DNA from: Alphaproteobacteria bacterium
GTDB lineage: Bacteria > Pseudomonadota > Alphaproteobacteria > Bin98
Length of the DNA stretch: 64,000 bases
Reading direction: 5' to 3'
Assembly: GCA_965261615.1 (NCBI GenBank)
Contig: OZ253461.1
Location: forward strand, 1,395,994 to 1,459,993
Below are positions 1 to 64,000 of this stretch, one piece after another. The notes beneath the pieces were generated by a model. The model was not told the origin of the DNA. It searched no databases and saw only the letters and a list, made by a program, of their open reading frames with translations. The translations under genes and the position numbers were made by a program. Each line of letters begins with the position of its first letter. Positions within the stretch are counted from its first letter, which is position 1.

Positions 1-2393
1 TCGTCACCATAGCTATGTCTCAACGGAATTCCGTACGCAATATCAATCACACCCATTGGCGATGCCCAACGAATACCGACTCCCACTGTCACACGTAAAC
101 TACGTTCGTTAATAAAGAGCGCGCGGCTTAGCTGCGAGTAACTATCCCAGTTTGTTCCCATATCCATAAACAGAACACCTCTAAACTGAGCTTCCTTTGG
201 AAGACCTAACGAGAACAAGAGCTCTAGAGTTCCCCCAAACATGGTATCTCCACCTACAACTTCTCCGTATATCGTTCTTGGACCTACACCCCACTCTCTG
301 AATCCACGCAAAGTACGTGCTCCACCTAATCGGTGTCTATCCAAAATACGAGTTGCGTATTTTTCAGACCACGGTCGCAAAATTCGTCCATAAGCACGTG
401 CTCGTAGCGTTACTGAGTCAGTAAGCTTGCGGTGATAATCCGCATCCAGCTCCACGGTGAAGTTACGGACATTGCCGCCTAAACCGCTAACCCCAAACAT
501 GACAGATGCCAGCAAGCCTTTAGTTGCGTCAAAACGACGATCTCTTCGGTCATACACAATACCTGCACGCGCCCGAGATAACCACACATAGCTTTCCGGC
601 CAATCGGCCGCTCCTCGTTTATCTTTCACCAAAGAAAAATCATAGTTGTCAAACTGAGCACGCTTAATACTGTAGATCTTCTGATCACAAACGTCAAAAG
701 ACTCCATGGCTAGTTTGTACTCATAACGGGAGCTCCAGTATCTTCTAAAAGGCATGACACAAAATGTTCTGACACTACGGGAAGCCAAACTATACAAAGC
801 ATCTTGTTCAGATGCGGCGACACTTCCTGTCGGTCGGTAAACTTTCCGACGCCCAAAGTTTACTCCTCCTCCGACAGCGACGTTTAGATCATTAAAGGAT
901 GGGTCAATGAACGTAACCCCAATATCCCACTGACGTGCTCCGGTCAGCGCAGAAGAACGAAGGACCTTTCCTTTTCCTAAAAAGTTTGGATCGTTCAGCT
1001 CAGCTTCAACACCCACACCTAGATCACCTTTATATTGCATTTTGAATCGTATCTGTCCTGTAGGACGCTCCTTCAGGACAAAGCGCACCTCTACACCATC
1101 TGGGTCACCTAGGATCGGCCTTTTTTCAACAGAAACGCTTTCGAAAAAACCGGTGCGTCGCAGGTTATACAAGGTTGATTTAATATAACGCTCATCCAAA
1201 AGGTCTCCTTCTGTAATATCCACTAGCGGATATAAAACAGCGTCAAAGGTTCTGTTGTTACCCACAAGAACCACACGCCGCACCATAGTCTTAGCAATAC
1301 GATACGTTGTGTACTGAATCACAACAGTTTGAGAAAGAGGGTCTTTCACGTTAACTTGCTTCACACGAACATAAGGAAAACCGTTACGCGCAAAAGCTCG
1401 CTCAAGTCGAGCAGCATCATCTTGTGCAAAATCATGCACATATGTTTCGCCCCGCACACTACGCCAATTAGGCAAACGCTTAATAGAAGTATGCGGCACT
1501 GTGTTTTCAAACGTAATGTCTTTAACGGTATAAGGTCTACCTTCGACCACGTGATAGCTTACTGTAAATTTCTCTAAAAGAGGGGAAAGCTGAGCCACTG
1601 TATCTTTTACCTGAAAATCTAAGTAACCTCTGTTAAAGTAATAACTTTCCAAAATACTCTGATCTATATCAAGATTTTCTGCGTGAAATAATGACCCTGT
1701 CTTCAAAATACGCCACCACCGGTAAGGCTTAGTTGCTATTAAGCTTTTCAACGCAGAAGAAGAGGCCGCTTTATTTCCAAAGAACATCACGTCACCAACA
1801 TGTGCTGGCTCACCCTCTTTGATGCTAAAGATCAAGTCCACACGATTATTGTCTTGATAAATGACCTGAGCCTTTACACTTGCATGAAAAAATCCAGCCT
1901 GACGATAGATCATGTATAAACGTTCCACGGCTGTACGCAAACGCTCTTTCGATAAAATTTGCCTTTCCTCAACCCCCAGATCTTTTTCTAAAATAGTTTT
2001 ATCAAGATTCCGGTTACCTTCAAAGCTCACACTGTTAACGCTAGGAAGCTCTCGCACGTAGATTAAAAGTTCTCCATCCACCATCTCAGCACTAACGTGC
2101 GCAAAAAGTGATGTGGCGTACAAGTGTTCTACTATGTGCTCTATATCTGATGCAGAAATCGTATCTCCAATGTTATACGACAACTTGCTCACAATAGAGG
2201 AGTAAGAGATTCTCTTATTTTGAAAAACCTTAATTGCCGTTATGGTGCCTCCAGTAGAAGCCTTACTTTCTAGCACAACTTCTGAATCAAACCCTTCAAT
2301 GTCTGAATCATTTGCACACAGTGTCAAAGCCGCCCCCCAAAGCAGTAAAACTGTTATGACATACTTTTTGATATCACAGTAACTTTGATACAT
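1..2393 (-). CDS. bamA: Outer membrane protein assembly factor BamA (C-terminal ~15 aa lie beyond the window start)
   Basis: Manual translation from ATG at 2393-2391 gives a signal peptide, then POTRA-like repeats (MYQSYCDIKKYVITVLLLWGAALTLCAND...FEGNRNLDKTILEKDL...). The frame stays open to position 1 and ends in a ...GVGIRWASPMGVIDIAYGIPL beta-barrel C-terminal motif. It is absent from the ORF track because its stop lies outside the window. It sits in the conserved rseP-bamA position. Confidence 0.9.
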   Translation of the reverse strand, partial: MYQSYCDIKKYVITVLLLWGAALTLCANDSDIEGFDSEVVLESKASTGGTITAIKVFQNKRISYSSIVSKLSYNIGDTISASDIEHIVEHLYATSLFAHVSAEMVDGELLIYVRELPSVNSVSFEGNRNLDKTILEKDLGVEERQILSKERLRTAVERLYMIYRQAGFFHASVKAQVIYQDNNRVDLIFSIKEGEPAHVGDVMFFGNKAASSSALKSLIATKPYRWWRILKTGSLFHAENLDIDQSILESYYFNRGYLDFQVKDTVAQLSPLLEKFTVSYHVVEGRPYTVKDITFENTVPHTSIKRLPNWRSVRGETYVHDFAQDDAARLERAFARNGFPYVRVKQVNVKDPLSQTVVIQYTTYRIAKTMVRRVVLVGNNRTFDAVLYPLVDITEGDLLDERYIKSTLYNLRRTGFFESVSVEKRPILGDPDGVEVRFVLKERPTGQIRFKMQYKGDLGVGVEAELNDPNFLGKGKVLRSSALTGARQWDIGVTFIDPSFNDLNVAVGGGVNFGRRKVYRPTGSVAASEQDALYSLASRSVRTFCVMPFRRYWSSRYEYKLAMESFDVCDQKIYSIKRAQFDNYDFSLVKDKRGAADWPESYVWLSRARAGIVYDRRDRRFDATKGLLASVMFGVSGLGGNVRNFTVELDADYHRKLTDSVTLRARAYGRILRPWSEKYATRILDRHRLGGARTLRGFREWGVGPRTIYGEVVGGDTMFGGTLELLFSLGLPKEAQFRGVLFMDMGTNWDSYSQLSRALFINERSLRVTVGVGIRWASPMGVIDIAYGIPLRHSYGD

Positions 2394-2407
2394 TTTTACT
2401 CAACCCT

Positions 2408-3490
2408 TCACTTTAAAAATCCCATCAAATCTTTCATGTTCACATAAAGCATTAAGGTCAACAAAAGACCAAAGCTTGTGTACGTAATGAATTTTTCTAA
2501 CTTCTCTGGGAATGGCTTTCCTTTATTAAAAATCGACGCAGCGGTCAAAAGCAGCAGGTGTCCTCCGTCTAGACCAGGCACAGGCAAAAGGTTCAAGGCC
2601 CCTAAGCTTAACGATAATGCCGCCACAAAAGCAAAAAAGGCAACTCCCCCTACATTCCACTTCTCTTTCGATCGCTTAAAGATAGTTGGCATACCACGCA
2701 AGTTTTTAATATCACCCTTTAAAATAGAGGCGACCGCACGCCATACACGTGAACAGTCTTGTTGAAACGCCCTCACGCCATAAGAAAGCTTACGCATCAT
2801 GCCTATATTCCGTGCACGCGTCCACGTAATCCCCATGTCTGCAGCACAAACACCTGTAGTGTTGAGAGTATACCGCTCTCCGCAACGCTCAAAGGTCAGC
2901 GTATCCGTATTTTCCCACAGCCAGCTCCCGCCTGGACAAAGCGACGATTTCGAGCCTACAGCAACTAGCCGATCTCCTACTTGGACTGTTTCACTCATCG
3001 TGCCCCCAGCAGATTCAACAACAACTGTTGGCACGCTAAAGTACATAGCCATAAAAACATGCAAAACCAACGCAAAGATGATGTTAACAGCCGGCCCACC
3101 GATTACCACACCAACTCTTTTGAGCGTGCTTACATCATTAAATGGGTATAAGCCGGGGATTTTTTTTAAATCCTCACTAACGTCGCTCATTTTATAAGGA
3201 AACTTTACAAAGCCCCCCAAAAATATGGGGGCTACTGTCCATTCCATGCCCATACGATCTTTAAATCGGCAAAATGGCTTACCAAAACCTACAGAAAAGC
3301 GCTCAATATACACACGAAATATACGCAAACACCACCAATGACCACACTCATGAATAAACACAAGAAAAAACATTACCATAAATCCTGGTAAAATTGCTAA
3401 AAGATTATTTAAAAAGTTCACGTTATATTTCTCCCAAAAAACTACTAAACTCACCAAAGGATACCATAAAAACTCTATCCATATAAACAA
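2408..3490 (-). CDS. rseP: RIP zinc metalloprotease RseP (site-2 protease)
   Basis: HExxH motif (FIHECGHWW) in the first TM region, a polytopic membrane protein, and a C-terminal LLPVPGLDGGHLL motif. Conserved position between cdsA and bamA. The true start is probably downstream of 3490 because the listed ORF overlaps cdsA by 68 nt. Confidence 0.85.
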   Translation of the reverse strand: MFIWIEFLWYPLVSLVVFWEKYNVNFLNNLLAILPGFMVMFFLVFIHECGHWWCLRIFRVYIERFSVGFGKPFCRFKDRMGMEWTVAPIFLGGFVKFPYKMSDVSEDLKKIPGLYPFNDVSTLKRVGVVIGGPAVNIIFALVLHVFMAMYFSVPTVVVESAGGTMSETVQVGDRLVAVGSKSSLCPGGSWLWENTDTLTFERCGERYTLNTTGVCAADMGITWTRARNIGMMRKLSYGVRAFQQDCSRVWRAVASILKGDIKNLRGMPTIFKRSKEKWNVGGVAFFAFVAALSLSLGALNLLPVPGLDGGHLLLLTAASIFNKGKPFPEKLEKFITYTSFGLLLTLMLYVNMKDLMGFLK

Positions 3491-4253
3491 AAATCTGGAG
3501 GACCGGCATTGCTAGCAAATATCCATCAAATCTATCCAACACCCCTCCATGTCCTGGAATCAAAGAGCTGGAATTTTTCATACCATGACGTCTCTTCAGC
3601 CATGACTCCGTTAAATCACCTAAAACGGCTGCCACAGATAGGGCAATTATACGTAATGACAACAGCACAGGCATCATGCCTTCAAAGTAATAGCAGTACA
3701 ACAAAGTAGCGACTAGCAACGCACAAACTAACCCTCCTAAAAAACCAGACCAGGTCTTTCCTGGGGAGATCCACGGGCACATCTTAGGCCCCTGCACCCA
3801 AGAGCCCCAAAAGTACCCTCCGACATCCACGGACACAATAATACTTGCCACCCACAAAACTATGAAAAAACCGTTTTGGCATAAAATCAAGCATGTAAAA
3901 ACAGACAGTATAGTAAGGCCAATCAGCAGGGCACCTGCGGCTACCTTAAGCATACTATGCCCATACAACTCTCGAAAAAACACAATGCTACTTGCGAGTA
4001 AAAACAGAATGCCAAGAGCCAAAATGGGCTCCCTCATCAAAACAATACATATAGGAATGTAAACTGCGGCCAGCTGCACTGCAAATATACTCTTACGCAA
4101 AAGGCCAATAATGGAAAGCCACTCATATATCATGCACAAGCCCACAAGGGCCATCACGACCTGTATCCCCACCACGCCAAATGTAGCGCACCCAGCAAGA
4201 AACCCTGCAAGCATTAGGCCTGAAAAAACTCGGGAACGTACATCGACAAACAC
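3423..4253 (-). CDS. cdsA: Phosphatidate cytidylyltransferase
   Basis: CTP-transferase signature SWLKRRHGMKNSSSLIPGHGGVLDRFDGYL, a multi-TM protein, and uppS-cdsA synteny. Confidence 0.9.
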   Translation of the reverse strand: MFVDVRSRVFSGLMLAGFLAGCATFGVVGIQVVMALVGLCMIYEWLSIIGLLRKSIFAVQLAAVYIPICIVLMREPILALGILFLLASSIVFFRELYGHSMLKVAAGALLIGLTILSVFTCLILCQNGFFIVLWVASIIVSVDVGGYFWGSWVQGPKMCPWISPGKTWSGFLGGLVCALLVATLLYCYYFEGMMPVLLSLRIIALSVAAVLGDLTESWLKRRHGMKNSSSLIPGHGGVLDRFDGYLLAMPVLQIFVYMDRVFMVSFGEFSSFLGEI

Positions 4254-4933
4254 TATTTACCAAACCTTCTATGACAGTGAGCAAACTTTTGAAGCAATTC
4301 ATCTATTGTGTCTTCTTGAAACTCTGGCCAAAGCGTTTCTAAAAAGAAAATTTCTGCATAAGCCAATTCCCATAGTAAAAAATTACTGATCCGGCAACGA
4401 TCTCCTGTACGCACCAAAAGGTCTATAGCTCCACACTGACTCCACAAGTATTTTGCAAACACCTCCTGCGTTAACACAGGACTCTCCTGCTGAGCATCGA
4501 CAGCAGTCTTCCATTTTTGCGCGGCTTGAATAATGTCACTTTTACCACCGTAACTTACGGCTATTTGCACAGTTATTTGAGACTCATTCTGTGTTGCCTC
4601 TTGAACCTCTGTCATTACAGATCGCACATCTTTGCGCAAATCGTCAGTATTTCCCACGAAAAAGATGCGTACACGATTCTGCAAGGCAAATTCACGTATA
4701 TCTGAGCAAAAAGACATCACAACATCATACAGAGTGTTGATTTCAGACTCTGGACGCGCCCAATTTTCTGTAGAAAATGCAAAAAAAGTGGCTTGCTCCA
4801 CCTCTAGCTTTAGCAGTCGCAAAACCGTTTTTTTAAAAACAGCAGCGCCCTCTTCATACCCGCGTCTTAAAGACAAGCCGTGCTTTTTAGACCAGCGACG
4901 GTTGCCATCCATTATAAAGGCCACATGCATCAC
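4253..4933 (-). CDS. uppS: Undecaprenyl (isoprenyl) diphosphate synthase
   Basis: N-terminal HVAFIMDGNRRW motif, plus the ...SNFLLWELAYAE... and ...RRFG motifs of cis-prenyltransferases. Confidence 0.92.
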   Translation of the reverse strand: MMHVAFIMDGNRRWSKKHGLSLRRGYEEGAAVFKKTVLRLLKLEVEQATFFAFSTENWARPESEINTLYDVVMSFCSDIREFALQNRVRIFFVGNTDDLRKDVRSVMTEVQEATQNESQITVQIAVSYGGKSDIIQAAQKWKTAVDAQQESPVLTQEVFAKYLWSQCGAIDLLVRTGDRCRISNFLLWELAYAEIFFLETLWPEFQEDTIDELLQKFAHCHRRFGK

Positions 4934-5490
4934 TATACCGTATGAATTCGCTTTTCCTTCTCTTCCAACAAGCTGTCTACCTGACTTACAAATTTGCTGG
5001 TCTCTTTGTTTACTCTGCCTTGCATACGGTGCATATCATCTTCAGAAATTTCACCATCTTTTTCCGCAGCCTTCACCTTATCTAAAAATTCCCGCCGGAT
5101 ATTACGCAGCCCTACACGGGCACGCTCTGCATAACCACTCGCAACTTTTGACAAGTTATCACGAGTTTCTTGGTTAAGTTCAGGCATCACAACCTTCATC
5201 AAATTTCCTTCCGTTATTGGTGTGATTTGCACTGTCTCTGCTATTGCCTTTTCCACAGCCTTAATATTAGCCACATCCCACACTTGCACACCTAGCACGC
5301 GCGGCTCCAAAACAGTCATTGACGCTACATGCCCCAAAGGGGTCTTCGCACCATAAGCTTCAACAAATACCTTATCCAACAAACTTACACTGGCACGCCC
5401 TGTACGCACTGTCGCCAAATCTTGTTTAAAAGCTTCAAGACCTTTATCCATAACCTCATTTAAGGCGTCCATTAATTTTTGCTCTTCCAT
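4933..5490 (-). CDS. frr: Ribosome recycling factor
   Basis: 185 aa with typical RRF sequence (DLATVRTGRASVSLLDKVFVEAYG...) and pyrH-frr synteny. Confidence 0.95.
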   Translation of the reverse strand: MEEQKLMDALNEVMDKGLEAFKQDLATVRTGRASVSLLDKVFVEAYGAKTPLGHVASMTVLEPRVLGVQVWDVANIKAVEKAIAETVQITPITEGNLMKVVMPELNQETRDNLSKVASGYAERARVGLRNIRREFLDKVKAAEKDGEISEDDMHRMQGRVNKETSKFVSQVDSLLEEKEKRIHTV

Positions 5491-5499
5491 CTCTTCTTC

Positions 5500-6222
5500 C
5501 TAACAAACCTCAGAATAACTCACATCACCTGCTGTCAAAAACGCTTCTACTGTGTGACGTTGACGATTAAACACATAACATGGCACCCCACGCTCTTTGA
5601 GAATACAACTCGCGCTTAGATCCATAAATGACAATCCTCTTTTTACCACCTCATCATAAGTGATCTGTGGCAAATGCACTGCACCTTCAAAAACATTAGG
5701 GTCTTTATCAAAAATTCCATCTACATTTGATGCCTTAATCACAGCATCACAACGCAACTCTCCCGCCCGCACAGCAGCAAGCGAATCCGTTGAGAAAAAA
5801 GGAACTCCAAGACCTCCGGCCAATATCACAATACGACCATTTGCCAAATAGTCTTGGCATTTTTGAGCATCATATTTTTCAACACCTGGCCCTTCAAAAG
5901 AGCCAAGCACTACAGCAGAAACCGAGGACTCCATCAAACATGCACGTAAAGTTAAAGCGTTAACCGCCGTAGAAATCATACCCGCGCAATCCATCACAGG
6001 GCGCTGAAGCTCGCTGACTCCGCGCCCTCTGACGATATTCCCGGCTCCACACACAACGACCAACTCAATCAGCTTACTCACTGCCTTCAAATCATTGGCT
6101 ATTTCTTGTGTCACACTTAAATCCACCACACCAGCAGGGCCAGACAACGTTTCGCCCGAAAGTTTATACAACACCCGCTTCAGTTTGGGAAAATTCACAG
6201 TTACCCCTTCACCTTCAAACAA
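5500..6222 (-). CDS. pyrH: UMP kinase
   Basis: KRVLYKLSGE motif and amino-acid kinase fold motifs (VVCGAGNIVRG, ILAGGLGVPFFSTDSLAA). The start may be a little downstream because the ORF overlaps the tsf stop by 22 nt. Confidence 0.92.
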   Translation of the reverse strand: MFEGEGVTVNFPKLKRVLYKLSGETLSGPAGVVDLSVTQEIANDLKAVSKLIELVVVCGAGNIVRGRGVSELQRPVMDCAGMISTAVNALTLRACLMESSVSAVVLGSFEGPGVEKYDAQKCQDYLANGRIVILAGGLGVPFFSTDSLAAVRAGELRCDAVIKASNVDGIFDKDPNVFEGAVHLPQITYDEVVKRGLSFMDLSASCILKERGVPCYVFNRQRHTVEAFLTAGDVSYSEVC

Positions 6223-7070
6223 ACGAATCCTGCCAAAGAAAGGTTATCACCACTTGTTTTACCAAAGTCTTGAACCGCAGTCATCACGTTTTGTGAGTTT
6301 TCAAACAAGAAAGGCTGCAACGCCAACACTACTGTTTCATAGTACACACGCATACGGCCTTCTACCATTTTTTCCACGATGTTATCGGGCTTACCAGACT
6401 CTTTAGCTTTTTCTTCAGCCAGCACACGCTCTCTCTCCAAAGAAGCACTATCAACATCTTCCTTAAATGCGAACAAAGGATTGCTTGCTGCAATGTGCAT
6501 TGCTATTTTTTTTGCAAACTCCCTTAAATCTGAAGAATCACCTTTTTCTGCATTAACAGCAGCCAACACCCCGATTTTCCCAGCATACTGAGAGGCTTTA
6601 TCATGCACATACGCAACTACAGAACCAGAGCTCACCGCAAAGTAACGAACGGCTTTAAGAACTATGTTTTCCCGAATGGAGGAAACAAGTTCAGCAAGCA
6701 TATCCTTAACTGTTTTTCCGTCGATCACCACAGCCTCAAGTGCAGCTACATCTTCACATTTATTCTGAAAAGCAGCCATTGTCACCTTCTCCACAAAACC
6801 CTGAAACACTTCATTACGCGCCACAAAGTCAGTCTCACTTCCCAGGACAACCAAAACACCCGCGGAACCCTCAGCGTATGCTCCTACAAGACCCTCTGAG
6901 GCGTCCCGTTCCCCTCTTTTTACCATAAGGGCTAGCCCTTGCTTACGCAAAAAGTCAACGGCATCTTCTACATTACCGTCAGTGGCCTCAAGAGCCTTCT
7001 TGCAGTCAGTCATTGGCGCATGTGTTCTTTCACGCAACTCTTTAACTAAATTCATTGATACTTTTGTCAT
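6201..7070 (-). CDS. tsf: Translation elongation factor Ts
   Basis: N-terminal UBA-like LVKELRERTHAPMTDCKKALEATDGNVEDAVDFLRKQG, a full-length EF-Ts of 289 aa, and rpsB-tsf synteny. Confidence 0.93.
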   Translation of the reverse strand: MTKVSMNLVKELRERTHAPMTDCKKALEATDGNVEDAVDFLRKQGLALMVKRGERDASEGLVGAYAEGSAGVLVVLGSETDFVARNEVFQGFVEKVTMAAFQNKCEDVAALEAVVIDGKTVKDMLAELVSSIRENIVLKAVRYFAVSSGSVVAYVHDKASQYAGKIGVLAAVNAEKGDSSDLREFAKKIAMHIAASNPLFAFKEDVDSASLERERVLAEEKAKESGKPDNIVEKMVEGRMRVYYETVVLALQPFLFENSQNVMTAVQDFGKTSGDNLSLAGFVCLKVKG

Positions 7071-7088
7071 TACTAAATTCTCGTCTTT

Positions 7089-8393
7089 TTATTCTTTCGT
7101 AGTTTGTGGCTTATCAGCCCCTTCTTCCTTAGCTTTTGCAGCGGCTGGTTTTGCCTTAGCCTTTGTTGCGGCTGGTTTTGCCTTAGCCTTTGTTGCGGCT
7201 GGTTTTGCTTCAGTGCTTTCTGTCTTAACCTTTGCAGCAGCTGGCTTTGCTTCAGTGCTTTCTGTCTTAGTCTTTGCAGCAGCTGGCTTTGCTTCAGTGC
7301 TTTCTGTCTTAGCCTTTGCAGCAGCTGGTTTTGCTTCAGCGCTTTCTGCCTTAGCCTTTGCAGCAGCTGGTTTTGCTTCAGCACTTTCTGTCTTAGCCTT
7401 TACAGCAGCTGGTTTTGCTTCAGCGCTTTCTGTCTTAGCCTTTGCAGCAGCTGGTTTTGCTTCAGCGCTTTCTGTCTTAGCCTTTACAGCAGCTGGTTTT
7501 GCTTCAGTGCTTTCTGTCTTAGCCTTTGCAGCAGCTGGTTTTGCTTCAGCGCTTTCTGTCTTAGCCTTTGCAGCAGCTGGTTTTGCTTCAGCGCTTTCTG
7601 TCTTAGCCTTTGCAGCAGCTGGTTTTGCTTCAGTCTGCTGCGCTTCCTCTTCTTCCTTAGCAGCTTCAGCAGCAACCTCTTCCTGCTGCACGCGCGTTGA
7701 CTCGTCGATCAACCCTTGCATAATTGCCGTTACAGCTTCACGGCAGTACATATCTACCGCACTAGCTGCATCATCATTACCTGGGATTGGATAATCAACA
7801 TATGTCGGGTCCGCGTTTGTGTCCACAATACCAACAACAGGAATTCCACAAATACGCGCCTCTTGAACAGCTAAAGCATCTTTGTGAGCGTCCAACACAA
7901 AAAGCATATTCGGCAAACCTCCCATACTTCTCAAACCACCGAACGAAAGGTCCAGCTTATTTAAGTCTCGTCGCATCAAAATAAGCTCTTTGTTCGTCAG
8001 GCCTTTACAAGCGCTAGGGTCTGCTAATGTTTTTTCTAAGTTTTCCATACGCCACAAGGACTTCTGAACTGTAGCCCAATTTGTAAGCGTACCTCCAAGC
8101 CATCTTTTGTTCACAAAGTGCTGACCACAGCGCTCTGCACCTTTTGCAACAACCTCTGAAGCCTGCTTTTTTGTTCCCACAAAAAGCACACGACCTCCTT
8201 GAGACACAACCTCTTGCATCGCATGCATGGCAACTGTTAGCATTTTAAAAGTTTGGCATAAATCTATGATATGCACCCCTGCTTTTTGGCCATATATATA
8301 AGGGCGCATTTTGGGGTTCCAGCGAGATACCTGGTGTCCAAAGTGCACACCAGCATTTAACATTTCATTTAGGGTGGTTGATAGTTTTCTCAT
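7089..8393 (-). CDS. rpsB: 30S ribosomal protein S2 with ~180-aa C-terminal Ala/Lys/Pro repeat extension
   Basis: The N-terminal ~250 aa are canonical S2 (LNAGVHFGHQVSRWNPKMRPYIYG...). They are followed by EEEE, then 10 tandem 14-aa units plus three shorter units, in frame and without stops. Confidence 0.93.
   Translation of the reverse strand: MRKLSTTLNEMLNAGVHFGHQVSRWNPKMRPYIYGQKAGVHIIDLCQTFKMLTVAMHAMQEVVSQGGRVLFVGTKKQASEVVAKGAERCGQHFVNKRWLGGTLTNWATVQKSLWRMENLEKTLADPSACKGLTNKELILMRRDLNKLDLSFGGLRSMGGLPNMLFVLDAHKDALAVQEARICGIPVVGIVDTNADPTYVDYPIPGNDDAASAVDMYCREAVTAIMQGLIDESTRVQQEEVAAEAAKEEEEAQQTEAKPAAAKAKTESAEAKPAAAKAKTESAEAKPAAAKAKTESTEAKPAAVKAKTESAEAKPAAAKAKTESAEAKPAAVKAKTESAEAKPAAAKAKAESAEAKPAAAKAKTESTEAKPAAAKTKTESTEAKPAAAKVKTESTEAKPAATKAKAKPAATKAKAKPAAAKAKEEGADKPQTTKE
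7128..7634 (-). repeat. In-frame tandem repeat: 10 x 42 bp (AEAKPAAAKAKTES) plus 3 shorter ~27-33 bp units (AKPAATKAK)
   Basis: Directly visible 42-bp periodicity on the plus strand (gctggttttgcttcagcgctttctgtcttagcctttgcagca...). Copies differ by a few point substitutions (A/T, A/V). Confidence 0.95.
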
Positions 8394-8479
8394 TTTTTCC
8401 TTTCCGGTTTTCCTCCACGCTTTCGTCCTCGTTTATACACCGGAAACTATGAAAACGTGTGTGTTAACTTTCAATAAAG

Positions 8480-8556
8480 TGGTGGGTGAAGCCGGACTCG
8501 AACCGGCGACCTCTACGATGTCAACGTAGCACTCTAACCAGCTGAGCTACACACCC
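8480..8556 (-). tRNA. tRNA-Val (anticodon GAC), CCA encoded
   Basis: The reverse complement GGGTGTGTAGCTCAGCTGGTTAGAGTGCTACGTTGACATCGTAGAGGTCGCCGGTTCGAGTCCGGCTTCACCCACCA folds as a cloverleaf. The anticodon loop is TTGACAT. The acceptor stem has one T-T mismatch and one G-T pair. Confidence 0.85.
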
Positions 8557-8607
8557 TCCAACAATACTATATTATTTCAGAAAAAATGGAAATTGACAAT
8601 CAAAATA

Positions 8608-9450
8608 TTAAGCACACACTGAAACTATGTTTTTTATGGTCTCTTTCAGGCGAGTGCGCTCTACCACTAAATCGATCATTCCATGATCCCGCAAGTACTC
8701 TGACCGTTGAAATCCTTTTGGAAGTTTTTCAGATGTCGTGCCTTGAATAACACGCGCACCAGAAAAGGCCAAAAGTGCGACTGGCTCTCCCAAAGCGAAG
8801 TCTCCCAGCATCCCAAAAGAGGCCAACACCCCTCCCGTTGTTGGGTCACACAACACAGTAATATAAGGCAATGACTTAGCTCGCAGCTCATGCAGCGCAG
8901 CTGTTGTACGCACCATTTGCATAAGCGACAAAACACTTTCTTGCATACGGGCGCCACCAGATCCAGTAAACACAACAAACGGCAAGCCCCTTTCAACAGC
9001 AACACGAACGGCTGCAACAAAGCTCTCTCCCACTGCGCAGCCCATAGAACCTCCCATAAAGAAGAAGTCCAAAACTCCCACAACACACATCGCGCCATCA
9101 ATGCGGCCAACAGCGGCGGAAAAAGCATCCTCCTCTCCCGTTTTTTGGCGCGCCTGCGCTAATCGTTCTTGATAAGGCTTAATGTCAGCAAAACTCAAAG
9201 GATCGTCAGCACACTTAGGCATTGGCAGGCGCTCATACTCTCCACCATCAAAGGTAATGGCAAAGCGCTCATTTCTACCAATACGCATATGATGCCCACA
9301 ACAGGACAAAACCCACTGTCTGTTTGGAAGTTCATCTTTCGCAGTAACAGCAGAGCAGTTCGGGCATTTTTGCCAATTTGACGACTCATCATCAGTTCTT
9401 GGCCGAAAGCTTACAACACGCTTTGCGTGGTTATCTTTTATCCAGTTCAT
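8608..9450 (-). CDS. accD: Acetyl-CoA carboxylase carboxyltransferase beta subunit
   Basis: N-terminal Cys4 zinc ribbon (CPNCSAV...CCGHH) and a carboxyltransferase domain (GGSMGCAVGE, SGGARMQES). Confidence 0.93.
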   Translation of the reverse strand: MNWIKDNHAKRVVSFRPRTDDESSNWQKCPNCSAVTAKDELPNRQWVLSCCGHHMRIGRNERFAITFDGGEYERLPMPKCADDPLSFADIKPYQERLAQARQKTGEEDAFSAAVGRIDGAMCVVGVLDFFFMGGSMGCAVGESFVAAVRVAVERGLPFVVFTGSGGARMQESVLSLMQMVRTTAALHELRAKSLPYITVLCDPTTGGVLASFGMLGDFALGEPVALLAFSGARVIQGTTSEKLPKGFQRSEYLRDHGMIDLVVERTRLKETIKNIVSVCA

Positions 9451-9452
9451 AT

Positions 9453-10070
9453 TTATGTACGCTTATCGCGCAACAAAGTCGCATATTTATGATTTGCGTC
9501 TCTATGCGCTTCCTCTTCCGCAAGTATAACACAAACAACATCACTAAGCTTAGAATTTTTCTTCAGATCCCAGTATTCATAAGCGATTTTAGGGGCCGCA
9601 ACATTCTCTTCTGGAGAGCCCTCAAGATAGTGCAAGTATTCACGATAACTTGCCACAGCTTCCTCTTCCAAATAACCAACAAAGCGATGCGCAACAGTCG
9701 GCGCAAAAAGATAGAGCAGTGTATAAAAAAAGACAAAACCAAATTGCCCTAATTTTATGAACACCCACTCCACCGTGGTCGGCTCCGCGATCGCCTTAAA
9801 GGTCATGAGATGTTTATATTCATTATGCGCTTCATCCAAAAGGCTTTGTATCCATCCATGATCGTCTCGAATACGCCTTAAGCAAGAGAAGTGCAACAAA
9901 GCACCACCAACCATTCCCGGAATTCCCGCAACCGTCTCCAACACCAACGCATGGTGGGCATAACGCTTTTGAAAAAACCAATCCCTCGGTCGGCGCATTA
10001 ACCACACCATCCCCCAGGCAAATCGATCCCCGAAATTTTGCGGCTTATAATGCTTCATCTCTTCTTTCAT
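9453..10070 (-). CDS. aox: Alternative oxidase (cyanide-insensitive ubiquinol oxidase, AOX)
   Basis: All four di-iron motifs are present in order: LETVAGIPGMVGG, EAHNEYKHLMTF, HRFVGYLEEEAV and LAEEEAHRDANH. It is collinear with mitochondrial/trypanosomal AOX over essentially the whole length. Confidence 0.9.
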   Translation of the reverse strand: MKEEMKHYKPQNFGDRFAWGMVWLMRRPRDWFFQKRYAHHALVLETVAGIPGMVGGALLHFSCLRRIRDDHGWIQSLLDEAHNEYKHLMTFKAIAEPTTVEWVFIKLGQFGFVFFYTLLYLFAPTVAHRFVGYLEEEAVASYREYLHYLEGSPEENVAAPKIAYEYWDLKKNSKLSDVVCVILAEEEAHRDANHKYATLLRDKRT

Positions 10071-10095
10071 ACCATGTTACATGGTCGAAAACAAG

Positions 10096-10656
10096 CTATT
10101 TGAAACACTTCGCGCTTAATAGAAAGCCCACAAAACACATCAGCAACATATAAATCCACTTCATTTTATCTACATGCCGCATAAGCCAATCTTTATAGCG
10201 CCCCTTATATCTTTTGGCGATATACGCGATAAGACAAAATCGCATCCCCCGCGCCACAAGAGTGCTCACAACAAAAAGCAAAAAGTTATAGCGGACAAAA
10301 CCAAAAACCATCACAACAATCTTAAACGGCAAGGGGATAAAGGACTTTAAAAGCATAGCCCAGCACCCATAGCGCTCAACAAACAAACATATTGTTTCGA
10401 ACTTCGCGCTAGCAGAATAAAAATTGATGATTTTTTCGCCACAAGACATAAAGGCAAAAGCCCCAAAGCAGTATCCCAGTATGCCGCCACACACAGATGA
10501 CAAAGACACTAACACCCACAGCATATGACGAATAGTTGGGTGTTTCCAAACAAACGTTGCTAACAGAGGGTCCACAGCAATGGGCAAAAATGCGCTTTCA
10601 CAAAAAGAAGTGACACATAGACTGATAACATCACGGCGTTGACTGGAAATTTGCAT
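10096..10656 (-). CDS. YqaA/DedA-family (SNARE-associated) inner membrane protein
   Basis: 186 aa from ATG 10656-10654 with 4-5 TM segments and DedA/YqaA-like features. The listed ORF start at 10809 runs through the tRNA-Leu gene and is rejected. Confidence 0.55.
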   Translation of the reverse strand: MQISSQRRDVISLCVTSFCESAFLPIAVDPLLATFVWKHPTIRHMLWVLVSLSSVCGGILGYCFGAFAFMSCGEKIINFYSASAKFETICLFVERYGCWAMLLKSFIPLPFKIVVMVFGFVRYNFLLFVVSTLVARGMRFCLIAYIAKRYKGRYKDWLMRHVDKMKWIYMLLMCFVGFLLSAKCFK

Positions 10657-10670
10657 AACTTTATAAGCGG

Positions 10671-10755
10671 TGGTACCCCCGGGGAGAGTCGAACTCCCAC
10701 ACCCTAAGATAGCAGATTTTGAATCTGCCGCGTCTACCAATTCCGCCACAGGGGC
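10671..10755 (-). tRNA. tRNA-Leu (anticodon CAA), long variable arm, CCA encoded
   Basis: The reverse complement GCCCCTGTGGCGGAATTGGTAGACGCGGCAGATTCAAAATCTGCTATCTTAGGGTGTGGGAGTTCGACTCTCCCCGGGGGTACCA is a type-II tRNA with anticodon loop TTCAAAA. Confidence 0.88.
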
Positions 10756-10762
10756 ACGGTAG

Positions 10763-10771
10763 ATTATAGCA
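10763..10771 (-). promoter_or_regulatory. Extended -10 element TGCTATAAT upstream of tRNA-Leu(CAA)
   Basis: The minus strand reads TGCTATAAT, and the last base of the hexamer is 8 nt from the mature tRNA 5' end. The predicted TSS is therefore about 1 nt upstream of the tRNA. Confidence 0.5.
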
Positions 10772-10833
10772 CATGAAAACTTAGCCGCGCAATAAAATTC
10801 ACAAGCCATCTAGCAAATCTTTTACTTAAATAC

Positions 10834-10862
10834 TTGAAAAAAACGTCAAAAATAGTTATATT
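10834..10862 (+). promoter_or_regulatory. Sigma70-like promoter TTGAAA-17-TATATT for tRNA-Pro
   Basis: Hexamers lie at 10834-10839 and 10857-10862 with a 17-nt spacer. The predicted TSS is about 10869 and the tRNA starts at 10870. Confidence 0.45.
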
Positions 10863-10869
10863 AAATAGT

Positions 10870-10947
10870 CGGGGCGTGGCGCAGCCTGGTTAGCGCGCCT
10901 GGTTTGGGACCAGGAGGCCAGAGGTTCGAATCCTCTCGCCCCGACCA
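10870..10947 (+). tRNA. tRNA-Pro (anticodon TGG), CCA encoded
   Basis: CGGGGCGTGGCGCAGCCTGGTTAGCGCGCCTGGTTTGGGACCAGGAGGCCAGAGGTTCGAATCCTCTCGCCCCGACCA forms a perfect cloverleaf with anticodon loop TTTGGGA. Confidence 0.92.
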
Positions 10948-11018
10948 CCTTGATCCAGCAACATCACTCATTACCCAAAATCAAAAGAGCGCCTTGCGAC
11001 GCCCCTTTAATTTCCGGA

Positions 11019-12911
11019 TCAGTTTTGATCATAGTTGGCCAATATGTCAGCATACTGGTCTTTTGGCTTTCCTCCGCCACCACGTCTACGGTTCCTTTTC
11101 CCGTCAGAATCCGGACGCACTCTGTTACCAGCGTTTTCATCGACCACCTTTTCTTTCGAAGGCGATACAACATTACCGATTTCATCATTTCCGGAAGGTT
11201 TGTTATTTTGGGGGTCCTGCCTTCGACCTCCGCGACCACCACTACCGCCAGAAGAAGACTTCTGCCCCCCACCATGCTCGTGTAACATCACAATCACTCT
11301 TGGGCGCTTTCCAGCGACACCCTCAATCCACTTACGTGTGTCAACACACAAGTAATGGGTTAATGTTTTCGGATGAGCGCCTTTGTGGTTCGCCACAATT
11401 TTGTGAATCATACCATTTAGATCTGATTGCAGAGAAGCATCCTCCCAAACACCCAGCTGCGCAGCGACGGCTTTTTCATATACCCCTTTCGCATTACGCA
11501 AAACAGAAATAGTCACCACACCATTTTTGGACATAGTTTCGCGCTCTTGCAGCACAGGACTGTCCAAATCAATATAGCGCTTCCCGTCCAAACCAAAAAC
11601 TTTAGCATCTGCGCTCATAACCATCTCAACATCATCACTGGAGCACTCATACAAGTGCCCATTTTTTGTATGCAAAGACTGTAGTTTTTTACCATTCGCA
11701 ACAATCTTGTGTTCCCCCAAGTGATAGTGCTCTCCGTGAACTGGCAAAACCATTTTTGGTTTCAGCCATTGATACATCGTTTCCACATCTTCTCGGCTTG
11801 GGTGCCCTGCCACGTGCACCATAATGTGCTCATTCGATATCACACGCGCACCCTTAAGGTTTAGGTTGTTTTTAAGCTCAGCAATTTTGCGCTCGTTTCC
11901 TGGAATATTTCTTGAGGAGAAAATCACGATATCCTCTTCCTTCAGAGACACAAATCGATGCGAGTCTGTGGACAGGCTCCACAGCGCGGCTCGATCTTCT
12001 CCTTGAGATCCAGAGCACACAAAAGCAACTTTCGCTGCAGGAAGGTCGGCCGCCTCTTGTGGTGACACCACCTCAGGAAAGTCAGCCAAATAGCCCAACT
12101 CTGAAGCTACAGCATATGTTTTCTGGAAAGAGCGCCCGAGCAAACAAAGCTTCCGCTTGTGTTTGCGCGCTGCCCGACCAACAGCCACCATACGGCCTAC
12201 ATTTGAAGCAAAGCATGACACAAAAATACGCTGCTTCTTATAATCTCCAAAAAGCTTCATTATGTTATCAGCCACATCTGTCTCTGTTCCAGTGGCCTCC
12301 ATAACGTTAATGCTAGTTGAGTCACAAACAAGCACATCCACACCTGTCTTTTTAACAAACTCTACATCCTTCGCAGTAGTAGGCTGTCCGATTACAGGGG
12401 CATTGTCTAAACGCCAGTCCCCTGTGTGAAACACCTTCACCTTAGGTGTGCGCAAATACACTCCTGAGGCATCTGGAATAGAGTGGTTTAAAGGAATAAA
12501 GCGCGCATTAAAGTGCTCAGAAATTTGCGTATCTTTTTGCCATTCCACCACACGAATGTCGTCCTCATTGAATGAAACACCATTATCATTAAACTGATAT
12601 TTTATCATCCCCGCTGTAAACGGTGTGGTGTAAATAGGGCAGCGAATATCCTTCCAAAAATACGGCAAGGCTCCCACGTGATCTTCGTGGGCATGCGTCA
12701 TAATACACGCCTTTAAGTTTTTCTTTAAATTTTTTACAATTGTATGATCGGGAAAAACCACATCCACACCAAACCCTGGGTTAAAACTTACTCCCCAGTC
12801 GACCATGATCCATTCTCCGCAATACCCATAAAGGTTGAGGTTTCGTCCTATTTGGCCCGCACCACTTATTGGCCAAAAATATAATTTATCTTCTCTTAAC
12901 TTTAATTTCAT
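11019..12911 (-). CDS. rnj: Ribonuclease J (metallo-beta-lactamase / beta-CASP RNase) with ~84-aa Gly/Arg-rich C-terminal tail
   Basis: HAHEDHVG zinc motif and beta-CASP architecture. The alpha-proteobacterial position after nuoN-birA fits. The C-terminal tail is GGGQKSSSGGSGGRGGRRQ...KRNRRRGGGGKPK. Confidence 0.85.
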   Translation of the reverse strand: MKLKLREDKLYFWPISGAGQIGRNLNLYGYCGEWIMVDWGVSFNPGFGVDVVFPDHTIVKNLKKNLKACIMTHAHEDHVGALPYFWKDIRCPIYTTPFTAGMIKYQFNDNGVSFNEDDIRVVEWQKDTQISEHFNARFIPLNHSIPDASGVYLRTPKVKVFHTGDWRLDNAPVIGQPTTAKDVEFVKKTGVDVLVCDSTSINVMEATGTETDVADNIMKLFGDYKKQRIFVSCFASNVGRMVAVGRAARKHKRKLCLLGRSFQKTYAVASELGYLADFPEVVSPQEAADLPAAKVAFVCSGSQGEDRAALWSLSTDSHRFVSLKEEDIVIFSSRNIPGNERKIAELKNNLNLKGARVISNEHIMVHVAGHPSREDVETMYQWLKPKMVLPVHGEHYHLGEHKIVANGKKLQSLHTKNGHLYECSSDDVEMVMSADAKVFGLDGKRYIDLDSPVLQERETMSKNGVVTISVLRNAKGVYEKAVAAQLGVWEDASLQSDLNGMIHKIVANHKGAHPKTLTHYLCVDTRKWIEGVAGKRPRVIVMLHEHGGGQKSSSGGSGGRGGRRQDPQNNKPSGNDEIGNVVSPSKEKVVDENAGNRVRPDSDGKRNRRRGGGGKPKDQYADILANYDQN

Positions 12912-12915
12912 AACA

Positions 12916-13605
12916 TTACAGGGTTATCCCCGCCTCCAAAACTAAACTTCCTGCAGCCAGCTCACATGTTTGTCCGTCTTTATCTAAAAGCGCGGACCCA
13001 TTCACACTAACTCCCAAAAACTTTCCGGCCTCTGTTGGCCAATTTACGCGCTCCACTTTTACAGAACGTCCAATCCACAAGCCATGCGCATTCCACTCTG
13101 CACAGCAACAATAAGGGTTCCCCAGGTATATCTGCCAATCTGCAAGCACTTTTTTTATAATCCCCCATTTGTCGAGCACAACCCCCGTTACAGAAGCCAA
13201 ACTTACAGCTCGATCAATCGGCGCGTACAACGCGTTGATTCCAAAGCCCAAAATCCATCGATTAGCGGCCCGCTCAAGCAGCATCCCGCCCACCTTTTGA
13301 TTTTGCACGAAGAGGTCGTTGGGCCATTTTATTGAAACATCACAAAAATTCCCAAGCGCTCTTCTTATAACAACACTTGCCGCCATAATCAGCACATTCG
13401 GACAAAGGTCACTTTGAAAAGCCACGCTGCAGTATATATTCCCCTGCGGTGACGACCATACACGACCGTACTGCCCTCTCCCTTCCGTCTGTGCCTCTGC
13501 CACAAGAGCAACTATGCTCCTATTTGAAAACGCTTGCAGTTCTTTAATTGCGCTCATAGTCGATGAGCAACTTTTTACAGCACTTAAGCCAATCTCTGCT
13601 AACAT
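12916..13605 (-). CDS. birA: Biotin--[acetyl-CoA-carboxylase] ligase, group I (no N-terminal HTH)
   Basis: GRGQYGRVWSSPQGNIY matches the GRGRxGRxWxSPxG biotin-binding signature. At 229 aa it has the catalytic and C-terminal domains only. Confidence 0.85.
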   Translation of the reverse strand: MLAEIGLSAVKSCSSTMSAIKELQAFSNRSIVALVAEAQTEGRGQYGRVWSSPQGNIYCSVAFQSDLCPNVLIMAASVVIRRALGNFCDVSIKWPNDLFVQNQKVGGMLLERAANRWILGFGINALYAPIDRAVSLASVTGVVLDKWGIIKKVLADWQIYLGNPYCCCAEWNAHGLWIGRSVKVERVNWPTEAGKFLGVSVNGSALLDKDGQTCELAAGSLVLEAGITL

Positions 13606-13667
13606 GAGCCTTTAACCTACCGTCCTGCAGAAGCTTCTGGCAAAGCCAGTACACGAAACCTTACCTA

Positions 13668-13676
13668 ATTATAGCA
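13668..13676 (-). promoter_or_regulatory. Extended -10 element TGCTATAAT upstream of birA-rnj
   Basis: The minus strand reads gTATGCTATAATtagg. This is the same 11-mer seen at the tRNA-fMet and tRNA-Ser promoters. It lies about 60 nt upstream of the birA ATG. Confidence 0.45.
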
Positions 13677-13710
13677 TACATGCCGAGACAAGCACAAGCC
13701 TCCCTTACGA

Positions 13711-14853
13711 TCACCGCCATAGCCACATGAGCATGCCCGCCACCATAGACACGCCTTGCACCACGGCAACATACCATCGTTCGTCCCGCCAATTACGCAT
13801 AATATGAACTTTGATTTCAACGGAGACTAACACACAAATACAAAACAAACAGTAACACAATACCAGCCAGCGCAACGTAGGGGGCAAGTCACCCCACAAA
13901 GCACACGACCACACCAAAGGATGCCCCACAAGAGCACCACTAGCCACACAAAGCGTTAAAACCGCAAATTGATTCCACGACAACCAAGCTGCCATTGCCA
14001 ACATAACAAAGACATAGCTTATAACAGCTCCATAACCAATAAATGGTTCCAATAAAAACGACAGGCTCACCCCCTGTACAAACGCCACATGCGTCAAAAC
14101 TTTTTTTTCACGCCCTGACCCAAGCGACGCCACACCATAAAGAGCGGAAAAGATCATAAAGGCAGTCAGCCATTCTGAGGGCAAAATATAGCAAAATATA
14201 GGAACAGGAACCCAGTACAGCCACACTATATGAGGAAGGGGAACGTACTCCTCCAAAAGAGAGTATCTCATAAATGGCAGCGCTGACAGAAGAAGAGCTG
14301 CGCACACAAGAGTGATACTTAAAAAGTTGTTATCCACCACAGGAAACCAGGTCATACTGCTTGCAATAACCCATCGAAAAAGCGCCACACTTTGCAGCAT
14401 GAGACAGCCAAGAAGGCTTAATATAACAGCATAGCGATGAGCTGTCGCCATTTGACAGCGTAGCAAGACTATAAGAAACACAAGCAATACAGTGCTGATC
14501 ACATCACTCGGGGTCTGCAGCCACACACTAATAGCGGCTAAGAGAACCCATGCTCGCTCCAAACCTAAGGTTTGCAAAGGAAATATAGGCAAAAGAGCGA
14601 GCAACATCAAAGCCCTTCCCTCGGGAAGGCTACCCCACACACCCTCACAGACTATCGCCGGCGCCATGCCGGCATACCAAATAATATTTTGAGCGCTCTT
14701 AACCAACCTGTGCAAAGAAAAGGTGTGCAGCAACCAAGAGACGCACACCCCCACCACTGAAACAACCTCAATAAACATAAGACCCCACCACCCTTCGAGC
14801 CATGCTATAAAGCAAAGCCAGTCTTTCATCCAAGTGCACACCACAAATGACAA
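13711..14853 (-). CDS. nuoN: Truncated, highly divergent antiporter-like complex I subunit (NuoN position)
   Basis: Last gene of the nuo array, directly before birA as in other alphaproteobacteria. It is a polytopic membrane protein of 380 aa. There are relics of the Mrp/Nuo motifs (PLPHIVWLYWVP resembles aPfHxWxPD; KKVLTHVAFVQGVSL resembles KRLLAYSSIxHxG). Confidence 0.45.
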   Translation of the reverse strand: MSFVVCTWMKDWLCFIAWLEGWWGLMFIEVVSVVGVCVSWLLHTFSLHRLVKSAQNIIWYAGMAPAIVCEGVWGSLPEGRALMLLALLPIFPLQTLGLERAWVLLAAISVWLQTPSDVISTVLLVFLIVLLRCQMATAHRYAVILSLLGCLMLQSVALFRWVIASSMTWFPVVDNNFLSITLVCAALLLSALPFMRYSLLEEYVPLPHIVWLYWVPVPIFCYILPSEWLTAFMIFSALYGVASLGSGREKKVLTHVAFVQGVSLSFLLEPFIGYGAVISYVFVMLAMAAWLSWNQFAVLTLCVASGALVGHPLVWSCALWGDLPPTLRWLVLCYCLFCICVLVSVEIKVHIMRNWRDERWYVAVVQGVSMVAGMLMWLWR

Positions 14854-15655
14854 AAACAGTCAGCCAAGCTAATGAGACTCGCATATCATTTTTGCGCAGC
14901 GGCGCTAAGCTAATCCAAACAGCCAAAAAAGCATAAAATGCCTGGAGGTCACGCGCACCACAAACAGCAGACATTCCCACCAGCAAAACGCTCACAAAAA
15001 TACTGCCATAACTCACTCTATTTTTTTCCAAATACACGTGCTGCCAGTACAGCGCTCCCGCAAAGTACGCCGCCATGGACCACCCAAGATCGCCTGCAAA
15101 GCTTGAGCCCACAAAAAAAGCGGACAAAAGCCCGGCTCCTACCCAAGATTTACCTTGCGTGACATTACCGGAAAAGCTTATCACAGCCAAGACACCCATC
15201 ATCTTCCAACATGTGACAGCAGGCAAAAACGCCAAACACTGCAGCTGCAAAAGGCTCGCAACCCTTTCTATAATATATGCACTGCCATCCCTTAAACACT
15301 CCAAAGCCGCAAATAGAGCCCAGCAAAAAAGAACCGCATAGCAAGACTGTCCTGGATGCAGCATCGCAAAATAGAAGCTTAAAAAAAACAACAGAACACA
15401 CCGCAAATACGCAGCTCCATTAGACAGGCCATGAACAGCCCAAGCACAAAAAACACATACGGCGATAAAATGCACATATAGCCAGCTGGATCCCAGAAAA
15501 AACTTGCATACAGGAAAAGCGGCCAACAAAAAGGTAAACGCCGCCCAAATAAACGCACGCTGAGAAATCAAAAAGCATGCATACACTGCTGGTAAGCTTC
15601 CTTGTAGTACACTATCCCACACAAACATAGGACCTCCAACCACACAACACTCCAA
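14768..15655 (-). CDS. nuoM: Truncated, highly divergent membrane subunit at the NuoM position
   Basis: The call rests on position between the NuoL-like and NuoN-like genes. It is polytopic and only 295 aa, against about 500 aa for canonical NuoM. No clear motifs were seen by eye. Confidence 0.3.
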   Translation of the reverse strand: MECCVVGGPMFVWDSVLQGSLPAVYACFLISQRAFIWAAFTFLLAAFPVCKFFLGSSWLYVHFIAVCVFCAWAVHGLSNGAAYLRCVLLFFLSFYFAMLHPGQSCYAVLFCWALFAALECLRDGSAYIIERVASLLQLQCLAFLPAVTCWKMMGVLAVISFSGNVTQGKSWVGAGLLSAFFVGSSFAGDLGWSMAAYFAGALYWQHVYLEKNRVSYGSIFVSVLLVGMSAVCGARDLQAFYAFLAVWISLAPLRKNDMRVSLAWLTVFVICGVHLDERLALLYSMARRVVGSYVY

Positions 15656-16760
15656 TCAACAAAAGCACCAACAATACACCGCCCACATAATCATGCTGAC
15701 GATACCTCACGATTTTAGACTGCACCGTTGTCAACAATTTTTCTACAAAGTTATCCCCACTCTTAATAGCACGCCACCAACTAAAAGACAGTGGGCGCAC
15801 TTTTAACATATACCCCCCCATTACCGCAGCGCTATAAAACAGCCCAAATCCCAAGCCTTGTCCTAGCTTCACCTTCTGCAGCAACCAAAGAGAGCTCAGC
15901 GTAAACCCACCGTACAACAACACCATGGCCAAAAGCAAAAAAAACATTTTAGAAAACCTCACCTGAGTCTCTGGCTGCTCATAACTCCACCGGCACAAAA
16001 GACGCCCATGCACCATACCGCACCCTGCGAGCATAATCAATTGATGCAGTCGATCAAAGTGACTCACATCACTTTTACATAAGAGCGGAATAAACACCCC
16101 ACCAGCAGCAATCCACAAGCTAACCATACTGGATATTTTAATTGCTTTCCGCATTTGTGCAGAGTGAAAGCTCAACCCTTGCGCAAAGGGAATAAGCAGC
16201 ACTGACATCAGCCAACACACCCAACCTCCTTTCACCCCACCTGAGCACGGCAAAAGCTGCCCAAGTACGCAAGCTTGCGAAATGGCAGCGTATCGTAAAG
16301 TCCACAGCGGGCAGCACATCGCCCAAACAGTCAAAATCCCCTGCAGCCACATCATCTGTGGAACATACATAAATTGGCAAGCATAAGGCAAAAAGTTAAG
16401 CAAGCAAACAGCATACCAGCTAACAAAAACAGCACTCCACGCATGCTGCTCGCGCGGCAAACAATACGCCCCCAGCATCACTACCCAGAACACGTGTCCC
16501 AATGGAAGCTTTCCAAAAGCACAGCCCACCCCCACAAATAGAGCGATCACCCAAATCAGTAAAAACGCACCCACAATACGTGGCAAAAAGCACAAAAAGT
16601 ACCCTAAACTGACCCAGGATGCCCAAGGCACAGGCAGAAAAAGTATGCTCGCTGACCCCAAAGCCCAAAATGCTTTTTCCCACATTTTTTTCGCACAAGC
16701 AACAGCCCACAGCGAAACAAACACCGCACACACTACTGCGTAGTACGGGGCCGCTATCAT
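15612..16760 (-). CDS. nuoL: Truncated, highly divergent antiporter-like subunit at the NuoL position
   Basis: Polytopic, 382 aa, against about 600 aa for canonical NuoL. There are relic motifs (GKLPLGHVFWVV resembles GKSAQxPLHxWLP; MRKAIKISSMVSL resembles DxKKxLAYSTxSQL). It overlaps the nuoK-like stop by 4 nt. Confidence 0.4.
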   Translation of the reverse strand: MIAAPYYAVVCAVFVSLWAVACAKKMWEKAFWALGSASILFLPVPWASWVSLGYFLCFLPRIVGAFLLIWVIALFVGVGCAFGKLPLGHVFWVVMLGAYCLPREQHAWSAVFVSWYAVCLLNFLPYACQFMYVPQMMWLQGILTVWAMCCPLWTLRYAAISQACVLGQLLPCSGGVKGGWVCWLMSVLLIPFAQGLSFHSAQMRKAIKISSMVSLWIAAGGVFIPLLCKSDVSHFDRLHQLIMLAGCGMVHGRLLCRWSYEQPETQVRFSKMFFLLLAMVLLYGGFTLSSLWLLQKVKLGQGLGFGLFYSAAVMGGYMLKVRPLSFSWWRAIKSGDNFVEKLLTTVQSKIVRYRQHDYVGGVLLVLLLIGVLCGWRSYVCVG

Positions 16761-17035
16761 TTAGAAGACCTCTGACATTTTGTTAACAATACAAGGCTCA
16801 CCAAAAAGTAGCTAATGCTTATAAGAAGCGTTATTAAGCTTGCTCCGCCTTCTTGGCCACTCGTCAACACCACAACCACAACTCCCAAACTCACAATTTG
16901 AGAAAAAAATATACGTGTCACTCCTCGTTTGCCCCAAATCAAACCTAAAAGACCCAAGAGTATAATTAGCACACCACCCACTTCACACCTCCTCTTGCTA
17001 ACCCTTTTGTAATTTAGACAGCAGGGCATCAACAT
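16757..17035 (-). CDS. nuoK: NuoK-like small membrane subunit (divergent)
   Basis: Three predicted TM helices, size and position fit NuoK. GLLGLIWGKRGVTRIFF resembles GLxGxxxRRNxIxxLM. The real start is possibly the GTG at 16981. Confidence 0.4.
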   Translation of the reverse strand: MLMPCCLNYKRVSKRRCEVGGVLIILLGLLGLIWGKRGVTRIFFSQIVSLGVVVVVLTSGQEGGASLITLLISISYFLVSLVLLTKCQRSSK

Positions 17036-17435
17036 AATAAGATCCTACGCCCAACAAAATAAAAACTAACATCCAAATCCATTGGACATTATGAAGTAAA
17101 ACTTCTGTATACGGTCCCACACTCACAGCAGGAAGCTCAAAAATGTCAGGCCTCCAAAGCACCCCAGCTGCACCAAGAAGCCAAACCACAAATCGCGTGA
17201 TTCGGCCCTTAGGGTCAAAAAAATCTTGCTCCTGATCCAGCACAAACTCAAGCAAAGAAATAAAGGCCCCCAACGTCACCAAGCTTACAAAAAATACACC
17301 GACCTGATATAGGGCTCCCACTCCCACAAGAACCATCAGCACCCCAAGGCGCATAAACGCAGCTGCACCATGAAGCATCAGCATGCCTCCCACAATTATT
17401 TTTGTGATCCCCAGCCACCAAAAACACTCCGTCAT
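16998..17435 (-). CDS. nuoJ: NuoJ-position membrane subunit (divergent, short)
   Basis: The call is positional, between nuoI and the nuoK-like gene. It is a 145-aa hydrophobic protein. Confidence 0.3.
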   Translation of the reverse strand: MTECFWWLGITKIIVGGMLMLHGAAAFMRLGVLMVLVGVGALYQVGVFFVSLVTLGAFISLLEFVLDQEQDFFDPKGRITRFVVWLLGAAGVLWRPDIFELPAVSVGPYTEVLLHNVQWIWMLVFILLGVGSYYVDALLSKLQKG

Positions 17436-17444
17436 TTTCCTGCC

Positions 17445-17756
17445 TTATGTCCGTACATTTTTTTCAGAAGTAGGCGAAACCTCACAAGGAGTCTCTACAG
17501 TAAACTCAAGTGCATCAACTGGACATGATTGAACGCAAAGATCACAGTGCAAACAGCGGTTCATGTCTACATCCAACCTGGCAAGTTGCGGCAAGCCATC
17601 CACTATATAACCCTCTATCTGAATAGCATTTACTGGGCACACATTCGCGCAAATACCGCAAGTAACACACTTTTCTTTTTGTGTATGAGCATACCGCTTC
17701 ACAGAAAGTGTGTAAACCTCCGGTTTAGAACTTTGCAAGACTTTATTCTGTTTCAT
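17445..17756 (-). CDS. nuoI: NuoI-like 2x[4Fe-4S] ferredoxin subunit (short, 103 aa)
   Basis: Two complete CxxCxxCxxxCP motifs (CVTCGICANVCP and CLHCDLCVQSCP) with NuoI-like spacing, and the correct position in the operon. Confidence 0.7.
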   Translation of the reverse strand: MKQNKVLQSSKPEVYTLSVKRYAHTQKEKCVTCGICANVCPVNAIQIEGYIVDGLPQLARLDVDMNRCLHCDLCVQSCPVDALEFTVETPCEVSPTSEKNVRT

Positions 17757-17818
17757 CGCTTCGCCTCATCCACAAACAGCCACCCCTAACATGGCCTACT
17801 TTGTCAAATATCACCATA

Positions 17819-18508
17819 TCATAATATAAGCCGATGATATACATAAAACATGACTAGCACCCCGACACATAACGAGCTTATCGCAAAACTGACCCCCAAA
17901 ACTAGCCTCACAACCGAATGCACATGCGCAACACGATTCGGAGTGAATACCAAAAGCGCGCTGACGGCAAAGCCAAAAACAAACGCGCGTACACTGCTGA
18001 ATCCTATTGTCATTACAGGGGTATAAAGGCAAGGCAGACCGTAAAGTACAGATACACAAGCAGCCAGAGCAACATGTGTCCTCAGTTGAAGGTGCTTATA
18101 CAGAATATACATATCCGCTAAAATAACAGCACTATATCCATACAACGCAACCCCTTCAGAAAGGCACATAGCCGCAAAAACCCCAAAACCCACAGCCAAC
18201 CACATAAGCGCCGCTAACGCTAAAGAAGACCTTTTTGCCGCAACAGAAAAAGCGAGCAAAATTCCCACTCTTAGAACGACAGCTATCAACACGTGGCCCA
18301 ACTCTGCTGCCCACCACAAACCATACACCACCAATAAACACAAAGACAATGCCGACGTAGTATAGAGTTGAGAAAGCAAAAAACGCCTCCTAGAATAGAC
18401 CTGAACATACTGTCGCGGCCAGCCCTCATACCACCCATGCAAAACAGCAATCACGCCAGTATACAAAACTACAACCCCATAAAAGAGGCTAATGGAAGGC
18501 ATCACCAC
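17819..18508 (-). CDS. Membrane protein at the NuoH position (229 aa, no recognisable NuoH motifs)
   Basis: The call is positional, between nuoG and nuoI, and it overlaps the nuoG stop. It has about 7 hydrophobic segments. The canonical NuoH loop motifs were not found by eye. Confidence 0.3.
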   Translation of the reverse strand: MVMPSISLFYGVVVLYTGVIAVLHGWYEGWPRQYVQVYSRRRFLLSQLYTTSALSLCLLVVYGLWWAAELGHVLIAVVLRVGILLAFSVAAKRSSLALAALMWLAVGFGVFAAMCLSEGVALYGYSAVILADMYILYKHLQLRTHVALAACVSVLYGLPCLYTPVMTIGFSSVRAFVFGFAVSALLVFTPNRVAHVHSVVRLVLGVSFAISSLCVGVLVMFYVYHRLIL

Positions 18509-20574
18509 ACACCTCTTCTTTTCACTGCCGAGTCTTTATATATTTTTTGCATTTTGATGGAATTTTTCGCCACGATGTTGGGAACGCTCGAAGGATACTC
18601 TTCCGGAATCCAGGCGTCACTCAGCTGTATCACTGTACTCCCCAGTGACGATGAGCTCAATCGCTTTTCTCCCTTTTTTCCAAAGTGCGTTTCATATAAA
18701 CTTTGCACGTAACTTGTTAGCTGATCTCGACTACGCGCTTGATAATGCGAATTACATAAACGAATAATTTCCTGCAAAATCCAGACATCATCACGGACGT
18801 TGTGACGAGGGTTTGTCACTTTTTCAGTACACTTGAGCTGTCCTTCTGCATCAACATAAGAGCCCGCATGTTCTGTATGAACTTCACTAGGCATAATCAC
18901 TTGCGCTCCTCTGTATACGGCATCATCATGCGTACCCTGCAGCACCACCAATGTATCTTCACGCCAAAAACTCTTTTCTGGATAGTATCCAATACACCAT
19001 AGCCCCTTCAAGTAGCCTTGAGCAACTGCATCCTTAATCCCCGCGCTTGTAAGGCCTTGGTCTTGCGTAAGTGACTTTATATCCAAGCCCTGTATAGTGT
19101 TAGCGCAAAGTGGAACAAAAGCAATTGGCGCCCAATTGGCGGTTTGATTATAACGCGCGGCAATTTTGCGAATCATACCCCACACAATATTTGCATGTCC
19201 ATCACACACAACATGCTCCCCACAAATGAACAGAGGTTTTTTAGCATTACGTAACGCTGAGGCAAGAACGCCTCTTCCTTGCGCTAACTGCGTCAGGTGC
19301 AGCCGATCTCGCCCAACACACTGCGCATACTCCGTTGTTCCAAACGAGCCTAAGGAAAATATTGGCCCTCTCTTTTCATTACGATACCGCACCAACAGCG
19401 TGTGTAAAATAGGCATATCATAAAGCGGCGCCGCCCCCACAAGAATAATCGCATCCGCACACAATACTCTATCTAAGGGCCCTCCAAACGTATAATCTCG
19501 CGTTTCCTCTTGGAAAGTGGCGGGGTAATGTCCTGCATTAAGCGCACAATGCTTGATACCAACTTCTTGCATAAGAATCGACAAGGTCACCAACGTTTCT
19601 GCATCCACAAAGGGTCCCACAAGAACTCCAACGTTGCCCCAGCCAATTTTTTGAAATTGCTCCACAGCATAGGACAGAATACTCTCCCAACTCACGATTT
19701 TTCCAAAACCTTGCTCACGCACCTCTGGGGCTTGCACTCGATTTAAAACCAAACCATCCAAAGAAAAGCGAGCCCTATTGGACAACCATCGATATGGCAC
19801 TTTCTGAGGAGGCCTCACATCAACTATATAGCTTTCAAAGCGACGCCACACCAAAGGCGTTAGGGCAGCATCTTGCAGATCAAATCCAGGCACCTCCTGC
19901 ATCACGGAGCCAGACCACACTCTATCCGGCACAAGCGCACCCGACGGACAAATTTCCAGCAAGTTTCCTGAAAACACGGAAGGCGCATTCTGCTCTCCCA
20001 AGACACTCACGCCAGTGTCGCGTGAAAGCTCAAGCATCGGAAGGCCTACATTATTTTTATAAAACTCCACGCAAAGCTGACAGTGCATGCATCGCGTTGG
20101 AACCGCGCGCATTACAACATCCAAAGGCGCAGGCGGTGTCATGGACTCGTCCCTCACTCGCTGCTCACCACACGCTTTGTTGTTAGCCACTGCATTACCC
20201 AGCATATGATTATATTTTTTTTCTGACAAAGCGGCATCATTGGGCTGGTTACTAGCAATCAAGATCAACGCCTTTTGTCGAGCAGTCATTGCATCTTTAT
20301 GCTTTATAGAAACCTTTACGCCAGGCATATTGGCCATAGTGCATGCTAACAGCACCTTTTTTGACCGCATGCAGTATACGTGACAAGCACCTGCACACGA
20401 AGGGGCCTCTAACTCGTTGTAAAAACAAAAGTTTGGCAAAACTCCTTTAGCTTGCAGAGCAGACCCCAGCCGCTTCAAGTCCTCTCTAACAACCACAGGT
20501 TTTCCATCAATATATACAGTATGCTTCACAACAAATCTATCTCCGAAAGCCCTAGCAACCCCTTTGTCACCCAC
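18502..20574 (-). CDS. nuoG: NADH-quinone oxidoreductase subunit G-like (divergent)
   Basis: N-terminal 2Fe-2S-like Cys cluster (FCFYNELEAPSCAGACHVYC), RCMHCQLCVEF plus ICPSGAL (N4-type 4Fe-4S), then a molybdopterin-oxidoreductase-like body. The HxxxCxxCxxxxxC (N5) segment is replaced by NQPNDAALSEKKYNH. Confidence 0.72.
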   Translation of the reverse strand: MGDKGVARAFGDRFVVKHTVYIDGKPVVVREDLKRLGSALQAKGVLPNFCFYNELEAPSCAGACHVYCMRSKKVLLACTMANMPGVKVSIKHKDAMTARQKALILIASNQPNDAALSEKKYNHMLGNAVANNKACGEQRVRDESMTPPAPLDVVMRAVPTRCMHCQLCVEFYKNNVGLPMLELSRDTGVSVLGEQNAPSVFSGNLLEICPSGALVPDRVWSGSVMQEVPGFDLQDAALTPLVWRRFESYIVDVRPPQKVPYRWLSNRARFSLDGLVLNRVQAPEVREQGFGKIVSWESILSYAVEQFQKIGWGNVGVLVGPFVDAETLVTLSILMQEVGIKHCALNAGHYPATFQEETRDYTFGGPLDRVLCADAIILVGAAPLYDMPILHTLLVRYRNEKRGPIFSLGSFGTTEYAQCVGRDRLHLTQLAQGRGVLASALRNAKKPLFICGEHVVCDGHANIVWGMIRKIAARYNQTANWAPIAFVPLCANTIQGLDIKSLTQDQGLTSAGIKDAVAQGYLKGLWCIGYYPEKSFWREDTLVVLQGTHDDAVYRGAQVIMPSEVHTEHAGSYVDAEGQLKCTEKVTNPRHNVRDDVWILQEIIRLCNSHYQARSRDQLTSYVQSLYETHFGKKGEKRLSSSSLGSTVIQLSDAWIPEEYPSSVPNIVAKNSIKMQKIYKDSAVKRRGVW

Positions 20575-21674
20575 TTACTATACTGGCATATACACACATC
20601 ACGCGCCATGCGCGCCGCATATACAGCCGCGCCAACATCACCGCCATACAAGGCATTCTGCACTGCTGGCAACCCCTCACGGCATCCCACACAGTACCCA
20701 CTTCGCTCTTCCACCACAAAGTCCATAAACATTTGCACCATTCTCAGTAGGTCAGAAGATTTTGAAACTATCAAAATATCTCCCGACCGAATAGTCGTAT
20801 TAAGCTTTTGCATAGCGCTTTCACACAACACCGCTTTTTCCGCAACCGTTACCACGAGAGGTTTGGACAAAAGTCCTCCCGGAAATACACATCGAACATT
20901 AGACCATACACCCCTCACGCCACCTGCATATTTTTCAACCGCTGCCACCAAACCTTCTCCAACAGCAACCTCCACAACTTGCGGGTTAACGACCTCACCA
21001 CTTATAGCAACGATTTGCCGTGCATTTTTTTTCCACCAGTCGGCACCATTGACGCAGATAGTCGGGACACACAAGAAGGTTTCCGCAGCGCCCATAAGAA
21101 CTTTTTCGCCATAAAGTGTGCTCGGAGCAGGATTATGCACTTGATCGCTTTCTAAATGTCGCAACACCGCTTCATCTTCTGCTCCCCCCAAAAACCCTCC
21201 ACTTAATCGTATATGCACTAATATTTTCAGGGGAGACGCAGGTCCAATTACACCTCGCTCAATAGCCTGATCTCTTATTTGAACAAGTTTTTGATAATGC
21301 GCGATCAGTGCTCCATGTACAACTATACAAACATAGCGGGCTTTGACTGCAAGCGCCACTAATAGCGCCCCCTCCACGACGTTTTCTGGAGCCTGCCACA
21401 CAATAGCGGCCTCCTTTTTCTGCCCCCAAAAGCACTCCGCTGTATTAACTACAACACCTGCATAGTCTGATGTGGTGCGCAGTTTTTCTGAAAATTCCCC
21501 GCCACGCATACCACGATTCTCAAGCCCGCTGTTAACAAGCGTATCGTACACATAGTCCTTGCGTGTCATTAGCTTACGAAAAACCTCAAAGCCTTCTGGC
21601 GTAGCAAGCTGCGACAACATTTTCTTCATATCTACTAATCTTACCAACTTTCTGTTAGTAACTCCAGGGCACAA
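20526..21674 (-). CDS. nuoF: NADH-quinone oxidoreductase subunit F-like (divergent)
   Basis: Collinear with NuoF. NRGMRGGEFSEK stands for RGRGGAGFPTG, LSGGFLGGAEDEAV for GAGAYICGEETAL, and ERSGYCVGCREG for ESCGxCxPCREG. Confidence 0.72.
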   Translation of the reverse strand: MCPGVTNRKLVRLVDMKKMLSQLATPEGFEVFRKLMTRKDYVYDTLVNSGLENRGMRGGEFSEKLRTTSDYAGVVVNTAECFWGQKKEAAIVWQAPENVVEGALLVALAVKARYVCIVVHGALIAHYQKLVQIRDQAIERGVIGPASPLKILVHIRLSGGFLGGAEDEAVLRHLESDQVHNPAPSTLYGEKVLMGAAETFLCVPTICVNGADWWKKNARQIVAISGEVVNPQVVEVAVGEGLVAAVEKYAGGVRGVWSNVRCVFPGGLLSKPLVVTVAEKAVLCESAMQKLNTTIRSGDILIVSKSSDLLRMVQMFMDFVVEERSGYCVGCREGLPAVQNALYGGDVGAAVYAARMARDVCICQYSKWVTKGLLGLSEIDLL

Positions 21675-21682
21675 ACCCTCAC

Positions 21683-22099
21683 CTACACCTTAACTTTTTC
21701 ATCTTGAAGAAAAATAACTGGGCTGCTTTCGCACATCCCTAAGCAGCTATACTCTATGGATAGGTGCCCTAAATCAAGATGATCCCGCAGCCACTTTTGG
21801 TGTTTGTCTTTATTAGGACAAGAACTGCAGGTCATTCCGGCACAAACACGAACAACCGGCAACCCACCTGTATATCTCAAAGACGGGTTCTTTGCTATAC
21901 ATGCCCAAATCACTATAGGCTCTATTTGCAGCACTTCTGCAAGATTCAAAACCTGCTCTTCACAAATACCTAGGTCATTTTGCATTAATACTAAAATATC
22001 GTAAAGAATATTATCATCACGAGAAATTCTTTGCGTATTAACAATTTTATCCACTTTTTGTAAAAATGACTTCCACATACCCCTACCGATCCAGCTCAC
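21683..22099 (-). CDS. nuoE: NADH-quinone oxidoreductase subunit E-like (2Fe-2S thioredoxin-like ferredoxin)
   Basis: Cx4C...Cx3C pattern (VCAGMTCSSC ... SCLGMCESSP) and the correct position between nuoCD and nuoF. Confidence 0.7.
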   Translation of the reverse strand: MSWIGRGMWKSFLQKVDKIVNTQRISRDDNILYDILVLMQNDLGICEEQVLNLAEVLQIEPIVIWACIAKNPSLRYTGGLPVVRVCAGMTCSSCPNKDKHQKWLRDHLDLGHLSIEYSCLGMCESSPVIFLQDEKVKV

Positions 22100-23618
22100 T
22101 CATTGACAAACCCATAGACGCCGCCATGACAGGCAAATCTTCCTCTTCTACATCCTTTGCAAGAGAATTTATTAAAAAAGCAAGAGACAAGCTACTAGAG
22201 CGCATTTTCACACAAGAAGGGTAACTTCCTCCTCCCACCATAAGCATACTCACCACACCATTGGGTCCTTCCACGCAAGAGATGTGCTCTCCTTGATAAA
22301 AAATACCTTCTCGATAAAAATGCATATGCTGCATCATAGCTGTATTTTCTTGCCAAATCTTTTGATAGTCTGTCATAGCCCAACTTGTAGGGTTAGAAAA
22401 ATCAAGATCGGAGAGAGCAACAAGACCTTGGTTTAAGATACTTAAGCTTACTCGCACATCTTCAATCAACACTTGCGCACGAGTATATGCACACCCTTTC
22501 TCCTCCACAGGAAGGCTATACTGACACTCCACATAAGCGTCATAAGGCCTTTTCACACGCCAATCAAAGGCACAGCCGGTTGCGCGCAACACGGGGCCAG
22601 TCACGCCTAACGCAAGAGCTTCTTGGCTTCCGACAACACCAAGACCCGCCATCCTTTTGTGGACCATATCTCGAGAAAAAGCTTGTTGAACCTTTTGGAA
22701 AAATGTTGTAGCTACTTGCTCAAACTTTTGATGCAGGCTATATACATGCTCACTCATGGCGTGATGCACCCCGCCCGGACAAATAAAGTACCCTCGAAAC
22801 TCTGATTTAAGAGCTCCTAGCGCCCTCCGATAACTGCTATACAGATCCTCCCACCCAACACGACGACGATAACCAACACTCTCAAGAATTTGCATGAGGG
22901 TTGCTCCAGAGTAATAAATCCGAGATCCTTCTAACAGCACTATTCGTAACCATTTACTATATGGTGGCACTGTAATATTCAAACAGCCCTCCATATGCAA
23001 AGCGTAATTATGTTCATGAACAAAAGGCGTAGCAGCGCTCCAGCGCCCCATATACACCAACCCCTGAAGGTATGTTTTTGTGCGTAGGTGTTTTTCCCAC
23101 TGCCGTGCAAAAAAGCCAGGTTGCACATACGCACTCTTTATTTTTCCGTTCAGCTTTTGACCGCGCATAACACACACACCGCGCTCACTTGCATAAGGCC
23201 AAATCATTTTTTCAAACTCATTCTCTGCACACTCTCCTGGATAAAGGACGCTATGTTCCCACATATCCAAGAAGTTTACTTGATAACTTTCATACACCTC
23301 TTTTTGCAAGATTAAGGAGTTTTTGAAAAATGTATGCAGACTCACAATCGGAGCTCCAGACCATTTAAAACTTACACAATATATTTGTGCTGTAGCAGTT
23401 TCAAGAAACGTATAATACAAATAGCGACAATCCTCCTCTGCTCTTACCGCAATATCCAGCAAAAGATCCACTCCAATTTCAAGGCTTGTCAGCTTTTGGA
23501 TAACATCAAAAAACGACTTTTGCGCTATTCGCACAAATATATTATCTTGATGGGCAAACACACTCATTTTTTTATGATTTAAGCTTTTTATTGCTTTAAT
23601 TTTTATCGCAATCATCAA
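22083..23618 (-). CDS. nuoCD: Fused NuoC-NuoD subunit (divergent, 511 aa)
   Basis: The N-terminal third is NuoC-like (LILQKEVYESYQVNF resembles WxEREvxDmfGixF). The remainder is collinear with NuoD (GFFARQWEKHLRTKTYLQGLVYMGRW resembles GyLHRGxEKlxExxtyxQxxpyxDRl). The C-terminus MSELDR resembles the canonical ...GEVDR. Confidence 0.75.
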   Translation of the reverse strand: MMIAIKIKAIKSLNHKKMSVFAHQDNIFVRIAQKSFFDVIQKLTSLEIGVDLLLDIAVRAEEDCRYLYYTFLETATAQIYCVSFKWSGAPIVSLHTFFKNSLILQKEVYESYQVNFLDMWEHSVLYPGECAENEFEKMIWPYASERGVCVMRGQKLNGKIKSAYVQPGFFARQWEKHLRTKTYLQGLVYMGRWSAATPFVHEHNYALHMEGCLNITVPPYSKWLRIVLLEGSRIYYSGATLMQILESVGYRRRVGWEDLYSSYRRALGALKSEFRGYFICPGGVHHAMSEHVYSLHQKFEQVATTFFQKVQQAFSRDMVHKRMAGLGVVGSQEALALGVTGPVLRATGCAFDWRVKRPYDAYVECQYSLPVEEKGCAYTRAQVLIEDVRVSLSILNQGLVALSDLDFSNPTSWAMTDYQKIWQENTAMMQHMHFYREGIFYQGEHISCVEGPNGVVSMLMVGGGSYPSCVKMRSSSLSLAFLINSLAKDVEEEDLPVMAASMGLSMSELDR

Positions 23619-23628
23619 AAACTTCCTT

Positions 23629-23976
23629 TTATAGATAATTGGATAAATGCATAAGCATATTTTTCACGGTGTCCTGGCTTATCACACCTGTACGCCAAAT
23701 TAAATTAGGTTGAAACTCCCAACGTTCTCGACACGCCTCATCATCCATACCACAGGGAAGCGGAAGGCCTATGAGCCCCACAAGCTTAGGGTCTTGCAGC
23801 TGACTATACACTTTATGAAGCAAACCAACCATGCCTTTTGTGACCATACCAACCACGATCAAAACGTTTGCTTCAGAAGGCTGACAAATATTTCGCGGTA
23901 TCGAGTGCAACTCATCGCTTACCCCATTAAAAACAAATGGCACCAAAACCCCCCGGCGCACCGTTTTTTTAAACAT
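23629..23976 (-). CDS. nuoB: N-terminally truncated NuoB-like subunit (115 aa)
   Basis: PSEANVLIVVGMVTKGMVGLLHKVYSQLQDPKLVGLIGLPLPCG aligns with [44 protein letters not shown]. An in-frame stop at 24025-24027, with no ATG/GTG/TTG in between, rules out a longer N-terminus. Confidence 0.65.
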   Translation of the reverse strand: MFKKTVRRGVLVPFVFNGVSDELHSIPRNICQPSEANVLIVVGMVTKGMVGLLHKVYSQLQDPKLVGLIGLPLPCGMDDEACRERWEFQPNLIWRTGVISQDTVKNMLMHLSNYL

Positions 23977-24214
23977 GCTTTTTTTCCCCCAAAGACCATA
24001 GTTTATACACGGTGTATAAGAAAACTAAAACAGCAAGCAACCCCGTCAGTAGAGGAGTCGTTATTTCATGACAACCTATAAGGGCATAACTTATAAAGCC
24101 ACCTATTATAGAAAACACAACTGCAACTAGCATAATGGACCTTTCAAACATATCGCTCCTCCATCTAATTGTACCTAAAAAAAACACAAAAAGTGCAGTT
24201 TTTATAAAGTCCAA
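23969..24214 (-). CDS. nuoA: NuoA-position small membrane protein (81 aa, TTG start in the listed ORF)
   Basis: First ORF of the array, with two to three hydrophobic segments, overlapping nuoB by 8 nt. The assignment is positional only. Confidence 0.3.
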   Translation of the reverse strand: MDFIKTALFVFFLGTIRWRSDMFERSIMLVAVVFSIIGGFISYALIGCHEITTPLLTGLLAVLVFLYTVYKLWSLGEKKHV

Positions 24215-24235
24215 ACAACATTGGCCCAGGCGATT

Positions 24236-24263
24236 TTGACAAAAGTCTAGTCTATGCTATAAT
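24236..24263 (+). promoter_or_regulatory. Consensus sigma70 promoter TTGACA-16-TGcTATAAT for tRNA-fMet
   Basis: TTGACA lies at 24236-24241 and TATAAT at 24258-24263, preceded by TGc. The predicted TSS is about 24270, 3 nt before the tRNA. Confidence 0.65.
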
Positions 24264-24272
24264 CTATTGTGA

Positions 24273-24350
<78 letters not shown>

Positions 24351-24362
24351 ACTCACTAAACC

Positions 24363-33044: not shown

Positions 33045-33802
33045 AGCTCCCCCTCAACACAAAGGCCATCATATCCCAACGTCACATTTGATGGAAGCAT
33101 TTTTGTAACTTCATCATAGTCTAATTGCAAGCCAAGGTTAACGAGGTAAGCCATCTGTGGCTGTACTTTTTCAATCCATGTTAACGCTGTTGTAAGCCCT
33201 GCATGACTATCTGTATCATTAAAGCCCTTTGCGGGGACAAACCATGTTTTAACATTAGCGAGCGCTCTGAAGGCTTTGTCCTCTAAACGAACCGCATCAA
33301 TAGAGTACGCAACTTCACCAATGCGCACCCCTAGTGATAACACACTCCCGTGATCTTGCGGGAAAAAATGAACATCCAAGCCCAAAACATCCTGGCCGCC
33401 ATAAGCGATCACATTGGGTATTAGACCTCCTGACGCCTCTTTCTCAAAGGCATATGAGAAAAAACTCTGGACTCGATGCAGAGTCTTGGTGTCAGTATAC
33501 AGCGGAATGCGACGATTTTGCCCTCGCAACATACAAAACAGTTCGCCGACACCTGCAATATGATCATAATGCCCATGCGTTAAAATCAAAGCGTCTATGT
33601 TTACAATTCCCTCACGCTGCAGTTGAAAGTAAACATCTGGAGTCGCATCAACTAAGATATTCAACGACCCCGCTTGAATGAGCATTGAGCTTCGTTTGCG
33701 GCGGTTGCGTATATTTTCCGGAGAACAGCTCCCCCAGAAGCCTGCTAGTGTAGGCACCGCTGTGCTCGGTCCAACCCCTAAAAGTCGCCACTTCAATATC
33801 AT
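33041..33802 (-). CDS. MBL-fold metallo-hydrolase (PhnP/GPR-like)
   Basis: LTHGHYDHIAG (HxHxDH) motif. Conserved alpha-proteobacterial position after tatD. Confidence 0.75.
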   Translation of the reverse strand: MILKWRLLGVGPSTAVPTLAGFWGSCSPENIRNRRKRSSMLIQAGSLNILVDATPDVYFQLQREGIVNIDALILTHGHYDHIAGVGELFCMLRGQNRRIPLYTDTKTLHRVQSFFSYAFEKEASGGLIPNVIAYGGQDVLGLDVHFFPQDHGSVLSLGVRIGEVAYSIDAVRLEDKAFRALANVKTWFVPAKGFNDTDSHAGLTTALTWIEKVQPQMAYLVNLGLQLDYDEVTKMLPSNVTLGYDGLCVEGEL

Positions 33803-34584
33803 AGCACCCTCTTAAAATGAAAAAGCCTCTCAGCATTTTGCGCTACATGCTCTTTGAAGGCGCTCAAGTCCAACCCTCGCGCTTGCGCAATATACTCATA
33901 CACATAGCGAACAGCATAAGGCTCATTACACTGACCACGAATCTTTTGTGGCGCTAAATATGGTGCATCTGTTTCACACAAAAGATACTCTAAAGGAATG
34001 TGAGTCGCCGCCTCTTGAATAAGCTCTGCTTTTTTTTCAAAAGTCACAATGCCCGAAAAAGAAATAAAAGCATCACAGTGCTCGATAAACCACATAGCTG
34101 TCTTCAAGTCACCAGTAAAGCAGTGTACAACACAGCGTAAATCCGGATAATCCACCTTAAGGTCTTTTAAAAATGACTTTGTTTCATCAAAAGCATTCCG
34201 GCTATGAATAACCATGGCCTTCTTTAAAGAATGTGCCACCTCTGCGTGCCGCGCAAAAGAAACTTCTTGATCTTTTAAGCTGTCCTGAGTTCCGTGAAAT
34301 AAGTCTAATCCAGTTTCGCCAAGTGCTACGATTTTTTTACTGGTGGCCAAGTGTAAAAGATCTTGTTTTTCTGGCACACCCATCTCTGCAACATCCACTG
34401 GGTGAACGCCAACAGCACCATACACAGAGTCATGCATTTTGCATATATTAACAACTTCAAGAGAGTCCTTAAGGTCAACCCCGATAGTCACTAAGCGCTT
34501 AACACCCTCTGCAGAGGCTTTTTTCACCAGCCCGTCTACATTATCGTAGCGCTCATTTGACAAATGGCAATGTGTATCTATCAT
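33799..34584 (-). CDS. tatD: TatD-family metal-dependent hydrolase/DNase
   Basis: MIDTHCHL start, plus the GETGLD, VIHSR, HCFTG and ETDAPYL motifs. Confidence 0.9.
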   Translation of the reverse strand: MIDTHCHLSNERYDNVDGLVKKASAEGVKRLVTIGVDLKDSLEVVNICKMHDSVYGAVGVHPVDVAEMGVPEKQDLLHLATSKKIVALGETGLDLFHGTQDSLKDQEVSFARHAEVAHSLKKAMVIHSRNAFDETKSFLKDLKVDYPDLRCVVHCFTGDLKTAMWFIEHCDAFISFSGIVTFEKKAELIQEAATHIPLEYLLCETDAPYLAPQKIRGQCNEPYAVRYVYEYIAQARGLDLSAFKEHVAQNAERLFHFKRVL

Positions 34585-34631
34585 TCCTTACATTATAAAC
34601 TACTAGCAATAGATTTGCAATTTTTTATGCA

Positions 34632-35531
34632 TTAGTCACAAACAATATGCGCGTATAGGCCTAGCACGACAGCACGCCATGACGAATGGTATATTTTGCA
34701 CTCCTCTAAATGTGTAGTCCAACGTACCCATAGCGGCGGCAGACCACGCCATCCACACCCCAAAGTTTGCATCTCTGGATTACGTGCGACAGCAGAAGAT
34801 AAATTTGATAACGCCTCTATTACATCCTCAACGGGAAGCTTATTTTGTGGCTTCACCCACTTCAAAAGTTGCTTTTCTGCACCCACTCCACCAATCATCA
34901 TACTCACAAAACGCAGAAACTCACACAACTTTTGGTATCCTCCTGGGTTTTCTTTCCATTGCTGCACGGGCCCCAAAGCACCTCCAGAGATCGTAAAAAG
35001 ATCTTCTTCTGTACAACACTCTTGTGTCAAATCTTGCTCACGCACACATTGCAGAAACTCACTCAAAGTTAAAGATGGTATATAGACACTATGGGAGCGA
35101 GATCGAATCGTACGGCTCACACTACGGCTGCTATGAGCAATAAGCAAAAATATCACCTTTTGATGCCCTTCCAAAACCTTTAGCAGGGCATCTCTTGCCG
35201 TATAGTGCATATCATCAAGCGCATCTACTATCACAAATTTTTGCTCGCCCAAAATGGGCGCTTTATTCACAAACTCTGTAACCTCTGCAATAAGAGAAAC
35301 ACTTATGTGCCGCTTACCCTCTGGGCATCTAAGCATCAAAAAATCCGGGTGTGTTCCACGCGTGATATGCTCACTCATGTCCTCTTCCCCAGAGGAAGTT
35401 AAAAGTTTTATTACGATATTAAGTGCCCACTGAGTTTTTCCAACACCTTTCTTACCTTCAAGTAAAAGCACTCTAGGAAAAGTTGCAGGATTTTGGGTGA
35501 GATTGTCAATGATTTGAACGCTTTGGATCAT
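34632..35531 (-). CDS. holB: DNA polymerase III delta-prime subunit
   Basis: AAA+ clamp-loader fold with GKKGVGKT, KFVIVDALDDM and SRxxxSRS-like motifs. tmk-holB synteny. Confidence 0.78.
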   Translation of the reverse strand: MIQSVQIIDNLTQNPATFPRVLLLEGKKGVGKTQWALNIVIKLLTSSGEEDMSEHITRGTHPDFLMLRCPEGKRHISVSLIAEVTEFVNKAPILGEQKFVIVDALDDMHYTARDALLKVLEGHQKVIFLLIAHSSRSVSRTIRSRSHSVYIPSLTLSEFLQCVREQDLTQECCTEEDLFTISGGALGPVQQWKENPGGYQKLCEFLRFVSMMIGGVGAEKQLLKWVKPQNKLPVEDVIEALSNLSSAVARNPEMQTLGCGWRGLPPLWVRWTTHLEECKIYHSSWRAVVLGLYAHIVCD

Positions 35532-35561
35532 GATAGCCTTTCTCAGGTTATCATAAGCATT

Positions 35562-36188
35562 CTATATTTCTAATATGCGACCAACTTTTTCTGTCATTTC
35601 AGCAAACACCTTATCCACATTTTGGCAGGCATCGATACGCACAATCCTTTCCGGATACATTGCATGCAGCTTGACGTACTGTTCATAAACCTTTTTTTGA
35701 AAATTTTTCTGCACCTCAAAAGCATGGGTCATTCCCTGTTCTTGGCGCTTTTCCACACGCCCCCAAGTAATGTCTGGTGAAATATCTAGCCATAGTGTTA
35801 TATTAGGCATAAAATCACCCAAAAGCATTGTGTGCAAATTTTGCAAAAACTCCAAAGAACACCCCAATGCCGACTGGTAGGCAAAAGTTGAGTCAACATA
35901 ACGGTCACATACCACGCTAACACCCTTTTCCAAATTCGGGATAATTAGCTCACGCGTATGGTTATAGCGCCCTGCATTAAGCAAAAGGGCTTGCTCCACC
36001 GAAGACCACTGCATAGCGTTTGCACGCAGAATATTGCGCACCACATCGCCAACAGCTGACCCACCAGGCTCCCGTGTTGTAATGTAATGGACGCCCATTT
36101 TCGCAAGCCATGAGCATAGGAGTTTTGACTGTGTACTTTTCCCGCACGCATCTGTCCCCTCTAGTGAAATTAATTTTCCTCGTGTCAT
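35562..36188 (-). CDS. tmk: Thymidylate kinase
   Basis: P-loop LEGTDACGKSTQ, plus TREPGGS and DRYVDSTFAYQ motifs. The start is taken at the internal ATG 36188-36186. Confidence 0.9.
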   Translation of the reverse strand: MTRGKLISLEGTDACGKSTQSKLLCSWLAKMGVHYITTREPGGSAVGDVVRNILRANAMQWSSVEQALLLNAGRYNHTRELIIPNLEKGVSVVCDRYVDSTFAYQSALGCSLEFLQNLHTMLLGDFMPNITLWLDISPDITWGRVEKRQEQGMTHAFEVQKNFQKKVYEQYVKLHAMYPERIVRIDACQNVDKVFAEMTEKVGRILEI

Positions 36189-36277
36189 TAGTTCATTGTA
36201 GTACACAAGCGCGGCAACACGCACCTTATTCAGCGCTCTGCCAACAAAACACTTAACTAGATGTTACAGAACCGACT

Positions 36278-37423
36278 TTACCCAAAAAGCCAATAACGCA
36301 GAAGCGCCAGAGGTCTTTTCCAAACTTTAATGTTTGAAAGCTCCTCTTTCAAGAAAAGTGGATGAATCTTTGTTTCACCTGACGGCCATATGACATATAA
36401 GTCCGCAATATGCGCACCCTTTGGCTGCCGACCTTTGACAGGGGTCTTATAACGCACCTCATATCGCATTTTTTTGACATCACGTCGCTGAACTGTAATA
36501 TAAAAATCCTGCAAAGAAATAGCTTCTACTGTTTGTTTATCAGCTAAAAATGTCGGTATGTTCTCCACCATAACCTGGCCCGCTTTACAAAGCTGAACAT
36601 TCATAAAGTTTGAGAAACCAAACGCTAGAAGCTGCCTCCCAGCCTCAAAGCGCTCGTTTTGGTTCAGGCAGCCATTTATCACTCCAAAAAGACGCCTGCC
36701 CTCTTGCTCTGCTGTAAACACTATTCCATAGCCTGCGGAATCTGTATTTCCTGTTTTAAGGCCGTCCACGCCATATTGTGTCAATTTCAACAAGTCATTC
36801 CGATTGCTTTGAGTAATATTATTGTACCGCATAGATTTGACCTTAAACCGCCATGCCTGATCTCCATGTTTTTCTAGAAGCTTTTGGCCTATAAGCACCA
36901 AATCTCGCGCGGTTGTCATTTGCATAGCGTTTGGCAGCCCCGTCACATTACACACGGTAGTTTGCGTACACCCTAGGTCTTTTGCAAGAGACTCCATTGC
37001 TTCCGCTGCTGCTTCTTCTGATCCATACAACTCCTCAGCCAAAGCCACTGCCGCATCATTACCAGAAACCACAACCACCCCATTAATAAGATCCTCCATA
37101 CTGACCGGCTTATTCTGCTCCACAAACATGCGAGAACCTTCCTGTTGACGAGCATGTCGACTCGGGCGACACATAATGTGTTTTGGGTCGCGCCCCACTA
37201 GGCTATCAAACACTAAGTAAAGTAGTAGCATTTTTTGCATAGAAGAAGGGAACATCAGCTCTCCTTCCTCTCGCGCAAATAAAATAGCGTTTGATTGACC
37301 ATCCACAAGAAAAGCTCTCATACCCTCTTTGCTAACCGCACGCAAATTACACGTTGGGGAAGCATTAAGCATCGCTCCCACTATTAGCATAATATTAATG
37401 AATTTTTTTTGCATAACCATCAT
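36278..37423 (-). CDS. dacA: D-alanyl-D-alanine carboxypeptidase (S11 family, PBP5/6-like)
   Basis: SxxK (SSMQK), SGN (VVSGNDAA) and KTG (LKTGNT) motifs in the canonical order, with a signal peptide. Confidence 0.85.
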   Translation of the reverse strand: MMVMQKKFINIMLIVGAMLNASPTCNLRAVSKEGMRAFLVDGQSNAILFAREEGELMFPSSMQKMLLLYLVFDSLVGRDPKHIMCRPSRHARQQEGSRMFVEQNKPVSMEDLINGVVVVSGNDAAVALAEELYGSEEAAAEAMESLAKDLGCTQTTVCNVTGLPNAMQMTTARDLVLIGQKLLEKHGDQAWRFKVKSMRYNNITQSNRNDLLKLTQYGVDGLKTGNTDSAGYGIVFTAEQEGRRLFGVINGCLNQNERFEAGRQLLAFGFSNFMNVQLCKAGQVMVENIPTFLADKQTVEAISLQDFYITVQRRDVKKMRYEVRYKTPVKGRQPKGAHIADLYVIWPSGETKIHPLFLKEELSNIKVWKRPLALLRYWLFG

Positions 37424-38433
37424 CCTTTTAGAACATAAGCTCCACTAACTTTATATTTTTTCTTCAGCATATTAAGGGTGGACTGTGCGTTTTTATCGGC
37501 AATTGGCCCCACCTGCACGCAGTACATTATTACATTAGACTTGCGCCTCTCCTCTTTAATGTACACGGGCAAATTATCATAGTTCTTTATTTTATAAACC
37601 AGCCTTTTTGCATCATCCTCTATGTGAAACGCAGCCAGCTGTAACACTGTTTTTGCTTTTCCTGAGGCTTGCCCGACTTCTTTTGCTTCCTCGGAAGGAG
37701 CGATCAACTTTTGAAAGAACCCTTTAACTTTTTTCGCATAGCCTTCTTCTTCTTGCGCTTCTACAGCACTCGGCCCTACAGTTGTTGTTCGCTTTTTCCC
37801 TGTCAGTTTTTCTTTAAGCCTCTGGCTTTCCTCAGATAAAATTTGCACCCGCACATGCGCATCTCCATATCGGTCAAAACGCAATGCCCTTGCTGCTGCA
37901 TAGGACAGATCCAGTATTCTTTCTTTAGCAAAAGGTCCCCGGTCATTAACACGCACCAATAGTGACATACCATTTTCCAGGTTTGTGACCCGCACTATAC
38001 AAGGCAGCGGAAGCGTACGGTGGGCAGCTGTAATCTTATTTTTATCAAAAATCTCACCATTCGCTGTTCGTTTACCATGAAAATCATCCCCATACCAAGA
38101 TGCACTTCCAACCTCGTCATAACTCCACTCTTCTTTGGGGAAGTACCACACTCCATTTATTTTAAAGGGCTTTCCAACTTTATAGTGACCGCCTACCGCA
38201 CGTGTTGCTTTTGCTATATCGTCTAAATTTTTTTCATAGGCCCGCGTCACAACACTTGGCTCTTTGCTCGCTGTTGTTGTCTCTTCGGCCACAGGCTTTG
38301 TCACAGGTTCAGCTTTAGCCGGACTAGGCGCTGGCAGAGACACAGGGCGTGGAAGCTCTTTCTGTGAAGAACACCCGACCAAAAGCACTATGGATTTAAT
38401 ACACAAAAAGGATAAAAACCAGCAAGAACGCAT
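37420..38433 (-). CDS. rlpA: Septal ring lytic transglycosylase RlpA-family lipoprotein with C-terminal SPOR domain
   Basis: Lipobox LLVGC, DPBB domain (ASWYGDDFHGKRTANGEIFDKNKITAAHRTLPLPCIVRVTNLENG...VRVNDRGPF) and a SPOR-like C-terminus. Confidence 0.88.
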   Translation of the reverse strand: MRSCWFLSFLCIKSIVLLVGCSSQKELPRPVSLPAPSPAKAEPVTKPVAEETTTASKEPSVVTRAYEKNLDDIAKATRAVGGHYKVGKPFKINGVWYFPKEEWSYDEVGSASWYGDDFHGKRTANGEIFDKNKITAAHRTLPLPCIVRVTNLENGMSLLVRVNDRGPFAKERILDLSYAAARALRFDRYGDAHVRVQILSEESQRLKEKLTGKKRTTTVGPSAVEAQEEEGYAKKVKGFFQKLIAPSEEAKEVGQASGKAKTVLQLAAFHIEDDAKRLVYKIKNYDNLPVYIKEERRKSNVIMYCVQVGPIADKNAQSTLNMLKKKYKVSGAYVLKG

Positions 38434-38494
38434 AAGCCATTATAACTAAAAAATAAGACTTCTCGCAACTGACTTCCATCTATACGAAAAAATA

Positions 38495-38503
38495 TGCTAT
38501 AAT
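38495..38503 (+). promoter_or_regulatory. Extended -10 element TGcTATAAT upstream of tRNA-Ser
   Basis: The sequence reads aTATGCTATAATcacttgagcatt followed by the tRNA. The hexamer is at 38498-38503 and the predicted TSS is about 38510, 6 nt before the tRNA. Confidence 0.55.
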
Positions 38504-38515
38504 CACTTGAGCATT

Positions 38516-38602
38516 GGATGGGTGGCCGAGCGGTTGAAGGCACCGGTCTTGAAAACCGGCAGGGGTGCAAGCTTCTCGTGGGTTCGAATCCCACCCCATC
38601 CG
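38516..38602 (+). tRNA. tRNA-Ser (anticodon TGA), long variable arm, CCA not encoded
   Basis: GGATGGGTGGCCGAGCGGTTGAAGGCACCGGTCTTGAAAACCGGCAGGGGTGCAAGCTTCTCGTGGGTTCGAATCCCACCCCATCCG is a type-II cloverleaf. Confidence 0.9.
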
Positions 38603-38616
38603 TATCATCCACTTTC

Positions 38617-39141
38617 ATGAATTTTCACTTTAACATTCATTCCCCCAGCACCTTTGCCAAACCACACAGCTTACAGCCCTCACAAGATCAACTTGACAGC
38701 TTTTCAAAACGAATCAACGCACACAGTATTGAAAACTTTTTTATCAAAGCCACATTTTCAAAAGATAACGGCCCCGCAAAAAACATCGTCTGCCATCTCA
38801 AAATTCGCGCGAATATAGCGTTAAAATGTCTGCTTTCTGCTGAAGTGGTACCTTTTCATCACAGGAACACATACACGCTAATTTTTTTCAAAAATGAAAA
38901 CCACAAGGAAGCCACCGAAGAGTTTGTGGAACATCTTTACCTTCCAGATGGGCAAATAGACTTATGGGAAACAACTCAGCAGTATATTATTTTAGAGGCT
39001 CCAGAACGTCCTATTGCGGCATCATGCATGGACGAAATCCGTTCTTTTCAAGAAGAGCCCACATCGGATAGCCAAGAAAAGAACCCAACAACACATCCAT
39101 TTCGACACTTAAAGGAATTTCTTTCTGAAGAAGAGTCCTAG
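38617..39141 (+). CDS. yceD: YceD/DUF177 family protein (large-subunit rRNA accumulation protein)
   Basis: 174 aa from ATG 38617. DUF177-like features: LYLPDGQIDLWETTQQYIILEAPERP and a C-terminal HPFRHLKEFL (NPFaxL-type). The listed longer ORF starts inside tRNA-Ser. Confidence 0.6.
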   Translation: MNFHFNIHSPSTFAKPHSLQPSQDQLDSFSKRINAHSIENFFIKATFSKDNGPAKNIVCHLKIRANIALKCLLSAEVVPFHHRNTYTLIFFKNENHKEATEEFVEHLYLPDGQIDLWETTQQYIILEAPERPIAASCMDEIRSFQEEPTSDSQEKNPTTHPFRHLKEFLSEEES

Positions 39142-39536
39142 TAGCTACTAATGCGAACTCCAGGCCTCTTTTTGGGCTTAAAAGGATTAGGCTTTTTGGA
39201 ATTGCCACCTTTTTTGTTGCGCCGCTCACTATGCCTCTTAATCGCTACCGCCAAAGCGGGATGCGGAAGACACTTATCCACTTTAGTCTTACACGGCCGA
39301 CCTGGACAACCCATCTCTGTCATATTCTTACGGGTTCCGCGCGGTATCAGCTCACAGTCACCACGCAGCAACAGAATGTAGCCATTCGGATCACACGGTA
39401 TATTCTCCGTATGTGGAGTGAAGTTTCTATTAGCAGCTTCTTTGGTTTCAACCAAACCATAACACCGAACAACATCCTTGTGAGACGCAGTCTGCGCTCC
39501 AAGAACACTACTAATTACTATCACTAATCCGAGCAT
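39138..39536 (-). CDS. Small exported Cys-containing protein with strongly basic C-terminal tail (orphan)
   Basis: Signal-like N-terminus MLGLVIVISSVLGAQTA and six Cys. The segment RCYG...DPNGYILLLRGDCELIPRG is reminiscent of DUF2282-type small proteins. The tail is KRHSERRNKKGGNSKKPNPFKPKKRPG. Coding status is not certain. Confidence 0.4.
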   Translation of the reverse strand: MLGLVIVISSVLGAQTASHKDVVRCYGLVETKEAANRNFTPHTENIPCDPNGYILLLRGDCELIPRGTRKNMTEMGCPGRPCKTKVDKCLPHPALAVAIKRHSERRNKKGGNSKKPNPFKPKKRPGVRISSY

Positions 39537-40260
39537 CTAAAAATTTTCTCACATATGGAACGGTACAATTATCCAAGTCATCCATGGCACCAGACCATAA
39601 TATGGACCCTTGATACAACACAGCGACCCTATCACCCACATGATGTGCCGAAAGCATATCGTGCGTAATAGTCAAAGAAGCTGCTTTTAAAGAGCGCACA
39701 CTTTGAATGATCAAGTCATCAATAAGGCGGCACATAATCGGGTCCAATCCAGTAGTAGGCTCATCAAAGAAAAGCATTTGTGGCTCTCCTGCAATAGCTC
39801 TAGCCAGACCAACTCTTTTTTGCATACCACCTGAAAGGTCACTTGGGTAAAGTTTTGCAACAGCAGGGTCTAGACCTATCTGCTCAAGGTACTTTTTTGC
39901 CTCAACTATCCCCTGTGATCTGGACACTTGACCAGAGGCAACGAGCCCAAATAAAATATTTTCCCACACAGTTAAACTATCAAAAAGAGCAGATTGCTGA
40001 AAAAGCATTCCCACCTTCTTCAAGTTATTTTGCCTCTCTTTCGGAGACATTTTTGCAATATCTTTTCCCCACAAGAGCACAGAGCCTTGATCTGGTGTAA
40101 GCATACCCAAAATAATGCGGAGCAAAACAGACTTTCCAGAACCAGAGCCACCCAAAACAACAAGCGATTCACCTTGCTTAATAGAAAAGCTAACTCCTTT
40201 AAGAACAGACTTTGTTCCAAAAGATTTCCAAATATTACGTAGTTCAAGTGCAGCAGTCAT
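39511..40260 (-). CDS. mlaF: Phospholipid/lipid-asymmetry ABC transporter ATP-binding protein MlaF
   Basis: Walker A GGSGSGKS, signature LSGGMQKRVGLARA and Walker B LFFDEPTTGLD. It is paired with the MlaE permease. Confidence 0.85.
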   Translation of the reverse strand: MTAALELRNIWKSFGTKSVLKGVSFSIKQGESLVVLGGSGSGKSVLLRIILGMLTPDQGSVLLWGKDIAKMSPKERQNNLKKVGMLFQQSALFDSLTVWENILFGLVASGQVSRSQGIVEAKKYLEQIGLDPAVAKLYPSDLSGGMQKRVGLARAIAGEPQMLFFDEPTTGLDPIMCRLIDDLIIQSVRSLKAASLTITHDMLSAHHVGDRVAVLYQGSILWSGAMDDLDNCTVPYVRKFLDARISDSN

Positions 40261-40261
40261 T

Positions 40262-41059
40262 TTAGTTTAAAAACAAAATAGATGTTAGAAAGTAATTTAC
40301 AAAAAGAATGGATATAGATGACATCACAACAGCGCGCGTAGTTGCATCCCCCACACCTTGAGCACCCCCAAAAGCATTATACCCTTGGTAACAGCTAATG
40401 CTGGATATCATCATGCCGAAAACTAGAGCCTTAAACAAACCGCTTAAAACATCTTCGAGCAAAAGGTGCCTAAACGTCTCCTGCACATATAGCGCATAGT
40501 TAAAGCCCAAAACATAACGGGCTATTAAATATCCCCCAAAAACACCAATTGCATCTACGCACAGCACCATCAAAGGTAGCATAAACGTTAAAATAGCAAC
40601 TCTTGGAGCAATTAAATAGCGCATAGGACAAATTCCCATAGTCCACAAGGCTGCTATTTGCTCACTAACACGCATAGAGCCAATTTCCGCCGCAATCGCG
40701 GCTCCCACGCGCCCTGCAACCATTAATCCCCCAAGTACAGGCCCCAGCTCACGCACCATGGAAAGCACAACTACTGTCGCGATAGAGCTTTCAGCAGAAA
40801 ATCTAGAAAACCCCGTATAACTTTGTAAGGCCAAAACCATTCCGGTAAAAATCGCCGTCAATCCCACTACCGGCAAAGATAAAAACCCTAAGCTCCAAAA
40901 TTGCTTAACCCACTCCCTGAAGTAAAAAGGTGGAGAAAAAGCAGCACACAGACCATGAAAGAAGAATAGAAAAAACGCTCCCACATGCTGAAAAAATTTA
41001 ACAAAAGTAACGCCAATAGATAAAAAAATCACGAGAACCTTCTCGAAGAATATTAACAC
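40262..41059 (-). CDS. mlaE: MlaE-family ABC transporter permease
   Basis: 265-aa polytopic protein with typical MlaE sequence (ELGPVLGGLMVAGRVGAAIAAEIGSMRVSEQIAAL). Confidence 0.85.
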   Translation of the reverse strand: MLIFFEKVLVIFLSIGVTFVKFFQHVGAFFLFFFHGLCAAFSPPFYFREWVKQFWSLGFLSLPVVGLTAIFTGMVLALQSYTGFSRFSAESSIATVVVLSMVRELGPVLGGLMVAGRVGAAIAAEIGSMRVSEQIAALWTMGICPMRYLIAPRVAILTFMLPLMVLCVDAIGVFGGYLIARYVLGFNYALYVQETFRHLLLEDVLSGLFKALVFGMMISSISCYQGYNAFGGAQGVGDATTRAVVMSSISILFVNYFLTSILFLN

Positions 41060-41153
41060 AGTAAAGGCCTATATCGCAAGCCAATATCCCTAATCCACGC
41101 CATTTATCCCGACAATGCCCTCAAACTTACATCGCATCAATTACGCGCTGTGC

Positions 41154-41825
41154 CTATTCGACCATTACTTGAGGGAGCACCTTCCCATTTATTAATGAAA
41201 AAACCTTATGAGACTTCTGTGCCAAACTCTCATCATGAGTAGCAATGATCACGGTCATTCCTGCATGAACTGCCACATTATACAGCAAATCAAACACGCG
41301 GTGTGCTAACCCACTATCTAGTCCCGCCGTTGGCTCATCACAAATAAGCAGAGAAGGCTTGGTTACCAGAGCACGGGCAAGTGCTACACGTTGAGCTTGC
41401 CCACAAGACAAAACAGATGGCTTTGCGGCCCACAGTTCTGATGGTATTTCCACGAAACGCAAGGTATCACGAGATCGACCCCACACATCTTTCCCCAACC
41501 CTCCAATAGCCACATTTTCCAAAACAGAAAGTTCTTGTATCAGAAAAGGACGTTGCAGCACAAAGCGCAATTCTTTTCTGCGCAACTGCTCAAAAGAATC
41601 GGGGCTTTGAACTTTCCCAAAAAGCGAAACCTGACCTCCACTAGGTATGTCTAAGCCTCCAGCAAGAGTCAAACATGTTGTTTTACCAGAGCCTGAAGCC
41701 CCCATAATGGAAACCACTGTCCCTTCCTGCACTGAAAAGCTTGTATCCTGTAAGGCAAAAAACGTTTTGCCCGATGGAAGCATAAAGCCCTTGCTCACTC
41801 TTGAAAATGTTAAAACATCACTCAT
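41154..41825 (-). CDS. lolD: Lipoprotein-releasing system ATP-binding protein LolD
   Basis: Walker A GASGSGKTT, signature LSCGQAQRVALARAL and Walker B LICDEPTAGLD. It follows the lolC/E-like permease. Confidence 0.82.
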   Translation of the reverse strand: MSDVLTFSRVSKGFMLPSGKTFFALQDTSFSVQEGTVVSIMGASGSGKTTCLTLAGGLDIPSGGQVSLFGKVQSPDSFEQLRRKELRFVLQRPFLIQELSVLENVAIGGLGKDVWGRSRDTLRFVEIPSELWAAKPSVLSCGQAQRVALARALVTKPSLLICDEPTAGLDSGLAHRVFDLLYNVAVHAGMTVIIATHDESLAQKSHKVFSLINGKVLPQVMVE

Positions 41826-43044
41826 ATCGAAAACACGTTAGTGGGGTATTTTTGACCGCTTTGCGGGCAGGAAACCACACTGAAAAAACACAAACCAAAA
41901 AAGCGGCTCCTGCGACCTGTGCCAGCAATACCCATGTACAATCCGCCGGCACCGATGTCAGCATATAAAACCCTTCTAAATCCAAGTTCAACCCCAAGAA
42001 GGTCATGAAGAATTTGCGAATCGCATCAATATACAAGCAAAACAAGCCACCGCAGGCCAATCCGGCTGTAACCGCACCCATAGCAAGGACGGTTCCTGCA
42101 ATCATATATACGGATAGTATGGTTTTTTTTTCGTAACCAATCAAACGCAGCATAGCCGTATCCAGTCGTTTATCCTTCACAAACATCATTAACCCAGAAA
42201 CTACATTAAAGCCCGCCAAAAGCGTAATGAAAGTCATAATCAAAATCATCACTGTGCGCTCAAGATCAAGCGCACTGATAAACCCTTTATGGCGCTCTTT
42301 CCAAGTAAAAATTGCACAATTATCACCCACAACACGATCTAACCACTCTTTCGCCACATCTGTATCTTCTGGCCGCTTTAAAAACACATCAATGTGGTAG
42401 AGAGCATGCTGGCAGCCCATAGACTGTGCATAGCCCCATGGCAGAAGTATCGTATTGCTATCCAACAACTGGTAGTTGGTATGAAACACACCAAAAACCT
42501 TTGCTGGCACAATTTCTGGAATGTCTCCCATCATTGTTTCGTGAATGGTTGGCAAGAATATTTCCATTTCTTCGCCAAGGTCCAGACCCGCCTGGTCCGC
42601 AAGGTCTTGTCCCACCAAAACACCCTGCCCTGAAATGGTCGGGACACCTTGAACCACATGCCGTGCCATCATATCCCGTGCCACAGCCACATCAGGAACA
42701 GATTTAAGGGTCACTCCAAAAAGCTTTCCGGAGCGCATTAAGCCTGCCTGCACCTCCCACACCGAAACAGCATAATTGATTAGAGGATTTTCCTGTATTT
42801 TCAACACCAACTCTTCTCTCTCTTTTGCGGAAAACGGCTGCATAGTCACCACAGCTATATGGCTTTCCGCTTGAATCATACGCCCAATCAGCTCACGATG
42901 AAAGCCTCTCATTACTGAAAGCACCACAACCAAAGCCATAACGCTCAAAAAAATCCCCCAAAAAGAGAGACGCACCATCACTTTCAAAAAAGAATCTCGT
43001 TTGTTGGACCAGAGGTACCGCCAAGCTAATTTATGTACGAGCAC
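41818..43044 (-). CDS. lolC: Lipoprotein-releasing system permease LolC/LolE family (GTG start)
   Basis: AWRYLWSNKRDSF N-terminus, MacB-like periplasmic domain and C-terminal FtsX-type TM bundle. proS-lolC-lolD synteny is typical of alphaproteobacteria. Confidence 0.82.
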   Translation of the reverse strand: MLVHKLAWRYLWSNKRDSFLKVMVRLSFWGIFLSVMALVVVLSVMRGFHRELIGRMIQAESHIAVVTMQPFSAKEREELVLKIQENPLINYAVSVWEVQAGLMRSGKLFGVTLKSVPDVAVARDMMARHVVQGVPTISGQGVLVGQDLADQAGLDLGEEMEIFLPTIHETMMGDIPEIVPAKVFGVFHTNYQLLDSNTILLPWGYAQSMGCQHALYHIDVFLKRPEDTDVAKEWLDRVVGDNCAIFTWKERHKGFISALDLERTVMILIMTFITLLAGFNVVSGLMMFVKDKRLDTAMLRLIGYEKKTILSVYMIAGTVLAMGAVTAGLACGGLFCLYIDAIRKFFMTFLGLNLDLEGFYMLTSVPADCTWVLLAQVAGAAFLVCVFSVWFPARKAVKNTPLTCFRYE

Positions 43045-44306
43045 ACATCACCTAACATATTCTCTAGAGACACTGTAAGCACTTTGCCTGTAGCACGATC
43101 ATGAACCTCCAAGGCGCCATCGCTTACACTTTTTGGTCCCATTACTACTATCTTCGGACATCCAATAAGGTATGCATCTGCGAGTTTTTTCCCTGCGCCG
43201 GCATCTTCTCGGTCATCATAGAGCACTTCGATCTTTAGACCAAGCATCTTACCATACAGGCCCTCTGCAGCTGCACGCACTTCCTCCTTGTGAAGGCCAA
43301 GGCCAACCAGAACAACTTGAAAGGGAGCCACACTTTTTGGCCAAACTATACCCTGATCATCATGGTGGCACTCAATAAGTGCAGCAGCAAGTCGGGACAC
43401 TCCTATACCATACGATCCCATTTCAAAAGAAGCCAATTCATTATCTTTTGTACGAAAAGTAGCCTCTTGGCTGTATTTAGCACCAAAGTAAAAAATGTGC
43501 CCCACCTCTATCGCTCGCGCTGCGACGCTTGTGTCTTTAACATCCTCAGGGCATTGGTCTTCTGCATATGCGGACTCTTTCAATACTTGGTCCACATCAT
43601 ATTGACCGCTGGCAACGCTATTTTTCAAATCCTCTTTGTAATAAATAGGGCTTTCTCCAGCATCACAGAGCACTGCAAACTCATGGCTTAAATTTCCTCC
43701 GATGGCACCACTGTCTGCACGCACAGGAAGGCCGATCATATCCATGCGCTTAAAGGTCCGAAAGTAGGAGGTGGCCATTAGCTTGTACCGTGTATACGCT
43801 GCTTCCGGGCTCACATCAAAGGAGTAAGCGTCTTTCATTAAAAACTCACGGGCACGCATCACCCCAAAACGCGGGCGTATTTCATCTCGAAATTTCCACT
43901 GTATTTGAAACACACATAAAGGGCAGTCTTTATAGCTGTTTAAAAACCTTGAGCATACATCTACAGCTATTTCTTCTGCGGTGGGTCCAAACAGCATGGT
44001 ATTATCATGCCGGTCTTTCATTTTCAGCATTTCAGGCCCATAGGCATCAATACGCCCACTTTTTTCCCAAAGTGATCCTGGCTGAATCATCGGCATTAGC
44101 ACCTCATGGCTGGCTACCCTATCTTGTTCCTCACGGATAATATCAGAAATCTTTTGCAACACCCGCACACCTAACGGCAGCCAGGTGTAAATGCCAGAGG
44201 CTACAGAGGCAATCATTCCCGCTTGCAGCATCAGCTTATGAGATAGCATCTCAGCATGTGCTGCCGTTTCTTTTGTTGTGGGTAATAAAAACTCGCTACG
44301 GCGCAT
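43026..44306 (-). CDS. proS: Prolyl-tRNA synthetase (short, alpha-proteobacterial/eukaryote-like architecture, no INS domain)
   Basis: Class II motifs (REFLMKDAYSF, GSYGIGVSRL) and a C-terminal anticodon-binding domain. 426 aa. Confidence 0.9.
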   Translation of the reverse strand: MRRSEFLLPTTKETAAHAEMLSHKLMLQAGMIASVASGIYTWLPLGVRVLQKISDIIREEQDRVASHEVLMPMIQPGSLWEKSGRIDAYGPEMLKMKDRHDNTMLFGPTAEEIAVDVCSRFLNSYKDCPLCVFQIQWKFRDEIRPRFGVMRAREFLMKDAYSFDVSPEAAYTRYKLMATSYFRTFKRMDMIGLPVRADSGAIGGNLSHEFAVLCDAGESPIYYKEDLKNSVASGQYDVDQVLKESAYAEDQCPEDVKDTSVAARAIEVGHIFYFGAKYSQEATFRTKDNELASFEMGSYGIGVSRLAAALIECHHDDQGIVWPKSVAPFQVVLVGLGLHKEEVRAAAEGLYGKMLGLKIEVLYDDREDAGAGKKLADAYLIGCPKIVVMGPKSVSDGALEVHDRATGKVLTVSLENMLGDVCSYIN

Positions 44307-44331
44307 AATTCCTCCTTACTGCTGACGGTTC

Positions 44332-44340
44332 ATGATAGCA
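44332..44340 (-). promoter_or_regulatory. Extended -10-like element TGcTATCAT for proS
   Basis: The minus strand reads TATGCTATCATG. An AAGGAGG Shine-Dalgarno follows before the proS ATG. This is one arm of a 9-bp inverted repeat. Confidence 0.4.
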
Positions 44341-44355
44341 TAGACAAGAAATTTA

Positions 44356-44364
44356 TGCTATCTT
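44356..44364 (+). promoter_or_regulatory. Extended -10-like element TGcTATCTT abutting the pgeF start codon
   Basis: The hexamer is at 44359-44364 and the A of the ATG at 44371 is exactly 7 nt after it. There is no Shine-Dalgarno sequence. Confidence 0.42.
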
Positions 44365-44370
44365 TAGCTT

Positions 44371-45165
44371 ATGGTTCATTTCCACAATGACAGGCCAAAT
44401 CACCCCATTTACTACACATCAGAGTTACTCAAAGACTTCCCTCATGGTTTTTTTACACGCTATGGCGGTGTTTCCCCAGGTGTAACAAGCTCTTTAGACT
44501 GCCGGATACCCAGTCGCACAGCACGTACCCCCAACCCCTTTGCTTATGACAACCTCCAAATAGCCCTTAATGCACTAGGCTTAGGGGGGCATCATCTTTC
44601 TATTACGGAGCTTGAGCATAAGGACAACATTCATCACCCTGAGAGCGCCTCCTCCCCTTCAAATTTAGTACAGGCTGATGGACAAATTGCTAAGTCCTCC
44701 CAAATGGCCTTAGCGGTCACCTCAGCAGACTGTACCCCTATTTTACTAGGAGACCCCACAACAGGTTTTTTTGGAGCAGTCCACGCAGGTTGGCGGGGTG
44801 TTGCTAAACAAATTCTAACAAAAGCAATAACCATGCTCATTGCAAAAGGAGCCGAACCGAACAACATTCGAGCCTGCATCGGACCATGTATTGCGCAAGA
44901 GCACTTAAAGCTTAACGCCAGCATATTGGATATATTTTTATCCATCAACAGCGAGTCTAAGCAGTTTTTTCATGACTATCACCTGGATATGCGTCAGCTT
45001 CTTGTGTGGGAGCTGGAGCAAGCCAACATTCAGTACATCGATCACTGTAACTATAATACTTACTCAAACAACGATTTTTTTAGCGCACGTCGCGCACGTC
45101 ATCTTTCAGAAAACCTTTTCGGGGCACAGCCCTCAATCATTGGAGGCCCTTTATGTCCAAAATAA
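44371..45165 (+). CDS. pgeF: Peptidoglycan editing factor PgeF (YfiH/DUF152, laccase-domain protein)
   Basis: VTSADCTPILL and AVHAGWRGV motifs plus a C-terminal ...CTYS-like region are typical of DUF152. Confidence 0.82.
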   Translation: MVHFHNDRPNHPIYYTSELLKDFPHGFFTRYGGVSPGVTSSLDCRIPSRTARTPNPFAYDNLQIALNALGLGGHHLSITELEHKDNIHHPESASSPSNLVQADGQIAKSSQMALAVTSADCTPILLGDPTTGFFGAVHAGWRGVAKQILTKAITMLIAKGAEPNNIRACIGPCIAQEHLKLNASILDIFLSINSESKQFFHDYHLDMRQLLVWELEQANIQYIDHCNYNTYSNNDFFSARRARHLSENLFGAQPSIIGGPLCPK

Positions 45166-45836
45166 TCATTATCTCTGCCCCATCAGGCGTGGGAAAATCA
45201 ACTATTATTCAGAACCTCATGCAAAAATATAAGCAGATGTGCTTGAGTGTATCCGCCACCACACGTCCTATACGACAAGGCGAAGAGCATGGGCGTGACT
45301 ACTTTTTTTTAACAGAGGAGGAGTTTATCAGCAAAAAAGAACAAGGTCTTTTTGTAGAGGATACACAGCTACACCATAACCGTTACGGCACCTTAGGCTC
45401 AGAAGTCCAAAAGCTCCTTGATATCGGTCATTGGGTTGTCTTTGACGTGGATGCCTTTGGTATGCATGCGCTAAAAAAGTTTTTTGGTCGATCTCCTAAT
45501 GTTGAGATAATTGACATCCTTCTGTTACCTCAGTCTTGGCAGAGCCTCAAGGAGCGGCTGTGCCACCGGGGCACAGAAAAGCCAGAAACCATCCAAACAC
45601 GATTGCGTAACGCTCCCTTGGACTTGCAGCACCTTCAGAGCTACAAGTATGTTATCGTCAACGACATACTCGCTGAATGCGTACTCACCTGCACAACTAT
45701 TTTAGAGTCACACCCTAAGCTCACACAAGACAAAGAACCGTCGGCCTTTATGCACGCCCATGGGCTATCTTTGCTAGAGGACACATCAACTCTTGCGACC
45801 ATTTCGGAGATTCCGCCTTCCACACCCTCACAATAA
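45153..45836 (+). CDS. gmk: Guanylate kinase (with ~25-aa C-terminal extension)
   Basis: P-loop ISAPSGVGKST, SATTRPIRQGEEHGRDYFF, and a typical GMP-binding and lid region. Confidence 0.9.
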   Translation: MSKIIIISAPSGVGKSTIIQNLMQKYKQMCLSVSATTRPIRQGEEHGRDYFFLTEEEFISKKEQGLFVEDTQLHHNRYGTLGSEVQKLLDIGHWVVFDVDAFGMHALKKFFGRSPNVEIIDILLLPQSWQSLKERLCHRGTEKPETIQTRLRNAPLDLQHLQSYKYVIVNDILAECVLTCTTILESHPKLTQDKEPSAFMHAHGLSLLEDTSTLATISEIPPSTPSQ

Positions 45837-45900
45837 CTCGCCGGCTTTCACCGACAGAGTGTTGCTTTGAACAGAAAAACATTTTAGAATATTGCAGTTT

Positions 45901-46845
45901 ATGAGTCAGGATATTTTACGCACAAAAGTGCTAGTTGTAGGCAGTGGCCCTGCGGGGTATACCGCAGCCATTTATGCGGCCCGTTCTAATTTAGCTCCCA
46001 TTTTATTTTCAGGTTATGAGCCTGGTGGCCAGCTATCTCTAACCAAAGATGTTGAAAACTTTCCTGGTTTTGCGGACCCAGTGATGGGACCCGATTTGAT
46101 GGAGGCAATGCGCAAGCAAGCTCTCAACGTGGGTACAGAAATTCATATGGAAGAGATCACATCTCTTAATTGTGCTCAAGCCCCCTTTGAAGCCACCTCT
46201 AGCTCCAACAAAAAAATTGTGGCAGACACAGTTATTCTAGCCACTGGTGCACAAGCAAAGTGGCTGGAGGTTCCAGGCGAGAGTGAGCTCCTTGGAAAGG
46301 GAGTCTCTTCCTGCGCCACATGCGACGGCTTCTTCTTTAAAGGAGCACCTAATGTTTGTGTAGTTGGTGGCGGGAATACCGCTGTTGAAGAGGCCCTGCA
46401 CTTAGCGGGTCTAGCACAAAAAGTTACGCTCATACACCGACGCGACACACTACGCGCCACCCCCGTTCTTCAAGACCGCTTATTTGCGCAAAAAAACATT
46501 GAGGTTGTTTGGAACGCAACCGTTCAGTCCATCAACACCGAAGATTCTAAATTAGCATCTGTAACTCTCAAAACCTCAGAGGGGGAGCAAAACCTTGCAA
46601 CAAAAGCTGTGTTTGTTGCCATCGGACACAGCCCAAGCACTAAATTGGTACGCTCGCAGTTGCGCTGTGACGAATACGGCTACATTCTGATTGAAAAAAA
46701 CCAAACGGAAACTAGCGTTCCTGGCATATTTGCAGCCGGTGATGTTCAGGACACAGTCTTTAGGCAGGCTATTACAGCAGCAGGAAGCGGATGCATGGCT
46801 GCGCTTGAAGCAGAGCGTTTTCTGCACGAAAGTTCACAAACGTAA
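45901..46845 (+). CDS. trxB: Thioredoxin-disulfide reductase
   Basis: GSGPAGYTAAIYAAR FAD motif, CATCDG redox centre, GGGNTAVEEAL NADPH motif and GIFAAGDV. The start is taken at ATG 45901. The listed ORF begins at TTG 45892. Confidence 0.92.
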   Translation: MSQDILRTKVLVVGSGPAGYTAAIYAARSNLAPILFSGYEPGGQLSLTKDVENFPGFADPVMGPDLMEAMRKQALNVGTEIHMEEITSLNCAQAPFEATSSSNKKIVADTVILATGAQAKWLEVPGESELLGKGVSSCATCDGFFFKGAPNVCVVGGGNTAVEEALHLAGLAQKVTLIHRRDTLRATPVLQDRLFAQKNIEVVWNATVQSINTEDSKLASVTLKTSEGEQNLATKAVFVAIGHSPSTKLVRSQLRCDEYGYILIEKNQTETSVPGIFAAGDVQDTVFRQAITAAGSGCMAALEAERFLHESSQT

Positions 46846-46861
46846 CAATTCATGCTATAAT
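46833..46861 (+). promoter_or_regulatory. Promoter TTCACA-17-(TGc)TATAAT abutting the nfu start codon
   Basis: The -35 is at 46833-46838 and the -10 at 46856-46861. The A of the ATG at 46868 is exactly 7 nt after the -10. This predicts a leaderless mRNA. Confidence 0.5.
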
Positions 46862-46867
46862 AGGCGT

Positions 46868-47407
46868 ATGGTTATTAATGTCAATGCCACACCAAACCCT
46901 TTAAGCTACCAGTTTACCAGCGAGAAACCGTTTGTAGAATTTGGTCATCATGCCTTTTATGAAGCGGATCAATCTACGCATTGTCCTATCGCTCAGGAGC
47001 TTTTGTCGGTAGTGGGCATAGATCACATTTTAATCACTCCCATGTTTTTGACAGTTACCCTGAAGGATCCCGACTCTTGGACTCACCTAGAGTCAGCTGT
47101 CTCTCAGATTGTCAAAAAACACTGTGAGTCGTTACCGTTGGTTGTTAAAAGCGACGTTGAAAGCTCAGAGCCACAAGACGAGCTTTGGCATAAGGTTTCT
47201 GAACTGATTGAAACACACGTTACACCAGCTATTGCCTCTCACGGGGGATTCATTAAACTGCAACGCATCGAAAATAGCATTGTTTTTGTTGAACTGCAGG
47301 GTGCCTGTGACAGCTGCCCAAGCGCGCTTGTTACTCTAAAAGATGGCATTGAAAATCTTTTGAAATTCTACATTCCTACTATTCAGGAAGTACGTAGCAC
47401 AAACTAG
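46868..47407 (+). CDS. nfuA: NifU/Nfu-type Fe-S cluster scaffold/carrier (Nfu_N + NifU C-terminal domain)
   Basis: The start at ATG 46868 gives MVINVNATPNPLSYQF... (Nfu_N-like), with C-terminal HGGFIKL...GACDSCPSALVTLKDGIENLL (CxxC). Confidence 0.8.
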   Translation: MVINVNATPNPLSYQFTSEKPFVEFGHHAFYEADQSTHCPIAQELLSVVGIDHILITPMFLTVTLKDPDSWTHLESAVSQIVKKHCESLPLVVKSDVESSEPQDELWHKVSELIETHVTPAIASHGGFIKLQRIENSIVFVELQGACDSCPSALVTLKDGIENLLKFYIPTIQEVRSTN

Positions 47408-47417
47408 GAGGCCTCAT

Positions 47418-47975
47418 ATGTTTATTTTTGCTCTAGCTAGCTTTATTTATAGATTTTTAACACACACCTCAATTCTTCTCACGGTTATTATCAGTGGATT
47501 AACCACCAGCTATACGCAATCTAAGAAAAAAATGTGGACCCCAACTGACGCTCAACACCGCAAACAACTTGCTCGTATCTCTGCAGAAAACTTACGTAAC
47601 CTCAACATTATAGCGCGTACAGTTTATGGGGAGGCCCGCGACCAAAAAACCACTGGGCGCAAAGCTGTGGCCCACGTAATTTTAAACAGAGCAAAGCACG
47701 CCAGCCATAACATTCCACGCACGATTTACAAAAGAAAGCAGTTTTCGTGTTGGAACCACCGTGACCCTAACCGCAAGATTCTAGAGTCACAAAACATTAA
47801 CTCCCGCGTTTTTAATAAAATCTTAATTGAGTGCCTTGAAGCGATGGACGAGAAAGACACCACAAACGGCGCTAGCCACTACCACATCCACAGAATTTCC
47901 CCTTACTGGAAAAAAAGTAGCCACTTGCACAGAACTACAAAAATTGGTGCACATATTTTTTACAAGACATGTTAG
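47418..47975 (+). CDS. Cell wall hydrolase, SleB/CwlJ family (membrane anchored)
   Basis: AGGAGG Shine-Dalgarno and an N-terminal TM segment. ARTVYGEARDQKTTGRKAVAHVILNRAKH ... KQFSCWN ... ASHYH is typical of the Hydrolase_2 family. Confidence 0.75.
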   Translation: MFIFALASFIYRFLTHTSILLTVIISGLTTSYTQSKKKMWTPTDAQHRKQLARISAENLRNLNIIARTVYGEARDQKTTGRKAVAHVILNRAKHASHNIPRTIYKRKQFSCWNHRDPNRKILESQNINSRVFNKILIECLEAMDEKDTTNGASHYHIHRISPYWKKSSHLHRTTKIGAHIFYKTC

Positions 47976-47978
47976 CAT
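47970..47978 (+). promoter_or_regulatory. Extended -10-like element TGtTAGCAT abutting the zf-CHCC ORF start
   Basis: TGTTAGCATAGCTTATG is almost the same string as the dnaQ site TGTTACAATAGCTCATG. The ATG is 6 nt after the hexamer. Confidence 0.35.
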
Positions 47979-47983
47979 AGCTT

Positions 47984-48148
47984 ATGAAGACAGTGCGAAA
48001 CACCACCTACTCTCCACGAAGTGTTGTTTCCTGCAGAGGGACCATATCTCCCAAACAGCCAGCCACACACCCCCTCATTTACATAAAAGTTACTCGCAAA
48101 AAAACAACCCCATGTCCTTATTGTCGTCAGGCCTTTCAGCGCACTTAA
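47984..48148 (+). CDS. Zinc-finger zf-CHCC protein (NDUFS6/NUMM-like), 54 aa; not in the supplied ORF track
   Basis: Manual translation gives MKTVRNTTYSPRSVVSCRGTISPKQPATHPLIYIKVTRKKTTPCPYCRQAFQRT*. The C-x11-H-x14-C-x2-C spacing, with HP(L/R)(I/V)Y and CPYC, is characteristic of the zf-CHCC family. Confidence 0.7.
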   Translation: MKTVRNTTYSPRSVVSCRGTISPKQPATHPLIYIKVTRKKTTPCPYCRQAFQRT

Positions 48149-49260
48149 ATAACACCTTGCGTAGTAGCCTCAAGACCAGCTACCCCATACGAAGGGAAAA
48201 AGTTATAGCAGTGATTGCCTAATCGAGCAAGTGAAGTATATACATAGGGCAGCCTCACTTTATATCGATCTAAAACCTTCTTGTTAATATATGCTAAAAA
48301 TAAGCTATTGCGAGCAATAGGGATATCCTTTGGCTGATGTGTTCCACGAATAACCTGCAAAGCCTGCAGCGCCGCTAGCTCCCCTTGCTCGACCGCCGAA
48401 GCTCCAATCGCCAACCCGCACCCTTCAGAAACACTGCCACTGTTTGTTCCAAGAATTGGAAGTTTGGATTTATGCAATAGCCATGCCATCATTTGAGATG
48501 AGCTAACATTACCTTTCGCCCCTTGAACCCCACTATAATCCAGAAGTAAAATAATAGCATTTTTCTTGGCGTTTAAAAGCTCTATTGTTTTTTGCCACTC
48601 TGCAAAAGACCTCATAAGGTACACTTTTTTTACTTGGTAAGGACCCCACGAGAACTTTTTCAAAAACTGCACATCAGACTTTGAAGAAAAGGAGGTGTCT
48701 CCCAAAACATAGAGCTCCACCTTCTTAGCTGGCACGCCTCTGTGGAAGTACTTTAAAGCTCGCTTTACCTCTGGCAAAGGAATACGCTCCAACACACCCG
48801 TTACTTTTGCGCCTTGCCGCTCATATCCATAGTCCGCTATATCACCTTTAACACCCGCAAATACCAGTGGTGTTTTTTGCAAAAGGGCCATACCTTTGCC
48901 AACATATCGTTGGGCGATATCATCAACCAGCACCACTAAGTTTGGTTGAAAGAAGCTCATCACATCGCGAACCTCTTGAGCTGCGCACTCCAGCTGCTCC
49001 TTCCTAGCACTACGATTTACATCCATATACACATTACAAACATGAAGGTTTGCATGCTTCCTAAAAATACGATCCACACCCTCATTGATATTATCCGTCC
49101 GCTCTGTATGAGCACCTTCGCTGTGCACTACCAATATACGCGGACGTTTAGCACTAACCGTTAAAAGTCCTGCAACAAAAACCACAACAAAAACTATTTG
49201 TAAAAATAGAACCGCTTTCTTCACAGTAAACCTAACCTTTTCCAGAAAAGAACCAGACAA
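48145..49260 (-). CDS. Membrane-anchored periplasmic-binding-protein-like protein (ABC_sub_bind-type fold)
   Basis: N-terminal TM segment, then a PBP type-I-like pattern: PLVFAGVKGDIADYGY..GAKVTGVLERIPLPE...AKKVELYVLGD..., ending ...IRGTHQPKDIPIARNSLFLAYINKKVLDRYKVRLP. Confidence 0.5.
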   Translation of the reverse strand: MSGSFLEKVRFTVKKAVLFLQIVFVVVFVAGLLTVSAKRPRILVVHSEGAHTERTDNINEGVDRIFRKHANLHVCNVYMDVNRSARKEQLECAAQEVRDVMSFFQPNLVVLVDDIAQRYVGKGMALLQKTPLVFAGVKGDIADYGYERQGAKVTGVLERIPLPEVKRALKYFHRGVPAKKVELYVLGDTSFSSKSDVQFLKKFSWGPYQVKKVYLMRSFAEWQKTIELLNAKKNAIILLLDYSGVQGAKGNVSSSQMMAWLLHKSKLPILGTNSGSVSEGCGLAIGASAVEQGELAALQALQVIRGTHQPKDIPIARNSLFLAYINKKVLDRYKVRLPYVYTSLARLGNHCYNFFPSYGVAGLEATTQGVI

Positions 49261-50630
49261 AACAAAGACACAACGCGCCCTACATTCATCATTATGTTAT
49301 ATTTTAGAAACTGCTTTTCTTCTGCCGAGCTCATTTCTTTTTGAACCAACCTACACTCTAAGCTTTGGTACGGAAAGAACCAAGACTGAGCAAGGATCAT
49401 AATGAGTATCATTATGCACCAGGCATTAACTCCATGTCTATAGGCCAGCGGCACCAAAAATGTTCCCATAATAATAGCTGCAATCCCTTGTGATAGGAAA
49501 AGCCGCAGAAACCACACTACAAAAACGGCCCCCAACAAAAACAACGTGTAATTATGCAGCATCATATCTGTCAGCCAATAAAGCTTCATTTCTAACACTC
49601 TTTCTATATGAAGGTATTCCATGGATGCAATCATACCTGAGGAAGATCCCAACAGTATCAGAGACTCCCAAGCAATTTTCTTTCTAAAAATATCCTCTCG
49701 CAGAATATGGAACACCAGTAAGAAAAACAGTATTAGCAAACCAATCCATAGGGTCATAATTTGATGAAAGGGCTCCGAAAGCGTGCTGATCGAAAAAACC
49801 GCAAGAGCGCAAAGCGTGACCTTATCATCTAACAAAAGCGGTGGCCCTTTCAGTTCTGTCCCAATATTATCGCCAGACATACGCTCGTCGCGTAATTTTC
49901 GGGCAGTCCACCAACCACAGAAAACATGAAACATCACCATCATCGCACCGTAAGCCCACATACTTTTAAACCAAAAAAGCCAGTGAAACCGGGCGCGATC
50001 TTGTGCTGACAAAAACCCAACTATCACCAAGTTTAAGGTTGTTCCACTCAAAAACACCGAAGAAAGTATCTGCGACCCCTGAAATATGTGGAGATCCGCC
50101 CAGTAATTGTCCACAGGAGTTTTTCGCAATACATATTTTTTCATTGACCGCAGCATATGAAGGCGCACACCTGTTCCAGGCATTGTCGGTATGAACATTG
50201 TCAGCAAAAGGCCAATTATAAAAATACTATTACGTCTCCAAGAGGGGCTGCGCAGTGCCCGCGCTGCAAAAATATAAAGGCGCTCTCCAAGCTCAGCTTG
50301 TTCCATGCACAAACCAATCCCCAAAAAACTCAACGCCATTATAAACCCACTACTACCAAAGCCAGAAAGAGCGACTTTTTCTGGAACCAGCCCCAGCACA
50401 ACAAGATTCAATATAATGAAAACCCCACCAACAAACGCAGGCACTAGGTTAAAAGACCATAAACATAGACACGCAGAAAGGGCTGTAGCAAACAATCGCG
50501 CAGACCACGCAAGGTGTCCAAAAACACTTTCGTTAAAAACGCCAAGATTCACAACCCATAGCGGCACAATCAGCGCACATAGCCATCCAATGCACAAACG
50601 AATGTGCTGAGCTTTTTCTGAAGCAAACAT
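49221..50630 (-). CDS. Ion-transporter-superfamily permease (DASS/SLC13-like anion permease)
   Basis: About 12-14 hydrophobic segments with a two-repeat architecture and a charged central loop. The sequence GFGSSGFIMALSFLGIGLCMEQAELGERLYIFAARAL is similar to DASS family members. The start is taken at ATG 50630 to avoid overlapping the divergent HAD gene. Confidence 0.45.
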   Translation of the reverse strand: MFASEKAQHIRLCIGWLCALIVPLWVVNLGVFNESVFGHLAWSARLFATALSACLCLWSFNLVPAFVGGVFIILNLVVLGLVPEKVALSGFGSSGFIMALSFLGIGLCMEQAELGERLYIFAARALRSPSWRRNSIFIIGLLLTMFIPTMPGTGVRLHMLRSMKKYVLRKTPVDNYWADLHIFQGSQILSSVFLSGTTLNLVIVGFLSAQDRARFHWLFWFKSMWAYGAMMVMFHVFCGWWTARKLRDERMSGDNIGTELKGPPLLLDDKVTLCALAVFSISTLSEPFHQIMTLWIGLLILFFLLVFHILREDIFRKKIAWESLILLGSSSGMIASMEYLHIERVLEMKLYWLTDMMLHNYTLFLLGAVFVVWFLRLFLSQGIAAIIMGTFLVPLAYRHGVNAWCIMILIMILAQSWFFPYQSLECRLVQKEMSSAEEKQFLKYNIMMNVGRVVSLFCLVLFWKRLGLL

Positions 50631-50681
50631 TTCTTCCCCTATTCCAATATATATGGTAGTAAAAAGAGGTGCAAGTTCATC

Positions 50682-51530
50682 ATGAATCAAATTTTAAGTT
50701 TTTTTAACACGTTTGACTTAATTGTATCAGACATATGCGGAGTTCTTCATGACCACAACACCGCTATACCTGGCGTACTTACAACGCTTAAGGCCTGTGA
50801 TCGTCCATTTATTTTTATATCCAATGCCAGCGCCTCACACGACGCTATAGACAAAAAGTTCACCGCACTTACAGGAGAGCCACTTGCAGATTTTGGATCT
50901 ATATACAGCTCATATGACTATTTGTCATTTGCCATTGAGGTGGGGGAAATCCCTGATATTAGAAAAAGCCCAAGCTACTTTCTTTATGACAGCCCTCTTC
51001 CTGATTGGCCTGGTCCTGTCGCACACTCACTCCAAGAAGCAGAGTATGTAGTGCTAGCATCCCTTGGAGAGGACAGCACACTGCCCCCTTCTTTTGACGA
51101 GTGCAGCCAAGCCTTAGCCGCAAACAAGCCCTTAATTTGCGTCAACAGCGACTGCTTTATTCGATCACACTATTCCCAAATCATACGCCCAGGTTACCTT
51201 GCTCAGCAATATCAACAAAAGGGAGGGGAAGTTTTTTTCATGGGAAAACCATCGCCCAACCTATACAAATTTGCGTTTCAAAGTCTCAACTTTCAGCCCC
51301 AAAAAGTTTTGTATATAGGAGACAACCCGGATACTGATGGCTTGGGCGCTAAAAACATGGGTGGATCATTTTTACTAACATTGTCAGGCGTTCCCTCTCT
51401 TAACTGGTCTACAGAGCTCTCTGTAAGGTCACACGCAAAGCGTATAATGAAGAGCACCAACCTAAAGCAGTTTCACACTTCGTGGACCATTGAGGCTAAT
51501 CAGATCGTATCCACTTATCATGCTGAATAG
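50682..51530 (+). CDS. HAD-superfamily hydrolase, subfamily IIA
   Basis: DICGVLHD (motif I), GKPSPNLY and IGDNPDTDGLGA (motifs III/IV). Confidence 0.68.
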   Translation: MNQILSFFNTFDLIVSDICGVLHDHNTAIPGVLTTLKACDRPFIFISNASASHDAIDKKFTALTGEPLADFGSIYSSYDYLSFAIEVGEIPDIRKSPSYFLYDSPLPDWPGPVAHSLQEAEYVVLASLGEDSTLPPSFDECSQALAANKPLICVNSDCFIRSHYSQIIRPGYLAQQYQQKGGEVFFMGKPSPNLYKFAFQSLNFQPQKVLYIGDNPDTDGLGAKNMGGSFLLTLSGVPSLNWSTELSVRSHAKRIMKSTNLKQFHTSWTIEANQIVSTYHAE

Positions 51531-53178
51531 CACTTTTCACCCAATGTAAATGCTCCTTGTCTAACAGAGGCGTCATTTGCGTGAGCACCCAGCCATGGTA
51601 TCCCTGAAGCCATTGCAGCTCGTCTTGTGTTAATTTAGAAAAGTCAATATGCTTTGTTTGAAAGGGCACAGCCGTTAGTGGCGCAAACCTAAGGTACTCT
51701 TTCCCTTCAACTTCTTGCACAAGGTATAGGTTTTCAAGTCGAATTCCCCAGTTTCCTTCATAAAAACCAGGCTCTATTGACAGAACCATTCCTGGCTTCA
51801 GTGTGGCCGAGCTTTTCCCAGAAAGGGTGGGAGGTGCTTCATGAACATTTAGGGCAAAGCCAACACCGTGACCAGTTCCATGCTTATAGTCACGAAATTC
51901 AGCCCATAGCGCCTTCCGAACAATTCCATCCAACTGTGCTGCGGTAGCTTCTTTGGGAAACACGCTTTTTGCCAGCGCAATGTGCGCTCTCAGCACAGCC
52001 GTATAATCATCAATATACGCGGAAGGAACACTATCACCTAAAAAGACTGACCGAGTCATATCAGTTGTCCCATATTCATATTGCCCTCCTGCATCCAACA
52101 AAAAAGCGCCCTCACCTAGGCTACGACTCGTCTCTTTTGTGGGGTGATAGTGCACAATGGTTGTGTTGCCTGCAAAAGCCGAAATGGTAGGAAAGCTGGG
52201 GCCCCAGTACGCATGCTTACGCTGGCGCACCTTCTCTAATTCTTGGCAAACAGCCCACTCTGACGTAAATTCATTATTTTCCAACCGATACAAAATATCA
52301 ATTAAGGATGATGCTTCTTCCAGGTGGCAAGCCTGCATAGCTGCAATCTCTCCTGTATCTTTAATGCTTTTGGCGGTCACCAAACTGGAAGCGCCAAAAG
52401 TCACATCCACACCCCAAGAGCGAAAAAGCATAGCCATATGCTCAGAGCATGTATGATGCGATCCAACCCAATTTACATTAAGCATTTTTTGCTGTAAGGC
52501 CTCAGTGTTTTCGTCAGAAAGTATAGAAATTTCTACCGACTTCAGCGCTCGGCTCGCTTTTTGCATTTCAGAGTGCGGGACAAATAAGCACGTCTCATGC
52601 GGTGCAAGCAAAAGAATAGACGCAGGACAGCAAGGCACATATAACCGGTCTGGAGATCGTACATTAAGCACCCACGAAATTTCCTCAGGACACGTCACAA
52701 TGGCCCCCTTACCCCCCAACGTTTTAAGCGCGCTTAGCACTAAGTTGCGCTTTTCCAGTGCTGAGCGCCCATTCGTTACATCTGCAGAAACCCAATTATG
52801 TGTGGGGTTTGTTTTCTCGGCGATTTCAACAGACGTAAGTGCTGCACCTTTTTTGTCGATTAATTGCTTCCAGTGACTCCACGCAGCGATAGACAAAGCC
52901 CTTGTATCAGCCCCCACTACACCAGCAAGCTCCACGCTTTCTAAGCTGTCTGTGACCGTAAATCTAGAGGGATCCACCTGCTGCTCGGCTTGCTTGGTAT
53001 ACCGACTATCTGTGATAAGCACACCTGTGTAGTCAGATTTCAAGACCAAAACCCCAGCCGACCCCGTAAAGCTAGAGAAGTGCTGCACCAGCCCACTTTG
53101 CACATATGGCGGCAAGCAGCGCACTGGTATCAGCAAAAAATCGCAACCGTCAGGCCACAAAAAACTGTCAAATGGCAT
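51496..53178 (-). CDS. pepP: Xaa-Pro aminopeptidase (M24B family, three-domain type)
   Basis: C-terminal pita-bread fold with metal ligands in LLDAGGQY..., DMTR, HGTGHGVG, SIEPG and LENL. Confidence 0.8.
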   Translation of the reverse strand: MPFDSFLWPDGCDFLLIPVRCLPPYVQSGLVQHFSSFTGSAGVLVLKSDYTGVLITDSRYTKQAEQQVDPSRFTVTDSLESVELAGVVGADTRALSIAAWSHWKQLIDKKGAALTSVEIAEKTNPTHNWVSADVTNGRSALEKRNLVLSALKTLGGKGAIVTCPEEISWVLNVRSPDRLYVPCCPASILLLAPHETCLFVPHSEMQKASRALKSVEISILSDENTEALQQKMLNVNWVGSHHTCSEHMAMLFRSWGVDVTFGASSLVTAKSIKDTGEIAAMQACHLEEASSLIDILYRLENNEFTSEWAVCQELEKVRQRKHAYWGPSFPTISAFAGNTTIVHYHPTKETSRSLGEGAFLLDAGGQYEYGTTDMTRSVFLGDSVPSAYIDDYTAVLRAHIALAKSVFPKEATAAQLDGIVRKALWAEFRDYKHGTGHGVGFALNVHEAPPTLSGKSSATLKPGMVLSIEPGFYEGNWGIRLENLYLVQEVEGKEYLRFAPLTAVPFQTKHIDFSKLTQDELQWLQGYHGWVLTQMTPLLDKEHLHWVKSAIQHDKWIRSD

Positions 53179-53488
53179 TGATGTCTCTTAACCACTTTTC
53201 CAGGTCAGTTAAAGCCACAAAACCCGTTTTCTCGCCGATTTTTTTGCCACCACGGAAGCACTGCAAATTAGGAATGCTCACAATTTCCATAACGCTTGCT
53301 AAATCAGGGTAGTCCGCTATATTCACTTTTATCACCTCGATTTCAGACGCATATCGAGATCCAAAATCCTCGATTACTGGCATCAGCATTGTACAAGGAC
53401 GGCACCACGGCGCCCAAAAGTCAATTAAAACAGGCTTATCCCCTTGTAGTACCTGTTGTAGCTCTATCATATTTACTTCTCGAACCAT
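53168..53488 (-). CDS. trxA: Thioredoxin (active site WCRPC)
   Basis: VLIDFWAPWCRPCTMLMPVIE plus the downstream cis-Pro region (VSIPNL). The start is taken at ATG 53488 (or 53470). The longer listed N-terminus is unlikely. Confidence 0.8.
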   Translation of the reverse strand: MVREVNMIELQQVLQGDKPVLIDFWAPWCRPCTMLMPVIEDFGSRYASEIEVIKVNIADYPDLASVMEIVSIPNLQCFRGGKKIGEKTGFVALTDLEKWLRDINAI

Positions 53489-53625
53489 AGTCACCTCGCA
53501 TCGTATTTTAGCATAAGGGCACGTGGCGCCACCCTCTCTACACGTCACTTAAGCTCCCCCCTCCCCAGGAACGTCACATTCATGCTACAAATATACGCTC
53601 TTCCCTAGTATAATTTCAGCAAAAA

Positions 53626-54600
53626 ATGACGGCTCTAGTGATATCATTACTTATGCGCAGCCTGCTTATATTGGTTCTTTTCTTTGCTGCCCCTTATTGT
53701 TTGGCAGGCCCCAGATTTCCGTCTTTACTAAAAATAGTTGCCCCTTCCCACACAGTCATTCCCAAAAGCTCGCCTCTTTTTAGGTCACAAAACCCACAAC
53801 ATAGCGCGCAAAGCTTTACAAAATCGACTCAAAACCTGCCCTTACCCTGGCATCACCAGTGGGCCAATTCATGGCTACCATTTGAAGATAAGTGGATTCC
53901 CTTCATCTACTCTAAACACCACGTCGTTTACCCTCAAAGCCCCACAATTATTCACGCCTATAATCAGGATTTTGTATGTGGCTTTAAAGTTAAGCCGCGT
54001 GATGTCACCTTTACAGTTACACATAACAATCAAAATATTGTGGAAAAAAACATTGCACTCAACAGCTCTATTTTCAGGGCCCCGCCATCACTTTACACTA
54101 TGCAAAGCGATGATGACTTTTTTGGATGGGCTGTACTTTCTGATCACAACTTATACCTTTTTTTGCTGCATCCACACAAGGGCCAATTTACAATCACAGA
54201 GTATACGATTCCCATAGTATATAACGTAAAAGGTCCTTGTATGATTGTAAGCTTGCATCATAAGATCCAAAATTCTCTTGAATTCTGGACGGGTGAGCAA
54301 CTCTTCCCCGGCGTCCCTAACTGCATCACGCCAATACGCTATACTATTGCCCTACCTGGCCAAAATCAAAGCACGGCCCGCATCGATAAAGGCCTCCCGC
54401 CTAACATCAGCAAATGGCCTGACTTCACGCGCATGTGGTCGAAAGAGTCCATCATGTGCGCAGCACTCTTTTACAATATCCCCCCCCCACAAGCGGACTT
54501 GTCGCAAACCCACTTAGACTTACCTCACTACGCATGTACAAATTCCGCAAGTGCTACTCCCCCCATCGAAAAACTTAAAGTATTAGTGGTTGATTCATGA
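53626..54600 (+). CDS. Exported orphan protein, paralog A1 (324 aa)
   Basis: Signal peptide MTALVISLLMRSLLILVLFFAAPYCLAG. It shares blocks with the next ORF. TATAAT at 53609-53614 lies 11 nt upstream. Confidence 0.6.
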   Translation: MTALVISLLMRSLLILVLFFAAPYCLAGPRFPSLLKIVAPSHTVIPKSSPLFRSQNPQHSAQSFTKSTQNLPLPWHHQWANSWLPFEDKWIPFIYSKHHVVYPQSPTIIHAYNQDFVCGFKVKPRDVTFTVTHNNQNIVEKNIALNSSIFRAPPSLYTMQSDDDFFGWAVLSDHNLYLFLLHPHKGQFTITEYTIPIVYNVKGPCMIVSLHHKIQNSLEFWTGEQLFPGVPNCITPIRYTIALPGQNQSTARIDKGLPPNISKWPDFTRMWSKESIMCAALFYNIPPPQADLSQTHLDLPHYACTNSASATPPIEKLKVLVVDS

Positions 54601-55637
54601 TAGTGGCTCTTATTATTTCTTCTCTTGTGGGCAATGGTCTTTATGCTGCCAGCAAACCACGATCCCATCATTCACTGTTTTTTCAGCTACCACACCCTTT
54701 TTATGCCATCAAGCCTCATAAAATCACTTTACTGACAGCCACGCCCCTTTTAGCAACCCCAACGTTAAAAGGCAAAAAAATTGGTTCTCTTGCTGAAGGT
54801 ACAGAAATCAAAAACAAAGGGAACATCCCTACGAGCAAAGGTTTTTTGCCCTTTAACAATGGATGGGTCCCCTTTGATTTCACCGCAGACAAGCATCAGT
54901 TTTTATCACAAAAAAGCATTGACTCTGCGGCAAGCATTAACGGCACCATTCTTACAGGAAGCCTCTCCTATGTAAGCAGCTCTTACTGGACATTTTCTAT
55001 AAAAGACAGCAACAATCACGAGGTTTTCAAACGCAGCCTTCTTAAGGAAAGGGCGCTCTTACGCACCAATCGAATTGGTCTGTTTGATTTTGTACCCATT
55101 GAGACTGAAGCTAACCATGCAAATACCGCCGCTTGGCTTTTAGCTTTGGAGAGCAAAGCTAACCTTTTTATCCCCTTTTTTCAAAATGGAAAAATCAAAG
55201 TAACTCATGAGTTGCTGAACTTATGGCAAATAAACGGTGAGCATCGTCTTATCGTTACCTTCCACGACGGAACTCTGGACATTTGGCAAACCAAAACGGT
55301 TCCCACAAGAAAAAATGCGCCTATTAAGGTCATTCGCATCCCCTACATTATAAGGTTCACGTTTCATAAAAACCAGCCGCCCACACGACAGATTATTGTC
55401 CCGCCGAACGATATCAAATTATGGCCCACTGAAGCACGCGATCACTTTTCTTCTGCAGAGCAGTACGTCACCTCTTTGCATTATGGCCTAAATATACTGA
55501 AAAACAGCAGTTGCGAAGATCTCAAGAAAAAAGGGAGCTTAAAAGGGCACAATTTCGAAGTTCTCAAAAGCCTTTGGGAGAACATCCCCAAAGACCTTAA
55601 AAACACATCTGGCCCACGGTGGATAAAGCGCGCTTAA
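54597..55637 (+). CDS. Exported orphan protein, paralog A2 (346 aa)
   Basis: ATGA overlap with the upstream ORF and a signal-like N-terminus. Shared blocks are WLPFEDKWIPF/FLPFNNGWVPF and VTFTVTHNNQNIVEKNIAL/WTFSIKDSNNHEVFKRSLL. Confidence 0.6.
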   Translation: MIVALIISSLVGNGLYAASKPRSHHSLFFQLPHPFYAIKPHKITLLTATPLLATPTLKGKKIGSLAEGTEIKNKGNIPTSKGFLPFNNGWVPFDFTADKHQFLSQKSIDSAASINGTILTGSLSYVSSSYWTFSIKDSNNHEVFKRSLLKERALLRTNRIGLFDFVPIETEANHANTAAWLLALESKANLFIPFFQNGKIKVTHELLNLWQINGEHRLIVTFHDGTLDIWQTKTVPTRKNAPIKVIRIPYIIRFTFHKNQPPTRQIIVPPNDIKLWPTEARDHFSSAEQYVTSLHYGLNILKNSSCEDLKKKGSLKGHNFEVLKSLWENIPKDLKNTSGPRWIKRA

Positions 55638-55656
55638 CCCCGGCGCAAACAAGAAG

Positions 55657-55683
55657 ACACCTCTTCCCTAAGGGAAGGGGTGT
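55657..55683. terminator. Stem-loop between convergent genes (12-bp stem with one G-U pair, 3-nt loop)
   Basis: acacctcttccc-taa-gggaaggggtgt. On the minus strand it is followed by tcttcttgtttg, which is U-rich. It lies 12 nt after the stop of the 447-aa gene and 20 nt after the stop of the 346-aa gene. Confidence 0.55.
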
Positions 55684-55694
55684 TGGTCCTCTAA

Positions 55695-57038
55695 TTAGCT
55701 TTGCTGTATTTTACCGAAAGCGCGCAGTTTCTGCCAATTATACGCCTTCTCCCAGTCTAGCCATATGGCACTTTCACCACACGTCCCATTTGCTACACCA
55801 TACTCAGGCCTAGCACTTCCAAAACCAGCCCCTAAAACAAGTACACGGCGTGTCTCTTCGACCACCTTGGCAACCACATACGATCCAACACGACCCACAA
55901 GCACATCTCCTAAGTGTGGCAGTTGACTCGCCACACAAGGAGTTGATTGATTCATAATTGCAAGAAAATGATCCTGACCAGATAAACGCACTTTAGCGTC
56001 AATGGCAAGAGACGTTAAGGCAGAAGCATCTGCAGAATCTCCCGCAATTTGTGCTGCTAAGCCTCCATATTGAAAGCTTCCTGGAAGAGATACCGTATAA
56101 GCTCCTCCATCATATGCGAACAAAAAGCCCAAGTGTTTCTGTGATGACTGTTTCAGCAACGCGTCACTTAAATCTTCTCGCAGCAAAGCAAGGCTTGCCG
56201 CCTCCGTACGCTGCACAACGGCAAAAGGACTCCAAATCGGACTGCTTTTCAAGGCTAACAACCATGATGACGGTTTTGCTTCCTCTTGCTCAGAGAGAAA
56301 AGCATATAAGCTTTGCAAAACAAAAAGAAGAGCAGGCTTTCCAACCATAGCACTGCCAAATGATGGCGCTGGCTTCTCTAAGATCCCATTAAACACTGAA
56401 AGGGCAGTGGAGGCAGGGTCATTTTGCTGGTTCACAAACAAACCGTTAAAACCAACAATCGTCCTCGTGTCCAAAAGTTCTTTTACATTCAGAGCAACTT
56501 GGTTTGTCTGAGTGTATTGTGGAAGCTGTGGAATAATTGCATTATATACTGAGTGGTAGTAAGCTAAAGACCATGCTCTTACATACAAAGGAATACTCTC
56601 TGCGCTTGTTGGCCTCTCAGTTTGGCTTGCATATAGCTCACAAAGAGCTTGCGCTGCATCCACAACGGCTTCTGAGGACAAAAATACAACATCTCCAGAG
56701 GCTAGCTTGCCCAACACTTCTTTGAACTGATCAAAAGGCAGCAATTCATCAGCGTCTTGCAGCCACTGCCCACGATCCACAGAAAAATCTGATTTCAGAA
56801 TCCTTGAAGCCACTCGAGTATATTTTTCCCCTCTGGCTCCTTCAGGGTGTAAGATCAAAGGAGAGGCAAACTGGGCTAATGACTCATTAAGAGCCTGTAT
56901 TGTAGCTTCACACTCATCACAAGCCAACTCTGCACTGCGAACTCTAGATTTTACATCTAGCTCTGTCTCTTCTAGATTCCCAGCGGCAAATAAACCAAAA
57001 CTTAACGCGTATCCGCAAAATAATATAATTCTAAACAT
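55695..57038 (-). CDS. Exported orphan protein, paralog B1 (447 aa)
   Basis: Signal peptide MFRIILFCGYALSFGLFAAG. It shares several blocks with the 431-aa ORF at 57622-58917, for example VNQQNDPAS. Confidence 0.65.
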   Translation of the reverse strand: MFRIILFCGYALSFGLFAAGNLEETELDVKSRVRSAELACDECEATIQALNESLAQFASPLILHPEGARGEKYTRVASRILKSDFSVDRGQWLQDADELLPFDQFKEVLGKLASGDVVFLSSEAVVDAAQALCELYASQTERPTSAESIPLYVRAWSLAYYHSVYNAIIPQLPQYTQTNQVALNVKELLDTRTIVGFNGLFVNQQNDPASTALSVFNGILEKPAPSFGSAMVGKPALLFVLQSLYAFLSEQEEAKPSSWLLALKSSPIWSPFAVVQRTEAASLALLREDLSDALLKQSSQKHLGFLFAYDGGAYTVSLPGSFQYGGLAAQIAGDSADASALTSLAIDAKVRLSGQDHFLAIMNQSTPCVASQLPHLGDVLVGRVGSYVVAKVVEETRRVLVLGAGFGSARPEYGVANGTCGESAIWLDWEKAYNWQKLRAFGKIQQS

Positions 57039-57068
57039 AAGTCATTTTATCAAGAAAAACTCAAAAAG

Positions 57069-57530
57069 TCAACTATATTTACAGACCAAGAACGGCCCGC
57101 TCCCAGCCACACTGACGAAAGGCCTCTGCACCTTAATTTGAGGAATCGGGGTTTGAGGCGAGTCCTTTATTCCATAAGCACTTGAGTGCACACCTAAACT
57201 TAGCTCTTTAAGTGATGTTGCTCGATCACCAGAAAAGCGCTTAGAGTTTTCACCAGTTGCCTCACCTTGCACTTCACAACACACCTTAGTTGACATACCG
57301 TTCCACTTTTGAAGCGTAGTCGGCGGCTTTATTGCGCAAGGCGCGATGTCAGGTATACTCAACCCTAGCACTGACTGTACACCCCTGGTTAAACACATAT
57401 ATAGTGGCGCCTTAGTTGGCATACCACATTCTAACTTTTGAGGCGTAGTCCGTATTTCAGCCTCTGGTGCTTCTACAGCCAACAAATTAGCACTCACTGC
57501 ATATCCAGATAAAAACAAAGCTTTCAGCAT
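57069..57530 (-). CDS. Small exported Cys-containing orphan protein (153 aa) with internal duplication
   Basis: The start at ATG 57530 gives the signal peptide MLKALFLSGYAVSANLLAVEA. There is an internal repeat TTPQKLECGMPTK / TTLQKWNGMSTK. Confidence 0.5.
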   Translation of the reverse strand: MLKALFLSGYAVSANLLAVEAPEAEIRTTPQKLECGMPTKAPLYMCLTRGVQSVLGLSIPDIAPCAIKPPTTLQKWNGMSTKVCCEVQGEATGENSKRFSGDRATSLKELSLGVHSSAYGIKDSPQTPIPQIKVQRPFVSVAGSGPFLVCKYS

Positions 57531-57621
57531 TTCTAATTGTATCAAGCACACGCAAGATATCAATCGTCTTATACACAAAAAATACAGCCAACCCCACACA
57601 AACCAGGAGACACTCAGTTGA

Positions 57622-58917
57622 CTAAGATTCTCGGTCTTTTAGCACATAGAAATCGCGTATTACTGAAAAGTACGCCCAATCAACGGCAAATGCGGCAACG
57701 CCACCCACGCTTTCTTTATACCCTCTTTGCGCATCTGTAAAGCAGCACCCACCAAGAACGACCTCTCCCTCTTCTGGAGATACCTCGAGCACAAGGAAAG
57801 CTGTGGCCTTACAAATCAAAACATCTCCAGCGCTAGGGTATAGGGGGTAAGCAACATGCTCGACAGACTCACGTTCAACAAAAAGGTCGTATACTGTTGG
57901 CACAGCCTCTGCTTGAGCTTGCATTGGTCGGTTGGGCGGAACTCCAGGCCCATGGTCACGCCTTCCCAAGTCAAGCAAAAGGGTCTGCATACTTGAGGCA
58001 TCGTTGGCAGCACCACAGTAATAGGCCCCTAACCCACCAAAGTTAAAACCAAAGGGAATAATCGCAGTATATAAGCAGCCATCAATTTCAAGTATATAAT
58101 GTGCGGCATCAAAAATGCGTCGTTGCATGTTTAAAATATCATGCACAACAAGACCAGCACGCGCCACTGTTTCGCACTCCAGCTTTTGCAAGATCACATG
58201 GTTGCTCCATGCCGCGCTTTCATGAAGGGCCTCTAGTAAATTCGGACGGTTGCGCATAATGAAAAGGGCCAGCCGTTTGTATACCCATAAAAGCGCCTCT
58301 TTTCCAACAAGTGGGGTGTTTTTCGCTCGACCAATGAGCTCGCCTTTTTTCAAAAAAGCATAAGCACTCGCTGCTGGATCATTTTGCTGGTTTACCCAAA
58401 AGCCTTTTTCTCCAACGCGCCCCATTCCACTGGTGAGTATTTCTTCGAAAAACTCACCCAGACCCGAGTATTCACTACGGTCTATTAAAGGTTGGTTCGC
58501 AATAATTGCATGTAGCTTTAAGGCATCATACACCAGCTTCCACACAAAACGACGCATAACACGCGCTCTATCTTCGCTCAGGTTGCGCACTAGTGATCCA
58601 TCGTTGTAGCGCTTCAAAATCCTTTTAGTGCTCACTGTGGGCAAATAGCAAGTGTCTTTTGATGTTAGCAAGTGGATGCCTGCGCGCAACTCTTCTTCAG
58701 ACATGAGCCTTGCGCTTTCTGCATCCCATTTTTCTATATCAACAGAGCGCTTTTTACCTTTTGCTTGAATCAGAACTTCTCGCCAAACATTATTAAGGCT
58801 CTGAGGGTACAACAAAGCTTGCGGAGGCACCACAGCTTTACATTTTGTGTCGTAGACCCTATACCCCAACACGCCTACACATAAAAGACCCAAAATGATT
58901 TTTATATAATTAGCCAC
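57622..58917 (-). CDS. Exported/membrane-anchored orphan protein, paralog B2 (431 aa)
   Basis: N-terminal hydrophobic anchor MANYIKIILGLLCVGVLGY. It is paralogous to the ORF at 55695-57038. Confidence 0.65.
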   Translation of the reverse strand: MANYIKIILGLLCVGVLGYRVYDTKCKAVVPPQALLYPQSLNNVWREVLIQAKGKKRSVDIEKWDAESARLMSEEELRAGIHLLTSKDTCYLPTVSTKRILKRYNDGSLVRNLSEDRARVMRRFVWKLVYDALKLHAIIANQPLIDRSEYSGLGEFFEEILTSGMGRVGEKGFWVNQQNDPAASAYAFLKKGELIGRAKNTPLVGKEALLWVYKRLALFIMRNRPNLLEALHESAAWSNHVILQKLECETVARAGLVVHDILNMQRRIFDAAHYILEIDGCLYTAIIPFGFNFGGLGAYYCGAANDASSMQTLLLDLGRRDHGPGVPPNRPMQAQAEAVPTVYDLFVERESVEHVAYPLYPSAGDVLICKATAFLVLEVSPEEGEVVLGGCCFTDAQRGYKESVGGVAAFAVDWAYFSVIRDFYVLKDRES

Positions 58918-58925
58918 GCACTATG

Positions 58926-59834
58926 CTACCATACTACCTCTGCCTGTACAATGCGAGTATCCCGAGTAATATGCTGTTTTAAAAAAGAAAGCATACTAGA
59001 GGGTAAAGGGCAGGTCCAGCGATACTGTTGATCAAAAGCCTGCATTTGAAGGTGGTATGCATGCAGCATTAGAGGCTCTTTCCCACGCAGCGCACATCCA
59101 TAGTCACCCACTATTGGATGCTTTAGCGCTGCGCAATGAGTCCGCAGCTGTCGTTTGCGCCCTGTCACGGCCTGTAATGCAACAAGTGTATATTGTTTGT
59201 TGCCCGCCAATTTTTGGTAACGACTTAAGGCATCTACGCGCCGCCCCTCAATATTAAGGGGTTGCGCGATGGTACCACTTTTTTGACACACCCATCCATT
59301 TAAGATTGCTATATAGTATTTGCTTACCCGCTTTTCTGTTAGGAGCAGCCGAAGCTCATCAGCTGCTTGACGACTTTTAGGGCACACCAAAAGTCCTGAC
59401 GTATCTTTATCCAGCCGATGTCCCAACCGCACAGGAGCACCGCCTTTTGCTTGAGAGTAAAACCGAAGCATACCATCAAGTGTTTTCACATTTTTTGTCC
59501 CCTGATGCACAGCTAACCCTTTGGGTTTATTGCACACCAAGAAGTGACTATCCTCAAATACTGTGATTTTTTCAATATCTGACACTGCGTACACAGCGCT
59601 TGCAGGGAGCTTTTTGTTCTCAAAAGATGTTTCCACGGCATCTCCCAGACATAAAACGTGGTCCCACTTAACTTTTTTTCCATTAACACGCACACGCCCT
59701 TTACGTACAGCGCTCAAAAGTCCGCCATAAGGCACCGTCTTAAAGTTTTTTTTCAAAAAACGATCCAACCGACCAACACCTTCCTCACAAACAAGAAGAG
59801 CATGCCGCTTATACGTGTAGTGAGCGGTTTGCAT
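58926..59834 (-). CDS. rluC: RluA/RluC-family 23S rRNA pseudouridine synthase (S4 domain + catalytic domain)
   Basis: S4-like N-terminus (RLDRFLKK...RVRVNGKK) and catalytic HRLDKDTSGLLV motif. The start is taken at ATG 59834 to avoid overlapping xseB. Confidence 0.82.
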   Translation of the reverse strand: MQTAHYTYKRHALLVCEEGVGRLDRFLKKNFKTVPYGGLLSAVRKGRVRVNGKKVKWDHVLCLGDAVETSFENKKLPASAVYAVSDIEKITVFEDSHFLVCNKPKGLAVHQGTKNVKTLDGMLRFYSQAKGGAPVRLGHRLDKDTSGLLVCPKSRQAADELRLLLTEKRVSKYYIAILNGWVCQKSGTIAQPLNIEGRRVDALSRYQKLAGNKQYTLVALQAVTGRKRQLRTHCAALKHPIVGDYGCALRGKEPLMLHAYHLQMQAFDQQYRWTCPLPSSMLSFLKQHITRDTRIVQAEVVW

Positions 59835-59841
59835 AGGTCTC

Positions 59842-60087
59842 CTACCCTTCAGTCGACGCATTTACGTCAAAGGGTTCCGTAGTCATAGGCTGTGTTTGTG
59901 TCACCTTTGAAACACGCACTTCTGCATCACGTAGCTTTTTTTCACAGTGTTTTTTGAGTAGCATACTACGTTCATAGGCACTTACAGCCTCTTCTAGTGG
60001 AAGGTTGGCAGCCTCCATTTGCTCAAAAATATTTTTCAACTCTTGCAAAGCGGCCTCAAAGGTCATTTTTTCGATATCTGCACTCAT
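59842..60087 (-). CDS. xseB: Exodeoxyribonuclease VII small subunit
   Basis: 81 aa with FEAALQELKNIFEQMEAANLPLEEAVSAYERSMLLKKHCEKKL, typical of XseB. Confidence 0.88.
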   Translation of the reverse strand: MSADIEKMTFEAALQELKNIFEQMEAANLPLEEAVSAYERSMLLKKHCEKKLRDAEVRVSKVTQTQPMTTEPFDVNASTEG

Positions 60088-60146
60088 GGTCTTTCCCCTT
60101 ATATTAAAGGCATTTTATCATTCTTTTCCGCAAAGAAAAAGGCGCT

Positions 60147-61499
60147 TTACGCAATAAAGAATATTGATAGCCATAAAAAGAGGGCAAATCCCAAAATATC
60201 TGAGACCGCCATCACAAGCGGAGCCGCCCCCACAGTGGGGTCAAATCCCATACAGTGCACAGCCCAAGGGATAACAACTCCGCTACACGCGGAAAAACAC
60301 AGCTGGAATACTAAACTTGTAAATACCAAAAGTGCTAATCCGATATCGCCCAGCCATAAATAGACAACTGCCATTAAGCACCCGCCACTAATTATCCCTG
60401 AGCACAGGTTGATTCCCAACTCTCTTAAAATAATCGTAGGCACACCTCGCACTTGAAAGGTTTTCAGGGCAATACCACGAATAGCCACTGTCAGAACCTG
60501 TGTGCCAGCAGCTCCCCCGACAGACGAAACTAGCGTCATAAGAGCAGCTAGCACTCCTTTATACTCGAACACAACATGGTAATGTTCAATAACCAAGGCA
60601 CTCAGTAGAGCGTTGACCACCACGACCATCAGCCACAAAATACGTCTAAAGGCTTGCACACGAATAGGGGCACCATCATCCTGCTCAACAACACCGGCTA
60701 ATTTCAACAGGTTTTCTTCCGCCTCTTCTTCTGAAGCCTCAATAATGTTAACCGCGCTTACGACCCCCAAAAGACGGCCCTCTCCATCTTCAACAGGAAC
60801 GCTACTTAATCCATAGTGACGACACATATAAAGTAAATCTTGCTGAAAGGCGCTCGCCGCTATAGTACGTACCTCTCTGGCGATTTCGCGCATAAGAACT
60901 TTAGACTCATGTCGCATAAGAGATCCTACACTTGCCACCCCAATTAAGCGGTTTTTAAGGCTGACCACATAAATTTCCGTTAATTCTTCTTCTGGCTCTT
61001 TTAGATGTTGAATATGCTGCACAACTTCTTCAACACGCCAAAGCGCTGGAACAACTATCGCGCAGGTTTCCACAAGACGAGCGACTGTATCTTCAGGATA
61101 CGAGCTCATAGTTTTTAAAAGCTCACGGTGTTGTGGGGCAACTGTTTCGAAAACACGACGTTTTTCCTCCCAGTTCATAACATCCATAAGACTTAGGATG
61201 TCATCTGTTTCCCATTCGCTTAGTTCTTGAATACGCTCTGGAACATCCAGGGCTTGTACTAAAAGCTTTTTTTGGTGGTCTCCGACCTCAAGAAGGATAG
61301 TAAGGTTCAAAAAGTCGCGCGCTATCTCGGCAAAACTTTTCAATGAGCTATCACTCAATGCGGTAAGGAGGACTGCAAAGTCTTCCTGCGGCACTTCTTT
61401 AGAGATTAGCTCTAAGGCTTGAACGTCATGATGTTCAAGTGCGATTTCAAAGCGCTCCTGAGTAACCCCTAGAGTGTTTTTGCGTTCCCTCTCAACCAT
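60147..61499 (-). CDS. mgtE: Magnesium transporter MgtE
   Basis: MgtE N-domain, tandem CBS pair and a 5-TM C-terminal channel domain. 450 aa. Confidence 0.85.
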   Translation of the reverse strand: MVERERKNTLGVTQERFEIALEHHDVQALELISKEVPQEDFAVLLTALSDSSLKSFAEIARDFLNLTILLEVGDHQKKLLVQALDVPERIQELSEWETDDILSLMDVMNWEEKRRVFETVAPQHRELLKTMSSYPEDTVARLVETCAIVVPALWRVEEVVQHIQHLKEPEEELTEIYVVSLKNRLIGVASVGSLMRHESKVLMREIAREVRTIAASAFQQDLLYMCRHYGLSSVPVEDGEGRLLGVVSAVNIIEASEEEAEENLLKLAGVVEQDDGAPIRVQAFRRILWLMVVVVNALLSALVIEHYHVVFEYKGVLAALMTLVSSVGGAAGTQVLTVAIRGIALKTFQVRGVPTIILRELGINLCSGIISGGCLMAVVYLWLGDIGLALLVFTSLVFQLCFSACSGVVIPWAVHCMGFDPTVGAAPLVMAVSDILGFALFLWLSIFFIA

Positions 61500-61532
61500 A
61501 ACCCCTCTATCTCAAGACTACCACAGAAACCT

Positions 61533-61619
61533 TGGTGCGGTCGAGAAGATTTGAACTTCCACGATGCTTGCATCACAGCGCCCTCAACGCTGCGCGTCTA
61601 CCGATTCCGCCACGACCGC
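61533..61619 (-). tRNA. tRNA-Leu (anticodon GAG), long variable arm, CCA encoded
   Basis: The reverse complement is GCGGTCGTGGCGGAATCGGTAGACGCGCAGCGTTGAGGGCGCTGTGATGCAAGCATCGTGGAAGTTCAAATCTTCTCGACCGCACCA. Confidence 0.88.
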
Positions 61620-61626
61620 CTACCCG

Positions 61627-61635
61627 ATTATACCA
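61627..61635 (-). promoter_or_regulatory. Extended -10 element TGgTATAAT upstream of tRNA-Leu(GAG)/mgtE
   Basis: The minus strand reads ttaTGGTATAATcgggtag followed by the tRNA. The predicted TSS is 1 nt upstream of the mature 5' end. Confidence 0.5.
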
Positions 61636-61653
61636 TAAAAACCTTTCTTTCGT

Positions 61654-62298
61654 TTACCCCTCCAAAGCAGAAGGGCATAGCTGTTTTATGAGACAATTTT
61701 GGCAGTCTGGGGCCTGTGCTTTACAGGTGTACCGGCCATGAAGAATCAGCCAGTGATGCGCATTCTTTTTTTCTGGTCCAGACCAAATGGCGTCTAAATC
61801 TTTTTCAACGCCTAAAGGAGTTCCTGCAAATGATAATTGCAAGCGTTTTGCAACACGAAACACGTGTGTATCCACAGGAATTGTTGGTTTATCAAAGGCA
61901 ACATTTAGAACAACATTAGCTGTTTTACGCCCAACTCCCGGCAAAGACTCAAGATCTTCCAGAGTATCCGGAACTTGCCCATTAAATCTTTCAATGAGCT
62001 GGGCGCTCATTAATAAAACATTTTTGGCTTTTTGTTTATAAAGGCCAATACTGCTAATATGCTTTTGAAAAGACTCTAACCCCAAAGCAAGCATATCGCA
62101 AGGAGTACTAACAGTGGAAAAGACCTGGTCCGTACACTTGTTGACCTGGACATCTCTTGCTTGGGCTGAAAGTATAACCGCCACCAGCAACGTGTAGTGA
62201 TTATGGTAAGACAGCTCTGTTTCGGGCACAGGATTATGGCGCTGCCACGTTTGTATGATTTCCTGTGCCCTTTTGCGCTGTTTACTCTTTGTCTCCAT
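61654..62298 (-). CDS. nth: Endonuclease III (DNA-(apurinic/apyrimidinic site) lyase)
   Basis: HhH-GPD motif LPGVGRKTANVVLN and C-terminal 4Fe-4S loop CKAQAPDCQNCLIKQLC. Confidence 0.9.
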   Translation of the reverse strand: METKSKQRKRAQEIIQTWQRHNPVPETELSYHNHYTLLVAVILSAQARDVQVNKCTDQVFSTVSTPCDMLALGLESFQKHISSIGLYKQKAKNVLLMSAQLIERFNGQVPDTLEDLESLPGVGRKTANVVLNVAFDKPTIPVDTHVFRVAKRLQLSFAGTPLGVEKDLDAIWSGPEKKNAHHWLILHGRYTCKAQAPDCQNCLIKQLCPSALEG

Positions 62299-63415
62299 AG
62301 CGGAAGAAGGAGTTTACTTTTTTAAAGAAACTGCTTTGAGCACTTTCATGACCATTACTATCAAACTCTTTCAGCAATTCTTTTTGTTTTGCGGTAAGTT
62401 TTTTTGGTATCTCTACGACAATTTGCACATAGAGATCACCACGCACTCTAGACCCATAGCGCACAAATCCTTTACCTTTTAAGCGAAAACGCTCATCTGG
62501 CTGTGAACCCGCGGGGATAGAAAGACGTACACGCCCCCCATCAATTGTGGGAAGCTCTACAGAGCTGCCCAGCGCGGCCTGTGCAATAGAAACAGGAACT
62601 CGACATAAAATATGTTCCCCTTCACGCAAAAACAAATCATGTTCTTTTATGAATACAGCAACATGGAGGTCTCCAGGAGGCCCTCCATTTTGCCCTGCAT
62701 GTCCAGCGCCACTAACACGCAGTTGGGTTTCATGTTCGATGCCAGGAGGAATTTTAACAGAAAGCGTCTTACGTCCAAAAACGGCCCCGCGTCCTTGGCA
62801 TTGCCCACAGGGGTTTTTCACCACTTTTCCGGCACCATGACATGCACCACAGGTCTGCCTTAAAAGCATAAAACCACGCTGTATGTTTTGGCTACCTGTC
62901 CCTCGACACTGGGAGCACGTTTGAGTTTTACCGTCTTTAGATCCAGAGCTATTACAAGGCTGACATCCTACAAGAAGTTCAAGGTCAAGCTCCTTGCTAG
63001 CACCAGCAAAAGCTTCTTCTAAGGTCACAGTCACCTGTGTGGCCGCAACCTTACCTTGGTTGCGCCCACTGCCACGCTCACCAAAACCGCCACCAAAACT
63101 TGAAAAAATATCCTCAAAAAAGCTCTCAAAGCCTTCGCCACCGCCAAAGCCAGAAAATCCGTGAGATCCCCCGCCCCCTCCGGCACTTCCCATTTGCTCA
63201 TACTGTTGATGTCCGACTTGGTCGTACACCGAGCGTTTTTGGCTGTCGGAAAGCACGGCATAAGCTTCCTGTAGTTTTTGAAACTCTTTTTTTGCAGTTT
63301 CACTTGGGTTCTGGTCTGGATGTAGCTTCATTGCTTTTTTACGAAAGGCTTTTTTTATCTCAGCCTCCGAAGCGTCTTTTGCTACTCCAACAATACTGTA
63401 ATAGTCTTCTGCCAC
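62282..63415 (-). CDS. dnaJ: Molecular chaperone DnaJ
   Basis: J domain with HPD (KLHPDQN), G/F-rich linker, four CxxCxGxG zinc-finger repeats and a C-terminal substrate-binding domain. Confidence 0.95.
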   Translation of the reverse strand: MAEDYYSIVGVAKDASEAEIKKAFRKKAMKLHPDQNPSETAKKEFQKLQEAYAVLSDSQKRSVYDQVGHQQYEQMGSAGGGGGSHGFSGFGGGEGFESFFEDIFSSFGGGFGERGSGRNQGKVAATQVTVTLEEAFAGASKELDLELLVGCQPCNSSGSKDGKTQTCSQCRGTGSQNIQRGFMLLRQTCGACHGAGKVVKNPCGQCQGRGAVFGRKTLSVKIPPGIEHETQLRVSGAGHAGQNGGPPGDLHVAVFIKEHDLFLREGEHILCRVPVSIAQAALGSSVELPTIDGGRVRLSIPAGSQPDERFRLKGKGFVRYGSRVRGDLYVQIVVEIPKKLTAKQKELLKEFDSNGHESAQSSFFKKVNSFFRYGDKE

Positions 63416-63417
63416 GG

Positions 63418-64000
63418 CTATTCATCCTTTTTGATTTCTTCAAAATCTGCGTCTTGCGCCTCTGAGCCTTCTTTTTCCTCAGACTTATCATCAGATTGCT
63501 TGTCTTCTTTATCAGCCAAGGCAAACAAGGGTTGCACCGCTTGAAGTAAAGATTTAAGAGGCTCATCTAACGCCGTTTCTTCTTCCTTGGATAAAGCTTC
63601 CTTGACATCACTGATGGCTTTATCTAACGCTTCTTTTTCTTCTGGCTTCAGTTGATCCCCAAACTTTTCTTTTTTGGATTCAACATCATGCAATTGTGTT
63701 TCAGCCATGTTGCGCTTTTCGATTAATGTCCGCTTTTTCTGATCAGCTTCTCTATGCTCTTCTGCTTCACGAATCATACGTTCCACATCCGCCTTTTCTA
63801 CGGATGGGTTTTCAATGCGAATCCGCTGTTCTTTACCTGTTTTTTTATCAGAGGCGGAAACATTCACAATACCATTAGCATCAATGTCGAAGGTTACTTC
63901 TATTTGCGGTACACCACGTGGGGCTTTTTCAATATCCAAAAGGTCAAACTGTCCTAACAAGTTATTTTCACTTGCCATTTCACGCTCTCCTTGGAAAACA
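63418..64000 (-). CDS. dnaK: Molecular chaperone DnaK (C-terminal part; N-terminus beyond window end)
   Basis: The frame is open to the window edge. It shows ...[59 protein letters not shown]..., the helical lid and an acidic tail. Confidence 0.93.

Follow-up and report, generated by a model that had tools for sequence, protein, structure and literature searches.

The closest described systems to the locus reported here are canonical complex I (NDH-1), as in Paracoccus denitrificans (8QBY) and Thermus thermophilus (4HEA), and some of its remnants and relatives. Mitochondrion-related organelles, such as those of Blastocystis, keep complex I and an alternative oxidase (AOX) without complexes III and IV, and the core subunits of their complex I are still canonical and thought to pump. 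In the Trichomonas hydrogenosome, NuoE and NuoF (the 24- and 51-kDa subunits) alone survive, as an NADH dehydrogenase module with a functional FMN/NADH site. Ehr-type and other complex-I-like relatives of group-4 hydrogenases lack catalytic-site ligands; they are ancient, separate paralogs with conserved antiporter-like subunits.

The locus described here lies in a window of 64,000 nucleotides, the whole stretch of alphaproteobacterial DNA that was analysed, and its nuo operon is probably retained for something other than normal respiration. It shares with canonical complex I its gene order, the nuoN-birA-rnj context, recognisable folds or domains in NuoD, F, G and I, and the ligands of clusters N1a, N1b, N4 and N6a/b. 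It departs from it in its shorter length, a truncated NuoC fused to NuoD, subunits that score below family cut-offs, the loss of the FMN loop, of the quinone-site Tyr and His and (in the window genome) of N5 and N2, and seven unrecognisable membrane subunits without conserved charged residues. As in the Blastocystis-type chain, the inventory seems to consist of a complex I derivative and AOX, judging from the absence of other oxidases among the COGs of the related genome bin98; here, however, the signatures of catalysis and pumping have disappeared, and the genome belongs to a bacterium itself. Like the Trichomonas NuoE/NuoF pair, it is a lineage-specific complex I remnant that outlives classical respiration, yet none of the 13 positions has been lost, and it is the FMN site that has degraded. 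Like Ehr-type complexes, it is a complex-I-family assembly without canonical active-site residues; unlike them, it is the nuo ortholog itself, still in the genomic surroundings of its ancestor, with a NuoEFG module and NuoD as best match.

Locus anatomy and context

On the minus strand, from position 13711 to 24214, 13 adjoining ORFs follow one another in nuoA-N order, all of them free of internal stops, as a first-pass annotation of the sequence had described. They encode 3,543 aa in 10,504 bp. The canonical yardstick of about 14.5 kb is a composite of nuoA-G from Thalassobaculum (6.9 kb) and nuoH-N from Oleisolibacter (7.6 kb); measured against it, the array is 28% shorter (37% in the membrane half, 17% in the peripheral half), so that its description as shrunken stands. 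TGA is a real stop, which terminates 6 of the 35 recognisable non-nuo genes in the window, and re-reading with code 4 changes little. The reported overlap of stops and starts is true as regards tight coupling, but several long overlaps arise because the most upstream start was chosen; with starts preceded by Shine-Dalgarno-like sites, the junctions are short gaps or overlaps of 1-17 nt. The neighbouring genes that matter here are the following.

12916-13605, minus strand: birA (Pfam BPL_LplA_LipB), directly downstream of the nuo array
11019-12911, minus strand: RNase J gene rnj (Pfam RNase_J_b_CASP), after birA
9453-10070, minus strand: alternative oxidase, AOX (Pfam AOX, 218 bits, E 1e-64)

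The nuoN-birA-(coaX)-rnj arrangement also exists in Oleisolibacter albus, a canonical alphaproteobacterium, and the order nuo-birA-rnj-VTT-AOX-accD-rpsB-tsf-pyrH-frr is common to three related lineages. This kept context supports the earlier view that the array is the ancestral locus and not an acquired paralog. The same array, in order and ORF sizes, is present in three other lineages, whose RNase J is 70%, 53% and 53% identical to that of the window (identity to other alphaproteobacteria is only about 40%), and was seen in at least seven independent assemblies. One related lineage is the Aplysina aerophoba sponge MAG bin98. One lineage of the clade is a sponge symbiont, and the clade is host-associated and fast-evolving.

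Peripheral-arm subunits and their cofactor sites

Pfam and NCBIfam profile searches recognise only B, CD, E, F, G and I as Nuo proteins, and the other seven ORFs match nothing. The NCBIfam cut-offs are cleared by tsf, frr and trxB, whereas every Nuo ORF falls two- to six-fold short of its own.

23629-23976, minus strand: nuoB remnant, 115 aa (179 canonical), without N2 cluster ligands
22083-23618, minus strand: nuoC-nuoD fusion, 511 aa, with NuoC cut to about 120 aa and the NuoD fold kept
21683-22099, minus strand: nuoE, 138 aa (223 canonical), with four N1a [2Fe-2S] cysteines kept
20526-21674, minus strand: nuoF, 382 aa (434 canonical), with a degenerate FMN/NADH site and the first N3 Cys changed to Ser
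18502-20574, minus strand: nuoG, 675-690 aa, likely start 20529, with N1b and N4 ligands kept
17445-17756, minus strand: nuoI, 103 aa (162 canonical), with trimmed termini and both CxxCxxCxxxCP motifs (N6a, N6b) intact

NuoB is sub-threshold for both Pfam Oxidored_q6 (15 bits vs 27) and NCBIfam nuoB (25 bits vs 143), and its HMMER alignment is limited to residues 32-71, against residues 71-110 of Thermus Nqo6. The window protein lacks the CC motif and the C-terminal CP, both of which the L002 lineage and bin98 possess, and has half the outgroup similarity of its counterpart in the sister lineage. NuoD is better preserved, matching Pfam Complex1_49kDa (E=2e-40) and NCBIfam NuoD (181 bits vs a cut-off of 360), which is its best family (FpoD, 109 bits; no hydrogenase family listed). 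An AF2 model of NuoCD (pLDDT 58.6) matched 49-kDa subunits at TM 0.55-0.73. Alignment nevertheless shows 68 of 150 canonical-invariant NuoD columns kept and 82 changed, with both the Tyr and the His of the quinone site replaced (DRLDY by GRWSA, QHPAAHG by PYASERG); Tyr87 has given way to Ala, Pro or Gln in the three lineages that could be read.

In the NADH-oxidising module, NuoE scores 22.4 bits vs 24.8 (Pfam 2Fe-2S_thioredx) and 24 vs 141 (NCBIfam NuoE), and its CxxxxC...CxxxC motif is found in the window, L002 and bin98 alike. NuoF (Pfam Complex1_51K, 33 bits; NCBIfam nuoF, 133 vs 559) has a degenerate FMN glycine-rich loop, 6-7 residues shorter, in 4/4 lineages, together with D94 to A and E97 to F in all four; Y180 to L is also seen. 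D94, E97, Y180 and the GEE motif show no conservation even inside the clade; the NVET motif has survived, as have N92 and E95 in the FMN pocket. All four N3 ligands are present in bin98 and L006, and L002 has three canonical cysteines and one shifted. NuoG (NCBIfam NuoG, 215 bits vs 470; Pfam Molybdopterin and Fer4_Nqo3 matches) keeps C35, C45, C49, C63, C147, C150, C153 and C194 invariant in the clade, and its N5 motif HxxxCxxCxxxxxC, intact in L002, bin98 and L006, has become Q..A..S....H in the window (0/4 ligands). NuoI (Pfam Fer4, 6e-16; best NCBIfam family NuoI, 59 bits vs 113-225) retains 8/8 cysteines in 4/4 lineages.

The initial claim that the array is stripped of cofactor motifs thus applies to N5, N2, the FMN loop and the quinone-site Tyr and His, but not to N1a, N1b, N4, N6a and N6b, whose cysteine ligands are intact throughout the clade. 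Among the lineages compared, N5 and N2 are lost in the window genome only (N2 ligands 0/4; the closest relative and bin98 have 3/4 for N2 and 4/4 for N5), and part of the pattern is therefore ongoing lineage-specific erosion rather than a designed minimal enzyme.

Membrane-position ORFs

The ORFs at positions A, H, J, K, L, M and N are assigned to nuo through position alone, and none has a family match in profile searches.

23969-24214, minus strand: nuoA-position ORF, 81 aa as listed, about 60 aa from a Shine-Dalgarno-like start at 24151
17819-18508, minus strand: nuoH-position ORF, 229 aa (334 canonical), hydrophobic, multi-TM
16998-17435, minus strand: nuoJ-position ORF, 145 aa (202 canonical), hydrophobic
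16757-17035, minus strand: nuoK-position ORF, 92 aa as listed, about 74 aa from the likely start at 16981
15612-16760, minus strand: nuoL-position ORF, 382 aa (643 canonical)
14768-15655, minus strand: nuoM-position ORF, 295 aa (523 canonical), likely start 15628
13711-14853, minus strand: nuoN-position ORF, 380 aa listed, 355 aa in the database gene call from 14778 (481 canonical)

The ORFs at A and K, which the first-pass annotation had named outright, were rejected as recognisable Nuo subunits, since homology searches treat them no better than H, J, L, M and N. The nuoA-position ORF is hydrophobic, with 2-3 predicted TM segments, has no Pfam match and resembles neither Thalassobaculum NuoA nor its counterparts in the relatives. 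The K-position ORF has three hydrophobic segments; GAGGA stands ahead of GTG 16981, and the length from that start fits the 71-75 aa of relatives. The nuoH-position ORF (GRAVY 1.21; in-frame stops 0 vs 17 and 6 off-frame) has no Pfam match, no BLAST match to canonical NuoH, an hhalign probability below 1% and no conserved residues, and its clade profile finds nothing in the PDB at E<=10. Similarity of the nuoJ-position ORF extends to the closest relative only (shuffle z 9.3; tblastn E 2e-4). The nuoL-position ORF lacks significant similarity even there (z 0.5), and its clade profile draws no PDB match; its topology map ends in a 60-residue loop and a 27-residue TM, a pattern shared by L004 and L006 and resembling the lateral helix and TM16 of NuoL in its long hydrophilic stretch and last TM helix. 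Relatives of the nuoM-position ORF (in-frame stops 0 vs 13 and 10 off-frame) are similar only at shuffled level. For the nuoN-position ORF, phmmer against 1.84 billion representatives returned itself and the L002 ortholog only (29% identity, E 3e-21), with canonical NuoN absent from the matches; its clade profile is likewise empty against the PDB, and the four-lineage alignment holds no invariant Lys, Glu or Asp.

In the membrane ORFs, length, hydrophobicity (T at codon position 2, 0.40-0.55) and an open frame are all that is preserved. The minimal or repurposed complex I suggested in the first-pass annotation is a hypothesis about function, and such near-absent positional constraint, as read from the alignments, is difficult to reconcile with a minimal pump that still functions.

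Selection and the retained role

The comparison covers four lineages, with 13 ORFs, or as many as are visible, in each. Between the two closest lineages every gene has reached saturation at synonymous sites (pS 0.62-0.85, as at random), so that frames open over so very long a time must be held by selection. Across 24 membrane ORFs, in-frame stops number 0 vs 1-31 per off-frame; by chance, a frame would have stayed free of stops with a probability of about 1e-2 to 1e-3 in the case of the short ORFs at K and of 1e-3 to 1e-10 in that of the rest. In the hydrophilic subunits, pN is 0.39-0.49 vs about 0.72 for shuffled codons, with dN like that of birA and uppS, which indicates purifying selection. 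Frames open in all four lineages bear out the earlier argument against simple pseudogenisation. The locus-specific divergence noted at the same time is equally evident: identity to the closest relative is 45-75% for housekeeping neighbours, 33-47% for hydrophilic Nuo subunits and at shuffled-sequence level for the membrane ORFs, vs 71% and 53% for CdsA and RseP, other membrane proteins of the window. Relative to the outgroup, window NuoB is clearly accelerated (0.46), and G (0.87-0.90) and E (0.80) mildly.

AOX lies about 3 kb downstream of nuo, is 72% identical to that of the closest relative and occupies the same syntenic place in L002, L004/L005 and L006; it is a possible functional partner of the array, or possibly the only other respiratory enzyme seen. 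The respiratory inventory is that of the sister MAG bin98, not of the window's own 1.47-Mb genome, and because this MAG is 85.6% complete with 34% of its CDS in COGs, absence from its published COG table is weak evidence. The table contains no second nuo set, a possibility raised at the outset (NuoA, B, C, H, J, K, L, M and N count 0; D, E, F, G and I count 1 each), no SdhA/B, NDH-2, PyrD, GlpA or ETF-QO, no bc1, haem-copper or bd oxidase, no Mdh/Ldh and no Ubi biosynthesis COGs; PDH E1 and Lpd are present.

Altogether, we lean, with confidence no better than even, towards a model in which the array is a selected, non-pumping complex I relic with a non-canonical function, most eroded in the window genome. 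The operon, inherited vertically, would have ceased to be a canonical proton-pumping NADH:quinone oxidoreductase at the stem of the clade, selection since then preserving 13 translated ORFs. The part still under constraint is the peripheral arm (NuoB, CD, E, F, G and I), with its folds and most of its iron-sulfur clusters (N1a, N1b, N4, N6a and N6b); it would be seated on seven membrane proteins, short and very hydrophobic, in which selection may act only on length, hydrophobicity and open frame. Clade-wide losses comprise the NADH/FMN pocket, the quinone-ligating Tyr and His and all recognisable antiporter or quinone-tunnel features. The further loss of all N5 and N2 ligands would break the path of electrons between NuoF and the quinone site in the window genome, whose ORFs stay intact and, NuoB excepted, without further acceleration. 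The retained role would then be neither NADH-to-quinone electron transfer nor proton pumping, and may require an assembled, membrane-anchored Fe-S protein body, either as structure or scaffold or for short-range redox chemistry or sensing by the remaining clusters. As the first-pass annotation had anticipated, the literature yielded no published equivalent of the eroded array. Against this model, nothing found speaks positively for another function, and the literature yielded no documented bacterial precedent for a purely structural role of 13 proteins in a reduced genome. Relatives also retain the full N3-N1b-N4-N5-N6a-N6b chain and 3/4 N2 ligands, and bin98 combines PDH and a well conserved AOX with no other quinone reductase COG, which is simplest if the Nuo derivative still reduces quinone, at least in relatives.

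Such a working enzyme, pumping barely or not at all, would pass electrons from NADH or another donor through quinone to AOX in a minimal redox-balance chain, the motif changes being compensated remodelling rather than loss. We consider this reading rather improbable, even though the cysteines of N3, N1b, N4, N5 and N6a/b in bin98 and L006, the N3 and N5 complement of L002, the NuoB cysteines of L002 and bin98, the retained FMN-pocket residues, the strongly conserved, syntenic AOX of all lineages and the lack of another visible route for NADH re-oxidation or quinol supply in bin98, where PDH E1 and Lpd are listed, all speak for it. With all four N5 ligands and the N2 ligands replaced, the N4-N6a gap in the window genome's complex, which we take from cluster distances in the Thermus structure, is beyond useful electron tunnelling. 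The unconserved FMN and NADH residues, the quinone-site Tyr missing from all three lineages seen, the absence of Ubi COGs in bin98 and the lack of conserved residues in the nuoH-position ORF, the expected quinone tunnel, argue in the same direction.

It is unlikely that the proteins are functionless and in very slow, constrained decay, their frames kept open by indirect selection, for example polarity on the essential birA/rnj (translational coupling, Rho-dependent termination) or toxicity of truncated membrane subunits. Tight coupling of the ORFs with birA and rnj next on the same strand, membrane ORFs almost free of positional amino-acid constraint and cofactor sites eroding lineage by lineage would all be expected from it. 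However, polarity fails to explain purifying selection on B, CD, E, F, G and I, more than 20 invariant Fe-S cysteines, or the kept hydrophobicity and lengths of the membrane ORFs. The birA-nuoN spacing (105 nt in the window, 246 nt in L002) and the additional gene that separates birA from rnj in L006 make it probable that the downstream genes have promoters of their own, and useless DNA is deleted in reduced genomes, yet the array is kept in 4/4 lineages.

An ordinary, fully functional complex I that looks odd through the very long branch of the whole lineage is very improbable: the clade is fast overall, as its RNase J identity and the COG coverage of bin98 indicate, but defining ligands are missing, more than half of the canonical-invariant NuoD positions have changed, neighbours that pass curated thresholds stand beside Nuo ORFs that all fail, and the well conserved membrane proteins CdsA and RseP beside nuo membrane ORFs at random level.

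Organisation of the array and its counterparts in related lineages

The nuo array occupies 13711-24214 on the minus strand and consists of 13 contiguous ORFs without a single internal stop under the standard bacterial code, as the first-pass annotation had described. Six ORFs are recognised as Nuo subunits and stand in canonical order; the seven others occupy the A, H, J, K, L, M and N positions and are designated here, in quotation marks, by position.

Nuo ORFs recognised by Pfam/NCBIfam
23629-23976, minus strand, nuoB
22083-23618, minus strand, nuoC-nuoD fusion
21683-22099, minus strand, nuoE
20526-21674, minus strand, nuoF
18502-20574, minus strand, nuoG
17445-17756, minus strand, nuoI

The order B-CD-E-F-G-x-I-x-x-x-x-x, with birA and RNase J (rnj) directly downstream, is that of Thalassobaculum and Oleisolibacter, so the canonical arrangement and the ancestral context first read from the sequence hold. 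The array spans 10,504 bp (3,543 aa), whereas nuoA-G of Thalassobaculum salexigens takes 6.9 kb and nuoH-N of Oleisolibacter albus 7.6 kb; it is indeed shorter than a canonical operon, the peripheral-arm half being reduced by 17% and the membrane half by 37%. The overlapping stop/start junctions initially reported stand in part. Several long overlaps are an artefact of choosing the longest ORF, but starts preceded by a Shine-Dalgarno-like site leave short gaps or overlaps of 1-17 nt, which still indicates tight coupling. A code in which UGA is read as Trp, known from Hodgkinia, was rejected, since the packing of ORFs agrees with code 11 and the nuo ORFs gain hardly any length under code 4; as a stop, TGA terminates 6 of the 35 recognisable non-nuo genes and leaves ORFs tiling the window densely. 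Divergently from nuoA, the plus strand carries a perfect sigma-70 consensus promoter at 24236-24263 (TTGACA, 16 nt, TG-TATAAT; 12/12), just upstream of tRNA-Met (24273-24349); no promoter of comparable quality was seen for the nuo operon itself.

The window is part of a 1,465,401-bp contig. An RNase J query led to three related lineages at 70%, 53% and 53% identity. They were reached by this route and not through NuoCD, since NuoCD queries against a 5.8-billion-protein index returned, among the matches listed, only canonical NuoD (26-31% identity) and no NuoCD of the relatives.

Related lineages carrying the array
Closest relative; loci L002/L003/L012; ENA metagenome
bin98 type; loci L004/L005/L008/L009; NCBI MAGs GCA_026710745.1 and MPNG01 'Alphaproteobacteria bacterium bin98'
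Third lineage; loci L006/L007; JGI metagenome

No member of the clade was found by the RNase J search of GTDB representatives, bin98 was the sole find of the NuoG clade alignment, and a metagenome scan added one further bin98-like contig and nothing else. A Paracaedibacter locus (L011), with no nuo adjoining rnj, was left out. In all three related lineages the array recurs upstream of birA-rnj with ORFs of almost the same size, and the downstream synteny (VTT-domain protein, alternative oxidase (AOX), accD, rpsB, tsf, pyrH, frr, uppS, cdsA) is common to the lineages. The presence of the array in four lineages and at least seven assemblies excludes an artefact.

ORF sizes in the relatives (aa)
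CD, 511-516
E, 129-159
F, 367-393
G, 673-688
'H', 226-247
I, 114-121
'J', 143-156
'K', 71-75
'L', 327-403
'M', 258-288
'N', 363-369

The bin98 MAG represents a symbiont of the sponge Aplysina aerophoba, with an estimated size of 1.9 Mb, an estimated completeness of 85.6%, 40.65% GC and 1455 CDS, only 34% of them in COGs (PMC5649159). The bin98-type locus is found in four assemblies (ENA, NCBI twice, JGI; L004, L005, L008, L009) at 99.5% to 100% nucleotide identity and, as these stem from different projects, the lineage is widespread and nearly clonal across samples. In the full-text literature, the original bin98 binning study was the sole paper found on the lineage; neither the complex I of this clade nor any bacterial case like it was found described.

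Divergence and cofactor sites of the hydrophilic subunits

The core subunits of complex I rank with the most conserved proteins of aerobic organisms; as a yardstick, the H-L subunits of two ordinary alphaproteobacteria of different families are 62-83% identical. Identity of the window proteins to Thalassobaculum is 38% over 39 aa for NuoB, 29% for NuoD, 27% for NuoF, 24% for NuoG and 38% for NuoI, and the membrane ORFs have no BLAST match in the Thalassobaculum operon. Every Nuo ORF scores two- to six-fold under its NCBIfam cut-off (bits/cut-off: B 25/143, D 181/360, E 24/141, F 133/559, G 215/470, I 59/113), and at the Pfam level only domains of D, F, G and I pass. In contrast, the neighbours tsf (231/104), frr (177/149) and trxB (382/343) clear theirs, which confirms that the Nuo proteins have diverged beyond the surrounding housekeeping genes. 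NuoD keeps 68 of the 150 alignment columns that are invariant in 25 canonical NuoD, but its fold is retained; its AlphaFold2 model, built with canonical homologs (pLDDT 58.6, core 66-86), matches 49-kDa subunits with TM 0.55-0.73. A group-4 [NiFe] hydrogenase of the Ech-Mbh-Ehr type was also considered and rejected. NuoD is the top-scoring family (181 bits), followed by FpoD (109), and no hydrogenase large-subunit family is listed; moreover, these hydrogenases have N- and C-terminal CxxC Ni-Fe motifs and no NuoEFG module, whereas here the NuoD C-terminus (...SMSELDR) has no Cys and NuoE, F and G are present.

Ligands were audited in MAFFT alignments against Thalassobaculum, with HMMER alignments to solved structures as independent confirmation.

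Cofactor and active-site residues in the window and in related lineages
N1a, NuoE: 4 Cys kept in the window; also kept in L002 and bin98
FMN/NADH pocket, NuoF: Gly-rich loop degenerate and 6-7 residues shorter in the window; D94A, E97F, Y180L
N3, NuoF: 3 Cys in the window, Ser for the first Cys; 4/4 in bin98 and L006; shifted Cys in L002
N1b, NuoG: 4 Cys kept in the window, with CxxxC spacing, not CxxC; identical in all lineages
N4, NuoG: kept in the window and all lineages
N5 (HxxxCxxCxxxxxC), NuoG: 0/4 in the window (Q, A, S, H); 4/4 in L002, bin98 and L006
N6a and N6b, NuoI: both CxxCxxCxxxCP motifs intact in the window and all lineages
N2, NuoB: 0/4 at canonical positions in the window, CC motif and C-terminal CP gone
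Quinone Tyr87 (Thermus Nqo4), NuoD: Ala in the window, Pro in L002, Gln in bin98
Quinone His38 loop, NuoD: Arg at His38 in the window and no His in the loop; no His in L002

The canonical FMN/NADH site (GRGGAGFPTG loop, D94, E97, Y180, GEE) was not recovered: NuoF has the degenerate, shortened loop with D94A and E97F in all four lineages, and the GEE motif is not conserved inside the clade, N92, E95 and NVET being partly kept. The quinone-headgroup ligands are likewise missing, on which MAFFT, HMMER against PDB and a 26-sequence alignment agree. In the window, the chain N3-N1b-N4-N5-N6a-N6b-N2 is broken, while NuoB of L002 and bin98 keeps both CC and CP and 3/4 of the N2 ligands. The initial view of an operon stripped of its cofactor and quinone motifs is therefore right for the FMN loop, the quinone Tyr and His, N5 and N2, but not for N1a, N1b, N4, N6a and N6b.

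Measured as similarity retained to the outgroup bin98, the window relative to L002 stands at 0.46 for NuoB, 0.87-0.90 for NuoG and 0.80 for NuoE, against at least 1.09 for CD, F and I and 0.97-1.08 for housekeeping genes, with the VTT-domain gene as an outlier at 1.55. The window lineage is thus further eroded than its relatives in precisely the two subunits with lost clusters, NuoB and NuoG, without a general collapse of constraint.

Membrane ORFs and the maintenance of open frames

The seven membrane ORFs are very hydrophobic (GRAVY 0.9-1.2), with 2-8 predicted TM segments, and none has a Pfam match at E<=0.1. Aligned with hhalign to small canonical profiles, no clade profile reached a probability of 2% in any pair; PDB searches with the 'N', 'H' and 'L' clade profiles found nothing at E<=10, and phmmer of 'N' against 1.84 billion representative proteins returned only itself and the L002 ortholog. 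Neither a Proton_antipo_M nor a NuoH (NADHdh) signal was obtained by Pfam, BLAST, phmmer, hhalign or PDB profiles. The four-lineage alignment of 'N' has no invariant Lys, Glu or Asp, in agreement with the loss of pumping motifs claimed at first sight, and that of 'H', which is unreliable, has just two invariant Arg. By sequence, these ORFs are not detectably Nuo subunits, and the support for their descent from nuoH-N comes down to position, relative size pattern and coarse topology. In three lineages, 'L' has a C-terminal long hydrophilic stretch followed by a single last TM helix, a predicted topology resembling the lateral helix and TM16 of NuoL. Single-sequence AlphaFold2 gave a pLDDT of 49 for 'N', too low for the model to be of use.

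Between lineages, global identity of the membrane ORFs is at the level of shuffled sequences. Local alignment of the window with its closest relative gives z scores of 31 for 'N', 9.3 for 'J', 5.2 for 'K' and, weakly, 3.4 for 'H'; 'L' and 'M' have no local similarity even there. For the L004-L006 pair, local alignment is significant only for 'N' and 'H'. A tblastn comparison of the window's membrane regions with those of the relatives revealed no similarity hidden by frame-shifts. Other membrane proteins of the window are conserved normally with respect to the closest relative (CdsA 71%, RseP 53%).

The membrane ORFs contain 0 in-frame stops in all four lineages, against 1-31 per off-frame, and T at codon position 2 reaches 0.40-0.55. 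Judged from composition, the short 'K' ORFs would stay open by chance with a probability of about 1e-2 to 1e-3, and the other ORFs with one of 1e-3 to 1e-10. The T-rich codons are also reflected in a plus-strand AT skew of up to 0.27-0.37 over this region. The absence of stops and the hydrophobic codons, despite random-level identity, show that these ORFs are under selection for openness, hydrophobicity and a given length, and hardly for a particular sequence.

Between the window and its closest relative, pS is 0.62-0.85 in every gene, which is the shuffled-codon level; dS is thus saturated, dN/dS cannot be measured, and any unconstrained sequence would already be randomised. Nor can pN/pS be obtained from strain-level copies, since only 0-7 SNPs separate them over the stretches that contain nuo. 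The hydrophilic Nuo subunits have a pN of 0.39-0.49, against about 0.72 for shuffled codons, and are clearly under constraint; their dN of 0.55-0.79 is about twice the housekeeping median and near that of birA (0.56) and uppS (0.49). In sequence the membrane ORFs evolve at a near-neutral rate; their frame integrity and their composition do not. With no stops in the 13 window ORFs or in the relatives' arrays, and with hydrophilic pN well under the random level, ordinary pseudogenes are excluded, as the first-pass annotation had argued from the window alone; the data likewise exclude an ordinary complex I on a long branch.

Respiratory context, alternative readings and flanking features

An AOX gene lies at 9453-10070, 3 kb downstream of nuo (Pfam AOX, 218 bits; 72% identical to the closest relative). 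It adjoins the VTT/DedA-domain gene, is syntenic with nuo-birA-rnj in the four lineages and is far better conserved than any Nuo subunit. The inventory of bin98 was taken from the fourth column of its COG table (Table S4; PMC5649159), which lists one copy each of NuoD, E, F, G and I and zero for NuoA, B, C, H, J, K, L, M and N. These counts indicate no second canonical nuo operon in the 85.6%-complete MAG; for bin98, the sister MAG, this speaks against the array being a degenerating duplicate. Also at zero are SdhA, FrdB, NDH-2, the Rieske protein, cytochrome b, CyoA/B and CydA; PyrD, GlpA, FixC, ETF-alpha and UbiA/D/X/H/E/G; and citrate synthase, Icd, SucA and Mdh, no TCA cycle or DHODH genes being listed, whereas AtpD, ATP synthase delta, PDH E1-alpha, Lpd and Pgi are at one (PMC5649159). 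COG absence is weak evidence in so divergent a proteome, with 34% of CDS in COGs. Taken at face value, the respiratory parts of bin98 are the Nuo derivative, AOX and ATP synthase only, which suggests a strongly host-dependent energy metabolism.

When respiration becomes dispensable, its genes are normally deleted rather than retained. The reading best supported by the data is that of a relic of the ancestral complex I. NADH oxidation, quinone reduction and proton pumping would have been lost in the stem of the clade, after which selection would have kept the array as a body of Fe-S proteins seated on a hydrophobic base of low constraint; in the window genome, the electron wire would additionally have been cut at N5 and N2. 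The chances seem even that the retained function needs an assembled, membrane-anchored shape and a subset of clusters, not through-conduction. It is a more tentative proposal that selection maintains the 13 proteins of the catalytically gutted complex as an assembly throughout this host-associated alphaproteobacterial clade, where they would have taken on a new role outside respiration: a scaffold, an anchor, or a device for short-range Fe-S redox chemistry or sensing. The seven membrane subunits would then be almost free of positional constraint and selected only for openness, hydrophobicity and length. Part of the picture is plain erosion.

The main rival, which we regard as unlikely, is a still working, non-pumping donor:quinone oxidoreductase feeding AOX. 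The complete cluster chain of the relatives fits such an enzyme, as does bin98, where no other quinone reductase is visible; however, the FMN pocket is unconserved, the quinone-site Tyr is missing, 'NuoH' is featureless, the Ubi COGs are absent from bin98, and the window has lost N5 and N2. Frames kept by indirect selection, e.g., through polarity on birA-rnj or toxicity of truncated products, are less probable still, as this leaves the constraint on hydrophilic sequences, the invariant cysteines and the maintained hydrophobicity unexplained, and the spacers before birA, of 105 nt in the window, suggest separate promoters.

In the clade, an orthologous nuo operon stayed open over a very long time, synonymous sites becoming saturated between lineages, and meanwhile lost the FMN pocket, the quinone ligands and recognisable antiporters, one lineage also losing two clusters of the electron wire. 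If the repurposed relic is real, it would be a natural example of a respiratory complex turned to another use after losing NADH oxidation, quinone reduction and proton pumping. A functional assembly would mean a new use of complex I architecture and a natural experiment separating the peripheral-arm parts required for folding and assembly from those required for catalysis; a non-functional one would show with unusual clarity how indirect selection can preserve frames. Such a catalytically eroded yet conserved derivative offers a concrete system to test, and is relevant to how an abundant, uncultured lineage of sponge symbionts gains its energy, the relic, AOX and ATP synthase being the only respiratory parts visible there.

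Several further features of the window were recorded. Directly upstream of nuoA and tRNA-Met lie two large orphans without Pfam match, 24363-26687 (774 aa; highly acidic, coiled-coil-like, with an N-terminal hydrophobic leader) and 26826-28376 (516 aa), with counterparts in the same place in bin98 (L008 1126-6069; 918 and 726 aa) and in the closest relative (L012 1-534). They have the look of proteins that a host-associated bacterium secretes or displays on its surface. Two adjacent paralogous orphans without Pfam match, 55695-57038 and 57622-58917, share 27% identity over 369 aa (E 3e-25) and a VNQQNDPA motif; a second adjacent orphan pair lies at 53626-54600 (no Pfam match) and 54597-55637.

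The rpsB gene (7089-8393) encodes S2 with a long C-terminal extension, in which 10.8 copies of a 42-bp tandem repeat (7127-7633; 95% matches) specify AEAKPAAAKAKTES-like units; S2 of the relatives measures 344, 390 and 426 aa, the L004 and L005 strains differ in the repeat region, and the repeat also accounts for the antisense ORFs 6982-7794 and 7104-7700. The 3' end of rnj (11019-11260) encodes a Gly/Arg-rich low-complexity C-terminal tail of about 80 aa, RNase J measuring 619-642 aa in the clade against 545-571 aa in other alphaproteobacteria. The VTT-domain ORF (10096-10809, 237 aa as listed) runs across a same-strand tRNA-Leu(caa) at 10671-10755; given VTT proteins of 159-189 aa in the relatives, its real start is probably downstream of the tRNA. 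Finally, GC skew on the plus strand is strongly and uniformly negative, at -0.06 to -0.30 in every 2-kb bin, and 28 of the 35 recognisable genes are on the minus strand, which places the window inside one replichore with marked strand bias.

What the first reader, a model, noticed from the sequence alone, without database searches (positions are those of the whole stretch)
22083..23618. Fused NuoC-NuoD with substitutions at the positions of the quinone-headgroup ligands
NuoC and NuoD are one 511-aa ORF. This fusion is known from E. coli-type operons and is not usual for alphaproteobacteria. In my by-eye alignment the HPAAHGVLRL hairpin, which carries the conserved His that binds quinone, reads ASERGVCVMR. 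The DRxDY segment, which carries the conserved Tyr, reads GRWSAA. HRGxEK reads ARQWEK. Together with the loss of N2 this suggests the Q-reduction site has been dismantled, while the fold and the C-terminal ...ELDR are kept.
Basis: inference. Interest (0 to 1): 0.65.

Follow-up and report, generated by a model that had tools for sequence, protein, structure and literature searches.

The report
Fused NuoCD of dismantled complex I
This gene encodes the fused NuoC-NuoD core of a respiratory complex I that has lost its quinone-binding residues, yet selection keeps it intact, together with its whole shrunken operon, in a small group of host-associated alphaproteobacteria.

Summary
The ORF lies on the minus strand (22083..23618; likely start ATG 23615, 510 aa) and is a genuine NuoC-NuoD fusion. 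The AlphaFold2 model has pLDDT 91.5 and its best structural match is E. coli NuoCD (TM 0.88). The quinone ligands are gone. There is no His in residues 123-176, Tyr87 (Thermus numbering) is Ala195, Asp139 is Ser, and the His169 position is not His. HRGxEK reads ARQWEK. Arg84 and the C-terminal ELDR are kept.

This is a lineage trait. Four metagenomic relatives (30-36% identical) carry the same fusion without the Tyr. They share the same shrunken operon and flanks: U1, U2, antisense tRNA-Met, nuoA to nuoN, birA, rnj. That synteny is alphaproteobacterial, so the fusion arose in place and was not imported from an E. coli-type operon.

The damage extends beyond the Q site. All five members lack the NuoF FMN/NADH motifs and have unrecognisable membrane subunits. 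The window organism has also lost all four N2 cysteines and the N5 ligands.

Even so, strain polymorphisms (18 synonymous, 9 nonsynonymous, no coding indels) show purifying selection. A well-conserved alternative oxidase lies 3.6 kb beyond nuoN.

Best reading: a catalytically dead complex I kept for a non-respiratory role. I found no published description.

The parts
22083..23618 (-). Fused nuoCD gene (511 codons from TTG 23618; probable start ATG 23615, 510 aa)
23214..23618 (-). NuoC-like (30-kDa) domain, residues 1 to about 135. It lacks roughly the C-terminal 70 residues of a free-standing NuoC.
   Evidence: AF2 pLDDT 93-98; Foldseek alignment to E. coli NuoCD covers both domains. PF00329 is weak. 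Alignment to Thalassobaculum NuoC.
23121..23216 (-). First beta-hairpin of the NuoD domain (residues 135-166), which carries the quinone-ligand His in canonical enzymes. It contains no His here. W140-P141 occupy the place of H34-P35.
   Evidence: lowest pLDDT block (68)
23091..23108 (-). ARQWEK (residues 171-176), in place of HRGxEK
   Evidence: HMMER alignment; coordinates
23031..23048 (-). GRWSAA (residues 191-196), in place of DRxDYx. R192 = Thermus R84 (kept); A195 = Y87 (lost).
22086..22097 (-). C-terminal ELDR, as in the canonical GEIDR ending
23629..23976 (-). nuoB remnant (115 aa against 179). All four cluster-N2 cysteines are absent.
23969..24214 (-). Small hydrophobic ORF in the nuoA position (start uncertain). 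Assigned by position only.
21683..22099 (-). nuoE remnant (138 aa). The four N1a cysteines are kept.
20526..21674 (-). nuoF remnant (382 aa). The FMN loop and NADH-binding segments are lost. The first N3 cysteine is replaced by Ser.
18502..20574 (-). nuoG (690 aa; start uncertain because it overlaps nuoF). N1b-like and N4 cysteines are kept. All N5 ligands (His plus 3 Cys) are lost.
17445..17756 (-). nuoI (103 aa). Both CxxCxxCxxxCP motifs are intact.
13711..18508 (-). Hydrophobic ORFs in the positions of nuoH (17819-18508), nuoJ (16998-17435), nuoK (16757-17035), nuoL (15612-16760), nuoM (14768-15655) and nuoN (13711-14853). All are shortened. None gives an HMM or profile match to its canonical counterpart.
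11019..13605 (-). birA (12916-13605) and RNase J (11019-12911). This is the conserved downstream synteny.
24363..28376 (-). U2 (24363-26687, 774 aa) and U1 (26826-28376, 516 aa). These clade-specific ORFs have no Pfam match and always lie upstream of the operon. Whether they belong to the system is unknown.

Best explanation
The gene encodes the fused NuoC-NuoD core of a relic complex I. The protein still folds like NuoCD. I infer that it still docks with the remnants of NuoB, NuoI, NuoG/E/F and a set of hydrophobic anchor proteins. It can no longer bind and reduce quinone.

In the window organism the complex as a whole cannot pass electrons from NADH to quinone or pump protons. The flavin/NADH site, cluster N5, cluster N2, the His-Asp-Tyr quinone triad and every recognisable residue of the quinone tunnel and antiporter subunits are gone. 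The Fe-S clusters that remain (N1a, N1b, N4, N6a, N6b) are most simply explained as structural.

The fusion arose in place, in the ancestor of a small clade of host-associated, reduced-genome alphaproteobacteria. Since then the complex has been kept by selection for a role other than NADH:quinone oxidoreduction. The most likely role is non-catalytic, as a scaffold or membrane-architecture element.

Shown: fold, fusion, residue losses, clade-wide conservation, purifying selection.
Inferred: assembly, loss of activity, structural role.
For: Fold and fusion:
- AF2 pLDDT 91.5; best Foldseek hits are E. coli NuoCD at TMq 0.88.

Ligand losses in NuoCD:
-. The roles of these residues are as described in PMC4893023, Fig. 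3 legend.

Clade:
- Four full-length relatives (30-36% identity) were found by exhaustive HMMER search.
- All lack the Tyr (RLDQ in three, RYSP in one). None has the HPxxHG motif.
- Gene order and sizes are the same in L002-L005.

Elsewhere in the operon:
- The NuoF motifs GRGGAGF, KW and PRLKPPFPA are missing or deleted in all five members.
- The window's NuoB has 0 of 4 N2 cysteines; the relatives have 3 of 4.
- The N5 ligands are lost only in the window.
- Membrane ORFs are 21-24% identical within the family and give no hhalign signal to NuoL or NuoH.

Selection:
- Peripheral subunits are 30-37% identical within the family, about the same as BirA at 35%.
- Across strains in six runs there are 27 single-gene SNPs: 18 synonymous and 9 nonsynonymous, against an expected synonymous fraction of 0.23-0.28 (P about 1e-6 to 4e-5; omega about 0.15-0.2).
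- The only indel is intergenic.
- There is a good Shine-Dalgarno sequence before the ATG.

Not a genome-wide effect:
- ProRS scores 547 bits (cutoff 550) and AOX scores 218 bits.
- AOX is 72% identical between the window organism and the L002 organism, where NuoCD is about 35%.
Against: - Many Fe-S ligand motifs survive. In relatives L003-L005 the chain N3-N1b-N4-N5-N6a-N6b plus 3 of 4 N2 cysteines is intact, which argues that at least those members still move electrons.
- One relative (P0124) may have a His at the H38 position.
- A conserved alternative oxidase shows that a quinone pool exists, so some input to it is needed.
- There are no transcript, protein or activity data.
- Only 64 kb of the genome is visible, so a second, canonical nuo operon cannot be excluded.
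- Loss of function is inferred from motifs. The FMN/NADH residue roles come from my recollection of the Thermus Nqo1 structures.
- The AF2 confidence partly reflects canonical homologues in the input alignment.
- The proposed structural role has no direct support.
Confidence: 0.55

Rival explanations
1. The complex is still a redox enzyme with different partners. Electrons would enter and leave the surviving Fe-S chain through an unknown donor and acceptor (a ferredoxin-like protein, another cofactor, or a re-shaped quinone pocket). NuoCD would then form a new kind of acceptor site rather than a dead one.
For: The cysteine motifs for N1a, N1b, N4, N6a and N6b are kept in all five members. N3, N5 and 3 of 4 N2 cysteines are kept in most relatives. 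R84 (R192), next to N2, is invariant. Precedents exist for complex I relatives with other donors, recalled from memory: cyanobacterial NDH-1 uses ferredoxin, and Campylobacter/Helicobacter lack NuoE/F. AOX shows that a quinone pool is in use.
Against: In the window organism N5 and N2 have no ligands, so the chain is broken in two places. The replaced loops in NuoF and the NuoD hairpin differ between family members, which is not what a new conserved site would look like. The NuoH-position ORFs share almost no invariant residues.
Confidence: 0.25
2. It is still an NADH:quinone oxidoreductase, and other residues have taken over the roles of His38, Tyr87 and the flavin loop in a fast-evolving proteome.
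For: The proteome of this clade is very divergent overall: bin98 has only 34% of its CDS in COGs (PMC5649159). Gln in RLDQ could hydrogen-bond a quinone. P0124 has His residues in the hairpin. The operon is complete and under selection.
Against: Losses hit every catalytic station at once: the FMN/NADH motifs, N2 and N5 in the window, the H/D/Y triad, H169, a truncated NuoB N-terminus, NuoH shortened by about 100 aa, and L/M/N shortened by about 40% with no conserved Lys/Glu. Housekeeping proteins and AOX in the same window are conventionally conserved.
Confidence: 0.1
3. The operon is a set of decaying pseudogenes that happen still to be open.
For: HMM scores are far below the curated cutoffs for every subunit, and several subunits give no hit at all.
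Against: Thirteen consecutive ORFs are open in the window. The same set, with the same lengths, is open in L002-L004, and as far as its contig reaches in L005, across lineages that are only about 35% identical in BirA. The SNP spectrum is 18 synonymous to 9 nonsynonymous (P below 1e-4), and there are no coding indels in six runs.
Confidence: 0.03
4. The fused gene was acquired laterally from an E. coli-type (nuo13) operon.
For: The fused C-D architecture matches the E. coli type, and the best full-length structural match is E. coli NuoCD. GC content is slightly lower (42.4%) in the 22-24 kb bin.
Against: The sequence profile scores much higher on mitochondrial/Paracoccus NuoD (200-232 bits) than on E. 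coli NuoCD (151 bits). NCBIfam NuoCD scores 105 bits against a cutoff of 840. NuoG is 690 aa, against 908 aa in E. coli. The synteny nuoN-birA-rnj is shared by all relatives. The family is monophyletic and separate from E. coli NuoCD. The GC value lies within the window's range, and the GC skew is unchanged.
Confidence: 0.03

Closest known systems
NuoD / Nqo4 / 49-kDa (NDUFS2) subunit of alphaproteobacterial and mitochondrial complex I
   Same: Same fold: TMt 0.87-0.91 to the Arabidopsis, bovine and Paracoccus subunits. These give the best sequence-profile scores. Conserved core motifs are retained: GPxLRAxG, D.R, PYD.Y, EGP.G and the C-terminal E.DR. Arg next to N2 is kept. The operon has the same position and the same downstream birA-rnj.
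   Different: It is fused to NuoC. The quinone-ligand His, Tyr and Asp and the redox-Bohr His are all replaced. HRGxEK is degenerate. It scores half of the NCBIfam NuoD cutoff (181 against 360).
E. coli-type fused NuoCD (PRK11742; PDB 7z7t chain C)
   Same: A single polypeptide with an N-terminal 30-kDa domain and a C-terminal 49-kDa domain. It is the best full-length structural match (TMq 0.88).
   Different: The window protein is 511 aa against 596 aa, with a much shorter linker and a truncated NuoC C-terminus. Sequence is more distant than to alpha/mitochondrial NuoD. The fusion arose independently. E. coli keeps the His, the Tyr and N2.
Complex I relatives that use other donors or acceptors (recalled from memory: cyanobacterial/chloroplast NDH-1, Campylobacter/Helicobacter Nuo, archaeal Fpo, Mbh/Mbs/Ech/FHL group-4 hydrogenase-type complexes)
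   Same: These are natural examples in which parts of the NADH module or the quinone chemistry are replaced while the NuoB-NuoD-NuoI-NuoH core persists. The family profile detects MbsL, MbhL and HycE.
   Different: Those systems lose or swap whole subunits and keep a working active site (NiFe, or quinone Tyr/His) and conserved antiporter residues. This family keeps every subunit position but strips the catalytic residues, and it has no NiFe cysteine pairs.
Pseudoenzymes (catalytically dead homologues retained for scaffolding or regulation)
   Same: The fold is retained, catalytic residues are lost, and there is purifying selection.
   Different: Here the pattern applies to a multi-subunit membrane complex encoded by a 13-gene operon. 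I found no described bacterial example.

Membership tests
NuoD / Complex1_49kDa (PF00346) | Match to the family HMM above the Pfam gathering score | tested here: met
   138.8 bits against a cutoff of 24
NuoD equivalog (NCBIfam NF004739 / TIGR01962), i.e. a functionally equivalent NuoD | Score above the curated equivalog cutoff | tested here: not met
   181 bits against 360; 144 bits against 459
Quinone-reducing NuoD | Tyr of DRxDY (Thermus Y87 / bovine Y108) at the quinone headgroup | tested here: not met
   Ala195 in the HMMER alignment. Absent in all four relatives.
Quinone-reducing NuoD | His of the HPxxHG hairpin (H38 / H59) and its partner Asp (D139 / D160) | tested here: not met
   No His in residues 123-176. 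Asp aligns to Ser.
Quinone-reducing NuoD | Conserved Arg beside cluster N2 (R84 / R105) | tested here: met
   R192, invariant in the family and in canonical sequences
NuoC / Complex1_30kDa (PF00329) | HMM match above the gathering score | tested here: not met
   13.9 bits against 22.5, E 0.081
NuoC / Complex1_30kDa (PF00329) | 30-kDa fold packed on the 49-kDa domain | tested here: met
   AF2 residues 1-120 have pLDDT 93-98. The Foldseek alignment spans the whole of E. coli NuoCD.
E. coli-type NuoCD (NF008728) | Equivalog score and common descent with gammaproteobacterial NuoCD | tested here: not met
   105 bits against 840. Lower PDB profile score than alpha/mitochondrial NuoD. Separate clade in the tree.
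Functional complex I (NADH:quinone oxidoreductase) | NuoF flavin/NADH site motifs (GRGGAGF, KW, ADESEPG, PRLKPPFPA) | tested here: not met
   Degenerate or deleted in all five family members. Residue roles are from memory of the Thermus Nqo1 structures.
Functional complex I (NADH:quinone oxidoreductase) | Complete Fe-S chain N3-N1b-N4-N5-N6a-N6b-N2 | tested here: not met
   In the window, N5 has 0 of 4 ligands, N2 has 0 of 4, and N3 has lost its first Cys. N1a, N1b, N4 and N6a/b are kept.
Functional complex I (NADH:quinone oxidoreductase) | Recognisable NuoH and antiporter-like NuoL/M/N with conserved charged residues | tested here: not met
   No Pfam or NCBIfam hits. hhalign probability is below 1%. 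There are almost no invariant residues within the family.
Group-4 [NiFe]-hydrogenase large subunit | N- and C-terminal cysteine pairs that ligate NiFe | tested here: not met
   The C-terminus is ELDR and there is no CxxC pair. The family profile matches Mbh (5.5e-28) and HycE (3.9e-25) far more weakly than complex I (about 1e-60), and standard hydrogenase large subunits only at E about 1e-3.

The most novel reading that the evidence does not exclude
A whole respiratory complex I has become a pseudoenzyme. The membrane complex is encoded by 13 genes and has lost NADH oxidation, quinone reduction and proton pumping. It has nevertheless been preserved by selection for a very long time in a clade of symbiotic alphaproteobacteria, because the assembled structure does something else. 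That could be membrane scaffolding or an interaction with the two clade-specific secreted proteins encoded next to it. The window organism would be the most advanced stage of this conversion.
Probability: 0.45. Interest if true: 0.85.

Novelty: new variant of a known kind. Interest (0 to 1): 0.75.

Why it matters
Complex I is treated as an indivisible energy-converting machine. Known natural variants swap modules but keep a working active site and the proton-pumping residues. This family keeps every subunit position while losing the flavin site, the quinone ligands and (in one member) two Fe-S clusters, and it is still under purifying selection.

That points to a selectable function of the assembled complex that is independent of NADH:quinone catalysis. 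The five members form a natural deletion series: relatives have 3 of 4 N2 cysteines and an intact N5, while the window organism has neither. The series shows which features the fold and assembly can do without.

It also affects how the energy metabolism of these uncultured host-associated bacteria should be read. Automatic annotation calls these genes 'NADH-quinone oxidoreductase', and a metabolic model built on that label would probably be wrong.

Tried and rejected
- Exact look-up of the window protein in assemblies: not on record.
- Genome-collection scans: the single-protein query found nothing. The alignment query found only bin98, which is the same as P0124.
- Metagenome scan: one full-length hit, identical to P0124. 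The other 79 loci listed covered only the NuoD part.
- The search for homologous proteins with the family alignment returned only canonical NuoD, because its word prefilter saturated. The relatives came from the exhaustive representative search.
- Taxonomy of the other fused CD proteins: no names on record. Run and organism names are coded, so the host is unknown.
- hhalign of the family profiles for the L, N and H positions against canonical NuoL/NuoH: no signal. Their identity therefore rests on gene order and hydrophobicity.
The single-sequence model had pLDDT 49 and was not used.
- The NJ tree could not place the family relative to canonical alphaproteobacteria because of the long branch. 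It only shows monophyly and separation from E. coli NuoCD.
- A hydrogenase-like active site was considered and rejected: there are no cysteine pairs.
- P0164 and P0166 were considered as family members and rejected. Their loci hold only short NuoB-CD-(ferredoxin or NuoF) modules.
- Six literature searches found no description of such an operon.
Full report
**1. What is at the coordinates**

The ORF 22083..23618 is on the minus strand. It runs 511 codons from a TTG. The next codon is an ATG (23615), preceded about 7 nt upstream by AAGGAAG and directly after the stop of the upstream nuoB remnant. The database copy is 510 aa (P0001, on a 1,465,401-bp contig), so 510 aa is the likely product.

Pfam finds Complex1_49kDa (2.3e-40, residues 277-511) and only a sub-threshold Complex1_30kDa (13.9 bits, E 0.081, residues 30-118). 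NCBIfam's NuoD equivalog aligns residues 159-511 but scores 181 bits against a cutoff of 360. The E. coli-type NuoCD model scores 105 bits against 840.

An AlphaFold2 model was built from an alignment of the protein, its relatives and canonical NuoD. It is confident throughout (pLDDT 91.5, pTM 0.91), including residues 1-120 at 93-98. Foldseek's best full-length matches are E. coli NuoCD chains (TMq 0.88), Aquifex NuoCD and HycE. Unfused mitochondrial and Paracoccus 49-kDa subunits cover the D half at TMt 0.87-0.91. The gene is therefore a real NuoC-NuoD fusion with the fold preserved. About 70 C-terminal residues of a free-standing NuoC and the N-terminal tail of NuoD are missing at the junction.

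**2. The ligand positions**

HMMER aligns ARQWEK (171-176) with HRGTEK, and YMGRWSAAT with YFDRLDYVS, of mitochondrial 49-kDa subunits. This fixes the numbering at H38, R84, Y87, D139 and H169; bovine numbering is +21. PMC4893023 (Fig. 3 legend) gives the roles of these residues:
- Y108 and H59 are the likely ubiquinone-headgroup ligands.
- H59 is hydrogen-bonded to D160.
- R105 is conserved next to N2.
- H190 is the proposed redox-Bohr group.

In the window protein:
- R84 is kept (R192).
- Y87 is Ala195.
- D139 aligns to Ser.
- The H169 position is Arg or Phe, depending on the alignment. There is no His in that segment.

The hairpin that carries H38 is too divergent for local HMM alignment, and the family has two extra residues there. 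The register of ASERGVCVMR against HPAAHGVLRL is therefore uncertain by about two positions. The conclusion does not depend on the register, because residues 123-176 contain no His at all. The C-terminal ELDR is present.

**3. It is a family**

The word-indexed protein search found only ordinary 392-aa alphaproteobacterial NuoD at 27-30% identity. The exhaustive HMMER search of 1.84 billion representatives found four full-length relatives: P0121 (511 aa, 36%), P0122 (519 aa), P0123 (528 aa) and P0124 (515 aa). P0124 is MCY4413687.1, from 'Alphaproteobacteria bacterium bin98'. That MAG comes from the sponge Aplysina aerophoba. It had the smallest genome of that study (about 1.9 Mb, 40.7% GC), and only 34% of its CDS fall in COGs (PMC5649159). 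A metagenome scan added no further lineage.

All five proteins are fused. The N-terminal domain is conserved among them (SF.W.G.P..SL...F.N...LQK), recognisably the NuoC motif P.L...W..A.W.ERE. None has HPxxHG. The Tyr position reads RLDQ in three members, RYSP in one and RWSA in the window. HRGxEK reads HRNIEK in three, HRGFER in one and ARQWEK in the window. P0124 might retain a His at the H38 position.

**4. The whole operon is shrunken in the same way**

The loci of the four relatives (L002-L005) show the same order as the window:
- two large ORFs without Pfam domains (U1, U2)
- a tRNA-Met on the opposite strand
- a 58-66-aa hydrophobic ORF in the nuoA position
- nuoB (113-118 aa)
- nuoCD
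- nuoE (129-159 aa)
- nuoF (367-393 aa)
- nuoG (673-690 aa)
- hydrophobic ORFs in the H, J, K, L, M and N positions, with nuoI between H and J. Their lengths are 226-254, 143-156, 71-92, 327-403, 258-295 and 363-380 aa.
- birA and RNase J

A canonical operon (Thalassobaculum, L001) has 121, 179, 212+392, 223, 434, 699, 334, 162, 202, 102, 643 and 503 aa for subunits A to M.

**5. State of the catalytic stations**

- **NuoF.** GRGGAGFPTGLKW is replaced by sequences that differ between members, with a 7-residue deletion. ADESEPG is altered. PRLKPPFPA is deleted. This holds in all five members. I know these segments as the flavin/NADH site from the Thermus Nqo1 structures (from memory).
- **N3.** All four Cys are present in L003-L005. 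The first is replaced in the window (Ser) and in L002.
- **N1a** (NuoE), **N4** (NuoG), and **N6a/N6b** (NuoI): all ligands are present in every member for which the subunit is available.
- **N1b.** Cysteines are present with altered spacing in all.
- **N5.** The HxxxCxxCxxxxxC motif is present in the four relatives. In the window it is replaced by QPNDAALSEKKYNH.
- **N2** (NuoB). The relatives keep the tandem CC and the CP cysteine (3 of 4). The window keeps none.

The membrane ORFs have no Pfam or NCBIfam match. They show almost no invariant residues even within the family. They give no hhalign signal against canonical NuoL or NuoH. They remain multi-helix hydrophobic proteins.

The window organism is therefore the most derived member. 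In it the electron path is interrupted at the entry, at N5, at N2 and at the quinone site.

**6. Not decay, and not a genome-wide effect**

Within the family, the peripheral subunits are 30-37% identical, the same as BirA (35%). The membrane ORFs are 21-24% identical.

Logan contigs of six public runs carry near-identical strains. Pooling their differences over the operon gives 27 single-gene SNPs: 18 synonymous and 9 nonsynonymous. The expected synonymous fraction is 0.23-0.28, so the binomial P is about 1e-6 to 4e-5 and omega is roughly 0.15-0.2. NuoCD alone has 4 synonymous and 1 nonsynonymous. The only indel lies between birA and nuoN. Random errors in low-depth contigs would bias toward nonsynonymous changes, so the test is conservative.

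Housekeeping genes in the window score conventionally (ProRS 547 bits, RpsB 286, TatD 236, KsgA 171). An alternative oxidase 3.6 kb beyond nuoN scores 218 bits. It is 72% identical to the AOX on the same 53,417-bp contig that carries P0121, and about 55% identical to Maricaulis/Rhodobacterales AOX. NuoCD is only about 35% identical between those same two organisms. The quinol-oxidising end of a respiratory chain is thus tightly conserved while complex I is not.

**7. Origin of the fusion**

The family profile scores 200-232 bits on mitochondrial 49-kDa/ND7 chains, 208 on Paracoccus NuoD, 174 on Thermus and 151 on E. coli NuoCD. NuoG is 690 aa, the alpha size, against 908 aa in E. coli. The nuoN-birA-rnj arrangement, with proS and lolC about 20 kb away in the window, is one I recall as typical of alphaproteobacteria. 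It is shared by every relative whose contig reaches that far.

A neighbour-joining tree of the D domain recovers the five proteins as a clade (100% bootstrap) with the window sister to P0121 (100%). The clade is apart from E. coli NuoCD and from other fused CD proteins. Its position relative to canonical alphaproteobacteria is not resolved, because of the long branch. GC content and skew give no sign of a foreign island. The fusion is best explained as a single in-situ event in the ancestor of this clade.

**8. How it most likely works**

- **Shown:** fold, fusion, residue losses, clade-wide architecture, purifying selection.
- **Inferred:** the protein still assembles with its neighbours into a membrane-anchored particle. 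This particle does not oxidise NADH, reduce quinone or pump protons in the window organism. The surviving clusters are kept because the NuoE/G/I folds need them.
- **Open:** what the particle is for. I commit to a non-respiratory, probably structural role as the most likely (0.55). The main rival (0.25) is a surviving electron-transfer function with unknown partners. This is more plausible for relatives L003-L005, whose Fe-S chain is nearly complete. A still-canonical enzyme (0.1), pseudogenes (0.03) and lateral acquisition (0.03) fit the data poorly.

**9. Novelty**

Six full-text searches returned no description of such an operon or of this clade's complex I. The only paper mentioning bin98 does not discuss it. 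Public annotation names P0124 'NADH-quinone oxidoreductase subunit C'. I rate it a new variant of a known kind: complex I with all subunit positions retained but the catalytic sites stripped.

**Limits**
- Only 64 kb of the genome is visible.
- There are no expression data.
- The host and taxon are coded or unknown.
- Homology of the membrane ORFs rests on position alone.

Noticed in passing
window 9453-10070 (-): A bacterial alternative oxidase (PF01786, 1e-64, 205 aa). It is 72% identical to the AOX on the same contig as relative P0121 and about 55% identical to Maricaulis/Rhodobacterales AOX. A non-pumping quinol oxidase is strongly conserved next to a dismantled complex I.
   Followed up: partly
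window 24363-26687 (-) and 26826-28376 (-): Two large ORFs without Pfam domains (U2, 774 aa; U1, 516 aa). U2 is Glu/Lys/Ala/Asp-rich with a run of 10 Pro, an apparent signal peptide and a conserved C-terminal domain of about 80 aa. Both are homologous and in the same position, directly upstream of the nuo operon, in all five loci.
   Followed up: partly
window 24236-24349 (+): A tRNA-Met (CAT) lies antisense between U2 and the nuoA-position ORF. It is preceded by a perfect sigma-70 consensus (TTGACA, 16 nt, TATAAT, with an upstream TG). The antisense tRNA-Met is conserved in all four relatives' loci, so transcription of the nuo operon must start within or read through this 150-nt gap.
   Followed up: partly
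L007 9571-11869 and L008 9555-12824: Other MAGs encode short modules without any membrane subunits: NuoB-NuoCD-ferredoxin in L007 and NuoB-NuoCD-NuoF in L008. Their fused NuoCD proteins (P0164, P0166) also lack the quinone Tyr, and HRGxEK is also degenerate in P0164. Several further fused CD proteins (P0130, P0142, P0155, P0163, P0184) show the same loss. These may be soluble NuoBCD-type enzymes of unknown function.
   Followed up: partly
window 1-64000: There is a strong, uniform strand bias: GC skew is -0.06 to -0.30 in every 2-kb bin and almost all genes are on the minus strand. The G+T-rich coding strand shows up as Val/Gly/Cys/Trp/Phe-rich proteins, with 4-6% Cys and up to 6% Trp in the hydrophobic ORFs.
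   Followed up: no
window 7089-8393 (-): Ribosomal protein S2 is 434 aa, with a long C-terminal extension beyond the usual length of about 250 aa. It gives a partial match to NCBIfam's 'sunset domain variant' of S2 (270 bits, below its cutoff of 710).
   Followed up: no
window 24942-25000: Contigs of several runs diverge inside the acidic repeat region of U2 (loose ends at 24942-24995). This suggests repeat-length variation between strains or assembly breaks in the low-complexity stretch.
   Followed up: no

Follow-up and report, generated by a model that had tools for sequence, protein, structure and literature searches.

Cluster N2 is the cluster that normally reduces quinone in complex I; it is regarded as indispensable, and the core subunits of complex I belong to the most strongly conserved proteins that are known. 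What, then, is to be made of an operon for complex I whose NuoB homolog has been cut to 115 residues and its N2 ligands lost, and does such an operon still serve its bearer? The operon lies in a stretch of 64,000 nucleotides (‘the window’, by which we mean the whole stretch of DNA analysed), that is, in 64 kb of a replicon of 1,465,401 bp (1.47 Mb). An earlier note on this DNA had drawn attention to the open reading frame at 23629-23976 (-), describing it as a NuoB homolog that lacks both an N-terminal segment and three of the four N2 cysteine ligands, and had concluded that canonical NADH:quinone electron transfer looks impossible. As set out below, the finding is more extensive than first described: a known system appears here in a degenerate form that is new.

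The NuoB-like gene is the second in an array of 13 genes (24151-13711, (-)), tightly packed and overlapping, which follows the canonical order A-B-CD-E-F-G-H-I-J-K-L-M-N with C and D fused; it stands between the nuoA-position ORF and nuoCD, as in nuo operons. The names ‘nuoH to nuoN’ are attached to the membrane ORFs by position only, and the array reads as follows:

23969..24151 (-), nuoA slot: small hydrophobic ORF, of 60 aa when read from its ATG at 24151; a two-helix membrane protein with a GGAGGAG Shine-Dalgarno
23629..23976 (-), NuoB-like subunit, 115 aa; no N2 ligand in register
22083..23615 (-), NuoC-NuoD fusion, 510 aa, with the C part shortened; matches Complex1_49kDa at 2e-40
21683..22099 (-), NuoE-like, 138 aa, likely start the ATG at 22078; Pfam match, N1a Cys 4/4, the C-terminal ~80 aa of the canonical protein missing
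20526..21674 (-), NuoF-like, 382 aa; Pfam match, changes at N3 and at the FMN/NADH site
18502..20574 (-), NuoG-like, 690 aa; N1b and N4 ligands kept, N5 ligands 0/4
17819..18508 (-), nuoH slot: hydrophobic ORF of 229 aa (334-342 in canonical NuoH); similarity to NuoH not detectable
17445..17756 (-), NuoI-like, 103 aa; both CxxCxxCxxxCP motifs (N6a, N6b) intact, N-terminal ~45 aa missing
16998..17435 (-), nuoJ slot: hydrophobic ORF of 145 aa (~202 in the canonical protein); best hhalign partner NuoJ, at a non-significant E of 0.079
16757..17035 (-), nuoK slot: hydrophobic ORF of no more than 92 aa; best hhalign partner NuoK, at a non-significant E of 0.086
15612..16760 (-), nuoL slot: polytopic membrane ORF of 382 aa (~643 in the canonical protein), without a Proton_antipo_M match
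14768..15655 (-), nuoM slot: polytopic membrane ORF of 295 aa, assigned by position
13711..14853 (-), nuoN slot: polytopic membrane ORF of 380 aa; conserved part from Met26, at ~14778

The membrane ORFs of this array are 30-45% shorter than their canonical counterparts. None of the seven matches a Pfam family, none matches a solved structure (PDB profiles) at E up to 10, and hhalign comparisons with the canonical NuoA, H, J, K, L and M proteins give probabilities below 1% throughout; by these three approaches the array contains no recognisable NuoH, L, M or N. Transmembrane helices were counted by a crude hydropathy procedure that merged segments badly, which supports the description ‘polytopic’ and nothing finer. 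The nuoA-position ORF, whose mechanical reading frame runs back to a TTG at 24214, shows no similarity to canonical NuoA by hhalign. Downstream of the array follow a biotin/lipoate-ligase-family gene and then RNase J, which we take to be the usual neighbours of nuoN in alphaproteobacteria, and the best matches of NuoD, among the matches listed, are to alphaproteobacterial complex I. On the strength of gene order and these matches, the operon is a descendant of alphaproteobacterial complex I in the form with fused C and D (Nuo13 type).

The boundaries of the NuoB-like gene are as the earlier note had them: codon reading confirms an in-frame TAG upstream at 24025-24027, and 0/16 of the codons between it and the listed ATG are ATG, GTG or TTG. 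Directly before the ATG stands GGGGGA, homopolymer runs (G5A7 and A7) lie on either side of the start codon, and the stop of the nuoA-position ORF overlaps the NuoB-like ATG by 8 nt (ATGTTTAA), an arrangement that is typical of a translationally coupled junction.

The assignment of this ORF to NuoB, proposed from an alignment of its central part, is upheld by Pfam, BLASTP, PDB-profile and hhalign comparisons. The central block (PSEANVLIVVG...KVYSQLQDPKLVGLIG) matches the corresponding block of canonical NuoB. Against Pfam Oxidored_q6 (PF01058), the family that the earlier note had suggested for alignment, residues 32-70 match at 15 bits and E 0.021, which is below the 27-bit cut-off and compares with ~100 bits for canonical NuoB, while BLASTP against the canonical NuoB of a Paracaedibacteraceae (Holosporales) operon finds the same block at E 3e-7. 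A two-sequence profile, built from the window protein and its ortholog P0122 (described below) and compared with all PDB chains, reaches a best E of 8e-5, the best 41 matches all being NuoB/PSST/NdhK/MbhJ chains, and when hhalign sets the NuoB-like profile against a canonical NuoB pair, residues 6-75 match with 92% probability at E 6.5e-7. An AF2 model of the 115-aa protein from the two-sequence alignment is of low confidence (pLDDT 50.6) and has a beta-alpha-beta pattern; in a Foldseek search with this model no match is significant (best E 0.23), although several of the top-ranked chains, including the first two, are NuoB chains, and E. coli NuoB, NdhK and PSST are among the best matches. Judged by the sequence comparisons the ORF is a real NuoB homolog, and chance resemblance is ruled out. 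Set beside canonical NuoB/Nqo6/PSST (NDUFS7), it occupies the same operon slot and has a recognisable KVYxQMxxP block and beta1 strand (‘GSLWPxTF’), but it measures 115 aa against 167-179 aa; missing are ~24-36 residues at the N-terminus, 13 that would follow the CC loop, and small stretches at the C-terminus.

Which of the N2 ligands survive in so reduced a protein? The segment carrying the tandem cysteines had been said not to exist. It is present, in mutated form: the beta1 strand and CC loop can be aligned (RRGVLVPFVFNGVSDEL matches QAGSLWPMTFGLACCAVEM column for column), Pro13 falls on the conserved Pro, and the tandem-CC columns are occupied by Ser20-Asp21, where P0122 reads ‘PCC’. The third ligand column (GSCANGG) holds Pro72, and Cys75 aligns with Gly114, three columns downstream of the third ligand. 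At the fourth ligand (PGCPP) the protein reads ‘RTGVI’, with Gly-Val for CP; the earlier reading of TGV at the GCPP position agrees with this alignment, in a register that rests on MAFFT and on the ortholog's ‘SVCPTNSE’. The loss of N2 ligands was thus correctly noticed, but three of four was an undercount: with Pro72 in the third column and Cys75 out of register, the number of N2 Cys ligands in register is 0/4, which makes canonical N2 binding by the NuoB-like protein impossible. Its remaining cysteines are C31, C75 and C82, of which Cys82 corresponds to the Cys of the RGCDRI motif, a non-ligand residue in the canonical NuoB of alphaproteobacteria and mitochondria, and so marks the ancestry of the protein.

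The cofactor status of the other subunits, read from alignments to the canonical Paracaedibacteraceae operon (L003), is mixed. All N1a cysteines of the NuoE-like protein (4/4), all N6a and N6b cysteines of the NuoI-like protein (8/8) and the N1b and N4 ligands of the NuoG-like protein are kept. The N5 ligands of the NuoG-like protein are gone (0/4; HPLDCPICDQGGEC reads QPNDAALSEKKYNH). In the NuoF-like protein 3/4 canonical N3 ligands are kept, the first Cys having become Ser with a CxC at the fourth ligand, and the FMN/NADH-site motif NADESEPG reads NTAECFWG, with Asp94 and Glu97 replaced. At the quinone site of NuoCD, PQHPATHG reads PGECAENE, so that both His of HPxxHG are lost, FDRLDY reads GRWSA, with Ala195 as the equivalent of Thermus Tyr87, and HRGxEK reads ARQWEK; in NuoD, His38 and Tyr87 (Thermus numbering) have a quinone-binding role (PMC4758237). 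The Fe-S chain N3-N1b-N4-N5-N6a-N6b-N2 is discontinuous in the operon, at N5 (0/4) and at N2 (0/4 in register), and the NADH-to-quinone electron path is thereby broken in at least two places. Once N5 is lost, the distance from N4 to N6a should by itself exceed the range of physiological tunnelling, as known complex I structures indicate. Canonical NADH:quinone electron transfer by this operon appears implausible, and the alignments make it well supported that the NuoB-like protein has no canonical N2 and the operon no NADH:quinone function. The core of the earlier inference therefore not only survives but is strengthened, by the losses of N5, of the quinone-site Tyr and His and of recognisable NuoH, L, M and N, while the anatomical description that came with it does not hold.

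Among the genes of the window, this degeneration is, as far as similarity scores tell, confined to nuo. With the Thalassobaculum operon as the canonical reference, Pfam bit scores in the window and in the reference are 15 vs 100 for NuoB, 14 vs 165 for NuoC, 22 vs 182 for NuoE, 33 + 22 vs 167 + 115 for NuoF and none vs 439 for NuoH. Between Holosporales and Rhodospirillales, identity is 75% for canonical NuoD and 77% for canonical NuoB; the window NuoCD is ~29% identical to its best matches among those listed, which are alphaproteobacterial. Other window genes score normally, for example those for ribosomal protein S2 (4.7e-84), EF-Ts (2e-55), MlaE (6e-75) and TatD (5.5e-70), as well as ProRS (3e-164 to the short alphaproteobacterial type). 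The ProRS shares ~53% identity with its counterparts in Odyssella, Bealeia, Paracaedibacteraceae and further alphaproteobacteria, values that indicate a deep-branching alphaproteobacterium. By the same protein the organism is possibly related to the Holosporales.

A single relative of the NuoB-like protein was found. HMMER against 1.84 billion representative proteins returned one true homolog, P0122 (118 aa, 34% identity over its full length, E 1.6e-10), and one further match that proved to be a spurious repeat protein. A word-indexed search of 5.8 billion proteins recovered only the window's own NuoB-like protein, and exact-peptide pattern scans of GTDB genomes and JGI metagenomes gave no further members, exact patterns making this a weak negative. 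P0122 itself has no Pfam match. It is encoded on a 53-kb ENA metagenome contig (L001), in a collinear 13-gene operon with similar subunit lengths (59-118-511-129-367-673-226-121-150-75-327-258-363 aa), where the small ORF and the NuoB-like gene likewise overlap by 8 nt (ATGGATAA).

Although the two operons have the same eroded design, they are not equally depleted of cofactor sites. The relative keeps the N2 CC pair (INAPCCGRH; Ser-Asp in the window), the fourth N2 Cys (VCPTNSE; Gly-Val in the window), all N5 ligands (HPNACPVCEKKETC; none in the window), the second His of the NuoD loop (PQDKAPHE; lost in the window) and the HRGxE motif (lost in the window). Common to both are Pro at the third N2 ligand, the loss of the Tyr87 equivalent, the replacement of the NuoF Asp and Glu, and the loss of the first N3 ligand with CxC at the fourth. 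A truncated architecture found in both genomes must predate their split, and the losses that they have in common suggest that canonical quinone reduction was compromised already in their common ancestor. The window lineage is, on these alignments, further along in cofactor loss than the relative. What is under constraint is evidently the protein scaffold with its folding clusters (N1a, N1b, N4, N6a, N6b), and not a complete wire.

How strong is that constraint? At four-fold degenerate sites (980 sites) the two genomes are 29-30% identical vs 27.9% expected by chance; silent sites are saturated, and dN/dS can consequently not be estimated. Neutral sequence would at such a distance be randomised and riddled with stops, but identity between the genomes is 37% for the NuoB-like protein, 35% for NuoCD, 44% for NuoE, 41% for NuoF, 44% for NuoG and 43% for NuoI, and 19-29% for the membrane ORFs, and 13/13 reading frames of the array are open in both. 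Protein identities of 35-44% and intact ORFs, maintained despite saturated silent sites, argue for purifying selection, an argument drawn from one pairwise comparison between the two known lineages. Housekeeping genes are better conserved (ProRS 67-68%, LolC 51%, LolD 55%, MlaE 86%); by this measure selection on the nuo array is weaker than on housekeeping genes. With a truncated design that is older than the split of the two lineages and has been under purifying selection since, the nuo genes are not pseudogenes.

These figures bear on the possibility that the whole operon is a non-functional relic in neutral decay, awaiting deletion. Massive nuo-specific divergence, catalytic residues lost in several subunits and a reduced 1.47 Mb genome, whose nearest named ProRS relatives are intracellular bacteria, are all what such a relic might look like. 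Saturation of silent sites, however, has left 13 ORFs (~10.4 kb) open and collinear in both genomes, with peripheral subunits still 35-44% identical and with the eight NuoI Cys, the four NuoE Cys and the N1b and N4 Cys invariant, and in the time taken to replace four N5 and three N2 ligands a neutral operon would be expected to acquire stop codons. We consider neutral decay unlikely.

We would give about the same low credence to a second explanation, in which the array is a diverged paralogous copy that has taken on a new role while a canonical nuo operon elsewhere in the genome carries out respiration. Some alphaproteobacteria carry two nuo operons, and the 64 kb analysed here are part of a 1.47 Mb replicon, which leaves room for another. 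Against this, no other protein of the replicon is among the 120 NuoD matches listed (a weak argument), the operon has next to it the biotin-ligase-family gene and RNase J that we presume to be the ordinary neighbours of nuoN, and a genome of this size is unlikely to carry another operon of 14 genes.

A third explanation, slightly less probable again, is that the complex remains an NADH:quinone oxidoreductase, working through non-canonical ligands (C31, C75, C82) or by some other electron route, and feeding an alternative oxidase (AOX). The main argument for it comes from the AOX itself, which is encoded intact at 9453-10070, 3.6 kb beyond the operon end, with a Pfam match at 1e-64, E ~1e-37 to solved AOX chains and its di-iron motifs present: an intact AOX implies that the cell has a quinol pool, and some quinone reductase must exist to fill it. 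Most Fe-S sites of the operon are retained, and the CxC of NuoF, present in both genomes, may be a ligand swap. Yet of C31, C75 and C82 only C82 occurs in the ortholog, and that residue is a canonical non-ligand Cys; the N4-N6a gap left by the loss of N5 should be over-long for tunnelling; the Tyr87 and His38 equivalents are gone; and neither NuoH nor the antiporter-like subunits can be recognised.

Last and hardly credible is an error of sequencing or assembly, or a frameshift that arose very recently, hiding a longer nuoB with its CC motif: the homopolymer runs flanking the start codon would be a natural place for one, but no upstream frame encodes NuoB-like sequence, the ORF itself contains the CC-loop segment, residues are deleted within the protein and not just at its ends, and P0122, from an independent assembly and a distant genome, has a similar length and shares both the start and the 8-nt overlap. 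Comparison with an ortholog, which the earlier note had named as a check, thereby rules out a sequencing error, and the frameshift that might have restored a longer N-terminus is rejected. The idea that the upstream ORF supplies the missing segment is rejected as well, since that ORF is a two-helix membrane protein and no NuoB sequence occurs there in any frame.

The reading that we prefer, to which we would assign a probability of about 0.6, is that the protein is a NuoB with a structural role and no cluster, part of a relic of complex I that has ceased to reduce quinone and is retained by purifying selection for some role outside ordinary respiration. It builds on homology, ligand loss, synteny and conservation despite silent-site saturation, and from these we infer that NuoB would hold no cluster, that quinone would not be reduced and that the role of the subunit would be structural. 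The 115-aa protein would then be a minimised, cluster-less descendant of alphaproteobacterial NuoB, in which the central beta-alpha-beta core, the part that packs against NuoD and NuoI in complex I, would have been retained. The wire from NADH to quinone would be cut at N5 in NuoG and at N2 in NuoB. With its quinone pocket taken apart and a membrane arm shortened beyond recognition, the assembly would no longer be a proton-pumping NADH:quinone oxidoreductase, and the quinol pool implied by the AOX would have to be supplied by another dehydrogenase. The NuoB-like subunit would most likely act as a structural bridge from NuoCD and NuoI to the membrane ORFs. Those Fe-S sites that are still present (N1a, N3, N1b, N4, N6a, N6b) may be kept for folding, or perhaps for a truncated redox reaction within the N-module.

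More tentatively, and at somewhat less than even odds, we suggest that a full complex I has here been turned into a redox-crippled assembly, without N2, N5 or a quinone site and with a remodelled, shortened membrane arm, which may be selected for a new, non-respiratory function in an uncharacterised, probably host-associated lineage.

How does such an assembly compare with known systems? With the alphaproteobacterial 14-gene nuo operon it has the same gene order and an N-module in common, but the N5 and N2 ligands and the quinone-site His and Tyr are lost and the acidic residues of the FMN/NADH site are replaced. Among reduced complex I systems, the hydrogenosomes of Trichomonas retain homologs of the 51-kDa and 24-kDa N-module subunits and offer a precedent for keeping part of complex I in a different redox role after NADH:quinone activity is lost; there, however, only two soluble subunits remain, whereas all 13 positions, including the membrane ORFs, are occupied here. 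A likeness in concept exists to the Ehr and group 4 hydrogenase-related complexes, in that catalytic ligands are missing in both: Ehr complexes are assemblies of the complex I family without the expected catalytic or cofactor ligands, which implies a non-canonical function (2013 work, as cited in PMC4758237). Ehr complexes are, however, ancient and hydrogenase-like and have no NuoEFG module, whereas the present operon is a secondary degeneration that includes NuoE, F and G. Membership in the Ehr family is ruled out by NuoE, F and G, by the alphaproteobacterial matches of NuoD and by the RGCDR Cys. Related endosymbionts are without complexes III and IV, and some also without I and II (George et al., bioRxiv 10.1101/719211), and in the literature on Holospora and Holosporales genomics, Hepatobacter, AOX of Holosporaceae and complex I surveys we found no description of such an operon.

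If the more tentative reading, of a complex I turned to a new function, is true, this would be the first natural complex I retained after loss of the cluster that defines its chemistry, and the two known genomes would represent successive steps of cofactor loss. The operon is a natural experiment on which parts of complex I serve assembly and stability and which serve catalysis, and it may reveal what options there are for reuse of the complex I scaffold. Where metabolic reconstruction relies on HMM hits to call complex I ‘present’ or ‘absent’, such genomes would be misclassified whichever call is made. Taken with the nearby AOX, the operon points to a respiratory arrangement that is unusual and non-proton-pumping, in an organism with a reduced genome.

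The NuoF-like proteins of the degenerate complex I operon were compared between the window and L001, a 53-kb ENA metagenome contig of one distant relative that carries a collinear 13-gene nuo-like operon:

window 20526-21674, minus strand; L001 8631-9734: NuoF-like genes

The first cysteine ligand of the N3 Fe-S cluster is gone from both proteins alike, and in both genomes the position of the fourth ligand is occupied by a CxC motif (VCIC and CDC), such that the doubled cysteine and the lost one may together represent a compensatory ligand swap.

The two genomes also share the upstream flank of the operon:

window 24363-26687, minus strand; L001 3576-5849, plus strand: gene for a 774-aa protein, adjoining the nuo-like operon on its upstream side in both genomes
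window 24273-24349, strand opposite to the 774-aa gene: tRNA-Met gene, between that gene and the operon
window 26826-29953; L001 596-3579: syntenic block further upstream in both

The 774-aa protein, 41.5% identical to its L001 counterpart and with no match in a Pfam scan, is signal-peptide-like at its N-terminus and contains long coiled-coil-like stretches that are acidic and rich in Lys, Glu and Ala. In the syntenic block, a GNAT acetyltransferase gene is accompanied by an ORF of about 255 aa on the opposite strand and by another, uncharacterised one of 424 or 516 aa.

On the downstream side, the nuoN-position membrane ORF that ends the operon is followed directly by a biotin-ligase-like gene and RNase J, and an alternative oxidase (AOX) gene lies 3.6 kb from the operon:

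window 12916-13605: biotin-ligase-like gene, preceding RNase J
window 11019-12911, minus strand: RNase J
window 10096-10809, minus strand: mechanically called ORF, 237 aa
window 10671-10755, same strand as the 237-aa ORF and overlapped by it: tRNA-Leu(CAA) gene
window 9453-10070, minus strand: intact AOX, 205 aa (Pfam AOX, 1.1e-64)

AOX, a quinol oxidase that does not pump protons, is uncommon in bacteria. The window protein contains the di-iron motifs LETVAG, NE..HL, LEEEA and EE.HR, and matches solved mitochondrial and trypanosomal AOX chains at about 1e-37. Because of its same-strand overlap with tRNA-Leu(CAA), the 237-aa ORF is probably non-coding in its 5′ part. The translated RNase J ends in a low-complexity, Gly/Arg/Ser-rich tail of about 100 aa.

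Two further regions of the window were noted:

7089-8393, minus strand: ribosomal protein S2 ORF, 434 aa
53626-58917, both strands: five consecutive ORFs of 324, 346, 447, 176 and 431 aa

The S2 domain spans only residues 11-227, and the protein extends about 200 aa beyond it at the C-terminus. All five consecutive ORFs lack a Pfam match, and the 447- and 431-aa ORFs lack an NCBIfam match as well (for the remaining ORFs the scan covered Pfam alone).

GC content is about 45%, and GC skew is strongly negative throughout window 1-64000 (-0.06 to -0.30 in 2-kb windows), which, together with the placement of most genes on the minus strand, is consistent with a strongly strand-biased genome, probably a host-restricted one.
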